Origin: Lepidodermella squamata
Taxonomy: Eukaryota > Animalia > Gastrotricha
Assembly (NCBI GenBank): GCA_047495785.1
Contig: JBLDXI010000024.1
Location: 1,426,001-1,490,000 of the forward strand
Direction: 5' to 3'
Length of the DNA stretch: 64,000 nucleotides
Part shown: positions 1 to 64,000 of the stretch, one piece after another
How the letters are laid out: each line of letters begins with the position of its first letter
How positions within the stretch are numbered: position 1 is the first letter of the stretch
Notes under the pieces: generated by a model
What the model saw: only the letters and a program-made list of their open reading frames with translations
Told to the model about the DNA's origin: nothing
Database searches by the model: none
Translations under genes and position numbers: made by a program

Positions 1-337
1 AGGCGCCTGAAGTGCCATGACGCTTAAGGGATTCGGTAAAACTAGGTCTAGCGCCCTCAGGTTGTTGCATATCACCTAATATTTTTTGGCCAGTAGATAA
101 TGCTTGTTGAAAAATAGACGGAGCAATTACTGGGAAGAAATTTCTGAAAAAGGCACCTAATATATTTCCTATTCCCTGACCCCTATAATGATATGGAAAT
201 TGAATTGTTGCCCCACGGAAATGGTCCAGGTTAGCACCCGCTCCAGCTCCATAGCCTGCTATCAGCGGGGAGGAGTGTTGGCGGAGAAAAAACTGCTGGT
301 ACTTGTCAACGTTTTGGTTAGAATAAGCTAGGGGCAT
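1..337 (-). CDS. Polinton small structural/core-like protein, 3'-truncated by window edge (absent from ORF track)
   Basis: Manual translation from ATG 337: MPLAYSNQNVDKYQQFFLRQHSSPLIAGYG...FRGATIQFPYHYRGQGIGNILGAFFRNFFPVI..., open to base 1. The RGxGIG-amphipathic helix-FR..P pattern resembles a conserved Polinton ORF. Confidence 0.7.
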   Translation of the reverse strand, partial: MPLAYSNQNVDKYQQFFLRQHSSPLIAGYGAGAGANLDHFRGATIQFPYHYRGQGIGNILGAFFRNFFPVIAPSIFQQALSTGQKILGDMQQPEGARPSFTESLKRHGTSGA

Positions 338-375
338 CTTCGGTAATATTAATAATTAGAACTCAGCCACTTATA

Positions 376-1596
376 TTAATATAAGGCTCCGGTTTTTCGG
401 CGAATATGAAGTAGCAATACAACTTTGCTACCATCCACAAAATCGATCAATGCCCCGTTATCGCGGCGGATTTGAACTTGAATTGAATCTATAAAATTGG
501 CTTTTAAAGGTAAATATAGGCCCGAGTTATAAATCACTGTAAAATGTGATGACAAGTCTGAATTTGCCGTAGCAGAAGCCATCGTAGAATAGGTTATCAT
601 TCGAAGGAGGCTAGCTTGGCAATCTCCAACAAAAACATCCGCTGCAACTGAGCAGTAAATGAACAGTGAGTTATTGCCATAATTCAACTGAATGTTGTAT
701 TGAGCTGTAGCACTTTCTTCATAGCATGCATAAATAAAGGCAGGCGGTAAATCATTATCTTTGGTGATTACTGTTTGCTCAGAAAAATCAAAGTGCTGTG
801 CTGAATTTACGCCTTCTTGATTTTCTACCGCCGCTGTCTCATTATTTGCATCCTCCTTAAGTTTTGGTCTGCTAGAAAGCCTAACAATCCCAACTGAGTT
901 GAATAAAATGTGTGGATTTTCACGAATTTGGTGGCTCATATTCCACGCATATGCCAAGGCATACGTTGACTTTATATCAAAAGTGGAAACTTCATTAAAT
1001 TCTGGCTCGTCATTTTTTGGGGCCTTGGGAAAAATGAAAACTCCAGACGGTGTATTCTGTTCTATTGGAGACACAAAACCTAAGAGGCCAGCAGAATCTG
1101 AAGGTATAAACATAGAATATGGCCATTTACAGGTAATTTTAGTTTTTTTGTTGACTGAATCATAATGAGCAAAAATAGAGCCATTACTACTTGAGATGGA
1201 TATTTTTTCATTAAAGTGATCGATTAGTTTGGTTATATTCGCAAAATATTCACCTCCGAAATTTACTTTGTTAATAAAGCCAGTTTCCCATGGATTGTTG
1301 AAACTTTTCATCCGATGTGGCAAAGAGCCAGGATTTGTTAAATAATTAGCAATAATGTCGTTTTTAAAAGATTTCAGCCAGTTACAATCAAGCACATAGA
1401 CTGTATGACGATCAATGCTACTCCACCTAACAGGAATTGTAGCCTCAAGTAGGGCTACTTCATAAGCACGGCAATCGGGTACGCAAATTGGGACAGGGAG
1501 AGCAACTTGATAATCCGACGGAGTATTCGCCGGATGTTGAGAATATGAGGCATTCGAGGGTAAATAAATAAAGAAGTCCTCCTGGATGCTAAGCAT
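376..1596 (-). CDS. Polinton minor capsid (penton-like) protein
   Basis: N-terminal FFIYLPSNAS..PANTPSDYQVALPVPI..YEVALLE and C-terminal LFIYCS....VGD....LLR..Y..L....IDSIQVQIRRDNG.LIDF..KVVLLLHIRR match Polinton minor capsid motifs. Confidence 0.75.
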   Translation of the reverse strand: MLSIQEDFFIYLPSNASYSQHPANTPSDYQVALPVPICVPDCRAYEVALLEATIPVRWSSIDRHTVYVLDCNWLKSFKNDIIANYLTNPGSLPHRMKSFNNPWETGFINKVNFGGEYFANITKLIDHFNEKISISSSNGSIFAHYDSVNKKTKITCKWPYSMFIPSDSAGLLGFVSPIEQNTPSGVFIFPKAPKNDEPEFNEVSTFDIKSTYALAYAWNMSHQIRENPHILFNSVGIVRLSSRPKLKEDANNETAAVENQEGVNSAQHFDFSEQTVITKDNDLPPAFIYACYEESATAQYNIQLNYGNNSLFIYCSVAADVFVGDCQASLLRMITYSTMASATANSDLSSHFTVIYNSGLYLPLKANFIDSIQVQIRRDNGALIDFVDGSKVVLLLHIRRKTGALY

Positions 1597-1792
1597 TTGT
1601 TATGTTATCCTTATCTATCTTTTCTAAAGTAAGGATTGCGCTGTTGCCAAAAGGGGGGAGCTTAGTTTTGAATAAATAGTTTGAAATTTCTATAAGCCAA
1701 ACGGTTATTAGAAGGAAAAAAATGTAGGCCCCTACACGCACAGATGGCTTTTGTAGGAAAGCTAAGAGTGGAGTCGTAGGAACTCTATTCAT
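1589..1792 (-). CDS. Small single-pass membrane protein of the Polinton
   Basis: 67 aa with hydrophobic VGAYIFFLLITVWLI. Overlaps the integrase stop (ATGA) and the start of the penton-like ORF. Confidence 0.5.
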   Translation of the reverse strand: MNRVPTTPLLAFLQKPSVRVGAYIFFLLITVWLIEISNYLFKTKLPPFGNSAILTLEKIDKDNITNA

Positions 1793-3000
1793 GAGGCCAA
1801 GGTTTTGATCTCGTTTGCATCAATCCAACTAGCGGCTTCAATCGGCCAGTTTTGCCATTTCACAAGAGCCTGTTTCTTGCCATTTATAGTGCGATGCTTC
1901 AGAACTTTTTCTATTAAATATGTTTCTTGCGGATGTGCTATCTGAAGCTGCCAATCGTAAAAACTACCTTGAATACGCTTATTCAGAGTATCACGGAGAT
2001 AATACTTGTCGGGGATGGTACAAGTATCTATGCGGTCGATAAAAAAATATTCTTCAGTAAAAATGAAATCTCCTTCTTTGTGAAATAAATCCTTTACACG
2101 ACTAATTCTAACACAATCACCGACAGAAAAAGTCGGTTTGTATAGTAAATTCTTGCGCTTTTCAAGCATCAATTGATCTCTTTTTCCAAAAACATTATTG
2201 TAAGCAACCAAATTTATAGGATCTTCTGGGGAAGCTAGCCATAATTCTAACGGGGCAACCCTAGTGCTGCGATTTTTCATTTGATTGTAAGACGCTAAGA
2301 AAAAAGGTAAGTAATCGATGTAACGCAGCGTATGATTTGCAATTTGATGCCTCGAAATAGTTCTACGAAGCCAACGGTTGAAAATTTCTATGGGTGAACA
2401 CTTGAACATGGAGGTTGTAGTGTAATAATAAACATTGAATTTTTTAAATATTTTTTTAGCTTCTTTGTTGATAAATTCTCCGCCAGAATCTGTAGTGAAA
2501 GAGCGGCAACGCAAATCAGGTGTTAGGCTGCTCAAAAAATTACTGATCTTCTCAGCAGTGTAATTTCCTTCTTTGTTAAGTAAGGGAATACAGAAAGCAT
2601 AACGCGTAAAACAGTCTTTGATTGTAAGTAAATAGCGGGTTCCATCATTATCTTGGCTTGAATCTTGAACTTCAAGAAGATCACCTAGAAAGAGGTCACT
2701 TCTAGCATAAACTTCATATTGCATGAATTGCTTCCGGTTTCTTACACTTAGTGGTTTATATAATGAATATGTTCGATCATGGCTCATAATCTCAGCTAGT
2801 TTTTTATGAGTAAGGGAATTTCTCAGCTCTAAGGGTAATGTAGCTTTAAGTGTTGAGTATAATCTGCGCAGGCCTTGAAATGATCCAACATGTTTCGGAT
2901 CATTATAGAAGCTCAAAACAAACGATTTCAAGTCTGACCTGTGGTTTATTTTAGCATCTCCTTCAGCTAGACGTCTCGCATTGTGTTTATTACGTGGCAT
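1789..3000 (-). CDS. Retroviral-type (rve) DDE integrase with C-terminal chromodomain
   Basis: YNDPKHVGSF, LGDLLE (D), TTDSGGEF (D), PIEIFNR (E), SYN, FSVGDCVRIS, GSFYDWQLQ; chromodomain YLIEKVLKHR...LVKWQNW....SWI. ORF intact. Confidence 0.95.
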   Translation of the reverse strand: MPRNKHNARRLAEGDAKINHRSDLKSFVLSFYNDPKHVGSFQGLRRLYSTLKATLPLELRNSLTHKKLAEIMSHDRTYSLYKPLSVRNRKQFMQYEVYARSDLFLGDLLEVQDSSQDNDGTRYLLTIKDCFTRYAFCIPLLNKEGNYTAEKISNFLSSLTPDLRCRSFTTDSGGEFINKEAKKIFKKFNVYYYTTTSMFKCSPIEIFNRWLRRTISRHQIANHTLRYIDYLPFFLASYNQMKNRSTRVAPLELWLASPEDPINLVAYNNVFGKRDQLMLEKRKNLLYKPTFSVGDCVRISRVKDLFHKEGDFIFTEEYFFIDRIDTCTIPDKYYLRDTLNKRIQGSFYDWQLQIAHPQETYLIEKVLKHRTINGKKQALVKWQNWPIEAASWIDANEIKTLAS

Positions 3001-3003
3001 GAC

Positions 3004-3273
3004 CTAATTCTTCTTTATAGCTAATTTACGGCAAGTAGGGACAACCGAACAATTAGCCATGTGGCTAAATAAATCACCGTTTAAGTGGAATAATAAATCA
3101 TTTATATTATATAACATCCGCTCAGTAGACTCGACAAGTTGCCGCAGGTGAAGGAGTTCGGCTTGAGTATTGCGAACTTCCATAACAGCGAAAAAGCTGA
3201 TTAAAATGGTAACCAGGGATAGCAGCAATAGGATCGGTAAAACAGCACGCGGAATATCTGTTGTTTGATGCAT
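3004..3273 (-). CDS. Small membrane-anchored coiled-coil protein of the Polinton
   Basis: 89 aa, N-terminal hydrophobic helix followed by a heptad-like segment; ends 3 nt before the integrase ATG. Confidence 0.55.
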   Translation of the reverse strand: MHQTTDIPRAVLPILLLLSLVTILISFFAVMEVRNTQAELLHLRQLVESTERMLYNINDLLFHLNGDLFSHMANCSVVPTCRKLAIKKN

Positions 3274-3437
3274 AATAAATTACGAAGACTTTAAAAACGG
3301 GGAAATTTACCGATAGCCATATTTTTATTTCTGCTGCGAATTTTGAAAATTGATAGATAATGATGAAAGTAGAAATAATGATTTTAGCTTAAAAAAAGAC
3401 GGCACGCGATTAATCTTCCCTCATTCATTAAATCATT

Positions 3438-4217
3438 TTATTGTTGTTTGATATACAGAAAAAAAGGCGCCAATTTAACAAATGCTATTTTTATAAGAGA
3501 TAACGAAAAACAGCCGCTCATAATCATTTTTCCAGTGTGAAACAGTGTGGCAGATACATTTAACTTTGGTTCATTTTCATTAGTGCTGACTTTGGAGAAA
3601 ACACGTATACGCAACCCAGGAAAAAATTCTGGTTGGTAAACGCATATTTTAGGAAATTGAAAAGCTAGCAGGCTAAGATTGACAGTTTTATGTAAATCGT
3701 AGAACAATACTATATTAGTAATTATTGGGTCACGGATTATCAACCGTCGATTAACAATTTTTCTGAGTGTAGCTTGAAGAACTCCAAAAGCAGTAACACA
3801 ATTCGAGGCTGTTTTGGTACCACTACAAATTATAGCTCCGGATGAAAATAATAAAAACGTCGCGTTAAAAGCAGGTACTTTATAGAACAAAGCACTCGAC
3901 ATTTTTTTTGGGTTATATTTTGCACAAGGTAAAATTAGGGCTAGACTATCTAAATTAAATAGAAAATTTGACCTTGATTTAGCCATAATATTTGAAATAG
4001 AGTAATCAATATCATATTGTATATTATTTACTTCCATATTTAATGGTGGGGATTTCAATAGAAAAAAAGGTTCAGTGCTAGATTGTAGCTTTAAATCAAC
4101 AGGATAGGATATAGTCAAATTTATGATCGTGGTCGACTGTGATGCGGCTGATTGAAGGCTTGTAACATACTTGATTTCAGCTGTTTCTGTTTGAACTTTG
4201 CGATAGGTTGAGGGCAA
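3438..4217 (-). CDS. TATA-box binding protein (TBP)-like protein encoded inside the Polinton
   Basis: Two TBP repeats: ISNIMA..NLDSLA....AKYNPKK...TFLLFSSGAIICSGTK and ITNIV..VNLSLLA...YQPEFFPGL...TLFHTGKMIMSG. Intronless. Start uncertain (TTG 4217, an internal ATG, or fusion with the upstream ORF). Confidence 0.9.
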   Translation of the reverse strand: MPSTYRKVQTETAEIKYVTSLQSAASQSTTIINLTISYPVDLKLQSSTEPFFLLKSPPLNMEVNNIQYDIDYSISNIMAKSRSNFLFNLDSLALILPCAKYNPKKMSSALFYKVPAFNATFLLFSSGAIICSGTKTASNCVTAFGVLQATLRKIVNRRLIIRDPIITNIVLFYDLHKTVNLSLLAFQFPKICVYQPEFFPGLRIRVFSKVSTNENEPKLNVSATLFHTGKMIMSGCFSLSLIKIAFVKLAPFFLYIKQQ

Positions 4218-4576
4218 ATCATGACCAAAAAAGAGGCGACAGAATCTTGCTTTCGTGACTCATGATTGGTAATTGGAACAGCTGGTTTATTTTTCGCCTT
4301 GCATGGCGTTTTCGCCGATTTAGCAACTGATTTCTTCTCAGTACCTATGACTTTTTTCTGAATTTTATGTTTAGCATTGCGTTTCGGTTGATTACGAACC
4401 GCAGTTTTTGCTAATCTAGAGGCTGATGTTTGTTCAACAGGTTCCTTGGTAAACGTACTCGTATTCGGTTCATTCAGGTTTATTGGTACGAAATCATTGT
4501 TAGAAAAAAACAATGGAGAAGCCGGAGATGAATTGAAGAAAGCTTCCATAAATTCAGTAAGAAGAATAATATTCAA
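4121..4576 (-). CDS. Lys-rich low-complexity ORF, possibly the N-terminal part of the TBP-like gene
   Basis: 151 aa, basic. Overlaps the TBP ORF, which lies in the -1 frame, across a T6 run at 4227-4232. Confidence 0.5.
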   Translation of the reverse strand: MNIILLTEFMEAFFNSSPASPLFFSNNDFVPINLNEPNTSTFTKEPVEQTSASRLAKTAVRNQPKRNAKHKIQKKVIGTEKKSVAKSAKTPCKAKNKPAVPITNHESRKQDSVASFLVMICPQPIAKFKQKQLKSSMLQAFNQPHHSRPRS

Positions 4577-4717
4577 AGTTCTTGCGTTTGAAATGAAAAA
4601 TGATCGAATGACGGAAGCCGGCCGCGGTGATTGGTTGGAGTTGCTGAGCCCCAGAACCTTCTGATTAGGAATGAATAAATAACAAAGGCATTATATAAAT
4701 AAAATAAACTGACCAAA

Positions 4718-5524
4718 TTAGGTCGAAGAGCTGTTGTTGAAAGGTAAGACGGTAGCGACAGGTTGTAGTGCGATGGAGCGTTGCATGATGCCCGGCCATT
4801 TACTATTCGCACCTTCCTGCTGACCATTAAGAACATCGATGACTGATGCCCATGGAATTTTCTGAGCGTGTTGATAGGGTGGAGGTACGACGTTCTGCAT
4901 TTCTACTGAGACCCTACGACCTGCCCGAAGTAAAAGGTAGAATATGTGCCGCAGGTTTACGCTGACACCATTAAAGTTTTTTAACAAATCGTAAAATAAA
5001 TGTTGGATGTAGATATATCGGCCTTCGGTGTAGGTAGGGTGTGCCGTTAGGCCATACCAGAAACTTTCTTCCAGGCCAGACACAATAATAGGGTTAGGGC
5101 TATCGTCGAGGCAATCATCCAAAAGGTAATCACTTTCAGTAAAAATAATTGAGTGACAAATGGACGACCATAAATCATCCTGGCGAACAAGGAGCGTGGT
5201 AGTATCATTTAGGATGCTCTTCCATAAATCATGCCCAACGATGGAAGCACAGGTAGCTAAATTATATTCGGCAAAATGTTGAAAATTCGTGCCATCGTGG
5301 GTTGATGGGAAGAGACGAGCAACGGCTCTTTTGTAGCCGAGATAAACATGATCGATAGTAATATGTTGGCCTTTCGAGTTGGCAATCAAATCGAATATGG
5401 CGACTTCAGCGAATGTAATGCGTCCAGAGAGGGTATTTAGTGATATATTTAATGATTTCGGAGGAAAAAGTAAATCTTCTCGGTAGAAAATCGCTTCATA
5501 AGATTCATCATAGCCAATAATCAT
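4718..5524 (-). CDS. Polinton hypothetical protein (268 aa)
   Basis: Long ATG-initiated ORF in AT-rich DNA, co-oriented with the other element genes; no motif recognised. Confidence 0.6.
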   Translation of the reverse strand: MIIGYDESYEAIFYREDLLFPPKSLNISLNTLSGRITFAEVAIFDLIANSKGQHITIDHVYLGYKRAVARLFPSTHDGTNFQHFAEYNLATCASIVGHDLWKSILNDTTTLLVRQDDLWSSICHSIIFTESDYLLDDCLDDSPNPIIVSGLEESFWYGLTAHPTYTEGRYIYIQHLFYDLLKNFNGVSVNLRHIFYLLLRAGRRVSVEMQNVVPPPYQHAQKIPWASVIDVLNGQQEGANSKWPGIMQRSIALQPVATVLPFNNSSST

Positions 5525-5627
5525 AGCAACTTATTTGACCTTGCTATCCCTACCTTAATCTTTGCTTTTATTCGATTTTCCTTGAGTAAAAAAATGTTTC
5601 TTATATTTTTTAGATTACAGTTAAGTT

Positions 5628-5845
5628 GGATTGATAGGAGAAAGTAAAGTTTATTTACAAAACAAGTTAATGGACATATCAGGAAAGAAAGGAGTATTTA
5701 TAAATGCTAATGGCCAAAGTAAAAAATATTTATTATATTTTAGATTAAAGTTAAGGGGGATTGATAGGAGAAAGTAATGTTTATTTACAAAAAAGGTTAA
5801 TGGAAAGTAAGGTGTATTTATATAAGCTAATGGACAAAGCAGGAA
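5628..5845. repeat. Two imperfect direct copies with ~130-bp period, each containing a TATA-like box
   Basis: GGATTGATAGGAGAAAGTAA-(A/T)GTTTATTTACAAAA...GTTAATGGA...GTATTTATA...GCTAATGG at ~5628 and ~5758. Confidence 0.75.
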
Positions 5846-5917
5846 AAAAGATGAGCTAGCTTGAGTTCTTAGATTACTGTATCTAATCAAGTATCTTTTT
5901 GGAAACTAAGAAAATTG

Positions 5918-6193
5918 ATGGAAGCAGAAGACATGTAAGTTTGGTTCTTTTTTAAAAAATCTTGAATAAATTCTGTTATGTTTAGTCGTGAACGCTTATA
6001 TCAAGCACTGCTAAGCATTGACCATCTGCAACGAGCAATGACAGCAGCTATAAACGAAATGTTGAACACACAATTGGAGGTTGAACAATTGATCAATGAT
6101 GCATCACGATTTATGATAGCAACTCGAGCAAGAGATCAGGCATGCAGCCTAGATTGTGGTGATTGGAATTGTAATTACTGTTACAAAGATTGA
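5918..6193 (+). CDS. Small spliced gene with C-terminal Cys cluster near the Polinton end
   Basis: ATG 5918, exon 5918-5934, intron GTAAGT...TTTAG 5935-5985 (51 nt), in frame with ORF 5978-6193: MEAEDIRERLYQ...CSLDCGDWNCNYCYKD. AATAAA follows the stop. Confidence 0.6.
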
Positions 6194-6356
6194 AAAATTA
6201 AAAATAAATTATCATGTGTGCATTTTTTATATTACAAATTAATTCCCAGAAAGAATGCAAAAGCATGACTCATAATAGTTTTAGAAAAAAAGTATGCCCG
6301 CTGTATATTTTATCATAAACATTGCGTACATTTATGGGGCAACGGATAAAACGCAC

Positions 6357-6540
6357 TTATATATTTATGTGAAACGGTTATAGTAAAAATGACCGTAGTG
6401 CTATTACTGATACAACGCTCGTATATTTATGCCAAATGGCTATAGTAAAAATCGCCGTACTGCCATTACTGATCCCAAATTGCGTATATTTATACCAAAC
6501 GGCTATAGTAAAAATCGCCGTACTGCCATTACTGATCCAA
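6357..6540. repeat. Three ~63-bp subterminal tandem repeats of the Polinton
   Basis: Unit CGTATATTTATGCCAAATGGCTATAGTAAAAATCGCCGTACTGCCATTACTGATCCCAAATTG at 6420-6482, near-identical copy 6483-6540, diverged copy ~6357-6419. Confidence 0.9.
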
Positions 6541-6585
6541 AGTTCCCATCCTTACTACTATTACTGTCTCAGCCATCTACACCCC

Positions 6586-9429
6586 ATGCGTCGCTTCACC
6601 TGCAACTTGAAATTTATTTGCTGTATATCCTTGTCGTGCTGTACTGTCCTGCTGGTTTGGTGCAATTTAGGGTTGCGATGTTTACCGGCTGGTGATCGCC
6701 AAGCCTGCCAGGTAAATGACTTTTCTGTTTTTGCCAGGTAATTAAATCTAATTGTGGCTTGTCATTTCGTCTATAGAGCGACGCAAAAATAACTGAAGAG
6801 AATCAGCTGAGGCGACGACAAGTCAGAGAAACTTGCGACTTGCTAGCAAATAGGCCGAACCCGCCTCTCAAAAGTCTTGATTGGGAGTATTTCCGGAATA
6901 GTCGCCATCGTCGGCACAGGTCTGCTTGTCATAATTTCTGTTGCTCATTTCTTATTTCATTCTTCTCCTCGTCCATTCAATTAGTGGTCATGCGAATTGG
7001 TGGTTTTATCTTTTCGTTAACGAAAAATACAAATTCGTTTATTGCGCGTAAGGCCTGATAAATAAAAACCTCCTTTCTTAATCTCTAATCAAATGCAAGC
7101 ACCCCGAAAAATGGGAATACAAACGTTCGCGACTATATCAAGCACCTCAACCAGCATCCAGACTGGGAAACATACGAGTACAATCGTTCATTGACGGGAG
7201 GCTTTTTTAAATCTGCGCCGCATTCCCGACGCCTGGAAGAATACGAGCCTGAAGAGGCAAAGAGGATAATGGCTGAATACACTAAATTCGCATTTCTTCG
7301 AGAACCTGTCGAACGGTTAATATCAGCGTGGCGCGAAAGATTGTCTACAACTGAATCGGAAGGCTTCCTGAGGGATTATTACACGGTAAAAATTGTGCTT
7401 TTTTTAATATTTGAGATTTATCTTTTGATGATTTCTTCTCGTTAGAAGCTATAGCAAAATTCGGAATTTTTATTTCTTGTGGGTGGTTACCATCGTAATT
7501 ACAGGGTAAAAAAAAACAATTTTAAACCTTGAATTACTTACGTCGCATTTACACAATCGCCTAACTGAAACACGTAGCCCATATTTTAAATTATGAGCTC
7601 AAAATGAGTGTGTGTAGCGCAATAAATCCGCAGCGCATTTTGAACGAACGCAGCCCAAATTACGCAAGCTGCAGATTATAATGGATGCAGCGCAAATCAA
7701 GAAGTGCGTAGCACGAGAAAGTAACACGTTTAGACGAACACTTTTTCCAACTTTTCAAAACAAATCACTTGGTGGAACAACTTTTGCATTTGCAAGCTGC
7801 TGAGCGACACCAGCACTGTCGACCTTGGGAAACTGATTTACAGCCCGAAGAACAGCTGCATTTCACGCCTTTTTTCTTCGCGGCCGGCTCTTCATAGCAA
7901 GATCCCGCCAGCACATCATCATCATCATCATCACTCGTCAGGGGCAACGGCTGGAGCTACGGGAGCTACTACGACTACCGTTGACCGGTAATTTTTCTGC
8001 GGCCGGTGTACAGCTCAAGGACGACGGTGTGAGAATCGGTCACTTTCGCCGACATGACGACGTTCGATGTCGTTTGTCTCAAGAGTATAGCGAACTTGTG
8101 GCTGAGTTGCGTTCATTATCTCCCTAAGACCTGCCCTACACCGCCGGTAACGGCCGCCATTTAGGCAATAATACGTCGTAACCAGCCCAGCTTTTCTCTC
8201 AAAATGGTGCTTCTCGTGGCACCATTTTTCGGAATTGGCCGCCTCCGCGAGTTCCCTCATCTTTTGCTCGCAGCCATGGATTCGAACTGGCCAATGGCCA
8301 CCCAAACAAATTTATTCTTTTTGTAAGCTAATGTCTCCTCGTCTGGATGCTCGCCTTCCTCCCCGGAACCATTGTCCTCATCGAAACCATTTCAACCAGC
8401 GTATTTTTCTATTCATAGTCATCATCAGCCTCAAAGCCAGGCTTGATCCTCATGGATTGTTTGAACATGCTTTCTCTTAGCAATTAAAGCATATAGTTCT
8501 ATACAATATGGACAATATGCGTTGACATTCGACGCAATGACGTCAAGGTCAAGTTGGGAGTATCTTGGGGGGTTTTGTGTCCATAATCATCATCACTACG
8601 AGTAACAAGCTTCAGCATGAATATGAAGTTCTCGCGCGAAGAATGCGATGGGAATAATGTTTATGCGCTGCTCAGGCTATGCGCGGCACTTAGAAAAAGG
8701 TGTAAATTTTTCATTTTTGACGCATTTACCAATGCGGCTTATAGCAAGAAAAGTATGCATCGGGGATGAAAACGGACCATCACCAGCAGATGCCTCTTAT
8801 AAAACTGCAGTAGGAATTAGGAAATGATGAAAAGCCATTTTCCTTAAACCACACCTAACCAAACTTATTTGCACACTGGCGAAAGTTTTAAAGAAGGGCT
8901 TAGCCCACGGTTTTCACTTGTGACGGCTATTTTGATTTAACTCTAAATTCATGAATAATTAATAGGTAAATTTCAATTATGTTCAGTTTATGTTCAGTAT
9001 TTAAAATCAACTGTTGTTATGTAGAAAATTGGGAGCCGCATAATTCGGGATTATCGCCCAAATGCTACGCAGGACGAGATACGTGCCGGTTTGCGTGTTA
9101 CATTCGACGAATTTTTGCAGTTCCTACTGGGCGAGAAAAATTCGACGCGCGACCTCGACCTTCATTGGCGACCGCAGTTGCATGTCTGCAACTTTTGTGC
9201 TATTGATTACGATTTCATTGGCTTATTTGAAAACTTCAACTGCGAGCTGGAACACTTCGCGCGACGCGTCACTGGCCGAAAAAAAGTCCCTCGTCTGCCC
9301 GGACCGAAACACAAACACGATGTGCCATATTTGTCGAGAACAACTTATGACAAGAATTTATTGAGTCGAGTGATTGATCTTCATTACTCCTGGGACTATC
9401 TCATGTTTCCATATCCACGACCTATTTAA
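6586..9429 (+). CDS. Carbohydrate sulfotransferase (Sulfotransfer_2, CHST8-14-like), multi-exon; copy 1
   Basis: Type II anchor exon 6586-6711; FVNEKYKFVYC; 5'-PSB PKNGNTN; 3'-PB FLREPVERLISAW; last exon DLHWRPQLHVCNFCAIDYDFIGLFE...YSWDYLMFPY. Confidence 0.88.
7500..8975 (-). mobile_element. Decayed DNA-transposon-like insertion in a sulfotransferase intron (boundaries approximate)
   Basis: This intron is ~1.6 kb versus ~0.2 kb in the paralogue. It contains stop-interrupted minus-strand coding remnants: YYCLNGGRYRRCRAG and a terminal KCSCSSGCKS..RQCWCR..C.CKSC cluster like those ending some transposase/integrase proteins. No TIR or TSD found. Confidence 0.45.
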
Positions 9430-9629
9430 TTTTGGTTTATTGGCCTATGCTTTATCCATATTTTATCATGATTTCATTTTGTTATTGACTGCTTTAATTA
9501 TATACCGTATTTTACCAATTATTAAGCAGGTCCGAAATACAGTGTATAGGGCATATCCGGAATAAAGGGCTGAGAGTTATAGAAAATTTTCGACCGAAGA
9601 AAAATAAGGGCTCAAATTTCTCTCACCTC

Positions 9630-11526
9630 AATTCAGAAGAGTCGACGGCGAAAGCAAACGATTTTAACAACTACTTCGCAGATCTTGGTAGAAAAACCGC
9701 TGAGTCCATCGATACTCCTCAAAATATCGATAGGAATTATTCAACCGATCATCACTTTCATTTTGGCAATATTTCAGTTGCCATCGTCAAAGAATGCCTT
9801 AGCAAGTTACCGCCTCGAAAGCCTACAACAGCATCGGATGGTATTCCCGAATGCGTACTGAAAATAGCGTCTGACTTTCTCGCTCCTCATCTAGCTTTAA
9901 TTTTCAACAAGGTCATTGAAGAAAGGAAAATTCCGGAAATATGGAAAAAGGCGACTGTTACGCCCTTGTACAAAGATGGCTCTAAAGACATAGTAGGAAA
10001 TTATCGGCCGATATCCATTTTATCTCCTGTTTTTCGCACATTCGAACGTTGTCTTTCATTTCAAATTAAGGCTTATCTACGTAAGATTCAGTTCATTTCA
10101 CCCTCTCAGTTCGGTTTTAGGAAAAATCACTCAACCGAGACTTGTCTTGCGAAAATGACAAATGATTGGCGCTGTGCTATTGATAAGGGCTTCACGACGG
10201 TTGTAGTCAGCATTGACATGAGCAAGGCCTTTGATACTCTCAGCATGACCGGTATTTTGTCCTCCTTGCGCAGTGCGGGTTTTGATGAAGCGGCAATCGA
10301 GATTTTAACTAGTTATCTTACGGATCGCAAGCAAATTACCAAAATTAATGGACAATTTTCTCAGACTGCAAGCTTAGAATTCGGAGTACCTCAGGGTTCC
10401 GTCTTGGGCCCTTTATTATTTACGATCTACGTTAATGAACTGCCTCTGACATCACTCAAGTCTACTGTTATTCAATATGCAGACGACACCACCATTTATT
10501 TCTCGGCTAAAAATGTGACTGAAATTGAAAGCGTTCTTCAAAAAGACCTTGACAATCTCGTACTATGGCTAGGTTCTAACTGTCTCAAAGATAACGGCAA
10601 AAAATCCCAGCTAATGATCGTTACACTGAAATCAATTGGCAAAATTAATATTACTATAGGCGGGGTCTCAATTGAACAGACAGATTCGATTTGTTTATTA
10701 GGCTTCACTTTAGACGAAAAACTGCTCTGCAAGGAACACATCGAGAAAGCTTGCTCTAAGGCTCGAAAAGGTATTTATGCGCTTCAATTAGCGGCAAAGA
10801 ATGGCTTGAATAGGGACTGCCTGAAATCAATGGCAAATGGCTTGATTTTTTCGCACTTACAGTACTGCGATATTATTCTAAATGAAGCCTGTCCGACTTC
10901 TCTTCAAAAACTACAATCTTTGCAGGATAAGGCTGTCAGAATTGTCATAAATGCGCCGGATTGTGCCGACCCTTCTCCTCTACGCGACGAGCTTCAGGGC
11001 AAGCGAAACGTGCACATTGCCACCTTAATGTACAGATGTCTTGCTGGTGATGCACCCGATGTTATGAAATCTATTTTTGTTCCTAATCCTCCATCTTCTA
11101 CTCGTTCTTCACGTCTCAGCTTCAAAATTCCTACTATGAGACTTGACTACGGCCAGGCCTCTCTTAGTTACGCAGGGCCTCTCTTGTTTAACAATTTACC
11201 ACTCCACTTTCATTGTCCTCATCATCGCCCAGTTGATATTACTTCCTATACTAGCCTTTCCTCACGATGCGATTGCGGCTTCAAAATCTGTTACAATGCT
11301 CACTCTTGCCGACAACTTGTTTACAATTTTCTGTTGACTAAACCTAAGCTCAAATCATATAGATGCTAAATTTTGTACATCTTTTGTTTTGTTATTATCA
11401 AACTTTGAAACGGATTGAAACATGACTCGAATTTTCTGCCACTTTTATACCACTTGAAACTTTTTGTTATCGTGCTCTCAACTTTGGGATTTATGCACTT
11501 AAATAAAAATAAATAAATAAATAAAT
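9630..11526 (+). mobile_element. 5'-truncated non-LTR retrotransposon (CR1/L2-like LINE), reverse transcriptase
   Basis: Frame open from ~9630 (ANDFNNYF...DGIP...IPEIWKKATVTPLYK) into ORF 9966-11369 with NYRPIS, QFGFR, DMSKAFD, GVPQGSVLGPLLF, YADD. (TAAA)n tail at 11500-11526. No endonuclease domain. Confidence 0.92.
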
Positions 11527-12568
11527 GGTCATTTGAAATAATAAAGGGCAGAACCGTATTAATAGGCAGGGCCTTGTATGACGTGGCTTGCATGAGCGCC
11601 TCCTAAATAACGATGAAAAATGAAAAAGCCATTGAAGGTTAGTCAAATTGGTTGAAATCGCCCTGTTGATGTGAAGTGAACGTTGTTTCGGTGCGCTATT
11701 AGTGAGGAGGGGGTAAGCGAGCAATTTGCTAGGGTAGTATCTGCTAGGGTGGATAGGGAAATATTGACCACTTTTCGCAGAGTCTTATAACGATGATAGA
11801 TAGAGACACTCGCGACAGACGGAAAAACGATTGCAGCAAGGTGGACATTTTTAGCGAACAAAATCAGACGTTTGTATGGAGCCGCCGGGTCTTGGTACGC
11901 ACGTCTCTTAATAATGAGCTATACTTCCGAGAGCATTTTCGTTATTAGATGTTTGCGCTGCTAATAGGCCTTGAATATTGAAAGAAAGCTGGCAAATTAG
12001 CCATCACGAATTTGAGTTGGCATTCTTTAAGTTCCGCCATTTTGAACTTTCTGTAATTTGAAAATCATCTCTCTATCCATTTCTCTATGCGCCGTGATGT
12101 TCATTTAGCACGCAAATTACGAAAAGATTCATCTTTTCTCTGATGCAGGTGGCTGCAGTGATGCCGTAGAAAAACACGCGGCGCTAGCTATACCCCGGCT
12201 TTTGGAGGTGTAAAATGAACAAATCGATACATATAGTATCATATTTTTCAAAAAGGGGCTGAAATCTTGGCAATTATTTGGATGCGGCGTTCAACCTCCC
12301 GGTGATTCTCCTCAGGTATGTGATTAAAAATAAGATCATCACGCATTTGAGTTTACGTTTCGCATTCAAGTTGCCCTGATCGATTATTGCAGCAAACATA
12401 GCACCCATCCGTACTTCTCCGTGGGCAAGGATGTAATGTTCTTCTAGTTCCTGCGCGAAATTATTGGGCACTAGACGGGCGAATATCCGTGAGAATTCCT
12501 GCTAATTACCTATGGTTCGATTCTATATTAACTGACATCAAACCTTGTATTTTCAGTCACTGTCAAAA

Positions 12569-15163
12569 ATGACTTTCTCGAAGGTTTCCATACTTGTAAT
12601 CGCACTCACTAGCTTCGTCAATGGTCAAATTATTAAGAAATACAACATTTCAATGCTGCAGATGTTTCCCATTAATCATATAGGATGCCCGCCAGCTGTG
12701 AAAATCGCAATCGACAATGCCAACAACCGTACTGATGTACTGCCTGACTATAACATCGTACAGGACTATCGCGATGAAGAAGGCTTCGCGGTAGGCTACG
12801 CGCCAGTCCGCGAACTCGTGAGATACGGCCGAGCGTGGGAAAACAGGCCCAATGACGGTCTCGTTCGCTCACCGATTTTTCTCGGACCGTTCATATCCGT
12901 CGGCTGCAAACCCTACGGGAAGCCGCTGAAATATTTCAACATGGTTGGACTTGCTATTGCATGCACAGCGCCTTTTCTCGCTGATCATATGACCTATCCG
13001 AATCTCTACAGTGTTCAGTCAAACGGAGAGCTGAACGCTATATCTCTGGTTCATTTCTTTAAAGACGTTGGAAAGTGGTCGACTATAGGGATCCTAACGA
13101 TCGCCAGCTCTCCAAGCGACTATATATCAGCAACATACGTCAACAGATACGCCTTGGAAAGTGGCATTGAAGTTCCAACTTTTAACATTGTCTTGGACAT
13201 AACCGACGATGCCATCAACACGCTTCTATTTCATGACGTTCGAGTCATTGTTGTCTACATCACCAACGAGACTCTGTTGTGGCGTTTTCTCTGCAAAGCT
13301 TATTTCGCTGGAATCACCGGTGCGCGATATATTTTCTTCATGTCAAACTCTTTGGCAGCGGAACCAAACAACATCAGGCCAGAAAACTTACTGGATAGTT
13401 GGTGCACAAGAGAAATCGTGCGAATACAGTTTAATTTCGCTTTGTTTGTCGGGCCGATAACTCAGGTCATGGATGATAGCAGAGTTAGCGAGTTGGGTTA
13501 CAATACTACGTATTTCGAGGAGAAAATGTTCGAAATTTTGAAGAGACCTCGCTCTGCAACTAAAGGATCGTTGAAATATGTCTGCCATGATGCTACCATG
13601 ATGGGGATATACGCCATGCATGATGCCGACAATCGGCTGAAGCGCGAATTCAACATGTCGCTGAGAGACATGAACACAAATCCCGAAGTCGTAATGAAAG
13701 TCGTGAATCAATCCGTATTGACTGTGAACATCTCTGGCCTGAGAGGTCAACTTTTTTTCAGCAAGCGAGGATACGCCGAAAATGATTTGATTATTTACTC
13801 CTACTATGATCCTGAAGGATATCGCAATAAGTTTTCTTCAGTTGAGGTGGATACAAGCCGTAACTACATGTTCTATGGTCGGTATAAAATTTCTTCTCTC
13901 GAGCCGATGGATTGGGCTGCTTGGAAGAATGGCGGCAAACCCCCCAGAGATTCAGCATTTTTAATTTCCTACATTCAAGACATTTCTTCCGGTATATCAC
14001 TGTCAGTAATAGTGATTGCGAGTATTTCGTCAGCAATCACTCTGCTAATGCTACTATTTACTGTCAAGAACAAAAGAAATCCTGAGTTGGTCATTTCCAG
14101 CAGCCTAAAAATCGTAGGCTTCGGAGGCTGTATTTTGCTTAATGGGGCCGGAATCGCTTATTCATCGAAAACTAGTGTATCTAGTTTCTCCATTGCTATC
14201 ATCCGGCTTAGCCTAGTTGTTGCTTCAATGTCCCTCCTAACGGGAGTGGTGTCTTTCCGGGCATTCTTTCTAGCGCGTAAACTTCCGCCTCCACCGAAAC
14301 GAGTGAAAGTTCATCAGGATGGAAAAACAGTTAACATGATCACTGTTAACAATTCTAATCCACGACTCAGTATTGTTGTACCGACCAGAGGAATAGAAGT
14401 CTCGAATCCCACATCAGGAAGCCCAGTACCACCTAAGGAACACAAATCATTGGCGCGATCCCCTTCTAACACCTCGCACATTAAATTGGTTGCATCAACT
14501 TCAAATCAGCCCTTAATAGCTCCGACTGGCGAAAGGAAACTATCCACCACAAATTTAGGAACACATCTGCCAGTCACTCGAACAACGTCAAATCAAAGCC
14601 AGCAATTTTCTGCTAACATGCAAATGACCCACCGCCACACCGTTATGCTAACAGAATTCGAAGACGGAATCCAAAAAAATACACTAGTTTCTACAGTTGG
14701 TTTCATGGTCATCAATGGTTTTCTGCTTGCGGTTTGGCTACTTTTCGATTCATTCAGTTGTCAAACAATCACCGCCCCTCGTGCCAAAAATTATGACCCA
14801 AATAATGACACAAACTACGACATCTCTGTCGTGACTTGCTCATCGGCCAATGGAATCTTCTGGATGATGGCTCTCGCGCTTTTACACGTTGTAGTCCTAG
14901 CTTTTTGCACATTCCTAGGCTACAGGGTCAAACAACGCTTGAAACTGCTTCACGGTCATTGCTGCCGTGAAATGGGTGGAATATTACTCGGCCCGCTGAA
15001 TGCACTCTCGCTGCTGCTCTGCTCGATTATGATCGTCTTCATTTTAAAAGATGAAATTCGCCAACACACTGCCGTCGCATTCGCGGCTTTGCTTATTTCA
15101 CTGACGACGAGCGTCAGCCTAGGATACTCAACACTGAAGGTCGCGTTCGAAAGGCGCGGCTGA
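12569..15163 (+). CDS. Class C GPCR, GABA-B-receptor-like (Venus flytrap + 7TM), single coding exon
   Basis: Signal peptide MTFSKVSILVIALTSFVNG; PPAVKIAIDNANNRTDVLPDYNI; LADHMTYPNLY; HDA; ISGLRGQLFF; WKNGGKPPRD directly before TM1 with no Cys-rich domain, as in GABA-B; seven hydrophobic segments. Confidence 0.88.
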   Translation: MTFSKVSILVIALTSFVNGQIIKKYNISMLQMFPINHIGCPPAVKIAIDNANNRTDVLPDYNIVQDYRDEEGFAVGYAPVRELVRYGRAWENRPNDGLVRSPIFLGPFISVGCKPYGKPLKYFNMVGLAIACTAPFLADHMTYPNLYSVQSNGELNAISLVHFFKDVGKWSTIGILTIASSPSDYISATYVNRYALESGIEVPTFNIVLDITDDAINTLLFHDVRVIVVYITNETLLWRFLCKAYFAGITGARYIFFMSNSLAAEPNNIRPENLLDSWCTREIVRIQFNFALFVGPITQVMDDSRVSELGYNTTYFEEKMFEILKRPRSATKGSLKYVCHDATMMGIYAMHDADNRLKREFNMSLRDMNTNPEVVMKVVNQSVLTVNISGLRGQLFFSKRGYAENDLIIYSYYDPEGYRNKFSSVEVDTSRNYMFYGRYKISSLEPMDWAAWKNGGKPPRDSAFLISYIQDISSGISLSVIVIASISSAITLLMLLFTVKNKRNPELVISSSLKIVGFGGCILLNGAGIAYSSKTSVSSFSIAIIRLSLVVASMSLLTGVVSFRAFFLARKLPPPPKRVKVHQDGKTVNMITVNNSNPRLSIVVPTRGIEVSNPTSGSPVPPKEHKSLARSPSNTSHIKLVASTSNQPLIAPTGERKLSTTNLGTHLPVTRTTSNQSQQFSANMQMTHRHTVMLTEFEDGIQKNTLVSTVGFMVINGFLLAVWLLFDSFSCQTITAPRAKNYDPNNDTNYDISVVTCSSANGIFWMMALALLHVVVLAFCTFLGYRVKQRLKLLHGHCCREMGGILLGPLNALSLLLCSIMIVFILKDEIRQHTAVAFAALLISLTTSVSLGYSTLKVAFERRG

Positions 15164-16595
15164 GACGCCCCTGATTAGCTGAAATACTAGCTTCGCATTG
15201 AGAGTTATTTTCGAAGCTGTCTCTAAGTTATAGCTTCATTATAAAGACGGCTTGCTTTTCGAAGACGTAATGTGATATGTGATGTTGCGTGCATGTTAGT
15301 AATCGAATAAAATTTTAGCTGGCATGCACAAGTTCGTGGAATAACCCTAGAAAGTCGGGCGTATAAGCTGCCTAACCAAGAATGACACAGGCAATTTGTA
15401 CTAGTGATACCTTCTATTTACAGCTGACAACATGCAACATGCAATCATTTCGATGTCTTATATTCAAGTTTAACATAAGACCTGGACCTTACCGCGTGTC
15501 GCCAAAAAAGAACAAAATGCGCAGTTTCTTTGCCGACCAGATGAAAAATACTATAAATCCTGACGTGCATTTCACCGAAATAAAATGGCCGTGTTCAACT
15601 TGAATGATCAATTGTTTACGGTTTAGGCCATCGCATTCCTTGATGATATTGGAAACAAAGAACGAGGGCCGGTTAGTAGGTAAAGTCCACCCCAGGTGTA
15701 AAAGAGTTCAATAATAATTTTAATAATCAAGAAATGATATATGCCCTAGAAAAAATCCGGGCGTGGCAAAATGCTAAGGTATTGGGTACGCAATTTTGAA
15801 AAATTAGTACTATTTCACGTTAAAACTTGACACCGGTCACATGACTGAAAACTCATCAAAGTCATGAGCCTTCGATTTCTGTGACAAAAAATGATTAAAT
15901 GATTGAAAAATGAATGGTAGACTGGGATGTACAGCTAATTTTTTTCGAATTTCAAAATAAAAAATTAATTGATGTTAAGGTCAAATGACTCCGAAAAACT
16001 CAGAATTCAATGAAAAACCTGCGATTTTTACAATTCTGTTTTTTCTCTTTTTGACCCCCTGACTTCCTAATTTTTTCTCGAATATATATATAATTCTTCT
16101 GGTGGATACGCTCCTTTTGATCTAAAAATAAATTAGGAACTCGAGTCTGCTGTGCCCCTAATATGTAATCGCTCAAAGTGTTTGTAAATGCACTTTTTAT
16201 GGCATTTATGCGTTTTCGGTCACTTATGACGAATTTTGTCACTTTATCCAAGAAGTAGTCTGACCAAACTGCCGACCATATATTTGTACGCAGCATATCC
16301 CGGGCTGTCTAGCGATATTATTTTATTCAATTTTTCTCTGCAGGCCAACATTAGGCTATAACCAACCGTCGTTCTTTATTGCGTCAGATTTTTTCGATTT
16401 TTTTATATAGATAGATTAATAAAAAATAGCATCGACCGACTTGCATTTCTTGCAGTTTTTCCTAGTTTTTCGATCAGCATTGCATCCCTGGGAAGCACCG
16501 ACGGCGATGTTACCTGTCAATCTTATAGGCTAGCCAGCTTGCACAACATAAATCAGAATTATACGGGATTTCAAGCTGGATTTTTCTTAAATATT

Positions 16596-18535
16596 ATGAC
16601 AAAGAAATGTTGCGCTGTACTTTCCATCGTAGCAATAAGCTGGTTGATCATCATACATTTAGCTCTCGATCTATCCTATACATCTTCAATTTACATTAAA
16701 GTTACATCGATAACAGTCAACGTAAGTGGATCGGCAGTGAAAAGCGATGAACTATATCTTCCGCCGTCTGATTTGGCTGACGTGTTTGCAGTAAGGCGGA
16801 AATTAGCTAAGGAAGGCTGCTATAAGGGCTATGGCCACTTTTTCGGGCTCAATGTTAGCGAGTACAATCGAACACCGGTTGTAAGCAATAACAAACAACT
16901 AGCGCCGACAATTGTCGGCCGCCAAGCTCTTGATACCATCCTAATAGCCGAAAAATTCAAGATTCTATTCTGCCCAATAGCTAAAGTTGGCTCGTCAAGT
17001 TGGAAGCGATTTCTTTTCTTCATATCCGGCTGCTATCCAAACGCGACTCGACCGGATGAAATTCCACAGGAGTGGGTTCACGAGTATTTCTTCACCCATG
17101 CTAATCCTTACTGTGGGATCAAGCGATTGAAGGATATTGAACAGTCGAAGCGAGGCGAAATTTTTAGGACTTACAAAAAGGCGGTGTTTGTTCGAGAGCC
17201 ATTAATGCGAATCACTTCAGCTTGGCACTCGAAACTTGCTCCAAAGGTCAGAAATCAGTACTATGCAGAGGTAAGATTCAGATAAAACCTAGCTTTCGTC
17301 ATGGTCTGTATTTCTCATATAAGGATGTTGGATCGAGAATAATCAAGAGATATCGCGTGAATGCGACTCGAGCCGAAGTTAGCGTGGGATATCCTGTTAA
17401 GCTGGAGGAATTCGTCCAGTTTTTGCTTCGGGAAACTCACCCATTTTTGGCTGCTGATCCCCATTGTGAGTTCCAACAAAGAAATCATATTTAAGCCGAA
17501 ACTTTGAATAAGTTGATGGTCACTTTCTGCTTCCCATGAATTATAAGAAAATTTGAGTTTTCAGTCTCGAAAATTGAATTTCAGTATTCCAGCTTTATAT
17601 TTGAGGTTCAAGCGCTAGATTTCTCCAGAATAATTTTTATTATGCCGGACAATGCGAAGAACAAACCGAACGTATTACGTCATCGAAGGATCTATTTAAA
17701 AATCAGTGATTTTCTCGAGATAAGTTCAATGGTACCAATAAGTTGAATAAAATTCCCTGGTCATCGATGATATCAATTTCGAGGAAAATTGCACAAATTC
17801 GGAAAATTTTTATTACAGTTTAGGGGTACGCAATTTTATTATTATACAGCGTGTCCCAAACTTTACGCACCTATTATGTAATTTGGCAACCTTATTGTAG
17901 GAAATTCAACTAAATTAAACCTACCGAACAAAAAAATCTAATTTTTATCCTCGATTCAACCGAAGAAATAAAAAATTTATCGGAATTTATCGGAAAACCC
18001 GGGGGAAACCTCAATGATAACTGGTTCGGTAATTTTCGGTATTTTACCCGGCTGGACCACATTTCTTCGGACTCTTTTAGTGCTATTAACAACATACATG
18101 ATTACTATTCTTGTGATTTTTTGAATTTTTCTAAATTTTTTCCGGGCATGAAAAACTCATTTTAGAGTTTCTAAACCCTTTTCCGTGTATTTTCTTTGCT
18201 TGCGTTAATTTTGGGACACGCCGTACATATTACACATTAATACCTTTTTTATTATAGGGTTACCCTACCACATGGCGTGCGCACCGTGCACCTTGGACTA
18301 CGACTACATCGGGCATTTCGAAAACATGCCGGAAGAAGCTCGATACATAAGCTATAACCTTTTCGGCTACGACGCCGCAAAGGCCTACTTTCAAACTCAC
18401 GGAAACCTCCGGTCTAAATTCGATCGCCACCTTAACGATGAGCTGGAAAAACTCCCAGAGTCGGACAGAACTTCGCTGATAGAACATATTTCTCTCGACT
18501 ACGACATATTTGGTTATTCAAAACCTTCGCCGTAA
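16596..18535 (+). CDS. Carbohydrate sulfotransferase (Sulfotransfer_2); copy 2
   Basis: Exons 16596-17270, 17324-17465, 18258-18535. Motifs LFCPIAKVGSSSWKR, FVREPLMRITSAW, DPHWLP..MACAPCTLDYDYIGHFE, DYDIFGY. Confidence 0.9.
17847..18223. mobile_element. Tc1/mariner-type MITE, family A, copy 1
   Basis: TA|CAGCGTGTCCCAAA...TTTGGGACACGCCG|TA; internal sequence shared with copies at 28345, 45937 and 55924. Confidence 0.85.
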
Positions 18536-18906
18536 TGATGATTTGTCTTCTATTAGGACTGATGACAAATTAAAGATGAGTAATAGCTAGATGAACTCAC
18601 GTGGCGTGATCAACTTATTTGTTCGAGGCACGGCGTTTAGAGTGTGCGGTGAACAATGCCCATCGTTGTGTTTACCTAGCAATTTAGCGTGCTCGAACAC
18701 CTTCCGCGCCACTGACCGAGTCATCGCAATAAAAATCATACATTACTTTTCTCGCATCGGCTGTTTATTCACCGGCTGTAGGTCAAGTACTTGAAGGCGC
18801 CTCAAGTACCATTCATTTTTTGGCTTCGTTTAGTAATCACACGACACGCCGCGTCCCAGAACCCAGAACAAAAAATTGTTGAGTAAATACATCTAAAGGT
18901 ATATTT

Positions 18907-19832
18907 ATGTTTTTTCCTGTTCCGTCCAACCATTTTGAGGTTATGTATCTTGTTTTCTATCGCAATAAAAGACAAACGGCTAAAGCTGATTTTTTACTAG
19001 GGCTTGTTGCCCTTTTGCTAGTCGCCCCTGCGGCTTTGGCCCAGGGCCAAAATCCAGCCGCAGGCCATGAAAACGACTGCAACTCACAGTATCCCCAGAA
19101 CGAAGACAACGAAGTACCGGAGAATGCCATGTGCCGAAAAGTTGAATTTTATATAACTTTTTAATCGAATTTTTAATTTTTTTTTTCTCTAAAATGTAGA
19201 AATGTCAGAGCAATGCGGTCGGTAAGGATGACCCATGTCGCCGAGTTAAGCAGTGCATGACGCAATATAAATCGAACAAGCAGTGTTTGGATGTTCGTAA
19301 TTTCAAATTTCAAATTTCAATTATTTTTTTTTTCAATGATTTTTCAGAGCTGCATTAAAATGGGAGATCGAGATCCTAAATGCAGGCAACAGCTTGATTG
19401 CGAAATGTACAGCCCAAGCCTGGACGAATCTCGTCCTCAGAACAAAGAATGCCGAGAGGTATTACCATTTTTGTTTTCATTTTTTTTATAAAAATTATTG
19501 TATAATTTTTTTAGTTTTGCATGAAAGGCGGCGGCAAAGATTCCCAATGCGCGCGACTCGACGAGTGTTGGGAAAAATTTCGACGCAACGTGCACCTGGG
19601 CAAGGCGATGATTTTTTCATGCGTCGACCAGTGCGTCACCTTTAAATCGGTTAATCAAACGTGTTCCACGCCCCCTAATATGAACCGCCAGCCTGCTGCG
19701 AATTCAGTAGCTGGTCAAAACAACAACAATAATAACAACAACCCGAGAACCCAAATGACCAATAATCGACCCTTGTTTCTCAACCAAATGCGAGATGTGC
19801 AGAACAATCGCCGGGTTATCCAGTCCCCTTAA
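18907..19832 (+). CDS. Secreted Cys-repeat protein with Asn/Gln-rich tail (start uncertain)
   Basis: Signal-like LLGLVALLLVAPAALA-Q. Exons ..19140, 19200-19292, 19348-19458 and 19515-19832 join in phase 0 into one ORF. AATAAA downstream. Confidence 0.75.
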
Positions 19833-21504
19833 ACTTTGCCGCGATTCAAGAAGCCGGACTTGAAGATTCAAATTCTTATCCTCAGAAATAAAATTTAATG
19901 CAGACATGTTTGCTGCAATTTTTTTACAATTTGATTCATTTTTTTACCAATTACGTAGATCGTAATTCTAGTTCACCAGCATATGGAGAAAATAAATAAT
20001 TAGTAAAATAAATAGCCACCTTTTATCGCGAGTTTTTCAATTTCAAACCTCGTCCGGATTTGCTGAAACCGGCATTCGATATAATACAAGAGCTCATCTA
20101 TAACTCTATACTGTATATCTACTTATTTTCGCTTTGATCTTTGAATTCAGTGTTTTCGCAAAAATACCGAAATTGTAATTAAAATATCGGAATATCTACT
20201 CGTACGTAGTTTCAAAATGAGATTTTTGAGATCAATAACTTTCTCAATTTGCATCCGATCAGTCTAATTTTTGCGTGCACATAACTGAGTATCAGGTCTA
20301 TCATCCCTCAAAAGATCTTGCTCAGACCTCCTATGGAATTGTCGCAAAGCTGTATAATCCGATCTCAGTTTTGGGGAGCTTACTTTGGGTGATGAACCAA
20401 CGAAATTCAGCCACTAAACAGCTCTCAGATTGATGCATCTACCTGTAAATTTTCATGATGCTACCGTCCAATTTCCACACCTTTCTGAAAAATCGGTGTG
20501 GCGACAACTGAGCAAAAGTCTGTTCACCATGCTACAGCTCGGTACGACAATTCGGCACGACAATTCGGCAACAATTATTGGGCAGAGTGGTCTATTTCGG
20601 CAATTCGGCAAAACGACAACACGGCATCATGGCAATCTTAAAATGGGAAACGACAACTCGGCAGGAATATATTTCTGCGAAGTTTGAGAAAGATTGATTA
20701 TAAAAACTAAACATTTTTAGCATGAAAAACCGGGATCTTAATTGATTATCCTAAATTGAGCAAAACGAAAAACATTATCAAAGGAGATAAAGAGTGATAT
20801 CTCGAGATAACGTGACATATAAAACTAATATATAAACGTCTAACTCAGGTATATAAGTATGGAGAATGACAATAACAAATAACAGCTCTTTGATATCTAC
20901 TATTTTCTATCGCGCTGCTATGTTTGAAAGTCCAGTGTATTTCCTGTTCTGTGATCTGTTCTGAAAGTATGAGTGACATGGATATTTAGGACTTGTTCTT
21001 ATGCTAATTACACATTTTCCATAGATTTGGTCGATCTTGAAGTTTCTACCGTAGCGCAGGATATGTTGACAGCGTTACTTTTGACACTTTACCCTTTACC
21101 CTTTACCACTCTGCAGGTGAATAGCTTTGCAATACCAAACATTTAAACACGGGGTTAGTGTATTAAATTGCCTGTGTTGGAGCTATACAATGACTCAAGT
21201 CCCAATATGAATGATTGAACCAGAAAATGTATAAATTAGCGTACTGCCCGAATTGTTGGAAATAATCTTTTTTCGACAGTAATTTTCTTTTTTTAGTTGA
21301 AATACTTCTATCGACAGCATTTACTATTTTATTCACAGTAATTTACTTTTTTCGACAGTAGGCGAATTAACTCTTTCCGACAGTACCGTAAGGCGGTCTT
21401 ACTTCGGACAAAAGCGTGTTTTTGGGGCTTAGTTTTTCGAGGTGAACGAATTTTTTGACGGGCTTTATGTCAAAAGATGCGCCTTGAAAAACTGCATTTC
21501 AGGG

Positions 21505-22017
21505 TATCGAAATCGCGACAACTCCGCATAGAAAACTCCGCAAAATCAATTAAAAATTAATTATTTATTTATTTTGTCAACGACAACTCCGCAAACGTCT
21601 AGTTTATTCGAATTTAAATTTTTTATTCAATTATTTGAAATAATTTTCATCCGTCAACTCCGCAAATGATCATTTCAGACAACGACAAGCCCGCAAATTA
21701 TTTATTTCTGCTTATTTAATTATTCTTTCGACTCCGCTTACAGCGATTCATAGTAAGGGTAAGATGGTGGTCAGGTTAGGTTACGATCGGAAATGGTTCG
21801 TTTTCGATAATTAAATAAATTATTTTGCGGAGTTTTCGTTATCTGAAACGATCATTTGCGGAGTTGACGTAATAAAAATTATTTCAATTAATTGAATAAA
21901 AATATTGAATTCGATTGAATTTGACTTTTGCGGAGTTGTCGTTGCCGAAATTATTAATTAATTAATTAATTTTAAATTCATTTTGCGGTGCTGTCCGTGC
22001 GGAGTTGTCGCTATCTG
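21505..22017. mobile_element. Foldback/MITE-like element with ~200-bp inverted arms
   Basis: Left arm with repeated (CGAC)AACTCCGCA motifs (~21515-21710) mirrored by TGCGGAGTTG(TCG) motifs and shared AT-rich spacers (~21810-22012). Confidence 0.75.
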
Positions 22018-22332
22018 TATTGACGCTGCGGTTTAGTCGTAGAACCGGCAAATAATTAACATAAATAATTATTAATTTGCCACAAAATTCATTTATTTAG
22101 TCCGTCATCACGTGATTTTTCCGTCGTATTCCGGCACGTGACGCAGAGATTTTTGTTAAGGAGGATTCAAGCCCCGGCGTCCTAGTACGTCTCATGAATT
22201 CAGCTACACTCACTCAGGTTTACGCAGCGGTCACCGTTTAACTCATAATTAAATTAAGCCGTTAATCCGCTCATTTATAGATTTTTCTCGAAATGACCTT
22301 ATAAATGACCTTATAAATTTTGGTTGGTCACA

Positions 22333-24632
22333 ATGGCAAAATCTGCACCCGACAATGCAGCTGAGCTGCCAGCTCAATTTGAATCGATTTCAATTGGAAA
22401 TTATGCGATCAAGGTCCCTACCCGAAAGACGCCCACCTTGAAAAAAGCCTATATGGCTGAGCAGCCCGACAAGGATGTTCTAGGATCGTTAGAAGAGGTG
22501 ATAAATTCCGCATTTTTATATAAATCTACCGGCAATTAATTCCTACTTCCAGTACAAGAAACTGAAGGGTAAACTTGTTCCGAACATGGTTCGAATAATG
22601 GATATCGTGCCGATTGGCGCAGCTTCATGTGTTGTCGTACAATGCTTCAATGCCGGTAGGTTATTTTTGAGAATTGCATCCATCTCGGAATTATTGAAAT
22701 TTTTTGTTAGATAATATGCGAAAGGTTATCAGCCAAAGAAATGGCCAGCCTTTCGAAGAAGACCAAATAAAGCTTTGGCTTGTTCAGCTTGCAATGGCCC
22801 TCGATTTTCTTCATGGCTGCGATATTGTTCACCGCGAAATTAAGGCAGATGTAGGTTTCTGCGACTAAAAATAGTGAACAAGTTTTACCTTAAATACTCC
22901 GCAGAACGTTTGTCTGGTGCAATCAGTTTCGACTGACATGATAAAGCTGGGAGACATTGGCTTGGTCAAACGTAAACAGTGAGTTTTTATCCCTAATTAG
23001 AACCTCGTTATTGGCAAATTTCTCTTCGTAGGCTGAAGTCGCTGCATGAGCTGGACCGCGAGGAGGCCGTGTATATTCCCAGAGAATTATGGGAAGAAGG
23101 AGCAAAGTTCACAAGACAAACCGACATCTATGCTCTCGGTGTTCTTATATACGAAATAGCGTTTCTGAAGGTGCCTGCCATTGAATTCCCGGCAAACATG
23201 TCCCTACCTGAGGCAAGTGCTCGGTAAGTTATATACCTGCTATCATAGAAAATAATTATATGTATTATGTGGTGTTCCAGTTGGGATTCCCTCATGATTG
23301 AACACCCAAATGCGAGGTTCTCGAAGGAATTTGAAGAACTGTGTTACAGCCTTGTGGCATACGACCCTAAAATACGACCCGCGGCTTCTGAAATTCTGAA
23401 AGATCCTAATTTGAACGACGCTCACGAGTTTGCGAAGAAGCTTCATGGCGAGGAAGAGAGAATCTTCGAATCGGCACCTGTTAGTTCGATAACTTTGCCT
23501 AATCCTGGTAGAATATCAAGAAGGAACAGCACAGCCAGCATGGGTTCTGGCTACTACAGTTCTGGCTACTCAAGTGGCTACTCAACGCCCTCTGTAAGTC
23601 GACCCAGCTCTCAGCAGAGGCCTGGTTCGGAAGAATCCAACTATCAGAAGGAAGCGTTACCACTGAATGCTAATTCATCGCTGATGCCAGCTGTTTCGAA
23701 TGCTGGCGCCTCTGCCGTAAGTGAATCTAGCATCTAGCCAAACTTCAGTTTAAATAACGATTAAACTTCTTAATCCAATAGTAAATATTTGTTTATTTAG
23801 AGCTCGAATAACCCGGGCCTTTCGGAGGAGAAAAGGATAGAAATACAAAATCAATTGATTCTTATACTGCACGCGCAAAAATGTGCGAAATGCCACGATT
23901 ACGCAAAATCGTTCGCCGAACTTGTTGAAACATCATCAGCCTCCTGCGACGGCAGCAACAACTGCCAGGAGGCCAATTGTGAGCGAATGAAAGACGTCCT
24001 CCAACACCTAGAATGGTGCAAAAACGACAAGGATTGCAAATGTAATTTTAGAAAAGCTCTAAAAAAGTTCTTGAATTTCAAATTATAGATGAGTGTTGTT
24101 TATCGACCCGTCAGATAATTCTGCACTGGCAGAATTGCAAAGACGCCGAATGTCCGGTTTGTAAGGAAATTCGGATACGTTCTACTCCCTCTAAGGCGCT
24201 GTTCGATTTCGGCAATCCGTTGGATCTTCCTATAGTCCGCTCATGGCAGAGGATTTTTTCAACGCAACAACGAAAAATGGTTATTGACAAATGTGTTGCC
24301 GTCTTGATCGACTGGCGAAAAAAACAAGTTTCACTTGAGGACCCAGTGGACCCACTGGCTAGGACCCAGGAAAATCTCACTCTGAGCGCCCCATCAGTGG
24401 TTCAAGACGACCCCAGCGAAAGAGATCGTGTTGTCTGTTTTACAGTGCAAGCAGAGGCGGAAATTTTCAGCAATGCTCCAAGTCTCGAGCGATACTATTT
24501 TTTATTGACCGAAAAATTGTCTGCCGCCATAGGTTTGTGAATTCTTTGATTGAGCTGATTTTCCTGAATTTTTTACAAACCTCGATAGCTGAATGTTTTC
24601 CAAATGTGCAAGGAGAGCAGTGTTCGATTTAA
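22333..24632 (+). CDS. Kinase-like (probable pseudokinase) domain fused to CBP/p300-type TAZ1 and KIX domains; multi-exon
   Basis: Spliced translation: YAIK, FEEDQIKLWLVQLAMALDFLHGCDIVHREIKADN, IKLGDIG, TDIYALGVLIYE, DPKIRPAASEIL. Then SEEKRIEIQNQLILILHAQKC..C..MKDVLQHLEWC..RQIILHWQNC...CPVC (TAZ1) and RSWQ...QRKMVIDKCV...EAEIFSNAPSLERYYFLLTEK (KIX). The junction 23716/23801 is in frame. Confidence 0.85.
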
Positions 24633-24657
24633 CATGTCAAGATCATACGGCTTGCTC

Positions 24658-24690
24658 CTTGGGACTAATAGAGAGACTATTAGTCCCAAG
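24658..24690. mobile_element. 33-bp minimal TIR element with 8-bp TSD
   Basis: GCTTGCTC|CTTGGGACTAATAG-AGAGA-CTATTAGTCCCAAG|GCTTGCTC. Confidence 0.8.
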
Positions 24691-26320
24691 GCTTGCTCAC
24701 CGCCTAAAATGCAGACACGGTTTGGTTTCATAGTTTGAATTCAGATAATATTTTATGTATCATACTTTTTATAGTATTCCACATGGAGTGCATACATAAA
24801 TGGTTAAAGGAGGACCCGAAATTTCCGATATGTCACACCGGCTACGAATAAGCGGTGGGACTACTGCAGCTGTGGAACTGACTGCTGTTGGGGCCCAAGT
24901 CCGAAACGTGCCCATACGCAACGTTTAGATTAAATTGATAAAATTCAACAAATCCCGCACGAGGCAAGCGCATGTGTCAACCCGAGCACAAAGAACGATG
25001 GTAACAGGCGCGGATACCGAAATTCACATTATGGCCAGATTCAGGATGCCCACACAAAGAAGTCCGGCGTCCCGGGTGCGTCCCGAGTTGAGCCTTCAAC
25101 AAAAGCACTGGTTCCCATCGTTCTCAGCCGTGCTCGGGCCAATACCTCCGCTGGCCCGTCTGCAGTGAATCAAGATATGTTTACATTAGTTAAATTTGCT
25201 GGAAACGTCGCATACACGGGCACGTTTTAGAGCGTCTCGAGCGCGGAGGGGATAAGTGCCGTTATCCGACCGCATAAGGGCCGGTCCCAACGCGAACGGG
25301 CCTAAATCTGGCTTGGGCTCCAACATGACCTCGTTTTACGCCCGGTTATTTCATCCTGATTTATGAATTCAATTATTCTAGAACTTATACGGCGCTAAGG
25401 ACTAATGACTGATTTTGCGAGAAAATTATTAGCTTCACGATGAGAGAATGAATTGCAGAATGAATTAATTTTACTAATTTTAGGCAGTCTCTTTCTTTGT
25501 CTTGTTCGCCATAGAATATTCACATATTTTCATATTTTCCAAATTTTTCTATTGCTTTGATTTTGATGCTGATCCCGATCAGTCTACTTTTACTTGTATG
25601 CTATTTCGATTTTTCAATTTTGTTGTTGTCTTAACACTTCCTTTGATCACTTGTCTGAGCTGTCCTCTTCTGGGCGTTATGGCTCTTTAAATAAATTGAA
25701 ACTTTTAGAGTGAACACGCTTTCTTTGTTCTTTGGCGAGGATTTGAAGTGCGAAAGATTTGTGATTCGCCTATGTTTGTGCCCGAATCAAGGACTAAAAT
25801 GTGTGTACTGAGGACGCGCATTTCGCATTCCAGCACATTTTGGCGCCTATAATGTTCGCTGGTTGTGGCTGATGTTAAAAATGGCTTATGTTCATCCTTA
25901 AACAATAAAACTTCTGTTTTGCTTTTTTTAACGATTCAGTTTAATATCCCCGATTTTTGCGACATTGCCTATTTCTCCTATAAGAGGCTACACTATTACC
26001 CCAACTGCTGGTCAGACGAAGGTAAATGCGTCAATTTCACACTTTCCCGAGGAAACAAGGCGTGATTTTAAGATAGGGATGATCAGGCATCGAACGTGAT
26101 CCCCAGTAATGCTGGCAACGAAACATTAAACTCCATGGTATCACGGAAATACCAGGAAAACACCTTCAAATTTATTTGTCTGAATTTGTCTGATTTGTCT
26201 TTCAAATTTATTTGTCCAACAACAACAGAGAGATGATCGGATGAAACTCCACTCATTATTGCCGAGAAAAATGCGGAGGCGGATGATTCATTGCCATATG
26301 TTCAGCTCTTAGGCTTTTTC

Positions 26321-26363
26321 GCATGCTGATGCATCTTACAATTTGTAAGATGAATCAGCATGC
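26321..26363. repeat. 43-bp near-perfect palindrome
   Basis: GCATGCTGATGCATCTTACA-ATT-TGTAAGATGAATCAGCATGC, one mismatch in 20-bp arms. Confidence 0.8.
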
Positions 26364-26701
26364 GTATGCATTTAGATTAGATAAAAGATAAAACGTAAAA
26401 CGTTTGTCAAATGAAAACGGTATATTTTTGAACTTCAGAGCGTATTAATCGCTAAGAGCTGAAAAGATTACAACATGAGTAGTGTTGAGAGTGTTGCGAT
26501 AACCGTATAGCCGTTCTCTATGGTTATCGCACTTGGATGTTGATTAAAACAAGGCTATATTTATACAAAACGCTTGCTACGGCCAAAGTGACATGATAAG
26601 GCATGTGATGCGCCAACCTGAAAGCTGAGGCGACAAGCGTGAAAAATATGTAAACAGCAGTCCAAATTTTGCATTTCAAACTTACATGTCAAAATCTGAC
26701 G

Positions 26702-26998
26702 ATCTTAGTGAAACCAGCAAAACCACAAAATCGCTATTGGCTTGACTAAAATTTGTTGAAGGGCGTGATTGGTTAGATTTTCCTGCATCTTAGCGTGTTT
26801 TTTCTTGAAAATTAAAAATTCTCAAAAAACGATGCTCGGCGCTCGGCCACCGCGAATCGAACCCGGGATATTCAGGATTTTCTTTCTGTTCAAGAAATAG
26901 CACGCTAAGATGCTTGAAAATCTAACCAACCACACGCCCTTCAACAAATTTTAGTCAAGCCAATAGCGATTTTGTGGATTTGCTGGTTCCACTAAGAT
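26702..26998. mobile_element. MITE with ~95-bp TIRs
   Basis: ATCTTAGTGAAACCAGCAAA...CATCTTAGCGTG mirrored by CACGCTAAGATG...TTTGCTGGTTCCACTAAGAT. Confidence 0.85.
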
Positions 26999-27217
26999 AC
27001 ACGTTAAAAAGGGGAAAATAAATGAAAATATATCTAATGGTTTCTTATCTAAAGCCAAAATCCAAATATTGCGAAATTATCGAATTATTCAAGTCAATAA
27101 TTTTTGAAATCATTATTTGTTCAATGAATTTTAAGACGCATTCCAATTCTCCGACGATTGAGATACTGGCTATCATATTTATGGTTTTATCGCTTTTTTC
27201 CTATCAAGCCAAGAGAT

Positions 27218-28303
27218 ATGCGGTTGTTATTCAGGAATCGCATTTTGACAGCTGCTTCCCTAATATTTAGCCTGATTATTGTCTCCGAATTATTCCCAGT
27301 ATTTATTCGATATTTATTAAGCCGATCGAACAATATCGAAGTTCGATTCGCAAAACGGCGAAAAGCAGCCTACGATCAATGCGTGGCCGATAATCACACT
27401 GATTTTAAGCATCTGGGTTTGAGCAAGGTGATGCAGGATGGATGGCATTCATTCAAGTTCATGTTCGTCGATGACACCAATAAAATCATCCTATGCAAGT
27501 ATGTGTTCAGTTTTTTTACAATTTTCACCCCATAAAGTCTCTATTTCAAGCGTTCCAAAAGTCGCGTCAACTAATTGGAAGAAATTACTGCTCATAGCTT
27601 CAGGCTCGCCCGAGGCCAATTTCACGTCACCCAGTGAAATTCCCGATGATGTCGTCAACCGCGATGCGATTGAGCTCAAAAATTGGTCGAATTTCAAGCC
27701 ACTTTTCGTCTACTCGGAAAATGAGGTCATTTCGCGCCTCCGAAATTATACCAAAATTATTTGGGTTCGAAATGTGAGTTATATTCAATATTCAAGATGA
27801 ACTTTTTATTATTAATGAATTTCCAGCCTTATAACCGTTTAGTTTCTGCCTGGCGATCCAAGTTTTCCAATGCAAATCGCTACTACAGCAAATTTGGCCG
27901 GTCGATTATTGAAAAATACCGAAAAAATGCAACGGCAGCTGACCTAAGCCGGGGTTACCCGATAAGTTTCGAGGAATTTCTCAGTTACATCCGTGACGAA
28001 AATTCTGCCGGTCATCGGCTTGATGTTCACTGGAATGTCATGTCGGATTTGTGCCGTTTTTGTCAGATTCCGTACGACTACATCGGGCATTACGAGTCGT
28101 TGGAGGAAGAAGCAAGTTATTTATTGGCGAAACTCGTGAAACGACGTGGTGGTGAGAAATTACCGGCATTTCCTGCTAAAGATCCCCGACGGAACAAAAT
28201 TGGCTACGACGACCCTTCATTATCTGTCTCGGTCTCTCTGTTAAATGAAACGCTTTCAATTTTCGACGCTGATTTCAAAATATTTGGTTATAAAAAACCA
28301 TGA
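27218..28303 (+). CDS. Carbohydrate sulfotransferase (Sulfotransfer_2); copy 3
   Basis: Three exons: TM anchor and FVDDTNKIILC; VPKVASTNWKK and IIWVRN; PYNRLVSAW, DVHW, CRFCQIPYDYIGHYE, DFKIFGY. Confidence 0.9.
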
Positions 28304-28344
28304 TTTCAAAATTATTTATGATGAATAAATTAAAATAAATTTTA

Positions 28345-28732
28345 CAGCGTGTCCCAGAAGTAACGCAAGCAAAGAAAATGCACGGAAAAGGGCCAGAAAC
28401 TCTAAACTGAGAGACGAAGTTACGTATCATGGCCACAAAGTTTTCAGAAAAAGTAAAAAAATTACGAGAATAATAATCAAGTCAATCATGTCATTGTTAA
28501 TGGGATTAAAAAAGTCCGGAGAAATTGGGTCCAACCAGGTAAAATACCGAAATTACCGAACCAGTCACCATCGGGGTTTTCCGGGTTTTCTCCGGTATAT
28601 TTTTTTATTTCTTCTGATTAATCGCGGATAAAATATTCTCTCGGTATGTTTAATTTAATATAATTAGTTAAATTTCCTGAAAAAAAGTTGCCAAATTACA
28701 AAATGTAGTAGCGCAACTTCTGTGACAAGCTG
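28345..28732. mobile_element. Tc1/mariner-type MITE, family A, copy 2 (opposite orientation to copy 1)
   Basis: TA|CAGCGTGTCCCAGAAG...CTTCTGTGACAAGCTG|TA. Confidence 0.85.
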
Positions 28733-29297
28733 TATTTAGTCGATTCTTTTATCAAATTATGATTTATTCAAACTCATTTTCAGCAATCGCTTGCGTGCTA
28801 TGAGCTAGGTAATGAGCTTGCTAGGCCAATTTTGTTTTGTGCACGCACGTGTCATGCAATTAACAGCGGAATAAATAATAGCGCGGCAGTATCTGGTCGG
28901 AAAACACGCCTTTGGCCGTGTCTCTCGCTTTGCGTCTCGCTCGCTTTTTATATGCAGGTAGCATTCGATTATGATCCCTTCAGTTCATTCGGCAGTGCGC
29001 ACGGACAAAAGAACTGCTTTACATTTTACTACGTCGCACCTCGAATCTTTTACTATCTCTATAATACTCATAGAGGCACTATTTTATTCAGGTATTTTTT
29101 CTGTAGTTTTTGCAGGAAAACAACGGCAGTATCGATCAAATGTGCACCTTGGGACTCATGCATACCCCACGCAAGCTTCGCTAGATTTTTTGTATTAATT
29201 CTCATCCACTTGGGAAATACGGACAAAAGAATGAGTGCAAAAAATTCCTCCTTAAAAAATCACGAAATGTGACGATTTTTCGGAAAATCATTCAAAA

Positions 29298-30444
29298 ATG
29301 CGTTGTTTGCTTCTACCAAGTCGTTTTCCCGCCGCGATTTTTCTGTTTCTCGGCGCAATTTGTCTCGTTCAAATTCTGCCGCTGGTTCTGCACCAATATT
29401 CGCCGCCAGATAGTCGGCTTTTTGTCAATTTTCCTCTCATCGACGCAGCGGAAGATGAGAAAATGGAAGCTGAGTTTGTTCGGCGGCGAAACGAAGCCTA
29501 TGGAAAATGTCATTCGACAAATAGAACGGAATTTATAGATTTCGAATCTATGAAAGTCATGCCTTACAACTTGCTTTCATATAAATTTATCTTTGTCGAT
29601 GAGACAAATAAAATCGTATTTTGCAAGTAAGTTTTCGCCTGAAATTTTAATTTATTTTTAATTTATTTGAAATTTTAGTGTACCAAAAGTTGCGTCGACC
29701 AATTGGAAAAAATTGCTGCTTATCATGTCTGATTCACCCGAGGCCAATTATTCGTCGCCGGCCGAGATCGATGACGACATTGTTAATCAAGATGCCTTTC
29801 GAATGACGAACTGGTCCAATTTCAAGCCGTTGCTTCATTATTCGAAAGAGAAAGCCAATTTCAGGCTTCGTAATTACACTAAAATAATCTGGGTTCGAAA
29901 TGTAAGCTTGGGACATTTTTCATGAAGTAAAATTAATTTTATTTTTCAGCCTTACCTTCGGTTAATTTCTGCATGGAAATCCAAATTTTTCTATCCGAAC
30001 CCTTACTACAACAAAGTCGGCAGTTACATAATTTGGAAGTACCGCAAAAAGGCGACGAAAGCCGAGATCAACCGCGGCTATCCAGTCACATTCCCCGAGT
30101 TCTTAAAATACGTCCGAGATCGAGGCCGTCAGCACAAACTCGACGTTCACTGGAACGTCATGTCTGAAATGTGCATGTTCTGCAAAATTCGCTACGACTA
30201 CATCGGCCACTACGAAACCCTGCTGCCCGAGGCTAATTACGTACTTCGAAAGTTGGCGAAACGCCGAAATGCGGCTGAGTTACCGGCTTTCCCGATGAAA
30301 AACGCGAGGCAACAAGCGGCGGTTATGACGGCGGCTGATCACGCCCGTCTCATCGCTTCACTGCCGGCTAATCTGCTTAACGAAACGCTCGCCGTTTTCG
30401 AACGCGATTTCGAAATTTTCGGATATCAAAAACCGGCGTTTTAA
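29298..30444 (+). CDS. Carbohydrate sulfotransferase (Sulfotransfer_2); copy 4
   Basis: Same three-exon structure and motifs as copy 3 (VPKVASTNWKK, PYLRLISAW, DVHW, YDYIGHYE, DFEIFGY). Confidence 0.9.
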
Positions 30445-30667
30445 CCTCAGTTTTTGCTTGATTTTTTTTCGCTCAAACCCGCGGTACATTTTTGTATAAA
30501 ATAAAGAAGATCGATTTTTGTATTTTATTTAAATTAATATTCATCACGGTGATCGATACTGCAGGCCAGTGGGCCGTCTCGGTTTTGTTGTTACTCATTA
30601 ATAATTGATGATTTATCGCAATTTACTTACGATAAACAAGACGCGCAATACCACTTCGAATTTCTTC

Positions 30668-31925
30668 ATGCGAGCAGCGAGAAGAATGCTGAAAAAATTA
30701 CGGCTGCCGGATTTTTTCCGAAATCGCTACGTTTTCATTTTATTGCTGCTAATCGCCTTAGTTTGCTTCATCAAAATTCCGCATGTCGTGAAACAGAATC
30801 ACGAAGAACATCATGACCAACCACTAGAGCCTGCTGGATATTTCGCTCTGGCCCATATCAAAGACAGATCTTCGCAAATCGTGAAACGAAATCTTCGCAT
30901 TCAAAATAGGCAGCATCTGAAAAATGAGAAATTGGAGGCTGAATTCGCGAGGCGAAGAAAGGCCGGCTACGACGCTTGTTTAGCCGAAAATCAGACGGAT
31001 TTTTTGTCCTTCCACTCCAGAACTGCTATGGAAATGCCCTTCGAACTGCTGGCCTACACATTTTTATTCGTGGATGAAACGAATAAATTGATATTCTGCA
31101 AGTAATTTTTCAAATATTAAAAAGCCGCATAATTTTTCCTGATTTTTTTAGTGTCCCAAAAGTTGCATCGACCAACTGGAAAAAGCTGCTCCTGGTGATG
31201 TCAGAAACTCCCGAGGTTAACTATACTTCAACGGATGAAGTTGATGACGACGTTGTGAATCGAAACTCTTTCTCGCTCAATGATTGGTCCAAGCTCAAGC
31301 CGCTGATTTTTTACTGGAAAGAGGAAGCGATGTTCCGCCTTAAAAACTACACAAAGGTCATCTGGGTCCGAGACGTAGGCATTTTCAAGTTGAATTAGGA
31401 TGTTTAAACTTGTATTCCTTATAGCCATACAAACGGCTCATGTCAGCGTGGAAGTCGAAATTTTTCACAAAAAATAAGTACTACAACGAAGTTGGTAAGC
31501 ACATCATTTGGAAATATCGCGCCAACGCGACTAATGAAGAAATTCATCGCGGCTACCCGGTTTCATTTGCCGAGTTTTTTCAATACGTCCGAGATTTCGG
31601 GAATATAAAAAAGCTCGACGTTCACTGGAACGTCATGTCCGAAATGTGCATGTTCTGCAGGATGCCTTACGACTACATCGGGCATTACGAAACGATTGAA
31701 AGCGAGGCGGATTATCTGCTGGAAAAATTGGCGAAACGGCGTGGTCGTGATGAATGGGTGCCATTCCCGGCGAAAAACCCGGCTCATGCAACGAAAGTGA
31801 TGAGTGATAAAGAAATATCTGATTTAACTGCTTCGATACCTGTAGATTTATTCAACGAAACTTTAGCTGTTTTCAATTCAGATTATCGCATTTTCGGTTA
31901 TGAGAAGCCAATGCACCCGAAATAA
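30668..31925 (+). CDS. Carbohydrate sulfotransferase (Sulfotransfer_2); copy 5
   Basis: Same three-exon structure; VPKVASTNWKK, VRD|PYKRLMSAW, DVHW, YDYIGHYE, DYRIFGY. Start codon uncertain. Confidence 0.9.
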
Positions 31926-31950
31926 AATTTTATTCGTATTTTCATCTTTT

Positions 31951-33324
31951 TTAAACAATGTCGTAAGCTTTGATAGATCCAGCGAAATTTCCAGATACGA
32001 AAATAGTGCGGTTATGATAGGCAAGGAAACTCGCAGTTTCGTCAGTTCTAACAGCTAGACGACCTGAATTTTTTTCGAAAACCAATAAGCCGCTACTTGA
32101 CCTAGCCATCACGTAATCATTAGTAACAAACGGCTGACCTGCGCAATTATCAGGGCATTTATAAAGTAGGTCACGCTGGCCGGTTGAAATGTTATAGGCC
32201 CGAACGCTGTCCATGCAGGTCAAAAAAGCGTTAACGCCGTCAGTTGCTGGCGTGGTGTCGGTGTTGAATATCCAATCGCAGACTTCGCTGTACCACATTA
32301 ACGGATGCTGGCCTCTTGAATTGTCGTACCAAACGCCGGCGAGTGACGTGTTTGACATGGTCATAGTTACAGCGGCTAATGCGACTCCGGTCGCGGCTAT
32401 AGGCACCCAGTTTGCCGACGCTCCGAGGTTATTAGATTTTAAAACCGTAGACCAGAGCACGCGCCCTTGAAATATTAGAATTAATGAAAATTAACAATTA
32501 ATTAAAAATAAGATTCAAAAATGAATAAAAAAATCCAGCTTAAAAATATGAATTTTCGAAATTTTACCTGTTACGGGATCAATTTCTCCGAGTTGAGCTT
32601 GATTTTTGTTGCCAAGACCAGACGAGAAAAGCACCCGGTTGTCTTTATTTATAGCTGTAAATGCCCAACTATCCGGCGCTGAAGTAGTCCCGAACAAGTT
32701 AGTTTGGAAAACAACTGAAGAATTTGCGGCGCTAATTCCAATACCCTGGCTCCGTGTTATTCCACACGGGGCGTAGATCAGGCCAAGCGATTTCGTTGTA
32801 ACGACTCCGTAAGGAAAGCTACCAGTGGACGGTTGGTACGGGTAGTTGGGTGATACCCATCTGATATCACATGTGTACTGATTTAGGGACATGACAAAAG
32901 TACCCCAGCTGTCGGATGTGCTCTGGAGTAGGACGAAATTATCGACACCGATCGATGGAGCGCTAAATCCGAATTGAGGATTCAGTTCACAAGTCTGTAT
33001 CACCTGGCCATTCGTTTCATTCAGAACGTAGAGGATGTTCATCCAAGACAGCATTGAAATAACGGTTCCGTTGAAAACGATTGGCGTGGTAAAAGTTGTA
33101 CCTGGCGAGGCAGTTGTATTCCATCTCAACTTTAGACCATTAATTGGGCCGAGAGTCTCGTTTCTAAACCCGATGTGGTCATCGCCTCCGCCAAATGCAG
33201 TCCATTCGAGGAGGGTGTCTTGTTCTGATGACAATTTCTCCCGGTTATGGGAGCCAGCCAGAACCTGGTGATAAAGAAGTGAAAATACGGTAAAGCTTAG
33301 AATCAGCTTGGTAAAATTTGGCAT
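31951..33324 (-). CDS. Secreted PQQ-like (BamB-type) beta-propeller protein, two exons
   Basis: Signal peptide; WTAFGGGDDHIGF, LKLRW, TTPIVFNG, LYVLNETNGQVI, IDPVTG|RVLWS, FEKNSG, IKAYD. Intron 32567-32466 joins ORFs 32515-33324 and 31951-32460 in frame. Confidence 0.72.
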
Positions 33325-36300
33325 TTTATCGTAATTAAAAGGTGTTAATAGAGCTTATCTGAAGGGTTAAAAAGCCTTATCTGTATATTAAGTGAACTTG
33401 TGGGAAGAACTATTAAGGCTCACAGGTGATAATTTTAAGGTGTAATTTGAGACATGAGTATATTGATGACTAAGACGACATGAAAACTGACGTTTACTGA
33501 AATGACAATTGAAAGCTCTTATTTTTGCCAAAGCCATCATTTCTTCCGGGTCTAGAAAAATCAGGAAAAACTTGATTTTTTTTGAAATTTTCAGAACATA
33601 AGGAGGGGCCTATATCAGATAGCTGTGAAAATGTCTGGGATTTTTTGCATTTTACCCTGATTTTATAAAAATATTTGAAGGTATGGGTAAATTTGGACAC
33701 CAGAATGTTAATTTAAACACCTCATTAGCATATGCACAATTTTATTGAAACGCGCACATCTGTATTTTTTCATAAAATTATTTCGCTTTAATTAATAACT
33801 TTCGGCTCGCCTGTACCGAATTCTAGCGGAATAAAGTTATATTTTTCAACCCGCCGACAGTTCAAGGCGGTATTAGCTTGGGATAATAATTTCATTCCAC
33901 CTTTCTTGCGGATTGTCTAAGGCGGACCTCTCTTCTCTCTTCAATTTTTCTTGATTGTCCAAATTGATTGCGTCCAATTTTAACCAGCGTTGCGGTATTC
34001 GTCGATACACGTCAATGATTCATCGCATTTAAAATTGCCCCGAACTTTCGACCGGACAAAAGTTCATTTTTAAGAAAAACAAGTGATAAGGCATTTAAGA
34101 AACTTTTTTAATGCTATTTTGCCCTCTTTCTATAATGGACTAGGTGTTTGACATGTATACAATGTGTATAAACTCGTGAAAACATGAAAAAATTCACGTG
34201 TAAAACTTTAATCATTGCTGAAATGATGCAAGATAACGGACTAGAAACAACGGCTATAAAAAGCCGAGGGCACAGGTACCGGCAGGCGTAGAAAAAAATC
34301 AAGCCAATACTGCAGTTCACTTCAAGTTTCCTAGCTAAAATTCTACACAAATTTCTGCTAACACAAGAAAAATGGCAGCAGGTATGCTTATACTCCAAGG
34401 AAATTCACCCTTTTTGCAACTTTTCTTGATTTTCAGGCGCAAATTTACAACAGGACGGCGATGAAAAGCAGGCTAAAGATGCTGATGAGAAAAGCGTCGT
34501 TGTTCAAATTCCAGAAAAAGAGCAAATTGAGGAGGTGGCTGAGTCGAAAACTGCATCCGTAGAGCCGCCGCCCATCGGATTTTTCCAAGTCGTACGTTAT
34601 TCGCCACTATATCATTACTTTTTCATTAATTTTTTCTAAAATAGTTTCGATACGCCTCTGCACTTGACATTGTCCTGTTGATTTTTGGAACCCTCGGAGC
34701 CATGGCTCATGGGTGCGTTAACCCACTGATGGTCTATGTGCTTGGCTTAGTTATCGATGATTTCGTAAATCCAGGAGTGAGTCTTGAGTGCTGAACCCCT
34801 GAAAACATACTATAATGCTCGGTTTTTCAGCGTCTTTGTAATACAACGGAAGTTCCGATCTCGTCTAATCTAACTGTGGGTGAGCAGGATGCAGCAACAA
34901 TGGCTGAGATGCGAACTGCCCAGGCTAGAATCACTCAACTTTCTATTTATTTTGCAAGTAAGCTCGAAATCGTCTTAAAATAAACCGAGATGTCTAACTT
35001 CGATCTTATGCAGTCATTGGGGCAGTATCTTTCACTGTTTCCTTCGTGCAATCCTACTTCTGGAATGTATCCTCCGAAAACCAAATGCTTCGGATTCGGA
35101 AGCTGTACTTCAGATCTCTTCTACGGCAAGACATCTCGTGGTACGATAAACAGGACGCAGGAGCTTTAACAACCCGTTTTGCTGACGACGCCGGGCAAAT
35201 TCAAAATGGCATTGGCGATAAACTTGGCAGTTTCATCCAAAATCTCAGCTGTGTTATTGGCTGTGTCGTAATTGGACTGGTCATAGGTTGGCAACTCTGC
35301 TTAGTCACAATCACTATGCTACCGGTTAGCTGCTTCTTGACCTATCTGATGTTTAAGGTGGCGTTCTCCCGGTACACTGCTGAAGCTAATGCTTATGCTA
35401 AAGCTGGATCAGTCGCGCAAGAAGTTCTTCAAAGCATTCGAACTGTCACAGCTTTTGGTCGGCAGAGGGAAGAGATCGACCGATACACGGCACATTTAGA
35501 GGATGCCAAAGTAGTTTCGTCCAGGAGTGGGTTTTACCAGGGCCTGATCACCGGTGTGACTTACTTCTTCCTGATCGCTATGTACACCCTTGGTTTCGGT
35601 TATGGGGCGTACTTGATCAGCCAGCCCGGGTCTGGTTATACTATCGGCAAATGTCTAACGATAGTCTTCGCCCTTCTCAATGGAACTTTCTGCTTCGGAA
35701 CTTCGTTTGGATCAATTCAAGCCTTTGCTGCCACAAGATCGGCTGCGAGCCGGATATTCGCCACAATTGAACAAATGCCGACGATAGACGTGTACGCCGA
35801 AACAGGGCTGAAATGCGAGAAAACTTCATTCAAAGGAAGAATCGAATTCAAAGACGTGTCATTTCACTACCCAGCCAGGGCTGATGTTCCTATTCTGAAG
35901 AGGGTCGCTTTAACCGTGGAGCCTGGAACTACTGTAGCTCTAGTTGGATCTAGTGGCTGCGGGAAATCTACGATTATCCAGTTGATTCAAAGACTTTATG
36001 ATGCTGTCGAAGGATCGGTTGAATACGACGGACGGAACATCAAGGACTACAACATAACTTCCCTTCGATCGATGATAGGCATAGTTAGCCAAGAGCCGGT
36101 ACTTTTCAATACGACAATTGCTGAAAACATCCGATACGGTCTATCAGACGGATTAGTCTCACAATTTGATATTGAGCAAGCTGCCAAACTTGCGAATGCC
36201 CATGACTTCATTTCGAAACTACCGAAAGGATACGAGACTCTTGTTGGAGAGCAAGGTGCGCAGTTGAGTGGTGGTCAGAAGCAACGAATCGCTATAGCTA

Positions 36301-38078
36301 GGGCTTTAGTCCGAGATCCAAAGGTCCTTCTTCTCGACGAGGCAACTTCTGCGTTAGACACTGAGTCGGAGGCTATTGTTCAAGACGCGCTGGACAGAGC
36401 CCGAGAGGGTAGGACGACTATCGCCATAGCCCATCGCCTTTCTACAATCATCAATGCTGATAAGATCATCGTTATGAATGCTGGAGAAGTTTTCGAAGTA
36501 GGAACTCACAATGAATTGTTGTCGAAGCAAGGAATCTACGCGAAATTGGTCGCCGCGCAACATAGCAGTGCCATCGGCGAGAAAAATGCAATGAGTGCTC
36601 AGGAGCATCGCAACGCGTTGGTCAGGGCGAGAACATCAGCCCGAGAACTGGAAGCACTAGCAAAATCCGCTGAACCTGAAACGGCGGCTGCCAAGAACGA
36701 GGATGAAGACAAAACTGACAAGGAAAAGCTGGTGAAGAAACACTTTTCGATCTTACGGCTATGGAAAATGGCGTCGAATGAAGCTTTTTTCTTCCTTATG
36801 GGCTCCTTTGGTTCAATCATTTGCGGAATCATTTGGCCGTTGTATGCGATCATTTGGTCAAGGATTTTAACAGCTTACGAGATTTGCGACCCTAACGAAG
36901 CCTTCAATCGAGCTTTGATGTTCTCCCTTCCCTAGTAATAAAATTGGGTAACATGATCATGCAAGAAATGTATATGATCTGGAACAGAATCCATAATATC
37001 TCGTGAAGAAATTATGTGATCTCGTCGCAGGTTATTACGATCGCGCGGGATCTTGTGCCCCCAGATGTACCATCGTGCAACTTCTTGTGCAAACCTGTGC
37101 ACGATCTTGAAAGTTCTTGCATGTTCTCGCAACTTCCCGCAAGTTCATTGGAGATCTTGTGTAGAACCTGCAAGTCTTAGTAATTCTTGCACTTTTCTTG
37201 CATTCCGGTTGCTCTGGATACTCAGCCCCATATGTCCCATATTTGTCCCACCTACAATCCACAATTAACACTCAAATTGATTCACTTTTCGTAATTTTTT
37301 ATTCGAGTCCATCAAATAGGCAATAAAATTGATTGAACGAATCAGGAAAAAGAAATAAATTGCCGCAAAAGTTCGGCCAAATGTTCAACGAGAACATATT
37401 AGCGAGAGATTGTCGTAGCACAGGTCGATTACCACACCATTCCTTGTGGAGTGTTCGATTTATCTTGGCCCGAGTTGGCGTGATGACGTCCGCGGCTTTT
37501 TGATCCAAGTTGAAGTTGCACCCATTCTTCATAAAAACTGAAAAATATCAGATCGAGGAAAAGAATCGGCAATGAATAAGAATAATAACTTACTCATCCA
37601 CAAAGGACGCCTTCTCAGGTCCAGGAAATGATGATCGGTGACAGCAGGTCAGAACAATCAGACAGGCTCTTTGCGATTCCTCACTTTGCACCAGGGCTAA
37701 AGTACACCCGAACAGGCCACCGCTGCAACTCACCAACTTGTTGAATAACACGGAGAACTGCAAAACAGGGCAATTATTATTTTCAATTATGAGCGAAATT
37801 CAACTCACCAATTGGCTAGAGAAGCAAATTCCATGGAAAACAGGAAAAATAAATAAATAATACCTAAAACCTAGATAAAGGAAACGATCAAGATATGCGG
37901 AAATTTCTCTGCTCAGGTTGAATAAATTCAGGTAATTTCAGATTGAATGAAAGCGTCAACAAAAAAAACATAAATAAAACTCAAATTTGAATCAATGAAA
38001 AATTATCAGCAGAGTCAGAGTCAGCACAATCAGTAATGCGCGTCATCGTTTCGGCTCTCTGGCTATCCGTAACGGGGC

Positions 38079-39005
38079 TCACTTGCGCTTTTTGTCCTTG
38101 AGCTTCTGCGCAACAGCAATCGCCATTTCCGCCAGCTGCGCACGAGTAATGGTTACCTCTTCGTTCTTTTCCAACTGTGAAATTACGTGGTGGCCAATTG
38201 CTTTCTTCAACTCAAGTGAATCCTGCGCTTTCAGGTCGCGCCCCAACTGGTTTACTGACGCTACAGCCTCCCAATACTTGTCGTTTGACATATCCTGCCC
38301 GGCGTAGATTTCCTTCATGAGAATTTCTGCAAGAAAGCTGTTTAAAATAGCCAAATTTATAGACTAGAAATACTTTTCCACAGGCTGGTCCGTTCTTTGT
38401 CGAGAGGCGGACGATCATCGGGGCGGGTGACTCGTGGCAAAAGCATTTTTTCCACCAGCTCGGCAGGCGTCCATAGTTGTTGAGCCAGCGCTCGCCCCAC
38501 GTCAGCAACGGCGGGTTTACTTCCAGCGGTGTCTTGCACGTTTGAAATAATGTTTTCACCATTGTGCATCTGAAGAAAAAAATGATCAACATGAAAACGG
38601 AACAATTATGATCAAGAAGCCGTGCGTAACACTATCAATGTTAAGCCATCTGAAAAAATAAGTAATGAAGAGAGACAAACGTACGAATGAGCCATTAAAG
38701 TTCGGGTTGAGTTTAGAAGAGCGGCGTGTTTCTGAGGACGACTTTTTAGGATTTTCTTTATCTTCGGTCTCCGAGTCGGACTGGATCACCCTGCGCTTCG
38801 TCTGCTTTCCTGATGTTTCGCGGGCTGAAGTAGTCGCCTGCTCCGTTTCCACAGACTGATAAATTAAAATGAGATTAGTTGTCAAAGTTGCTCTTGAAAT
38901 TACCTTTTGAATATTCTTTACTCTCTGCATAAAAGAGTTTCCAGCAGCAAAGAAATTACCTCCACGCATTTGAGAGCTCTCAGGCGATGAGTCGTCGCGG
39001 CCCAT
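38079..39005 (-). CDS. Accessory spliced gene(s) of the transposon, with a GRF-zinc-finger-like motif
   Basis: ATG 39005 (MGRDDSSPESS), S/E/K-rich exon, then CFCHESPAPMIVRLSTKNGPACGK and a helical ORF ending KLKDKKRK. Exon joins not fully resolved. Confidence 0.45.
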
Positions 39006-39197
39006 TCTAGTGATGATCACGATGATAACGAAATAACACACTAAATATCGCTGATGAAAATAAGGTTTAAATAGTGTAATTTTGCCGAACAAGTTACTCA
39101 AATTTTAAAAATAGTATATAAAAAACCAGCGACCAGTATAAGCAAGTAATATAAGTATCAAATTTGCGACATCGTTCATCTCTATAAGTGTCACTCG

Positions 39198-42195
39198 CTA
39201 GCACTCCTCGTCCAGGTGCCACGGAACAGCGTAAAATGGCGCATCTTGATCACCAGATGGTATGAGAACTACTCTCTCGCGAAGTTGGTCAACCCGAACA
39301 ATAACGAAGGGTTCTTCGCGGTTTTCCTCTACATTAGATAACTGATAAGCTCTGCAGCATTTGCGAGAATCATTGCTGGGATCCATAAGGACTAGAAGTA
39401 AATTAGAGCGCAACTCCTTGCAACCGCGTAGCTCAACGTCCGCATTTGACATGAATTCAACAAAATCAGTCATGATTGCCGGCCCAGCAACCTCTTGGTA
39501 GTAATGAACGATTGCGAACACGACGCCATTCATACGAAAAAAGCAGACAGATTCGCCGACAAACTCGACACAACCGAGCTGGACAATATGAGCGAAAGAC
39601 CTCGGGAGTTTTCGCTTGGCACCGCGATTTAGCAACCGACCGTCGTATCGCTGATGCGCATGAATGGTAGTAGCGTAAAATTGGGTTGTGATAGGGACTA
39701 TATCGAGATCGAATTTGGTCATAAAGGCAACAATCGCTTGACGGGGAATATTCGAAGTATCCAGTAAATTTCGCAATTCACCTTCGTTATCAATCGCCAA
39801 GGGTTGGTGAGTGAGCTGGAAAAAGCTAAAGCGCCTAACAATCTGGCCAGCTTGACCCCTGGTTCCGTTAAAAGCCCTTGTGAACCAACTGAGTGCACCC
39901 TCGGCAAAGAAGACGGAAAACCAGCCCAACGCTCCGTGACGCAAAACAGCTGGGGGAAGGTGGTCAAGGCAGTGTAAAAGAAATGTTTCAGCTTTAACAC
40001 CACCAAGAAGTCTCGGATAGCACTTGCGGAATGAATCGACTAGAGCCCACGCAGCCGCAACGTTGGCTTCCTTCCGCTCCTGTTCAACCACATCGTCGTA
40101 ATCTAGCATCAGTCGCATAGCGATTTGAAACGTAAGAATCAGAAGTAGGTAAGGAGGTGACAACTCCTGTTTCAGTAGCGAAGGGCCAATCGTAACGCTT
40201 AGCAGCTTCGCTTGTTTTGCTTTCAGTGATGAGTTCATATTTTTGGCAAAAGAGTCGAGTCGAGTATCGCACAGCTGAGCTGGCAAACGTATTTCTTGCA
40301 AACGAGCTTGAATGCTTGCTCGATCTTCTAAGCCAATAATGTCTTCATGCGATAACATGTTCTTGAACATTCCTTTGCCAACGCCTTCAACTGCGACATG
40401 AAATGGATCAGGCGGTGCATCGGCAGCTAATTGCATTCGATATTTGAAATGAAGAACATTCCGACACGGCCTGCAGCCTAAATACGGCCCTGGCTGATTT
40501 TCATCAAGTAACCGAGCTCCGATTTCAGCTATTTCATTCGGTTCACGTGATCGATATATGCGCTGGATGCGATATTCAAACTTCCAAGCGCGTGAATCAG
40601 CATGATATGCGCCAGGTTGCTCACAGTCGGGACACGCGAATTCACCATTGAAATGAACCATTGACAAAGCATCCGCTCTGGCCGGCGAATCTCCAACAAA
40701 TAATTCGAACTTGATGGTAACTCGAAATACAACTCCCGGGGCGAAACGCATGACTTTTCCAAGGCTAGCATCGCCAGTATCTGTATAGTCGAGAAATTCG
40801 TCAACGCTAAGCAATGATGCGAATAAAAGCCGTTGCATGTCTGGTTTGTGAGAACCCTGCCATAATCCCAGCTGGAACAGTGAACCCGGATGGAAACGGC
40901 AATGCTTTGGTAAATTCGTGCAGCTAGCAACAACAGGCCAAATACTGATGCCATTCTTTGAGCCAATTGGAGCGCCGTCAGCATTAAGGCGCAGTTTCAC
41001 AACGACGTGAGGCACATAGCTGGATGACTCCTTCTTCCGAAATAGCGGGTCTTCGATTTTTAGTTGCTCGTTCAACTTGATCATATAGTACTTAAGGACG
41101 ACCAGCAACTGCCATCGGAAAGACGGCAAGACGAGATGTGCTACTTTAGCGGGTCGAGGCTGTCGATCTGAGCAATCTTCAATCGGACACATTCCTTCGT
41201 CGTCCAAAATTTCTGTGTGCAGCGAGCACATTTTGATATTCGCAGGCACAGCATGCAAAAATCGGCGCTTTATCTCCATATTAAACCTATAAGCAAAATT
41301 AAACCTATGATACTTGAACGAAGATAGGTACTTTAAAGCTCAAATACCTGTGTAAAGACGGTGGTAAGTAAACACCTTGTCTCTTGTACTTGAGGAACAT
41401 CGAAATCAAGTCGGTCATCATTGAATTGGCTGGGCCATATTTTTGTTGGAACTGCCACAAGTCGCCAACCAGGTTGTTCTGACCGCTGGTATCGAAAGCT
41501 CTAGCAGCTTTCACGATAGTTCTGTAATCAAACTCAACGACGCTGTCGTAGCCATCGTTGCAGTGAGCAGCATTCGTCGAATCAGAGTCTGACGATGTGA
41601 CATCGCTCCAGCTGGATGACAGAGAAGAATCAAAGTTAGACTCTCCAGATGCTGATGACGATGATGATGACGAAGAAGAAGGGAGGGAGGGCAAAGTTCG
41701 GAAAGACGGAGGATAAATCGAAGAACCTTAATGTATAAAAATAAAACTTGAATTCAACCAAATTCCTAATTAGATTCATTTATTACCGAGCGACGACTGC
41801 AAGTTGATAGTTTGGGACCCCAGATCAGCTCCAGTTAGAGTAATGAGCGGATGATAAGATTCAGCTGAAAACGCCGACGCCTGCGAAACAGCTAGAAAGC
41901 CTGCAGAGTGCTGAGAGCCGTTTAGAGAATGAGTAGCCACAAGTTGCGCTGAAGATTCTACTGAATCAGTGGGCTTCTTACGGGATACACGCTTTCTACG
42001 TTTGCTTCTGCGGTATTGCTCACCTGAGTCTGAGTCATCGGAAATTTGACTATCAAAGCTTTGCTCAACACTTCGTTTTCGACGTTTTCGCAAACAAACA
42101 CGGCGTCGCTTCCGACAAGGCTCACTATCAGCAGAGCTAGGTGACTGGGATTCGCCTTCAGGCGACGAACCTTCTTCGGATGAGATGGACGACAT
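39198..42195 (-). CDS. EnSpm-type (TnpD/Tnp2-like) transposase, three exons
   Basis: Exons 42195-41787, 41726-41348 and 41286-39198 total 2877 nt in frame. Motifs LNADGAP..SIWPV..NLP..RF..LGLW.G..KP, GDSPARA..HFNGEFACPDC, DPFHV..EGV, HCLDHL..HGAL..FSVFFAEG. Confidence 0.88.
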
Positions 42196-44990
42196 TAATC
42201 ACAAAAATCTAAAGGATGCGAAAATAACAGCAGTCGGGTTTATGGCTTGCGCGGTTGCATTGAAGATAGCAGAATAAGTTGAATGATAAGCAATCAACGA
42301 TGAATGGTTAAGCGAATTTGAATTCTATTAACCGCTTTAACTAATAACTAATCATTATCCGAAGACCAAACAACGGAGTTTAACGGCTGGAAAATGTCGA
42401 TATCGCGGGCAAGTGCAAATCTAGGCAGACAAGACCAAAATAAATCACGACAGAAGGAAAACGATAAGAGTAACGGACTTGAAACCTAAAAATTCGAAAA
42501 GCTCGCAAAAAACTACCATAGAACATGACGAAGAAAACAGCTGCACAGTGATAAGGCAGGCTGAAACCAAAACAGAACAAAAATAAAGCTGATCGCAGTT
42601 CATTAAGGCGGACTTTTCACTTCTTCGATCGCGTCAAAAAAGCGCCAATTTTTGAATTCTTGATGTCATGTTCAAATACTCTTGTGTAAATAAATAATAC
42701 ATTTTTCAGTGTCAAATTTATTTAAATATATTTAACGCAAAAGTTTAATACATTTCAATCGTACTTTACGTAGCAGGAAAAGCGGGACATCTCTCTCTCG
42801 TCCTTGCACGTTTTTTGTCATTTCTTTATTATTTCACTGTGAGAAAACGAGAGTACAAGTCCCATCGCTACAGCTGCATCTTGTTCACGATAAAATTAAA
42901 CATCATTTCTGCGTCGCTCAGAGGGTGAACACTTATGCTGAGATGGTGCAAGATCTTATATCTTGGCATTACGATAGTGACAGATCTTACTTAGACGGTG
43001 AACAACCTGATCAAGATCATCCACTTTCTTATGTCATCTCGGTATGTTCTTTCACGATCCCACGTATGAACTAACAAGTTCTTGTAGAATTCACTCATGA
43101 TCGTGTGCACTGTCAAGATTATACAAGATCTTGCATGATCTTGTGTAGGACTTTTTTACTAGGGTTATTATGCTTGTTATCGCATTCGGAGCTTTTGTCG
43201 GCTATACCCTTATGATGTGGATGTTTGCTGTTGGTGGGGAGAGATTGGTACTTCGAGTTCGAAAAATGGCTTTTACAGCTATGTTGAAACAAAACATGTC
43301 TTGGTATGATCGGGAAGAGAATTCACCTGGAGCTTTAACCACTCGTCTATCCACTCAAGCTACGGCTTTGAAAGACGCTACAGGGGGTCAAGCGGCTCAA
43401 CTTGTCCAAGTAGCAGCTGGTTTAGTTGGAACTCTTGTAATTTCGTTATACCACGAATGGCGAATCAGCTTGATCATGCTATGTTTTGCACCGATTGCAG
43501 TGATAAGTACAATCGCTGTTACTATGATGATGGGCGATAGTGTTGCTCAAAACAAGTTCATTGAGCAAGCTTCAAAGGCCTTGGCCCAATCAACCACCAA
43601 CATTCGAACAGTTGCTTCTTTGGGTCTTCAAAAACGATTCATCGACCTTTTCACAGCGCCACTGGTTATTCGTAACAAGAAGCAGTTGGTTAAAGCGCTG
43701 GTTCAGGGTGTTTGTTTCGCGTGTCTTGAAGCAAGTTTCCTGTTCGCCTATGCGGCTGGGTTCTACGCTGCATCTGTGTTCATGTTTGAATGGGGCGCTA
43801 CGTCCTCGTTTACTGGGACTTTCACCGCAACAATTGCTATCATGTTCAACTCGTACTTCATCGGTAACGCGACAGCTTTCGCCCCAGATCAAGCTAAAGC
43901 TCGACTTGGCGTTGCTGAAATTTTCAAAATGCTCGACGAAACACCGGCTGTAAATTGGGAAAATACCGACAGAACTAGCCCGGTTAGCTTTGAAGGCAGC
44001 GCCGCTTTGGAAAACGTTGAATTCCGCTATCCAACCCGCCCAACGGCGAAAATTCTCCGCGGTCTGAATCTGGACATTAAACCAGGTCAAACCTATGCGT
44101 TAGTCGGCGCGAGTGGTTGCGGCAAGTCGACTGTCATACAATTGCTAGAGCGGTTTTACGAACCTGAGAGCGGTATTGTTAGACTGGATGGCCACAAAAT
44201 GTCTAATTTGAACATTGCCTGGTCTCGAGGCAAGATGGCCCTAGTCTCGCAGGAACCGATGTTATTCGACCGGACCATTGCTGAGAACATTGCCTACGGC
44301 GCTTCTGGAGTTGCGACGAGCAGTGTTTCGCAGCAAGACATTGAAAACGCAGCTAAAATGGCGAATATTCACGATTTTGTTAGCAACCTACCCGATGGCT
44401 ACAACACGAAAGTTGGCGAGCGGGGCGGCCAGTTGAGCGGTGGGCAGAAACAACGTATTGCCATAGCTCGAGCTCTGATTCGCCAGCCGAAATTGCTACT
44501 CCTTGATGAAGCAACCTCGGCGCTAGATTCTGAAAGTGAACGCGTAGTTCAAGCCGCATTGGATAAGGCAAGAGCGGGTCGAACCGTTGTTGTCATCGCT
44601 CATCGCCTGTCAACTATCGAAAATGCTGACGTTATCGCTGTGATTGAAAATGGCGTTGTCAAGGAGCTGGGTAAACACAGTGATTTAATCGAATTGAAAG
44701 GCATTTATTTCGGACTATGGTCAGCCCAATCTCTTGCTTCAGCTTAAAATTAGAGTTGTACAATAAAATCGAGAGGCATCGTTGTATTTATTGTCAAATT
44801 TTTCCTATTTTCTTTTCCTCCAACAAATTTCAACCACATTTAGATTGAAAGATCAGGGTATTCAAATTCTGCTAAAATTGATAAAATCGTTCAGCTGCAG
44901 TGCGTTCAAATTGTATAATATGAAAAACGATGACAACCACGTGAAAAATTAAGGCAAAATAATTTCTGTCTGTACAGCGATTGTTCTGCA

Positions 44991-47900
44991 TCATGAGCAA
45001 TAGCAGAATTTCTTAGCGGCTGACGACCCTGTAATACACCACGACTGATTGCCGTAAGCGTTGATCCGCTGAATCTCGCCAACTATCGACCAGGGCGAGC
45101 TGTTTTTCGCCTGCCGATTCTCCTGCCGTTTTTTCGCAACATGCGCCTCGAAAAGCGCGCCACTCGGCTCAGCCCGGGCGACTATTACGTAATCGTCCTT
45201 ATTCACGACAATGCCCCGCAGCCACCCGTCGTTGATGACGCTGCGGGCTGTCCCAACCCGGGTCGCTGAGGTCACGCTGGCGAGGCTGAAAGCCGCGCAA
45301 CGAGCAGCCTGGTCGGTGAAATTAACATCAGGCGGGCGGAATTTAGTTTTCAGGTCGTAGTTAATTTGTTCGATGACGTAGCGAGCAGCTTCCCGGACTG
45401 CATTATCTGAATTCGGCTCGGTGACAGGTGTTTCTTTATAGCAAGCGCAGTAAGTTTCGGGTATATTAGCCTGCCAGCAGCTCCGAGTTCGTGGCACCAC
45501 CCGTGAGAATAAACTGACCGACCACCGCGATGAGTCATGGCTGATCAGGCGCGGAAAATCTAAAAAATCTGAATTAAAAAAAACTCGAATTTTTCAATAT
45601 TTTTTACCTGTAGTTTGAGTGTCGGGATGAGTCGATAAATGCAGAATATGTTGCATAGTCTGGTGGATGTCGAGAGGTGTTGTAAGTCGCTCAGAATTAG
45701 CGTCGAAATTCGCGACCATTTTAGGGTATTTTGCTCTGAATTCGTCCGGTATTACTACCGAGAAAAAAGGCATTCGATCTTCGATGCGACCAACTAGCGA
45801 ATTCCGGATGCTGTAATTTTAGAAAATTATTAGGAAAAATTAAATATCACGCAATTTTTTCCGAATGCAGTTTTAATTAATTTTGAATAATTAAACAGAA
45901 CAATTTAATTTAATCACTTATCAAATTTATATTTTAGAGCGCGTCCCAGCAGAAGTGGGGCAACTATCTTTCAATTTGGCGTGCCTTTTCAGCTTTTTGT
46001 AGGAAATTCAACTATTTTTTAATTAAACCTACCGAGGGAATATTCCATATTTTATCCGCGAGATAACCGGAAAAATGAAAAATTTACAGGAGAAAACCCG
46101 GAAATCGTGGATGGTAACTCGCTCGGTAATGTACGGTATTTTACCCGGTTGGACCACGTTACCCCGGACTTTTTATTCCCATTTACTAGTGACATACTTG
46201 ATTACTATACCCGTGATTTTTTGAAATTTTCTAACATTTTTCTGGCCATGAGATGAGACTTAGTCTCTCATTTTGGAGTTTCTGAACCCTTTTCCGTCTA
46301 ATTTCTTTGCTCGGGGGTGCTTATGGGACACGATATATCTAAAGATTTATATGTGAAGCCCGAAAGATTATTCCGAAGCTGAATGAAACATTTATTCATC
46401 CATTTAGGCTAGGATTAGGCTAGGAAAATGGAAAATAAATTTGCAGCCAATTTCTCAAGTTGTCGAACAATTTTCCAAACTATATGGCGATTCTCGCTAT
46501 ATTTCCGATTTGGCCGAAATCAGCAGGACTTTTCATTTTCGTCGAAGAATTTCCAATTTATAATAAAAATCACGATAATATAACGCTATTTCGAAAGTAG
46601 GCTTACTTGTCGAATCTAGAACCATGGTCCGACATGACAAAAATGAAGGTCCGTTTTCTGATAATCTCAATAGCCAGCAGCCAATCAAGAAGTTGCACCA
46701 AATCATCGTCGCAAATCGCTATCAAATTAACAAAATCATGACTAGGTTCGACGAGCCACGACAGCGCGAAAAACGGTTGATTTCGATCGGTGTAGGTTTT
46801 GATAAATTGCCTGATACTGTAGTCCCACAAAATTTGATACTTCTTACGACCCTGAAAGCACATCGCCGGCGATTTTGTCAATTTAATGCCCTTTGACTCG
46901 ATAATTTGCAGCAGCGGGTTAATTAGCGAGTCGAAGCGATGGCGATTTTCTAGAGCGAGCCACAGCGTTCGGCCGTAGTGGTCAACTGGATTACGACTGA
47001 AGCCGCTTTTCTGCCAGTGAAATGTCCCAATTCGGGGCATATCCTCGGCGTATAACGTCGCAGCTCCCAGCTTTTCTTTGAATTGTTTCCAGATGAAAGG
47101 ATAGTCGTCAAAAAGTTCACCATTCGAACCATCATGCGGCAACTCGAGCGTTTCTCCTAACAATCGGTAAAAATATAAGTTTAATTGATTTAATGTTTTT
47201 GAAGAATGTTTTTGAAAAATCTTTCATTTTTCTTTCCCTATTTGCACGCGCTATTTCGACAGAGAAAAAATTGGGGAGCAAGAATTCGAAAACCCCATAT
47301 TTTTATCACTTACGGTTACGGAGAAATTACAGTGTCAAGTTGGTCACGTGACTTTACCCGGCGTCACACCTGAGCGGCTATCTCGAGAACGGTGATAGCT
47401 ATGAAGCCGCTCTCAAAGAAAACGTTCATCAGCGCGATGAGATCTACCTATAAATGCATTCAGTTGGGTCATAGGTGATACTTCGTGCAAAATCGATTTT
47501 GATGACACTTTAGTGCAGTTTGGTGACAGTCCCAAAAATACGGGTCCTAGCTCATCGCCAAGCCGACGAGACACTGGTCATTTATCCGTTTTCACCTGTA
47601 ATTTATACGATTTCCCAGCGCTGAGATATGCCTTTTAGACACGCTGGGGTTGTAGTCACCCTACAGCATTTTTTAAATATAGGGTGGTCGAAAAAGCCAC
47701 CATTTAATGTTATCCAAGATTTTGATAATTTTGATTTCAATTGTTTCACATTTTTTTCATTTCGTTTGGTTCTTAAAAGGTTTTATCTGGCTGAATTCAT
47801 CTGATAATTTTACCTGGAAGGAGTTCGACTCGTTTGCCGGTCAGCAATGGGACCAAGTTCGGAAAAGTATTCTCGCCAACTTTGTTGTAGCCCTTCAGAA

Positions 47901-48576
47901 AATGCGCTCCAAGTGCGTTGAGTTTTTCCAGAGTTTTCGGCAGCGACCTCACGAAATTAGCCTGGGAAATCGAGTCGATACCAATGATCAAAATATTCCA
48001 AGGTTCTATGGAAGAATCATTCGATGGCGGATTAAAATTTCGAGATGGCGGTTGTATTTTCGCGAAAATGTCAGAGTATGCCGTTTCTTGATCACCCTGT
48101 CGATGGCACGATATTTCGATGTAATCAGCATCCCGCGGCCAATTTTCACCAAACGGGAATCGATTGATTGTGGTATAATCAGGGTCATAAGCCACGCTGA
48201 AATCGTCGCTAGCCCTGCGAATAGCTCGATATCGACATGTGAGGTTTTCTTTATTCGCTGTTTGATAAATGAAGCCGGTTATCGGGTCTTGTTCGAAGGC
48301 GATCACGTCACTAGGCGGCGGGCATATGAGCGGTTCAACTGGTTTGATGAAAGGCAGAATGCTAGGGTCCCACGGGTTCACCTCTGGCAAATGGCATTGC
48401 TCGTTAGCGTTCGAAGACGACGACGACTGGTCTGAGATGAAAGACGCGAGTGATTGCGGGTTGAAGACCAGCAGTGTGTTAAGAAAGATGCCTAGCGCGA
48501 CGGCGAGTACGATGAACGCGCAATAGCTGGGTAAATTTTTACCGTGATAGTAAGCGTACAGGCGTCGGTTTATCAT
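44991..48576 (-). CDS. DUF229 family (alkaline phosphatase/sulfatase superfamily) type II membrane protein; copy 1
   Basis: TM anchor, CHLPEVNPWDP, IIGIDSISQANFVRSLPKT, GYNKVGENTFPNLVPLLTG, YAED, VMSDHGSRF, IEDRMPFF, RSCWQANIPETYCAC, RINAYGNQSWC...KKFCYC. Confidence 0.88.
45937..46335. mobile_element. Tc1/mariner-type MITE, family A, copy 3 (intronic, diverged)
   Basis: TA|GAGCGCGTCCCA...TGGGACACGATA|TA; interior similar to 17847-18223. Confidence 0.75.
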
Positions 48577-50858
48577 CTCCGCAAAATAACATCTAAAAAA
48601 ATAGAGCGGGAAAAAATGCAAAATTTTTTTTTAGAAAATTCCTCCTTAAATAAGTCATTTCACATTGGCGCAAAAAAAATCGCATGCTAGGGTAAAAATT
48701 ATGCTCAAGAGAAAATAATATGGGTAAATTCTGGGTAATTCGCTGTGTCCCGAGTTAAATCGTTATAAAATAAGGGCAATGGGCCCTGGCACTATAAAGA
48801 CAAGCTTAATTATTTGACCTATATAAATAGCACCCACGAGATAACCCATTCGCTCTATAAGTAATTTTCGAATAAATTCCCCCCAAGTATCATTACTGGT
48901 CGAAAACGTAATAAAAAATGAGGTTATTGATTAGAAAGATTTATTCTGTGTTCTGATACAGAATCAGTAATGAATCATGCAAGCACGTGATTCTCACCTT
49001 GTCATGATGCAAGAAAAAAGGCTTGGCTTAAATCATTCGAAAAATTGATTGCAATTAACCAAAAATTATTTTGTCCGCCGCGCTAAAATAATCGCGGCAG
49101 TCGAATATCGTCAATAGATGTGTGTCAAATTTTTTGCCCCTTCATCTGGCCTTTTAAATTTTTAAATTATAAACGGGATGAGATTCGAGTAAGGTTTATA
49201 CATACAGGTGTGACGATTTCATTAATTCATTCCTGTAGCGACATAAAATGTGTACAACTGTATTTCAATTTCTATAGTGCGTTTCTACACTACTTTCGCA
49301 AAATACCGTACTACTAACACGGCCGTTCGTCCACTGGGAATAATTGCGGAAAATTTAGAAACCAGCTGCTCATGCAATTTGTAAAACAATGGCGATGGCT
49401 TTTTGAAAAAAACGATCGATCGATTACGGCTAACTAGTTGCTAGTAAACACGACCAGCATTAGTTACAAAAATAACTCGACTAATTATTCCGGCCGGTTA
49501 ATTAAACCAATCGATTTCCTCATTATATTCGGACGATGGCGCAAAATAATACTGGCTATATTACCGCAATAAATTCTTCAGCTTTGCTACAGAAAGAGAG
49601 AAAAGAATCGATGTTGTTTGCAAACAACACGTAAAGCGGCAGATTCTAGGATGCTGATTCTGTAGCTGAATATGAAATCAATAAAATTTGCTGTAATAAT
49701 TAAAATAATTGCATATTTGCTCAAGAATTGCTGCTTAGGGGTACATGCAGGTGTGACTAAAAAAATCAAGTGCATCATGGTGATGCATCGTTGCACCTGA
49801 GAAAAAATTGGGTCGTGGGCCAGGAAAAGACTCAAGCTTTCAGGAACACAGTAAAGTAGATGGCAAGTACTGTCGCGCTACATGGCATGACGGCTTCGCC
49901 TTTTATGAATTGACGGCTTTCGGCCCAGCCTCTTGCCTCCCATTCTTGACTAATGTATTGTTTGCGATAACAATAAAACCGAAACGGAAAGACAATATTT
50001 ACCACGCCGTCGTGCAGCATCATTATCATGACGATGAGTCAGACAAACCTCCGTGTACACGGTGAATGCGGATGCACGCACTAGCATAATTATTATTATT
50101 ATACCCTGCACGAAAGAGCCGCCAGCGGTATTTCGTGTAATTATCGCTCGAGATGACCTCTTCTCGTAAATAAATTGAGCCGCAATCACTTATCAGAGCT
50201 CTTGACTGCTTTATTACCCCTGGTTTACTGGCCTTTTCAACACCCCAAGAAGATCGTGTTCCCAGGTTTTCTGAAATTTGAATTCGAATTGAAAATTTTG
50301 TTGTCTTAGGTATTCTCAAATTAATAATGCGAGAGGAATTTTTTATGAAATTCAGTTAAAAAAAAATAAAAAATAAATAGAAAGATGTGCGCATTTTAAA
50401 AGATAATTGCGCTAAGTTTCCATGGTATTAATTTCTGCTGACAATCAGCTGGCAATATTTCATAATTCTTTTTGGCGGACTTGATGGTGCTGAAATGACG
50501 GGAAATTAAATGAAATTTGCTAATGCGTGGTAGCGTGGCCGTCAGTATAATGATTCGGATCAAAGTGATAAGTGGAAATGCTTATTTGTCGCCCGCGGAA
50601 ATGTCTTCATAAAGACAATAATTTTTGCATACCGTAAATTCCGAAATAATACACCTGTGTTCTTGTTATTTCAAAGCGAATTTTGTCTTTTCTCTTTATT
50701 ACAATCAGTTTTTTCTTTGCGGGACCTGGCTATGTCAGCACCTCAGAGACCAATATATTCGAGAAAAGAGTTTGTCACAGCAAATTAATTAAAGGAGTCA
50801 AAAACAAAATAAAACCATGATAAAATATGCGGATAAAGCATAGGCCAATAACCCAAAA

Positions 50859-52230
50859 TTAAATAGGCCGTGGATATGGAAACATGAGATAGTCCCAGGA
50901 GTAATGAAGGTCAACCACTCGACTCAATAAATTTTTGTCAAAAGTTGTTCTCCACAAATATGGCACATCGTGTTTGTGACGCGGTCCAGTCGGTTGAGGC
51001 AGACGGGGGACTTTTTTGCGGCCAGTGACGCGTCGCGCAAAGTGTTCCAGCTCACAGTTGAAGTTTTCAAATAAGCCAATAAAATCGTAATCAATAGCGC
51101 AAAAGTGGCAGATGTGCAATTGCGGTCGCCAATGAATGTCAAGGTCGCGCGTCGAATTTTCGTTGCCCAGTAGGAACTTCAAAAATTCGTCGAATGTAAC
51201 ACGCAAACCGGCACTTATCTCGTCCTGTGTAGCATTTGGGCGATAATCGCGAATTATGCGGCTTCCAACATTCTTCTACAAAAAAACAGTTGGCATTTGA
51301 AACGATTGTGAAACAATCTCAGGGCACAGATTCTCGCAAATTAACCCACGGTACCCACAAACACCCACAAGATGTTAAAAAAATTCCCAAGTTTGCAATA
51401 ACTTCTAACGAGAAAATCATCGAAAAAAATTTCAAATATAAAAAAAATTCTCACCGGGTAAAAATCGGTCACCAAGCCATCCGATTCAGTTGTAGACAAT
51501 TTTTCGCGCCACGCTGATATTAACCGTTCGACAGGTTCTCGAAGAAATGCGAATTTAGTGTATTCAGCCATTATCGTCTTTGCTTCCTCAGGCTCGTATT
51601 CTTCCAGGCGTCGGAAATTCGGCGCAGATTCAAAAAAGTCTCCCAGCAATGTACGATTGTACTCAAATGTTTCCAAGTCTGGATTCTGGTTAAGGTGCTT
51701 GATGTAGTCGCGAACGTTTGTATTCCCATTTTTCGGGGTGCTTGTATTTTAATAGAAATTAAGAAAGGACGTTTCAATTTATCAGGCCTTACGCGCAATA
51801 AATAAATTTGTATTTTTCGTCAACAAAGAAATGAAACCACCAATTCGCATAACCACTAATTAAATGGATGAGAAGAAAGTTCAAAAAAGAAACAGAAAAT
51901 ATGATAAGCAGACCCGTGCTGACGATGACGATTTTCCCGGAAATACTCCCAGTCAAAACTTTTGAGAGGCGCGTTCGACCTATTTGCTAGTGAGTGACAA
52001 ATTTCTCGGATTCGTCGTCGCCGCAGCTGATTCTCTTCAGTTATTTTCGCGTCACTCTATAAGCCATAATTAGGCTTACTTTGCGAAAACAGCGAGTCAT
52101 TTACCTGGCAAGCTGGGCGATCACCAGCCGGTAAAAATCGCAGCCCTAAATTGTACCAAACCAGCAGGACAGTTAAGCATAACAACGATATACAGCAAAT
52201 AAATTTCAAGTTAAAGGGGAAACAACGCAT
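50859..52230 (-). CDS. Carbohydrate sulfotransferase (Sulfotransfer_2); copy 6, close paralogue of copy 1
   Basis: ATG 52230 (MRCFPFNLKF); PKNGNTN, FLREPVERLISAW, DIHWRPQLHICHFCAIDYDFIGLFE; exons and short introns align by eye with 6586-9429. Confidence 0.9.
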
Positions 52231-52576
52231 TGGAAGTAGATGGCTGAGAGAATAATGCAGAATATATATATTGAAGAATAATGAAGATGATCATAAGGAG
52301 AAATTACAAAAATAACACCTGATTAAATGCCAGCAGTACTCATCGCGCGAAAAACAAACAAATGATTCGCCGTGAGTATGCATAAATAACACGTCGAAAA
52401 GGTTGACAATTCTCTGAACGAATACTCATGGAGTGATCTGACGGAGTACCGTAGGATTCCAAAATCACGCCGATGAATTTTCATTTATTTACGACCTTAA
52501 TACCTCCAATTTTTATGATATTTTCGTTCGCTCCGCTATGCTGGACTCATCCTATTACTCCTGTAGCATGATGAAT

Positions 52577-52920
52577 AATCGGGGGAAACTTTTTTCATCC
52601 GACCAATGTCTTATTTCATCCGACAACCAAAAATGTGTGCCGACTTGCTTCTTCATATTATTTTTAAAAAATTACAGTAAAAAAGTGACCACTCGGATTG
52701 CCATACATTTTTCACTATAAAATTATGCCGGTTTCAGGGGCCCAAAAAGGATGCAGAAAGGGGGTATGCCCCCTACGGAAAAATCGAACTTGGGAAAATC
52801 GAGAAAATCGATATTTTCATGTCGGATGATTTTAGTCACATTTTTGGTTGTCGGATGAAATAAGAAATCGGTCGCCGATAAAACAAGACATTGATCGGAT
52901 GAATAAAGTCACACCCGATT
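52577..52920. mobile_element. MITE-like inverted-repeat element
   Basis: AATCGGGGGAAACTT..TTCATCCGAC..TTTCATCCGACAACCAAAAATGTG mirrored by CACATTTTTGGTTGTCGGATGAAA..TCGGATGAATAAAGTCACACCCGATT. Confidence 0.7.
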
Positions 52921-53408
52921 CTGGCATTCTTTACTCCCGAATGTCGAAATCTCGCATTAAAAAATCGTAATGATGCAAAATAAATGAAAAACATTTAAAT
53001 TCAATTTTCATGTTTCCATGATTTCAAATGTCTGCTGGCAATCTTCTGGTTGAGGTTAAATCTTGATACCCGAAATTAATGAGAGACAAGTTTTGTGGTA
53101 GCTGCTACATGATCGGCTTCGATGAACGGACTCACGTGTATGTACATCATCTGTGGTAGTGGTTGATCGAAGACGTCCATGGCAACTCGTACCTTATAAA
53201 ACACCTTCAGAAAGCGCCGCAACTACGTTTTCCCATATAATACCAGCCTACGCACTTCGGTTTTAACGCCTCCAGTTATTGATTCTTAACGGCCAACTTT
53301 TGGCATAAACAACTTACGCACCGCGCTAATACTCATTTTTGGAACTAGACGTTTCATTCATAAAATATCGTCCTCCTTTATTTGATGTATTTAAAGATAG
53401 GAAATACC

Positions 53409-55115
53409 ATGAGGACGAGAGTCGAATTTCGGTTCATGCTACCGTCTTTTGTGTTTCTGATCGTCATCAGCGTGACCCTGATCAGCAACTGGCTTGGCGA
53501 CTACCCAGATAGAGAACTGGTCAATATCAGCCGGGCTCGTGAAATGTCATCATCCGACGAAGCCGCCCGATTCCAGAAACTAACTGCTCCGCTCGAGAAG
53601 ACATTTCAGGAAAGAAATAACCGGGTGGCAGATGTTTGCAAGAGAAAGTATAACGTTGAACCTGGGATTATGAATGCTACCTTTCTACCCGACAGCCTGA
53701 AGGCTGATTCCAGGCCCTACCTCTTAGTGGACACCCTGCGCAAGGTGCTGTTTTGCAGGTGGGTTTTTTCTCGATTACAGTTTTTTTCATAGCATTTTTC
53801 ATTTTCAGGGTACCCTATGCCGGCTCTTTAGCTTGGAAGAAACTTTTTCTCCGCATGAGCGGGCAAACTGATTTCGCCTCAAGCGATTCGATCAGCGACG
53901 AATTGGCCCGAGACGACGACGCCGAATGGGCGAATCTGGCGCCGATTTCTAGCCTCAGCGAATCACAAATCGCGGACGTCCTGACGACGTACAAAAAAAT
54001 TATGATCGTCCGAAACGTAGGTCATAAATTCCGCCCTGATTGTTCTTTATCAATAACAGCGGTGACTCATTATGGGTTTTTTTTTAGCCGATCGATAAAT
54101 TGATCACGGCGTGGCGCGATTTGCTCACCGGTTCGAACAGCGACTACTCGCAGCGGTTTGGCGACTATATAAATAAAAAATACAAGCGAGAACCGACGTA
54201 TGCAACGCGGGAGACGGAAAACCCGCACGGGTTCACGTCCGTGAAACTGCGTGATTTTCTAAAATTTATTGCGAAAGAGGGCACTACGACAATGGACGAT
54301 CCTACCTGGCGGCAACAGGTTTGTCCGAGTAGATAGATTGATCAATTATTTATTGGGCGTTGAATATAAATTGCTAAATATTGGGTGAATCTCCGGTATG
54401 ACATAATACGCACACAGGGTGACACTGATTGGTATTAGCAGGGCAGGGCTTTCGCTGAAAATTCGGGTGATTTTTTAGACTCATAAAATGCGTCTGAGAT
54501 TTAATTTTCTAGTTTTAATTTTCTTCAATTTCCTAAAAAAAACAGCCCATGATAATTTCAAAATGTAACCCTAAGTTCAAAGCCGAAAATTAATAATTAA
54601 ATAATAATAAAATGCGGGTAAAAGGTCGTAAAATCACTCAAGTTCGCAGACCAATCGGAAATCCTATTTTCCCCTCTTTGGCCCAAAGATGAAAATTTTA
54701 TGAGGCGACGTTGAAATTAGAAAAATTATCCGAATATTTATATTAATTTTATAATTTATTTTCATAATAAACCCAGATGGGGCCCAGCTAATAATTTAAT
54801 ATCTCAATTTTTCAGCACTTGCACTGCGGAGTTTGCCACATAAAATGGGACATCATCGGAAAATACGAATCCCTCGAAAGTGAAGTCGATTACATAATTG
54901 CTGAAATCACTGGCGACTACCTCGAATATAACACGAAGCGTTGGCGACTTCCCGGCTTGTTAGCTAGTAAAAAGAAACGACCTGGCCTTATGCAGCTTCA
55001 GTATAATAACCGCGACGCTTTCAGATCCAGCGTGCCTAGTCAACAGATCAGAGAAGCCGTGCTCAGAACTTATTCAGTTGATATGCAAATTTTTGATTAC
55101 AAATACGACGCATGA
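53409..55115 (+). CDS. Sulfotransfer_2-like protein with degenerate PAPS motifs; copy 7
   Basis: Four exons: TM anchor and LVDTLRKVLFC; RVPYAGSLAWKK and MIVRN; PIDKLITAW and DPTWRQQ; HLHCGVCHIKWDIIGKYESL and DMQIFDY. Confidence 0.82.
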
Positions 55116-55267
55116 ATATATAGGATTTCCAATTATTTTATTTCCAGCCTTTCATTTTTTCGACAATCATAAAAACCGACTGCTATACTTATTAATTTCA
55201 CTTTTCCGTTCTATCAAAAAATTTCCAATAAACTGGTTTATCATTTGAGAAACACAAAAAAAACATC

Positions 55268-57850
55268 TCATGAGCAAAAACAGAACTTTTTAGCGGCGGA
55301 TGATCCATTCATACACCAAGATTGATTGCCGTACGGGTTGATCCGCTGCACTTCACCGACCACTGTCCACGCCGAATTCTTGCTAGTCACGTGCGCCTCA
55401 AATAATGCATCACTCGGTTGGGCGCGCGCGACTATTACGTAATCATCCTTCGGACTGACAATGCCCCGCATCCACCTACCAGCTGCGAGGTTAATAATAC
55501 CCCTCGCCGCTATTCGACTCGCAGATTCAACGTCCTTCAACTTGAATCGCGCACACCGCGTTTTATCGTCGGCAAATTTGACCCGCGGCGGGATCCATTT
55601 CGTGTCAAGCTCGCTGTTAATACTGTCAATGAGATGCCTAGCGGCGTCGACAACGGTTTCGTCTGAGTTGGGCTCGGCGATAGGCGTTTCTTTATAACAG
55701 GCGCAATACTGCTCGGGCACGTTGGCTTGGTAGCAATTGCGAGATCGCTCGAACACCTCTGAGAATAAACTCGCCGACCATCGATCTGGGTTCGCGCTAA
55801 TAAGCCGAGGAAATGCTAAAAAAATTATTGAAAAAAATTATTTTAAAATTATTTTAAAAATTAAAAAAATTAAATTAAAAATTCTGCCTTAATTTTCTGT
55901 TAAATTTATCATTTTTCTTTATACATCGTGTCCCATAAAATAACGTAAAAAAGCAAATACATGGAAAAGGAATCGGAAACTCTAAAATAAGAGATGAAGT
56001 CTCAGAAAAATAAAATATGCCATGAGAATGTCTCGTGAGAACGGGATTAAAAAATCCGAAGAAATTTGACCCAACCAGGAAAAATCCGAAAATTACCGAA
56101 TCAATCGGGGTTTACAGGGTTTATTCCAGGAAATTTCTATTTCCTCGGAAAAACCGTGGATAAAGGATGGAAGATTTCCCCAGTGGGCCTAATTAAAAAA
56201 AATTAGTTCAAATTCCTAGAAAAAAATTCCAGAATTTAAAATAGTTGCCCAACTTCTCGGACACGCTGTTGTAAACAAATTGTTGAGATATTTTAAAGGT
56301 AATGCTCACGTTTTGGAGGAAGTTTCGGCTTGGAAGACAGGTGTAAAATGTGCTGAAGAGTTTGATGAAAATCAATCGGCGTCGTCAGTCGATCTTTATT
56401 AGCTTGAAAAGTTTTGACTAGCTCGGGGTATTGCCGCTTGAACGCTTCGGGTAGCAGTGCGGCAAAAAACGGCATTCGATCTTCAATACGACCAATAATT
56501 GAATTGCGAATGCTAAAAATTTCAAATAAAATTTCAAAATAAATGAACAAGAATTATCCCTTACTTATCAAATCTAGCGCCATGGTCTGATATGACGAAT
56601 ACGAAAGTCCTTTCACGAACACTTTCAACAGAATTAAGCCATTCGAGGAGACTCGCCAGCTCATCGTCGCAGATTGCCACTAAATTTGAAAAATCGTGGC
56701 TCGGTTCGACAAGCCACGACAAGCCGAAATACGGTTTCCGCTTCTCATAAGCTCGAATGAATTGCTTAACGCTGTAATCCCACAACATTTGAAACTTTTT
56801 GCGGCCTTGAAAGCACGTACTAGACGATGACGTTAATTTGATATTTTTCGACTCGAGAATTTGAAGCACAGAATTGATGACAGTGTCATAGGGGCGGAAT
56901 TCTTGCAGAGCAACAAACAGCGTTCGCCCGAAATGGTCCGTCGGCTGGACTTTAAAGCCTTTTTTCTGCCATTGAAACGTCCCTAATTCTGGCAAATCTT
57001 CCGAAATCAATGTGGCATAACCTTCATTCTTGTACTTTTTCCAGATGAACGGGAAGTCGTCGAAAACCTGGCAATTGTAGCCGTTATGAGGCAACTGAAG
57101 CTTCTCCTTTTCGTCGAGTTCGACTCGATAGCCAGTTAATAACGGAACTAAATTCGGGTAGGTATTTTCGCCGACTTTATTGTAGCCATTGAGAAAAAAA
57201 GCGCCCAACTTATTCAGCATTTCCAGGGAATGAGGCAGGGTTCGAACGAAATTGAGCTGAGAGACAGAATCAATGCCGATAATAATGACATTCCACGCCG
57301 AATTGGTCGGATCAACCTCGCTTTTAGGCGGAAGAATTTTAGCGAAAATATCAGAATAAACAGGGCTGGTTTGATCAATATCGGCGGGTTTGAAGCACGA
57401 AATTTCGATAAACTCAGAATCGACCGGCCATTCAGTGAATGGAAAACTCAAAATCTTCACGTAATTGGTTCCGTAAATCAGCTTAAAATCGTCGTTTCCT
57501 CGATTAATAGTCCGGTATCTGCAGCTTAAATTTCCGGGGTTTGATTTGATGAGGATATCGCCGCTTTCTGGGTTCTGCTCCAAGACGATTAAATTGCTAG
57601 GCACCGGGCAATCGAACGGCTCGACTTTGTGGTAGTACTTAGCCACAGTTGGGTCCCAGGGGTCGAAAACTGGTATGTGGCACTGTTCGTCGCCATTCTC
57701 TTGATTTTGAGATGCGGCGAACGATTTAGGATCGAATTCAATCAGGGTGTTGACGAAGAGACCGAGAGCGGATGCGAGGGCAACAAAGGCGCATACCCCA
57801 GGCACGTTGATATTGCGCGAACCCGACAACCGTCTCAGTCCGAGGGTCAT
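55268..57850 (-). CDS. DUF229 family protein; copy 2
   Basis: IIGIDSVSQLNFVRTLP, GYNKVGENTYPNL, VISDHGARF, IEDRMPFF, RINPYGNQSWC..KKFCFC. Confidence 0.88.
55924..56268. mobile_element. Tc1/mariner-type MITE, family A, copy 4 (intronic, diverged)
   Basis: TA|CATCGTGTCCCA...CGGACACGCTG; interior similar to 28345-28732. Confidence 0.72.
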
Positions 57851-59978
57851 TACTTGTTAATGCTAATTACATCTAAAAATATAAATTTTGTTCAGAAAAA
57901 TCATGGAAAAATGGCTACAAAAATGACATGAAAACGGCAGACAAGAATAAAAAACCCTCGTAATAAAAATAATGATACATACCAGAAGCAAAAAATACGC
58001 TGAGTCATAATATTATGGTGATGAAAAAACGTGGAAAAGGGCCAGCGAAATTCATTGACTTGAATCATTGCATCAGACGTCCAAGATTGAACGGGAAAGA
58101 GAATAAATTGAACGAGAAAATCACGTGAAATGTAGAACGCAGCAAGCGCTAAATTATTTCCTTGCCCTTTCATTTTGCGTGACCTGCCGCGGCGAAATTT
58201 ACACTCTCGTAACGAATGCTTATATAATAATAAAATCTTACTATTGTTAATGAAAGCTAGGCAATAAAGATTGATTTCTCTCCTAATAATATTACATAGC
58301 TGATACTATATATTGTTATTAATGGCGCGACGTGAAAGGTCAGACGATGATCGGCGTGTAGACGCCGAAGATTGAAACCTGCTCGAGGTCATCAGTAAGA
58401 TGCGGGCAAACAGCGTCGATAATGAATGCAAATATAAGGCGTGATTTGCGGCAAAATCTTGCTAAAGCCACGCGGCCTCTGTCAGCGCCATGAAGATGCA
58501 TAAGAGAAGAGCTGATATGACGCTGATATAGCCTCGACAAGTAAGACATCACTTAAAATATAGGAATACTGAATAAAAATACCAAAAATTCAGATTTTTT
58601 AATAGCCTCAATAATTAAATGAAAATAGAAAATAGTAAAAATTGGAACGCGTTCACTAAAATTCCAATAAAATTCAGATAAATTCATTAAGACATGAAAT
58701 GAATGTTTGTTTCTTTTCCCCGCGACTGAACGTCTGTACCCTTTCGGGTTTTGAGGTAGGCCCAAGGCCCCCACAGCCGAGAAAATCTTACTTTTGTTAT
58801 AAAATTCAAAATCTTCCGGAGACTAGACACTAGACTATTTTTCGCCTAAAATTCATTGTGAAAAGCATATTATAATTAGAGCAGCAGATCTTCTCAGAAA
58901 AAGTAATCTCTCAAAGATTAGCGATAGATCAATAGCTTTTAACTGAAACATCGGCCATAGAAGATCTCATCAGGGTTTATAACATTACGGACCCGACTGA
59001 GTCATGCTCAAGCGATATTATTAGTATACACGAAAACCACTGCATGCTGCAAGCAATGTTATACGCATTTGCTGATGTTGCTTGCTAAACGTGCGTTTGT
59101 AATTAAAGGCGGAGAAAATTCTGCACGCATTTCGACTTCATATTGCATAAGCACTGTAAAACTTGGTTGTGATGATGCATGTAGAACGTTGCCAGCGTTG
59201 TCTGGTCAGTCTCGGTTTATGTATATGTAAGTCTGTGCTCGTAATAGCAATAAAACGCGGGTGCTAAACTATTCGGGTCACTGCGAGAGAAGTGGCGATG
59301 CGAGCACATCGTAGTAAAATGGTAATTAAATTACATAAACCGCTGTGCGTCATAAAATTACAGGCTAAAAACATATGCCGATAGCAGCAAATGAGAATTT
59401 AATAAAATATTTTAAAAATCAGAGTACAAAATTTGTCCAAAAATCGGTTGTTTGCCGCGCCATTCATTGTATTTGCTCTCATATTTGAATGCTAAAAATA
59501 TTGACTCGGCATAGATGAGGGCATTATGGCGCGCGCGTAGAAAGCAGGTAATGTTTAGTTTCTGCGCTGAATTAGAAAATCTATGCCCTGCATTTTTAAA
59601 ACACTATATTTAGCATTGTAGTAGTAATTGATGCACAGGATTGCGATGCTTTCAACCGTCCGCATTTTAGTACTGCAGAACTAATGTGGGAGCAGCGCGA
59701 GCGTGTTTGTTGTGCGTGCTAGGAAGCGGCATTCACAGTTTTATAGCACTCATCACGGGCTGAAATAAAGATTCCGGAAATTGCACGCTTTTCTTCATAC
59801 ATGCTGGCCGCGCTGTGATAGTGATAAATAAAACCCAGAAGTCACTACATATATGCTGTATAATATGTATCTATCCATACGCCGCAAAGTGGCGCAGCAT
59901 CAAGTGCCGCCGCTGCTTTCTCGACATTCCCGCGGTTTACAAACACAAATACAGTGATACTTGTTAGCCTTTATACTT

Positions 59979-60406
59979 GGCCGTTAACAAGTGAAAAGTG
60001 GCGTATTCAGCAAATAGCAAAAAGTGAGCTGACTTGAAGAGGGACGATTCTAGATGTCCCTCCTCAGTTTTTCTTGAGTATTTTGAATTTTCAAAATTCA
60101 GATCTCTAGGAGGCTCACATCCACCTCAAAAGACGAGATTTAGGTTGAAGTGGAAGCACTAGCTTGATTCCATCTCTATTTGTGAATATCTAGCAAGATT
60201 TCTCACATCAGATTACCCTCTGCGCATAAGAAATAGTACTAGAATTTATTGCGTGACGAATTATTAATTGATGCAATTTTTTTAAGCGCGCATTTTATCG
60301 AAATTAGCAATTATTTACCCGTGAACTTTGACTCCTTGTTCATTGATCTTGAAAGAGGCATCAAAATCTCACGATGCCACAAATTTCTTTTCACTTGTTA
60401 ACGGTC
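59979..60406. mobile_element. Non-autonomous DNA transposon with 20-bp TIRs and 4-bp TSD
   Basis: ACTT|GGCCGTTAACAAGTGAAAAG...CTTTTCACTTGTTAACGGTC|ACTT. Confidence 0.82.
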
Positions 60407-60635
60407 ACTTGATATATATGTACTTGGCCTTTCATTATTTTATACGATCGGTATATCTTTTAAATATCTAATAAAATATCTTTTAAATTTTTAAGGAGGA
60501 GTTTTTTTTCATGAGAGGTCTCTATAAGTGGTAAAGAGCCAAATCACGATCTTTCTCGAACTTTATTTCAAAAATGACATATATTTTGAAAAAACTTTGA
60601 TTAAAACGCTAATTAACGCTAATAAGAAGATACTT

Positions 60636-63239
60636 TTAATTAATCAGCTGTGAGCAGTAACAAAATTTTTTAGCCGCTGACGATCCGCCGATGCACCACG
60701 ATTGATTACCGTACGCATTTATCCGCTGAATTTCGCCCTGAGTCATCCACGATTTTTTACCGTCTCGTACAACATGTGCCTCGAATAGCGCGCCGCTTGG
60801 CTCTGCACGTGCGATGATTACGTAATCGTCTTTCGGCCCGGCAACACCGCGCACCCAGCCGCCGCCGGTCGCTGAAATCAGCACGCTCTTCGACGCGCCC
60901 ATTCTCGAGGCGGATTCAACACCGCCGAGGTGGAAAACCGCACATCGATGCTTGTCGTCCTCGAAGCGCGTGTTCGGAGGAGCGTATTTCGTTCGAATGT
61001 CCAAGTTGATGGATTCAACGATGTAACTCGCTGCTTCGTGGACGATTTTATCGGAGTCAGGGTTCGAAATGAGCGTTTCTTGATAGCAGGCGCAGTAATT
61101 TTCGGGGACATTCGCTTGAAAGCAATTTCTCGTTCGAGGCAAAACTTCTGCCAATAAGCTTGCTGACCATATTTTAGGGTCATCGTCCGTTAGCCTCGAA
61201 AAACCTACAAGAATAAACGATTTCTAGCCTATTTATAAGGTTTAAATCCGCTCACCTTGTGATGTTTGATTTTTGGTGATAATTAGAATATGCTGCAGTG
61301 TTTGATGCAGATCGAGAGGAGTAGTTAACCGTTCTGTGTTGGCTTGAATATTTTCGACCAGTTTAGGATATTGATTTTTGAAAGCTTCGGGCAAAATAGC
61401 TGAGAAGAAAGGCATTCGATCTTCGATTCGGCCGATCATAGTGTTACGAATGCTAATAAAATAAAGAAACATTATTTTATAAAAAAAATTTAAATTTTTT
61501 TAAAGTTTAAAATTATTACAACAAAAAATTTGAGTTTGTCAAGTGAATTCCCAAGATTTAGGGTTCCTGTACTAAATTTTCGAGAATTCCTTAAAATTTC
61601 ATTTCAATTTCTGTTGGTGGGAATTTAACTCGCTAATTTGGCGGAACCCCAAATTTAGGATTAAAAAAATCTTAAAATTTTGAAAATTGAGGACCCGGAG
61701 AATAATTAAGGCGAAGAATAATTTTTCTGCAATAAATTCTGCTCAGGTGAAACTGACCTCGATGAATTATTAAAAAATTATAATAGGCAGTAATAATTAA
61801 TAATTTTTTATTAATAATTTTTTATTTTTTATTTTTTCGCAATTTAAATTTTATTTTGAATAATTAAAATTGAATTTAACATACTTGTCAAATCTAGAAC
61901 CGTGATCGGACATGACGAAGACGAAGGTTCGTTGCCGTATGGCCTCGATTTTATAAAGCCAGTCCAATAATTCGACCAGGGCATCGTCACAAACCCCAAT
62001 CATATGCGCGAAGTCATGACTCGGCTCAACTAGCCACGATAAATCGAAGAAAGGCTGGTTGCGATCAACGTATTTGCGAACAAATTGCTTAACGCTGTAA
62101 TCCCACAACATTTGAAACTTCTTACGGCCTTGAAAGCACATGCTAGGCGATGCTGTTAGTTTGATGTTTTTCGACTCTAATATTTGTAATAATGGATTGA
62201 TTAGCGAGTCGAGGCCCTTTTCCAAAGCTAGGAATAAAGTTCGGCCGTAGTGATCGGTTGGAATCTCGTCGAAACCTTTTCGTTGCCAGTGGAATGACCC
62301 GATTCGAGGCATATCCTCAGCGTACATTGTGGCGTACCCGACTTCCTTAAATTGTTTCCAAATAAACGGATAGTCATTGAAAGTTTCGCCATTTGACCCA
62401 TCATGAGGTAATTTCAGTTTTTCACCTAATATCAGGTCTCAAAATTTCAAAGATTCAAGTTGGAGACAAAAATTACCTGGAAGCAGCTCGACCCTTTTCC
62501 CGGTTAAAACAGGCACCAAGTTCATGAAAGTATTTTCGCCGACTTTGTTGTAACCCTTGAAAATAAAACCGCCAAGCTGCTTGATCTTTGCAAAACTTTT
62601 CGGCAGGGTGCGTTGAAAATTCAAAAGCGACACCGAATCAACTCCAATGAACAAAATATTCCAAGCATTGTTGATCACAGCAGATTTGTTAGGCTTTGGC
62701 GGAATAACTCTCGAGAAAATGTCCGTATATATCAGGTCGTTACTCGCGGTAAAACAAGAAATTTCGATGAGCTCAGTATCTACAGGCCAATCCGTGAATG
62801 GAAATCGATCGATTTTTTGCCGCTCAGTTCCGAAAGATACCGTGAAATCGTCATCTCGGTGAATTTTTCGATAGGAACAGCTTAAATTTCCCCTATTATG
62901 CTTCAGGTAGATATCGCCACTCTCCGCATTTTGTTCCAATTCGATCTGATCACTAGCCGGCGGGCAGTTGAGTGGCGGAGGTGTTTTAATGTACTTCTGA
63001 ATACTCGGATCCCATGGGTTCAGCTCTGGTAAGTGGCACTGTCCCGAAGCGGCGCCGCTGATTTGTGGGTCGAAAATGGCGATTGTGTCGAAAAATAGGC
63101 TAAGAGTAACGGCGAGCGTAATGAAAGCGGCAAATTGCGGCAAATTAACCGTCTGATAGAAGCTGCCGTAGCGTTTGTTCATCGCAGCTATAGACGCCTT
63201 TTGCCATTTAATTACGAAAGAATCGGCTGATAATTTCAT
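60636..63239 (-). CDS. DUF229 family protein; copy 3 (alternative ATG 63182)
   Basis: FIGVDSVSLLNFQRTLPK, GYNKVGENTFMNL, YAED, VMSDHGSRF, IEDRMPFF, RINAYGNQSWC..KKFCYC. Confidence 0.88.
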
Positions 63240-64000
63240 ATATAAAAAATAGCTTCACATCATTTGAAGTTTCTCTAAATTAAAACTGATTTTCAAAATT
63301 TTTAATAAATTCCTGCAATAATATCTCGCGAAAAATTGTCCTAAATTGGTGCACTTTCGGAAATGAGTATTTTTTCGCACCATTATGGCGCCATTTGATG
63401 GCTATTCAGGTCTCAATAAAGCCTATATTACACCTAGAACCTAGATGCGACGAAAAAGCATGGTTATATATAGACGTGGTGTGTTGTTTGAACTCGTCGT
63501 GGTTAGATATATTGCTACCGACTTGTATTTGCCCAACGCTTGTTGTGCTTCCGATCTGGAAGCGTGAAAAATATAATAATATCCCAGATATTTGCCATAC
63601 ATCTCACCACCGATATATAGGATAGCTAAACATCGCGATGCCAAATATCCAGTGGCTGAATTGTTTGATTCCGTCGATGGACTATTATTTGCGAATTTGC
63701 CCTTGAATTTGGTATACCGATAATAAAGTCCGAAAATAAGCTTCTAAATGTATAAGAGCCGATTTTATAAATTCTAGGAAATTTTGATCTCTTGCATGGG
63801 ACATTTTTTTATGATTCGCACTAATAAAACTTAATTTTTTTATGTCTAAAATTCTGCGAAGAAACCAGGTAAAAAACGGCTGGTTCTTACCGGACGGTTT
63901 AATTTAGGTTTACTAGGTCAGGTCACGGTTCAAGTTGGATTGGAAAAAGCTGCCTTTTTATGACCTCTGATTGTCCACTGCAGACTGGGCACTTTCCATT

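Follow-up and report, generated by a model that had tools for sequence, protein, structure and literature searches.

A predicted TATA-binding protein gene within an integrase-bearing virus-like element

Introduction

DNA virus-like elements of the Polinton/Maverick kind are of middle size and encode no RNA polymerase. To our knowledge, it is poorly understood how the genes of such elements are switched on in the host nucleus, and a TATA-binding protein (TBP) encoded by the element itself would offer a concrete handle on this step. So far, most viruses described as carrying a TBP are giant viruses or mirusviruses, and herpesviruses have proteins that mimic its function; the locus presented here would add a small genome to the list. 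A TFIIB-like gene accompanies the TBP-like gene in nearly all viruses that have the latter, and divergence of the viral proteins at the positions that contact TFIIB has been interpreted as a sign that the TFIIB of the host is not used by viral TBPs (PMC7221094).

Among herpesviruses, ORF24 of KSHV illustrates how a nuclear DNA virus steers host RNA polymerase II (Pol II) via its own TBP-like factor (bioRxiv 10.1101/2025.08.25.672222), and a section heading of the same preprint calls the predicted structure of ORF24 incompatible with direct TFIIB binding. ORF24 and its homologues, which act as TBP mimics for late genes, resemble the present case as a functional model, that is, a polymerase-less nuclear virus that directs host Pol II to its own promoters; no homology is claimed. 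In ORF24, the mimic domain is part of a large protein that makes extra DNA contacts, whereas the protein described here is a plain and complete TBP core.

A gene labelled 'TBP' also appears on the map of a MELD/polinton-like virus according to the legend of Fig. 5 in Starrett et al. 2021 (PMC8502044). As far as that map goes, and by the gene label alone, the likeness is that a TBP-like gene is borne by a linear dsDNA genome of virus-like character and middle size, one that has an adintovirus-like PolB and, in some cases, an integrase. That part of the paper deals with datasets of non-animal eukaryotes, and the gene is labelled there without analysis, whereas the genes that flank the present element are animal-type. 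The label on the MELD map reduces the novelty of a TBP on a virus-like element. Our literature search returned no account in which TBP is a common gene of Polintons or occurs in an element of an animal genome. Here we describe such a gene in a 64-kb stretch of genomic DNA from Lepidodermella squamata, called the window throughout, to whose positions all coordinates refer.

Results and discussion

The TBP homologue lies on the minus strand. Its maximal open frame extends over 3438..4217 and starts with TTG, and the first ATG is codon 61, so that the likely coding sequence is 4037..3438 (199 amino acids plus stop). The 180 nt upstream of this ATG contain no other ATG and overlap with ORF151, which is read in a different frame. 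The preliminary description had given the span 3438-4217 without a strand; this holds for the open frame, while the likely gene is confined to 3438..4037 and the rest is an ATG-less extension. The 199-aa form matches the Pfam profile PF00352 with E=1.1e-24 and the maximal ORF with E=2.7e-24 (85-86 bits versus a cut-off of 22.9). Since the match consists of two stretches without interruption, the gene is intronless across both repeats. No internal stops were present, and a stop-free run of 259 codons has a probability of 1.6e-8 at the local composition. Thus, the earlier identification of an intronless, two-repeat TBP homologue is supported by the profile check, with E=1e-24 and both repeats uninterrupted.

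PF00352, AlphaFold2 and Foldseek agree in assigning a core-only TBP that has no N-terminal domain. The AlphaFold2 model is a confident two-lobe fold (pLDDT 93.6, pTM 0.84) in which the strand and helix elements recur in each lobe and the full topology is present. Its saddle of two pseudo-symmetric lobes was aligned by Foldseek to the eukaryotic TBP cores of human, yeast and Arabidopsis structures with TM 0.80-0.82 and rmsd of 1.7-2.2 Å (about 2 Å). Repeat 1, the N-lobe (residues 12-93), is encoded at 3759..4004 on the minus strand and is the more eroded lobe. Repeat 2, the C-lobe (residues 104-198; 3444..3728, minus strand), retains the Asn, the Phe at both columns and the stirrup sequence Pro-Glu-x-Phe-Pro-Gly, and contains a loop insertion of about 10 residues, the aligned span being 178 residues in the query versus 166 in the chain. 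BLASTP found no similarity between repeat 1 and repeat 2, which indicates that the lobes are highly asymmetric.

Residue columns were scored on an alignment with 88 TBPs. Asn fills the columns of N16 and N108 in 100% and 95% of the aligned proteins, and the columns of F64, F139 and F166 contain Phe in 95%, 98% and 100%. M46, on the other hand, replaces the residue of a column that is Phe in 91%, which leaves three of the four Phe residues that mark a TATA-bending TBP proper and set it apart from TRF2/TLF-type factors. The alignment thus confirms the preliminary reading, in which both Asn and three of the four intercalating Phe were kept and the fourth had become Met. The DNA-face residues retained are N16, N108, L62, F64, V110, F139 and F166. 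Deviations on this face comprise, in the N-lobe, Met at the first Phe column and Met at the Val column beside the first Asn, and, in lobe 2, Thr at one Leu column; Val-to-Ile and Thr-to-Ser changes are common to both lobes. Because of this combination of substitutions, the half-site preference of the protein would probably be altered.

The surfaces that contact protein partners are less well preserved. At the acidic pair that contacts TFIIB, the column of Q135 has an acidic residue in 90% of the TBPs and that of E137 in 99%, so that one of the two is kept; these columns are those of the two Glu positions described as contacting TFIIB (PMC7221094). Three of the five basic columns of helix H2, in the patch of the N-lobe that serves regulators, are lost: where Lys or Arg is found in 64-84% of eukaryote-like TBPs, the protein has G85, V86 and A89. 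In cellular TBPs this basic patch is used by TFIIA, TAF1, Mot1/BTAF1 and NC2 (PMC7221094). The DNA-bending face of the protein seems to be kept, but most of the surface by which TBP is controlled in the cell is gone. As a strongly diverged natural TBP, it provides a comparison for deciding which surfaces of a universal factor are dispensable.

Compared with the cellular eukaryotic TBP core, the protein shares the two-lobe saddle, the Asn of both columns, the Phe of three columns and the stirrup of the C-lobe, and the residues of its N-lobe stirrup are nearer to the eukaryote-like matches than to the short archaeal-type matches. It differs in that its identity is only 24-27%, the N-terminal domain is missing, the first Phe column has Met, one TFIIB-contact acid is Gln, three of five N-lobe basic columns are lost, lobe 2 contains about 10 inserted residues, and the gene is intronless with the codon usage of the element. 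Identity is about 28% to every class of TBP that was compared, a level at which a tree would show the protein as a long branch without a firm place, and the highest value among 1.84 billion (1.84e9) protein representatives was 37%, with no match at E<=1e-30. A word-index search returned a single weak match, from a collection that does not hold the proteins of the source genome, as no query returned a match to itself. Despite the overall identity of about 28%, 30 of the 49 columns conserved at >=60% are kept and the ORF is intact. Judged by these two measures, intactness and column conservation, in the one copy available, 4037..3438 on the minus strand encodes a TBP-family protein that is intact, core-only and, as its sequence indicates, kept under constraint.

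Two other sources of the gene were considered. An archaeal origin did not fit, as the best score was 69.6 bits versus cut-offs of 181-347 for the NCBIfam PRK00394 models and the structure is nearer to eukaryotic TBPs. An origin from giant viruses is unsupported, since the BFVD proteins reached 7-21% identity and TM 0.45-0.73, below the values for cellular TBPs (24-27%, TM 0.8). The TBP-likes of giant viruses (Nucleocytoviricota) and the mirusvirus TBP do share with the present protein a virus-carried TBP fold in which the DNA signature is kept and the host-partner signatures have diverged, a pattern described in PMC7221094. However, the protein encoded here is much nearer to cellular TBPs than the giant-virus TBP-likes are, in sequence as well as in structure. 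Moreover, giant viruses and mirusviruses have their own polymerase and/or a TFIIB-like partner; neither is visible here, where most of the element lies outside the window.

The visible part of the virus-like element occupies 1..6550 and is read from the minus strand; it is cut by the left edge of the window, and its right end falls between ~6300 and 6566. From the right end inwards, the order of genes on the minus strand is ORF268, ORF151, TBP, ORF89, the integrase, ORF67, ORF406 and an ORF cut by the edge. These eight ORFs are intronless and co-oriented and give a coding density of 92% over 1..5524, and the co-oriented neighbours on either side of TBP are 83 and 164 nt away. The GC content of the element is below that of the flank, and the cumulative GC skew rises steadily to ~6300 and is then flat. 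The element also departs from host ORFs in its composition at third codon positions. In TBP, GC3 is 0.24, versus 0.43-0.53 in host ORFs, and codon usage (RSCU) correlates with that of the neighbouring element genes at r=0.69 and with that of host ORFs at r=0.24. Scans for repeats and composition revealed no boundary signal between the integrase and TBP. Host genes in the window bear introns. From the close co-oriented neighbours, the coding density, GC3, RSCU and the lack of introns next to intron-bearing host genes, we conclude that TBP, to judge by these features of the sequence, is part of an integrase-bearing virus-like element and does not belong to the host gene set. The position between the integrase and the end of the element, as first described, is confirmed, with the integrase on one side and a repeat-rich end zone on the other. 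Co-orientation with viral genes, also claimed, stands as far as orientation is concerned, the visible genes being the integrase and ORFs without a recognisable family.

These same data bear on a host origin, according to which TBP would be a lineage-specific host paralogue or a host-derived retrocopy that happens to sit beside a transposon integrase and is not cargo. Such an origin would agree with the single copy seen and with the fact that the two ORFs separating TBP from the element end have no homologues. Against it stand the identity of at most 37% to every cellular TBP, a codon usage that is the element's and not the host's, the intronless gene packed between neighbours at 83 and 164 nt in a region where host genes bear introns, and the absence of a boundary signal between integrase and TBP in the scans mentioned above. 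We therefore regard a host origin as extremely unlikely. In particular, a recent retrocopy of host TBP, which had been named as the finding that would overturn the first interpretation, does not describe this gene: the protein is far too divergent from anything (<=37% identity), and its codon usage is unlike that of host ORFs.

It is also very unlikely that TBP is a relic, functional in the virus lineage and now silent in an endogenous copy. The copy is indeed integrated in a host chromosome region, but all eight visible ORFs of the element are open, with no stops and no frameshifts seen, and the catalytic triad of the integrase is intact, which points to a copy that is either young or maintained. 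The search for other copies, which the preliminary description had proposed, was carried out over the 64-kb window, where neither blastn nor tblastn found a second copy.

The integrase, at 1789..3000 on the minus strand, is a stand-alone retroviral-type enzyme of 403 aa, unbroken, with a catalytic core (D107-E205) at ~2386-2682 and a C-terminal chromodomain at ~1804-1920. Pfam gave 29.6 bits for Chromo and 25.5 bits for rve, the latter below the cut-off of 32.6. A profile of the integrase family matched the integrase cores of foamy virus and other retroviruses at 3e-14, and chromodomains were matched as well. D107, D171 and E205 are invariant in the alignment and make up an intact DDE triad. 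The word-index search returned five relatives, all of them stand-alone proteins of 305-389 aa with 26-32% identity that come from environmental or run-assembly data. No contig of a top TBP match equals in length any contig that bears one of these relatives, which is weak evidence at most on the co-occurrence of the two genes. We rejected the Pol of an LTR retrotransposon as the source of the enzyme: it is stand-alone with its own ATG, no RT/RNase H lies upstream on the same strand and no long direct repeats are present. The adintovirus integrase gene has a predicted chromodomain (PMC8502044), and the likeness to Polinton/Maverick and adintovirus integrases lies in a DDE enzyme of retroviral type, encoded on its own, whose chromodomain is C-terminal. 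The difference lies in an identity of only ~30% to the nearest database relatives and in the other Polinton genes, which are not visible in the window.

Indeed, in a Pfam scan of 46 ORFs, among them every long one, none was recognisable as pPolB, packaging ATPase, adenain-like protease or a capsid gene, and the element runs off the left edge. Repeats at the visible end are direct and tandem, and only this end is inside the window. Two ORFs are putative capsid genes by position: ORF406 (376..1596, minus strand) and the edge-cut ORF (2..337, minus strand; 5′ part, at least 112 codons), which starts 38 nt after the ORF406 stop. ORF406 had no match in Pfam, PHROG or PDB and no word-index homologue. 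As a capsid protein it was set aside, given the lack of a family or PDB match and a single-sequence AlphaFold model that is unusable (pLDDT 31). Of the original designation as a Polinton/Maverick, then, the integrase type holds, while pPolB, ATPase, protease and capsid are not recognisable in the visible part. The Polinton/Maverick label is unproven, the chromodomain integrase type being its sole basis. We infer an element of the Polinton/Maverick/adintovirus kind, of middle size, without an RNA polymerase of its own and dependent on host Pol II. Because no Polinton hallmark is visible and only one end lies in the window, membership in this group and the absence of an own polymerase or TFIIB-like partner are assumptions of ours.

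The lack of any hallmark Polinton gene in the window would also be expected if some other integrating element of the DNA virus-like kind had its edge here (for example, a MELD virus whose replicase is different, or a virus of larger size), in which case TBP would be orthogonal and work with element-encoded partners (a TFIIB-like factor, perhaps a polymerase). TBP is a core gene of mirusviruses, present in 59% of genomes (PMC10132985), and occurs sporadically in mirusvirus-like algal elements (PMC10675990). The near-constant company of TFIIB-like genes in viruses that bear TBP-likes (PMC7221094), together with the divergence of one TFIIB-contact acid here, would fit as well. Nevertheless, a chromodomain integrase that stands alone and genes that are small and tightly packed suit the adintovirus/Polinton type, the protein is far nearer to cellular TBPs (24-27%, TM 0.8) than to giant-virus TBP-likes (7-21%), and no TFIIB family match was found among the visible ORFs. 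On balance, we consider an element of another kind unlikely.

With an intact TBP gene inside it, the element probably supplies its own transcription-start factor. The best reading, to which we give about an even chance, is that of an initiation factor private to the element, which works with host Pol II and does not respond to the regulators of host TBP. On expression of the element, TBP would sit on AT-rich, TATA-like sequences of the element and, to judge by its nearly complete set of DNA-face residues, would bend these sites. Host TFIIB and Pol II would then be recruited through the C-lobe stirrup, with one of its two signature acidic residues. The factor may be largely blind to the control exerted on host TBP, since it has no N-terminal domain and has lost most of the basic N-lobe patch bound by TFIIA, TAF1, Mot1/BTAF1 and NC2. 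The net effect would be a TFIID-independent initiation of transcription that is private to the element. The earlier suggestion that the factor may redirect or compete for host initiation is a reasonable one, and the signature columns lead us to favour redirection with escape from host regulators over plain mimicry. Two observations weaken the reading of private initiation. First, the loss of one of the two TFIIB-contact acids, read in the way proposed for viral TBPs (PMC7221094), speaks against the use of host TFIIB. Second, no motif shared upstream of the eight ORFs exceeded shuffled controls.

The same two observations would be at home with a competitor or decoy, a TBP that binds host TATA boxes or soaks up partners unproductively and so dampens host transcription, for instance of defence genes, while the genes of the element use other routes. 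A DNA face largely kept next to eroded partner surfaces (Gln at one TFIIB-contact acid, three of five N-lobe basic columns lost) is what such a blocker might show, and no element-specific upstream motif was found in front of the ORFs. However, the stirrup of the C-lobe is canonical in other respects, with the second acidic residue kept, and constraint on both lobes and on the whole fold would not be needed for mere blocking; we judge this competitor role to be rather improbable. Private initiation with host Pol II thus remains our preferred reading. Its most elaborate form, a capsid-bearing, Pol II-dependent animal element of the Maverick type whose orthogonal TBP has altered DNA specificity, is insensitive to regulators and serves a private class of promoters, is doubtful. 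Were it true, the orthogonal TBP would represent a minimal viral system for pre-initiation, with a true TBP fold as its basis, from a lineage without any relative above 37% identity in public protein data.

Among the remaining genes of the element, ORF67 (1589..1792, minus strand) encodes a small protein with one hydrophobic segment resembling a membrane span and overlaps the integrase stop and the ORF406 start, and ORF89 (3004..3273, minus strand), which encodes a small protein with a strong hydrophobic segment, ends 3 nt before the integrase ATG. ORF151 (4121..4549, minus strand; 142 aa from its first ATG) is Lys-rich and basic (pI 10.4), with an ambiguous codon usage, and the outermost gene of the string, ORF268 (4718..5524, minus strand), is acidic (pI 5.5). 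The arrangement of genes suggests that both ORF268 and ORF151 belong to the element. A putative gene on the opposite strand, ORF71 (5978..6193, plus strand), lies inside the end zone. For ORF268, ORF151, ORF89, ORF67, ORF71 and the edge ORF, matches to families and structures were at chance level only. Rfam and tRNA scans of the entire 64-kb window gave no matches.

The end zone starts with a very AT-rich non-coding stretch (5591..5880) in which a unit of ~130 nt is repeated ~2.3 times. Further out, a tandem repeat of 62-63 nt in about three copies (6358..6566) corresponds either to the outermost repeats of the element or to the upstream region of a host gene. The genes that flank the element are animal-type, and host ORF fragments of the sulfotransferase type are found from ~7190 rightwards.

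A TBP gene encoding a complete two-repeat fold

The preliminary description placed a TATA-binding protein (TBP) homologue at 3438-4217. This interval is an open frame on the minus strand, with P=1.6e-8 for a stop-free run of its length at the local base composition, but its coordinates describe the longest possible frame, which starts at a TTG. With the first ATG only at codon 61, the likely coding sequence is shorter, 4037..3438, and encodes 199 aa; the 180 nt upstream of it are devoid of ATG and overlap the neighbouring ORF151 in a different frame. The Pfam TBP family (PF00352) matched the maximal frame with E=2.7e-24 and the 199-aa form with E=1.1e-24, in two stretches spanning both repeats uninterrupted, which bears out the reading of this gene as a two-repeat TBP homologue.

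For structural and residue comparisons we used an alignment of the window TBP with 88 TBPs from an exhaustive search. With this alignment as input, AlphaFold2 returned a model with the full strand/helix order of both lobes (pLDDT 93.6, pTM 0.84) and lower confidence only in one loop of lobe 2, where the window protein carries an insertion of ∼10 residues. Foldseek against the PDB gave only TBPs as top matches, eukaryotic ones with TM 0.80-0.82 (rmsd 1.7-2.2 Å, identity 24-27%) and archaeal ones with TM 0.70-0.73. Among predicted viral structures, the model matched TBP-like proteins of giant viruses (TM 0.45-0.73), whose identity to the window TBP was only 7-21%, lower than that of eukaryotic TBPs.

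The TBP is isolated among known sequences

A phmmer search of 1.84 billion cluster representatives retrieved 1125 proteins at E≤1e-3, of which 70 reached E≤1e-10; no protein reached E≤1e-30. The top identities were 29-37%, and a word-index homologue search gave one weak match. The top matches included singletons, unlabelled and derived from run assemblies or metagenomes, as well as several proteins scoring like archaeal TBPs and a few divergent ones; among the longer matches with a source name there were ciliate TBPs. Mean identity was ∼28% to matches with a long N-terminus and likewise ∼28% to those with a short one, and archaeal TBP models gave the window protein 69 bits, against cut-offs of 181-347. 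Such isolation rules out a recent origin of the gene by retrocopying from a canonical host TBP.

Two of the database relatives, P0003 and P0011, both from short contigs of run assemblies, are divergent eukaryote-style TBPs with a lobe 2 loop insertion placed as in the window TBP; they retain Phe at all four of the near-invariant Phe columns.

Conserved residues and partner surfaces

The alignment showed that both near-invariant Asn columns hold Asn in the window TBP (N16 and N108) and that three of the four near-invariant Phe columns hold Phe (F64, F139 and F166). At the remaining one, the first, where 91% of the sequences have Phe, the window protein has Met (M46), a residue shared at this column by none of the nearest proteins. 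The earlier residue reading, two Asn and three Phe kept with Met at the remaining Phe position, was therefore correct. Overall, 30 of the 49 conserved columns are kept, far above the expectation from overall identity, which speaks for past purifying selection on this sequence.

The DNA face is mostly kept, and replacements fall at conserved DNA-facing columns. Besides M46, Met replaces the Val beside the first Asn, Thr occupies a Leu column of lobe 2, and Val-to-Ile and Thr-to-Ser replacements are present in both lobes. The latter lie at residues 70/72 and 172/174, equivalent conserved DNA-facing columns of the two lobes, with Ile where ∼75% of the sequences have Val and Ser where ∼70% have Thr; to judge from the alignment, this symmetric pair hints at a co-adapted DNA surface. 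As for partner surfaces, the C-lobe acidic pair corresponds to Q135 and E137, and three of five columns of N-lobe helix H2 hold Gly, Val and Ala where 60-84% of eukaryote-like TBPs have a basic residue. The protein has no N-terminal domain. In yeast TBP numbering, which we assigned from alignment spans and the known residue numbers, the changes presumably affect classical DNA-contact and TFIIB-contact positions; the Leu column occupied by Thr we take to be one of the positions altered in a published altered-specificity TBP.

Ravarani et al. (PMC7221094) divided TBP signature positions into three sets, namely DNA binding, two C-lobe Glu contacting TFIIB/TFB, and a basic N-lobe cluster for TFIIA, TAF1, Mot1/BTAF1, Brf1/2 and, by their account, NC2. 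According to that study, viral TBPs retain the DNA-binding set and diverge at the other two.

The TBP gene lies in a compact string of co-oriented genes

From 5524 to the left edge of the window, eight ORFs follow one another on the minus strand, all co-oriented, in the order ORF268, ORF151, TBP, ORF89, integrase (403 aa), ORF67, ORF406 and an edge ORF that starts at 337 and exits the window. The TBP gene is thus co-oriented with the integrase and its neighbours, as had been proposed. Coding density is 92%, neighbouring ORFs either overlap slightly or are separated by at most 164 nt, and the visible genes contain no stops or frameshifts; truncation is not judgeable for ORFs lacking homologues. 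Neither a repeat nor a compositional break was found between the integrase and the TBP gene. TBP has a GC3 of 0.24, the remaining element ORFs range over 0.32-0.42 and host ORFs (n=11) over 0.43-0.53; in synonymous codon usage, TBP correlates better with the remaining element genes (0.69) than with host ORFs (0.24). Introns split host genes of the window (Sulfotransfer_2, DUF229); the element genes are intronless.

The GC content of 1-6200 is below that of the remainder of the window, and cumulative GC skew climbs steadily to ∼6300 and is flat thereafter. On its right, ORF268 borders an end zone of ∼1 kb, a non-coding and strongly AT-rich stretch that contains ∼2.3 copies of a ∼130-nt unit (5591-5880) and a small plus-strand ORF (5978-6193), and host sulfotransferase-type ORF fragments extend rightwards from ∼7190. 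We place the right end of the element approximately between ∼6300 and 6566, with no sharper limit, since the opposite end of the element falls outside the window. At the switch from element to host composition there is a 62-63-nt tandem repeat (6358-6566, ∼3 copies and a partial fourth), which is either the element tip or part of a host sulfotransferase upstream region.

A provisional Polinton/Maverick-like assignment

In Pfam, the integrase matched the chromodomain family with 29.6 bits, and rve only below threshold. Its only relatives, 305-389 aa long and 26-32% identical to it, are likewise stand-alone; they have an rve domain and most also a chromo domain, and D107, D171 and E205 are invariant in the alignment with them. 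The family profile matched foamy-virus and other retroviral integrase cores at 3e-14, as well as many chromodomains. The relatives are environmental, since the cluster of one of them (P0155) comprises a protein that carries a cyanobacterial assembly annotation and is found also in freshwater metagenomes. This member, P0158 (WP_304012278.1), is a stand-alone rve and chromodomain integrase annotated as Cylindrospermopsis raciborskii, and its source is probably a eukaryotic virus-like contig within a bacterial assembly.

No family or homologue matches were obtained for ORF268, ORF151, ORF89, ORF67, ORF406 or the edge ORF. ORF151 is basic (pI 10.4), ORF89 and ORF67 have one hydrophobic segment apiece, and a single-sequence structure model of ORF406 was unusable. 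The Pfam scan covered 46 ORFs, including all the long ones (the window has 49 ORFs of ≥100 aa); 11 short ORFs (100-166 aa) and a small ORF overlapping the integrase and ORF89 lay outside it. Among the 46 ORFs scanned there was no pPolB, packaging ATPase, adenain-like protease or recognisable capsid gene, and the window contains no second copy of the element. We provisionally call the element Polinton/Maverick-like on the basis of its stand-alone chromodomain integrase, the chromodomain predicted likewise in the adintovirus integrase gene (PMC8502044), and its compact, virus-like gene packing.

A putative element-private initiation factor

In the likeliest working model, the window TBP would be an initiation factor private to the element. 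This model draws on the mostly kept DNA face, the Q135/E137 acidic pair, the loss of basic H2 columns and the absent N-terminal domain. Its targets would be AT-rich boxes, among which its preference may have shifted; contact with host TFIIB and Pol II would persist, and host regulators would be evaded. No common motif was found among the eight upstream regions of the element ORFs, which weakens the model of private initiation but, with so few regions (n=8), is no disproof of it.

Giant viruses commonly carry TBP-like genes. In mirusviruses TBP is a core gene (PMC10132985), and it occurs sporadically in mirusvirus-like algal elements (PMC10675990). The nearest case in terms of function is that of the herpesvirus late-gene TBP mimics (bioRxiv 10.1101/2025.08.25.672222). 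For polinton-like viruses, the legend to a figure of Starrett et al. 2021 (PMC8502044) mentions a TBP, which the preprint calls a homologue of a host protein. In the literature on Polintons, Mavericks, polinton-like viruses and virophages, we found nothing on TBP, TATA or TFIID beyond this legend. As it is the only such mention found, TBP is not a documented common Polinton gene, though not without precedent among elements of this size, and novelty is reduced to that extent.

Flanking genes

The gene content of the flank looks like that of an animal, probably an invertebrate and not human. A reverse-transcriptase ORF of 467 aa (9966-11369, plus strand; RVT_1, E=2e-32) is surrounded by fragments of sulfotransferase genes and is a separate retroelement outside the TBP element. 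An uninterrupted plus-strand ORF of 872 aa (12545-15163) begins with a GABA-B-receptor-type ligand-binding domain (first ∼420-510 residues); its remainder matched no Pfam family. Two plus-strand ORFs (35046-36935 and 43170-44747), each with a membrane and an ATPase domain, are halves of P-glycoprotein/ABCB1 type, with vertebrate P-glycoproteins as best PDB matches. Between them, a minus-strand ORF of 693 aa (39198-41279) matched Transposase_21 weakly, and the halves may form a single full ABCB gene with an intronic transposon. Three intron-bearing DUF229 genes form a tandem array on the minus strand (44991-48621, 55268-57850 and 60636-63239). Fragments of Sulfotransfer_2 paralogues, at least six in all, are dispersed over both strands (7191-9429, 16539-17285, 27761-28303, 31440-31925 and 53753-54103 on the plus strand; 50859-51676 on the minus strand) and represent a local gene-family expansion.

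Follow-up and report, generated by a model that had tools for sequence, protein, structure and literature searches.

The window, a stretch of 64,000 nucleotides from the gastrotrich Lepidodermella squamata (contig JBLDXI010000024.1, positions 1,426,001 to 1,490,000), carries on its forward strand a gene at 22333-24632 with nine exons and consistent phases, whose 1839 nt form an open frame of 612 codons (exon borders assigned by script). All introns of this nine-exon model are GT..AG introns of 47-84 nt, and there are no frameshifts or stop codons upstream of a RING-H2 remnant at the end of the gene. Pfam, profile and fold searches were carried out exon by exon, and the features of the locus are as follows:

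22333-22497, plus strand: exon 1, start codon followed by a degenerate N-lobe of the kinase-like domain (from the translation)
22553-22655, plus strand: exon 2, kinase-like core
22711-22850, plus strand: exon 3, kinase-like core (Pkinase profile 88-126)
22905-22978, plus strand: exon 4, kinase-like core
23032-23223, plus strand: exon 5, kinase-like core (Pkinase profile 163-196)
23281-23716, plus strand: exon 6, final part of the kinase C-lobe (to ~23407; Pkinase profile 229-261), then a Ser/Gly/Tyr-rich linker (from the translation)
23801-24041, plus strand: exon 7, helices 1-3 of TAZ1, including its first two zinc sites (zf-TAZ, 27.2 bits)
24089-24532, plus strand: exon 8, last TAZ1 helix (to ~24177) and KIX (~24238-24531)
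24307-24393, plus strand: insertion of 29 codons in the helix 1-helix 2 loop of KIX, in this copy only (alignment, AF2 model, transcript contig)
24589-24719, plus strand: exon 9 and remnant of RING-H2 exon 1, with the stop codon TAA of the model at 24630-24632 (DNA and protein alignment to the paralogues L036 and L037)
24658-24698, plus strand: transposon footprint of 41 nt, inserted inside the RING exon
24775-24851, plus strand: remains of RING-H2 exon 2, in a different frame from the main open reading frame; a homologous exon is found in all nine paralogue loci
24852-25581, plus strand: remainder of the long 3′ UTR, present in the transcript contig from run X1

The preliminary description, made from the sequence alone, had read a single spliced frame running from a kinase-like domain through a Ser/Gly/Tyr-rich linker to TAZ1 and KIX, and the nine phase-consistent exons with colinear domains bear this out. 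However, it ended the gene at 24632 and missed the broken RING-H2 remnant (24589-24719 and 24775-24851), which lies on the same transcript. High-copy repeats adjoin the gene ~70-200 nt upstream. The flanking open reading frames encode an ANF-receptor, two sulfotransferases and an ABC transporter, which are ordinary host genes, as well as a reverse transcriptase; carriage of the gene as cargo of a Maverick/Polinton element is not supported by such neighbours.

The Pkinase (PF00069) matches are colinear pieces of 26.9, 16.0 and 10.9 bits, each of which alone is below the cut-off of 31.7 bits. The window copy reads IVHREIKAD (HRE for HRD), KLGDIGL (DIG for DFG) and YIPREL (PRE for APE), and the Gly-rich loop GxGxxG is missing, with a single glycine in IGNYAIKV (IGSYAFKV in the closest paralogue, L036), all as first reported; a candidate β3 lysine is found in exon 1 (LKKAY). 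Like many pseudokinases, the window copy thus has neither a catalytic Asp nor a Gly-rich loop. HRE is common to the window copy and L036, the paralogues L037-L039 keep HRD, DFG and APE, and DIG sets the window copy apart from its paralogues. Exon 5 of the window copy alone matches mixed kinases with E values of 0.08 or worse. Among solved structures, the C-lobe of the paralogue L038 finds its best match in NEK2 (43.6 bits, E 2.6e-10), followed by PLK1 (38.9 bits, E 8e-9) and STK24 (38.1 bits), so that the NEK family leads by a small margin over PLK and STE20 kinases; the C-terminal regions typical of NEK kinases are absent, and the domain is fused here to TAZ1-KIX.

The zf-TAZ profile (PF02135) matches exon 7 alone with 27.2 bits (cut-off 25), with a further 16.7 bits from the final helix, encoded in exon 8. 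The zinc ligands of exon 7 (H24, C28, C55, C60, H69, C73 and C79) are invariant in the paralogues, CBP and metagenome relatives, and those of exon 8 (C3, H12, C16, C21 and C24) are invariant in the alignment; all three HCCC zinc sites are present, with all 12 TAZ1 ligands kept in the window copy. The domain is TAZ1 rather than TAZ2, as the solved matches are CBP/p300 TAZ1 (CH1) structures (1L8C, 1U2N, 1R8U and 1L3E) and KIX follows directly. TAZ1 and KIX are the surfaces with which CBP/p300 read the activation domains of transcription factors, the known ligands being HIF-1a/CITED2 for TAZ1 and phospho-CREB/c-Myb for KIX. The likeness to CBP/p300 (KAT3) extends to the order of the two domains, the conserved HCCC sites, the match of the family profile to solved CBP TAZ1 and KIX structures, and an intron at about the same position of the TAZ profile (~50-52).

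The KIX domain of the window copy is more diverged. The KIX_2 match of exon 8 alone is sub-threshold (13.1 bits), while the family profile matches the CBP KIX structure 1KDX over residues 4-73 (E 3.4e-6), and the eight best Foldseek PDB matches of an AF2 model are all CBP/p300 KIX domains (prob 0.82-1.0 and TM by target 0.65-0.74, with E values of only 0.1-2.3). As modelled, the three-helix KIX fold is kept in the window copy. An insertion between KIX helices, already seen in the preliminary description, measures 29 residues, is absent from eight aligned paralogues and from the genome's own CBP, and is predicted by AF2 to be disordered (pLDDT < 50), without secondary structure, between helices 58-82 and 108-128. 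In helix 3, KLYTASKELL of the paralogues is changed to KLSAAI, with Tyr replaced by Ser and the Lys removed in a deletion of eight codons (24 nt). The equivalents of CBP Tyr658 and Lys662, which contact phospho-Ser133 of KID in 1KDX, are thereby lost, suggesting that the drifting KIX surface probably no longer binds ligands of the phospho-KID type. The eroded KIX, with its insertion, eight-codon deletion and lost contact residues, weakens the earlier proposal that phospho-CREB or c-Myb might be bound.

Transcription of the locus is recorded in the RNA-derived run X1, in which one contig of 2618 nt matches the window with 0 mismatches from 22533 to 25581, has eight GT..AG introns removed, and spans exons 2-9. 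The contig contains the joint 23716->23801 (with 241 nt on its shorter side) as well as the joints 24532->24589 and 24719->24775, and retains the KIX insertion. Because the intron 23716/23801 is removed in this contig, the kinase-like and TAZ-KIX parts lie on one transcript. Two neighbouring genes wrongly joined, i.e., a kinase-like gene ending at a stop at 23737 and a separate TAZ-KIX gene, might be suspected from the in-frame stop (23735-23737) that is met on reading through the intron; however, the presence of the joint in a contig that agrees with the window at every base, together with the recurrence of the kinase-then-TAZ order in five diverged paralogues, rules this model out, and we give it practically no credence. 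The splice across 23716/23801 that had been singled out for checking is therefore present, and the transcript does not end at 23737.

The exon 6/exon 7 junction is absent from the genome assembly, and none of the splice junctions of the gene was found in the DNA run X2, so a processed retrocopy as the origin of the intron-less contig is ruled out. The contig begins 20 nt inside intron 1; exon 1 lies outside the identical X1 contigs, and at exon 1 only a transcript of the sister gene L036 was found in X1. The last 30 nt of the contig fold back onto 25664-25693 of the minus strand, which is an assembly artefact. An exon junction lies 87 nt downstream of the stop at 24630-24632, and the 3′ UTR behind the stop measures ~0.9 kb, a layout prone to nonsense-mediated decay (NMD).

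The RING-H2 remnant carries three lesions. First, the second zinc-binding Cys is replaced by TAA (EQCSI-stop, versus EQCPIC in L036). Second, an insertion of 41 nt shifts the frame between RING ligands 2 and 3; it consists of a palindrome (24659-24689), formed by two inverted-repeat ends of a transposon, and a target-site duplication of 8-9 bp, GGCTTGCTC, at 24649-24657 and 24690-24698. Third, a late Cys (ligand 7) is changed to Phe, so that the CPxC pair now reads FPIC, and RING exon 2 reads …CRH V FHMECIHKWL…FPICH…. RING exon 1 is 131 nt long in the window, longer than in L036 (102 nt) and L037 (96 nt). The genome contains 36 copies of the 15-mer transposon end (7 for a control), with inverted pairs at spacings of 17 nt, 1.2 kb and 3.9-4.5 kb. 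The 27-nt palindrome was also considered as a dispersed repeat and rejected, being unique as a whole; only its 15-nt arms repeat, as transposon ends. The remnant shows pN < pS, and its death may therefore be recent. For annotation in general, a neat stop codon can be a lesion that is visible only through comparison with paralogues.

TAZ1-KIX with a RING-H2 of two exons behind it recurs at no fewer than nine other loci in the genome, and in at least five of these it is preceded by kinase exons on the same strand. These comprise the closest paralogue, L036 (G000:C2:2158674-2161750), and others at C2:2334295-2335921 and on C16, C7 and C11, whereas L041-L044 are kinase-less TAZ1-KIX-RING-H2 loci. 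L036 has the same exon order and intron positions as the window copy, with recognisable intron homology, and its identity ranges from 51% in exon 6, where the linker carries indels, to 94% in exon 2 (80% in exon 1); it is expressed and spliced from exon 1 to exon 2. The paralogues keep the eight-ligand C3H2C3 RING-H2 pattern in one open frame (CPICY…CGH.YH..C…CPTC), whereas the window copy, with its stop, footprint and lost Cys, does not, and the KIX insertion and deletion also distinguish it from them. From the sequences, the complete members form a lineage-specific, undescribed family of predicted ubiquitin ligases composed of a NEK-like (pseudo)kinase, a Ser-rich linker, TAZ1, KIX and RING-H2. 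The window copy is classed by the same comparison as a member whose RING was lost secondarily, because the broken RING-H2 matches the intact RINGs of the nine paralogues exon for exon.

This origin bears on the proposal, put forward in the preliminary description, of a chimeric decoy or scaffold. A purpose-built decoy, never catalytic, that titrates activation domains of the HIF/CITED2 and CREB/Myb types away from CBP is consistent with TAZ1 and KIX in CBP order on a single transcript and with the lack of a HAT and a bromodomain, already remarked upon from the sequence; no bromodomain, HAT_KAT11, ZZ or TAZ2 was found at the locus. However, the RING-H2 at the end of the gene, homologous to the nine paralogues' intact RINGs, contradicts this reading on origin, and the KIX is without the counterparts of the CBP residues in contact with phospho-Ser133 of KID, leaving a purpose-built decoy improbable. 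The architecture and the single transcript thus stand, but not as a stand-alone chimera without a catalytic part; given the loss of the RING, the product could serve as a decoy only in the form of a ligase-dead derivative, whose rivals would be the sister ligases no less than CBP.

The genome's own CBP orthologue (L045, G000:C2:2722000-2731999) has a bromodomain, CBP-type RING, PHD, HAT_KAT11, ZZ and TAZ2, whereas the window locus has none of these, and identity between the two in the TAZ-KIX exons is only 36-39%. In the window gene, unlike in CBP, the TAZ1-KIX module is preceded by a kinase-like domain and followed by a RING-H2 remnant. Also related are TAZ-KIX-RING-H2 proteins known only from metagenome contigs (P0008, P0017, P0052 and P0162; ENA CAOS20-1_SAMN13674978), of ~305-320 aa with the same domain order, which share the motif CxSTRQII.HWQ.C with the family and ~30% identity with the genome's copies; their genes are without a kinase, have a single exon and keep the RING intact. 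A word search with a metagenome TAZ-KIX-RING protein found only three relatives. Fish "p300-like" proteins with TAZ, three KIX domains and a SOCS box (Myripristis murdjan, XP_029933398.1 and XP_029933400.1) likewise join CBP-type TAZ and KIX to a module that recruits a ubiquitin ligase, so that a comparable design has arisen independently; they differ in using a SOCS box (a Cullin-5 adaptor) instead of RING-H2, in their tandem KIX repeats, in having no kinase, and in belonging to a vertebrate lineage. Plant BTB-TAZ (BT) proteins also place a TAZ domain in a ubiquitin-ligase adaptor, but use BTB and Cullin-3 and have TAZ only, without KIX, kinase or RING. Among database TAZ-KIX proteins, neither motif nor phmmer searches revealed a kinase domain in the best 150 of 297 matches from 1.84 billion representative proteins, a set that apparently excludes records of the source genome. 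No kinase-fused TAZ1-KIX design was found in the literature or protein databases, in keeping with the earlier statement that no such protein had been described.

Constraint along the gene is uneven. Synonymous divergence to distant paralogues is saturated (pS > 0.75). In the pair with L036, dN/dS is 0.145 in the kinase exons, 0.32 in exon 6 and 0.35 in TAZ-KIX. At conserved sites, defined as those with the same residue in four outgroup copies and L036, the window copy has changed at 0/37 in the kinase part and 18/108 in TAZ-KIX (Fisher p=0.007), which indicates that selection continued to act on the kinase part as TAZ-KIX diverged. The TAZ-KIX changes number 18 in the window copy versus 6 in L036 (p=0.02), i.e., a rate about three times faster. 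The dN/dS check called for earlier gives a lower value in the kinase exons than in exon 6 and TAZ-KIX.

A transcribed pseudogene, in which function went with the RING, expression is residual and the upstream frame has merely not yet been hit, would account for the stop codon in the RING, the footprint that shifts its frame and the replacement of Cys by Phe, as well as for the KIX insertion (87 nt) and deletion with the lost contact residues, the accelerated TAZ-KIX, the NMD-prone stop with its long 3′ UTR, and an exon 1 lacking RNA support with repeats directly upstream. Each of these also counts against retention; loss of the catalytic part with three RING lesions usually means loss of function. 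If RING death is recent, the intact frame may merely reflect too little time for more lesions. However, the contrast between 0/37 and 18/108 is unlike uniform neutral decay, and the low kinase dN/dS, the 1839 nt free of stops and frameshifts, the splice sites that are all intact and used, and the 12/12 TAZ1 zinc ligands also speak against a pseudogene, which we regard as a serious possibility but one short of an even chance.

Beyond the directly observed anatomy, transcript, family membership, RING lesions and uneven constraint, we lean, by slightly better than even judgement, toward a transcribed, correctly spliced, ligase-dead derivative that owes its retention to the kinase-like domain and TAZ1. 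In the complete family members, substrates are likely docked by a duplicated N-terminal CBP module. In the window copy the RING was destroyed by the nonsense codon, the excision footprint of a DNA transposon and the loss of the late Cys, so that the product would end after KIX (612 residues, or fewer should transcription begin within intron 1) and be unable to recruit an E2. The protein may still be made and retained for its kinase-like domain and zinc-intact TAZ1, as a ligase-dead scaffold or competitor; it would bind the proteins with which the sister ligases associate, and perhaps also the ligands of CBP TAZ1, but would not ubiquitinate them.

A more specific version of the ligase-dead derivative, which we put forward only tentatively and consider rather unlikely, is that selection keeps this paralogue as an antagonist that occupies the activation-domain or kinase-domain partners of the sister ligases and shields them from ubiquitination. 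If so, the family would be a tunable system of ubiquitin ligases that pick transcription factors by their activation domains. Independently of this version, copies of TAZ1 and KIX wired to a RING and a kinase-like domain would aim ubiquitination at activation domains, and the window copy is a natural experiment in which the ligase has been removed while transcription continues and constraint survives in the kinase-like part.

The window is eukaryotic DNA with short GT..AG introns and a G+C content of about 40%, in which the gene under study occupies nine exons (borders by script), whose phases agree and which total 1839 nt, or 612 codons:

22333–22497, forward strand, exon 1
22553–22655, forward strand, exon 2
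22711–22850, forward strand, exon 3
22905–22978, forward strand, exon 4
23032–23223, forward strand, exon 5
23281–23716, forward strand, exon 6, holding the Ser/Gly/Tyr-rich linker
23801–24041, forward strand, exon 7
24089–24532, forward strand, exon 8
24589–24632, forward strand, exon 9, ending in TAA

Single exons served as queries in the domain searches of this model. In Pfam, the Pkinase pieces are colinear (profile positions 88–126 in exon 3, 163–196 in exon 5, 229–261 in exon 6), the zf-TAZ of exon 7 scores 27.2 bits against a cut-off of 25, with the final TAZ helix in exon 8, and the KIX_2 match of exon 8 is weak (13.1 bits). The kinase motifs of the preliminary description, HRE for HRD, DIG for DFG and PRE for APE, are all present in the translation, and IGNYAIKV occupies the GxGxxG position, which bears out the missing Gly-rich loop. 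Distant paralogues carry HRD, DFG and APE, the sister gene L036 (G000:C2:2158674–2161750 in the organism's own assembly, G000) carries HRE and DFG, and the window copy HRE and DIG. The label "NEK-like" is reasonable but not proven, since NEK2, the top match of one paralogue's C-lobe (E 2.6e-10), leads PLK1 only narrowly.

An exon-by-exon genome search found nine more TAZ1–KIX loci, in all nine of which two short exons then encode a clean RING-H2 with the pattern …QCPICYLDIVKLGCSSRRLICGH in the first and xYHMxCINRWLRExDxCPTCR… in the second. Kinase exons lie upstream on the same strand in at least five of the nine (L036, C2:2334295–, and loci on C16, C7 and C11), and were not found in the flanks fetched for L041–L044. 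At the paralogue L040 (G000:C11:442500–451000), whose catalytic loop is HMD, the TAZ exon is split into pieces about 1.7 kb apart (residues 1–25 at 3500–3574, residues 22–79 at 5272–5442), which suggests an insertion or partial duplication.

The window copy is almost certainly a RING-dead member of this (pseudo)kinase–TAZ1–KIX–RING-H2 family. Its exon 9 and 24775–24851 are homologous to the two RING exons of the paralogues, yet broken; the TAA at 24630–24632, where the gene had been taken to end, is thus a lesion within a RING that is intact in the paralogues, not the ancestral end. It falls at the second zinc-binding cysteine (EQCSI-stop versus EQCPIC in L036), a 41-nt insertion at 24658–24698 shifts the frame of the RING exon (131 nt long, where L036 has 102 nt and the paralogue L037 has 96 nt), and FPIC stands in place of the final CPxC pair. 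The insertion consists of a 31-nt palindrome plus a flanking direct repeat, GGCTTGCTC; the genome contains 36 occurrences of the palindrome's 15-nt arm, versus 7 of the reversed control, with copies in inverted pairs spaced 17 nt, 1.2 kb or 3.9–4.5 kb apart. We interpret this insertion as what a DNA transposon left behind on excision, together with its target-site duplication. The transposon family, with terminal inverted repeat TTGGGACTAATAGAG, has candidate elements of 1.2 kb and 3.9–4.5 kb, and several short end-to-end pairs of its ends resemble excision footprints:

G000:C1:3288691–3289939, candidate element
G000:C1:3381249–3382497, candidate element
G000:C24:1516059–1520617, candidate element
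G000:C50:312694–316610, candidate element
C20:218321–218352, putative footprint
C12:830302–830334, putative footprint
C42:4621594–4621627, putative footprint

The window gene is not a CBP; a normal CBP orthologue, with TAZ, KIX, bromodomain, CBP-RING, PHD, HAT and ZZ, lies elsewhere in the genome. The family TAZ–KIX profile, run exhaustively with HMMER against 1.84 billion representative proteins, gave 297 matches, the best at only 105.7 bits, and a kinase domain occurs in none of the best 150, which include three clusters of TAZ–KIX–RING-H2 proteins of about 305–314 aa from metagenome contigs. Among the matches listed, the only non-self TAZ–KIX–RING-H2 genes are of the intron-less type of L046 and L047, on 6–13 kb ENA scaffolds (CAOS20-1_SAMN13674978); one adjoins a PAN/fibrinogen-C gene, so their source is probably an unsampled animal. 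Two Myripristis murdjan proteins annotated "p300-like" (XP_029933398.1 and XP_029933400.1) combine zf-TAZ, 3–4 KIX and a C-terminal SOCS box, an independent union of CBP docking domains with a ubiquitin-ligase module or adaptor. A full-text literature search found no paper on the kinase–TAZ1–KIX–RING architecture, and KIXBASE mentions kinase domains solely alongside MED15-type KIX (PMC5668377).

The TAZ1 HCCC ligands are all invariant in the window copy, the paralogues, the organism's own CBP and the metagenome relatives, and the family profile matches the solved CBP/p300 TAZ1 structures 1L8C, 1U2N, 1R8U and 1L3E and, for KIX, aligns to 1KDX over residues 4–73 (E 3.4e-6). The AF2 model of exon 8 has a mean pLDDT of 65 (helices 77–83), and its best eight PDB matches are CBP/p300 KIX, with weak E-values. 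The insertion noticed earlier between KIX helices comprises 29 disordered residues in the helix 1–helix 2 loop (24307–24393), unique to the window copy; eight codons are also missing at the end of helix 3. Tyr658 and Lys662 of KIX touch phospho-Ser133 of KID in 1KDX; the Tyr658 equivalent is Ser in the window KIX and Tyr in the paralogues and CBP.

Homology to L036 starts only at 22265. Word depth in the DNA run X2 is ~450–570 at 21600–22135, ~2330 at 22136–22269 and ~65 in the gene, and many copies of the motif TTTTGCGGAGTT(G/T)xCGT lie at 21800–22040. Placement of the gene within a Maverick was not supported, as its neighbours are ordinary host genes. Neighbouring ORFs include:

9966–11369, reverse transcriptase (retroelement)
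12545–15163, ANF_receptor-type ligand-binding exon
16539–17285 and 27761–28303, two Sulfotransfer_2 gene pieces, either side of the gene
35046–36935, ABC transporter half (ABC_membrane + ABC_tran)

The RNA evidence consists of assembled contigs of one run, X1, whose RNA label is a guess, and from which expression levels and transcript ends are not readable. One X1 contig of 2618 nt is identical to the window and lacks eight GT..AG introns, from exon 2/exon 3 through exon 8/exon 9 plus one further downstream. It carries the 23716→23801 joint (shorter side 241 nt), placing kinase and TAZ–KIX on one transcript, as the preliminary description had proposed, instead of ending at 23737, the outcome it had named as counting against the fusion. 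None of these splice joints occurs in X2, and a search of the 121-Mb assembly that allowed as many as 3 mismatches did not find the exon 6/exon 7 junction; the contig thus stems from cDNA, and a retrocopy is ruled out as its source. Its 5′ limit, 22533, lies 20 nt into intron 1, so the mRNA of the window copy may start either at exon 1 or within that intron. Beyond the stop, the transcript crosses the intron 24720–24774 and reaches ~25581, where the contig folds back onto the minus strand at 25664–25693, 83 nt downstream, probably a 3′ assembly artefact or an overlap with a convergent transcript. A repeat within the 3′UTR gives an X2 depth peak of ~1900 at 25084–25217.

A transcribed pseudogene is the main rival reading, possible if somewhat doubtful. 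It is favoured by the damage to the RING and the ongoing erosion of KIX, by a stop 87 nt upstream of an exon junction and followed by ~0.9 kb of 3′UTR, and by the high-copy repeats directly 5′ of the gene (depth to ~2300 at 22136–22269); exon 1, moreover, has no identical X1 contig and is covered solely by a ~92%-identical one traced to the sister gene on C2. The divergence between the window copy and L036, measured by Nei–Gojobori and summed per exon, bears on this rival:

Divergence of the window copy from L036
Kinase exons 1–5: dN/dS 0.145, dS 0.69
Exon 6: dN/dS 0.32, dS 1.21
TAZ–KIX, exons 7–8: dN/dS 0.35, dS 0.51

Introns are 71–90% identical, so the duplication is old. With changes polarised by four more distant copies, conserved TAZ–KIX sites show 18 private replacements in the window copy versus 6 in L036 (p=0.02); where L036 equals the outgroup, the window copy changed at 0/37 kinase sites versus 18/108 TAZ–KIX sites (Fisher p=0.007), a contrast that is not predicted by uniform neutral decay. 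dN reaches its highest value, 0.29, in the RING remnant, but pN is still below pS there, so the remnant was under constraint during part of the period after duplication. Exon 1 and intron 1 (22333–22552), with dS 0.21 and 90% intron identity, are much closer to L036 than are the remaining parts of the gene (dS 0.5–1.4, introns 71–83%), and gene conversion may have acted at the 5′ end.

We lean, by a little, towards the window copy being still in use: selection would retain the kinase-like domain and the zinc-intact TAZ1 of a ligase-dead protein, which would act as a scaffold or as a competitor of the sister ligases.
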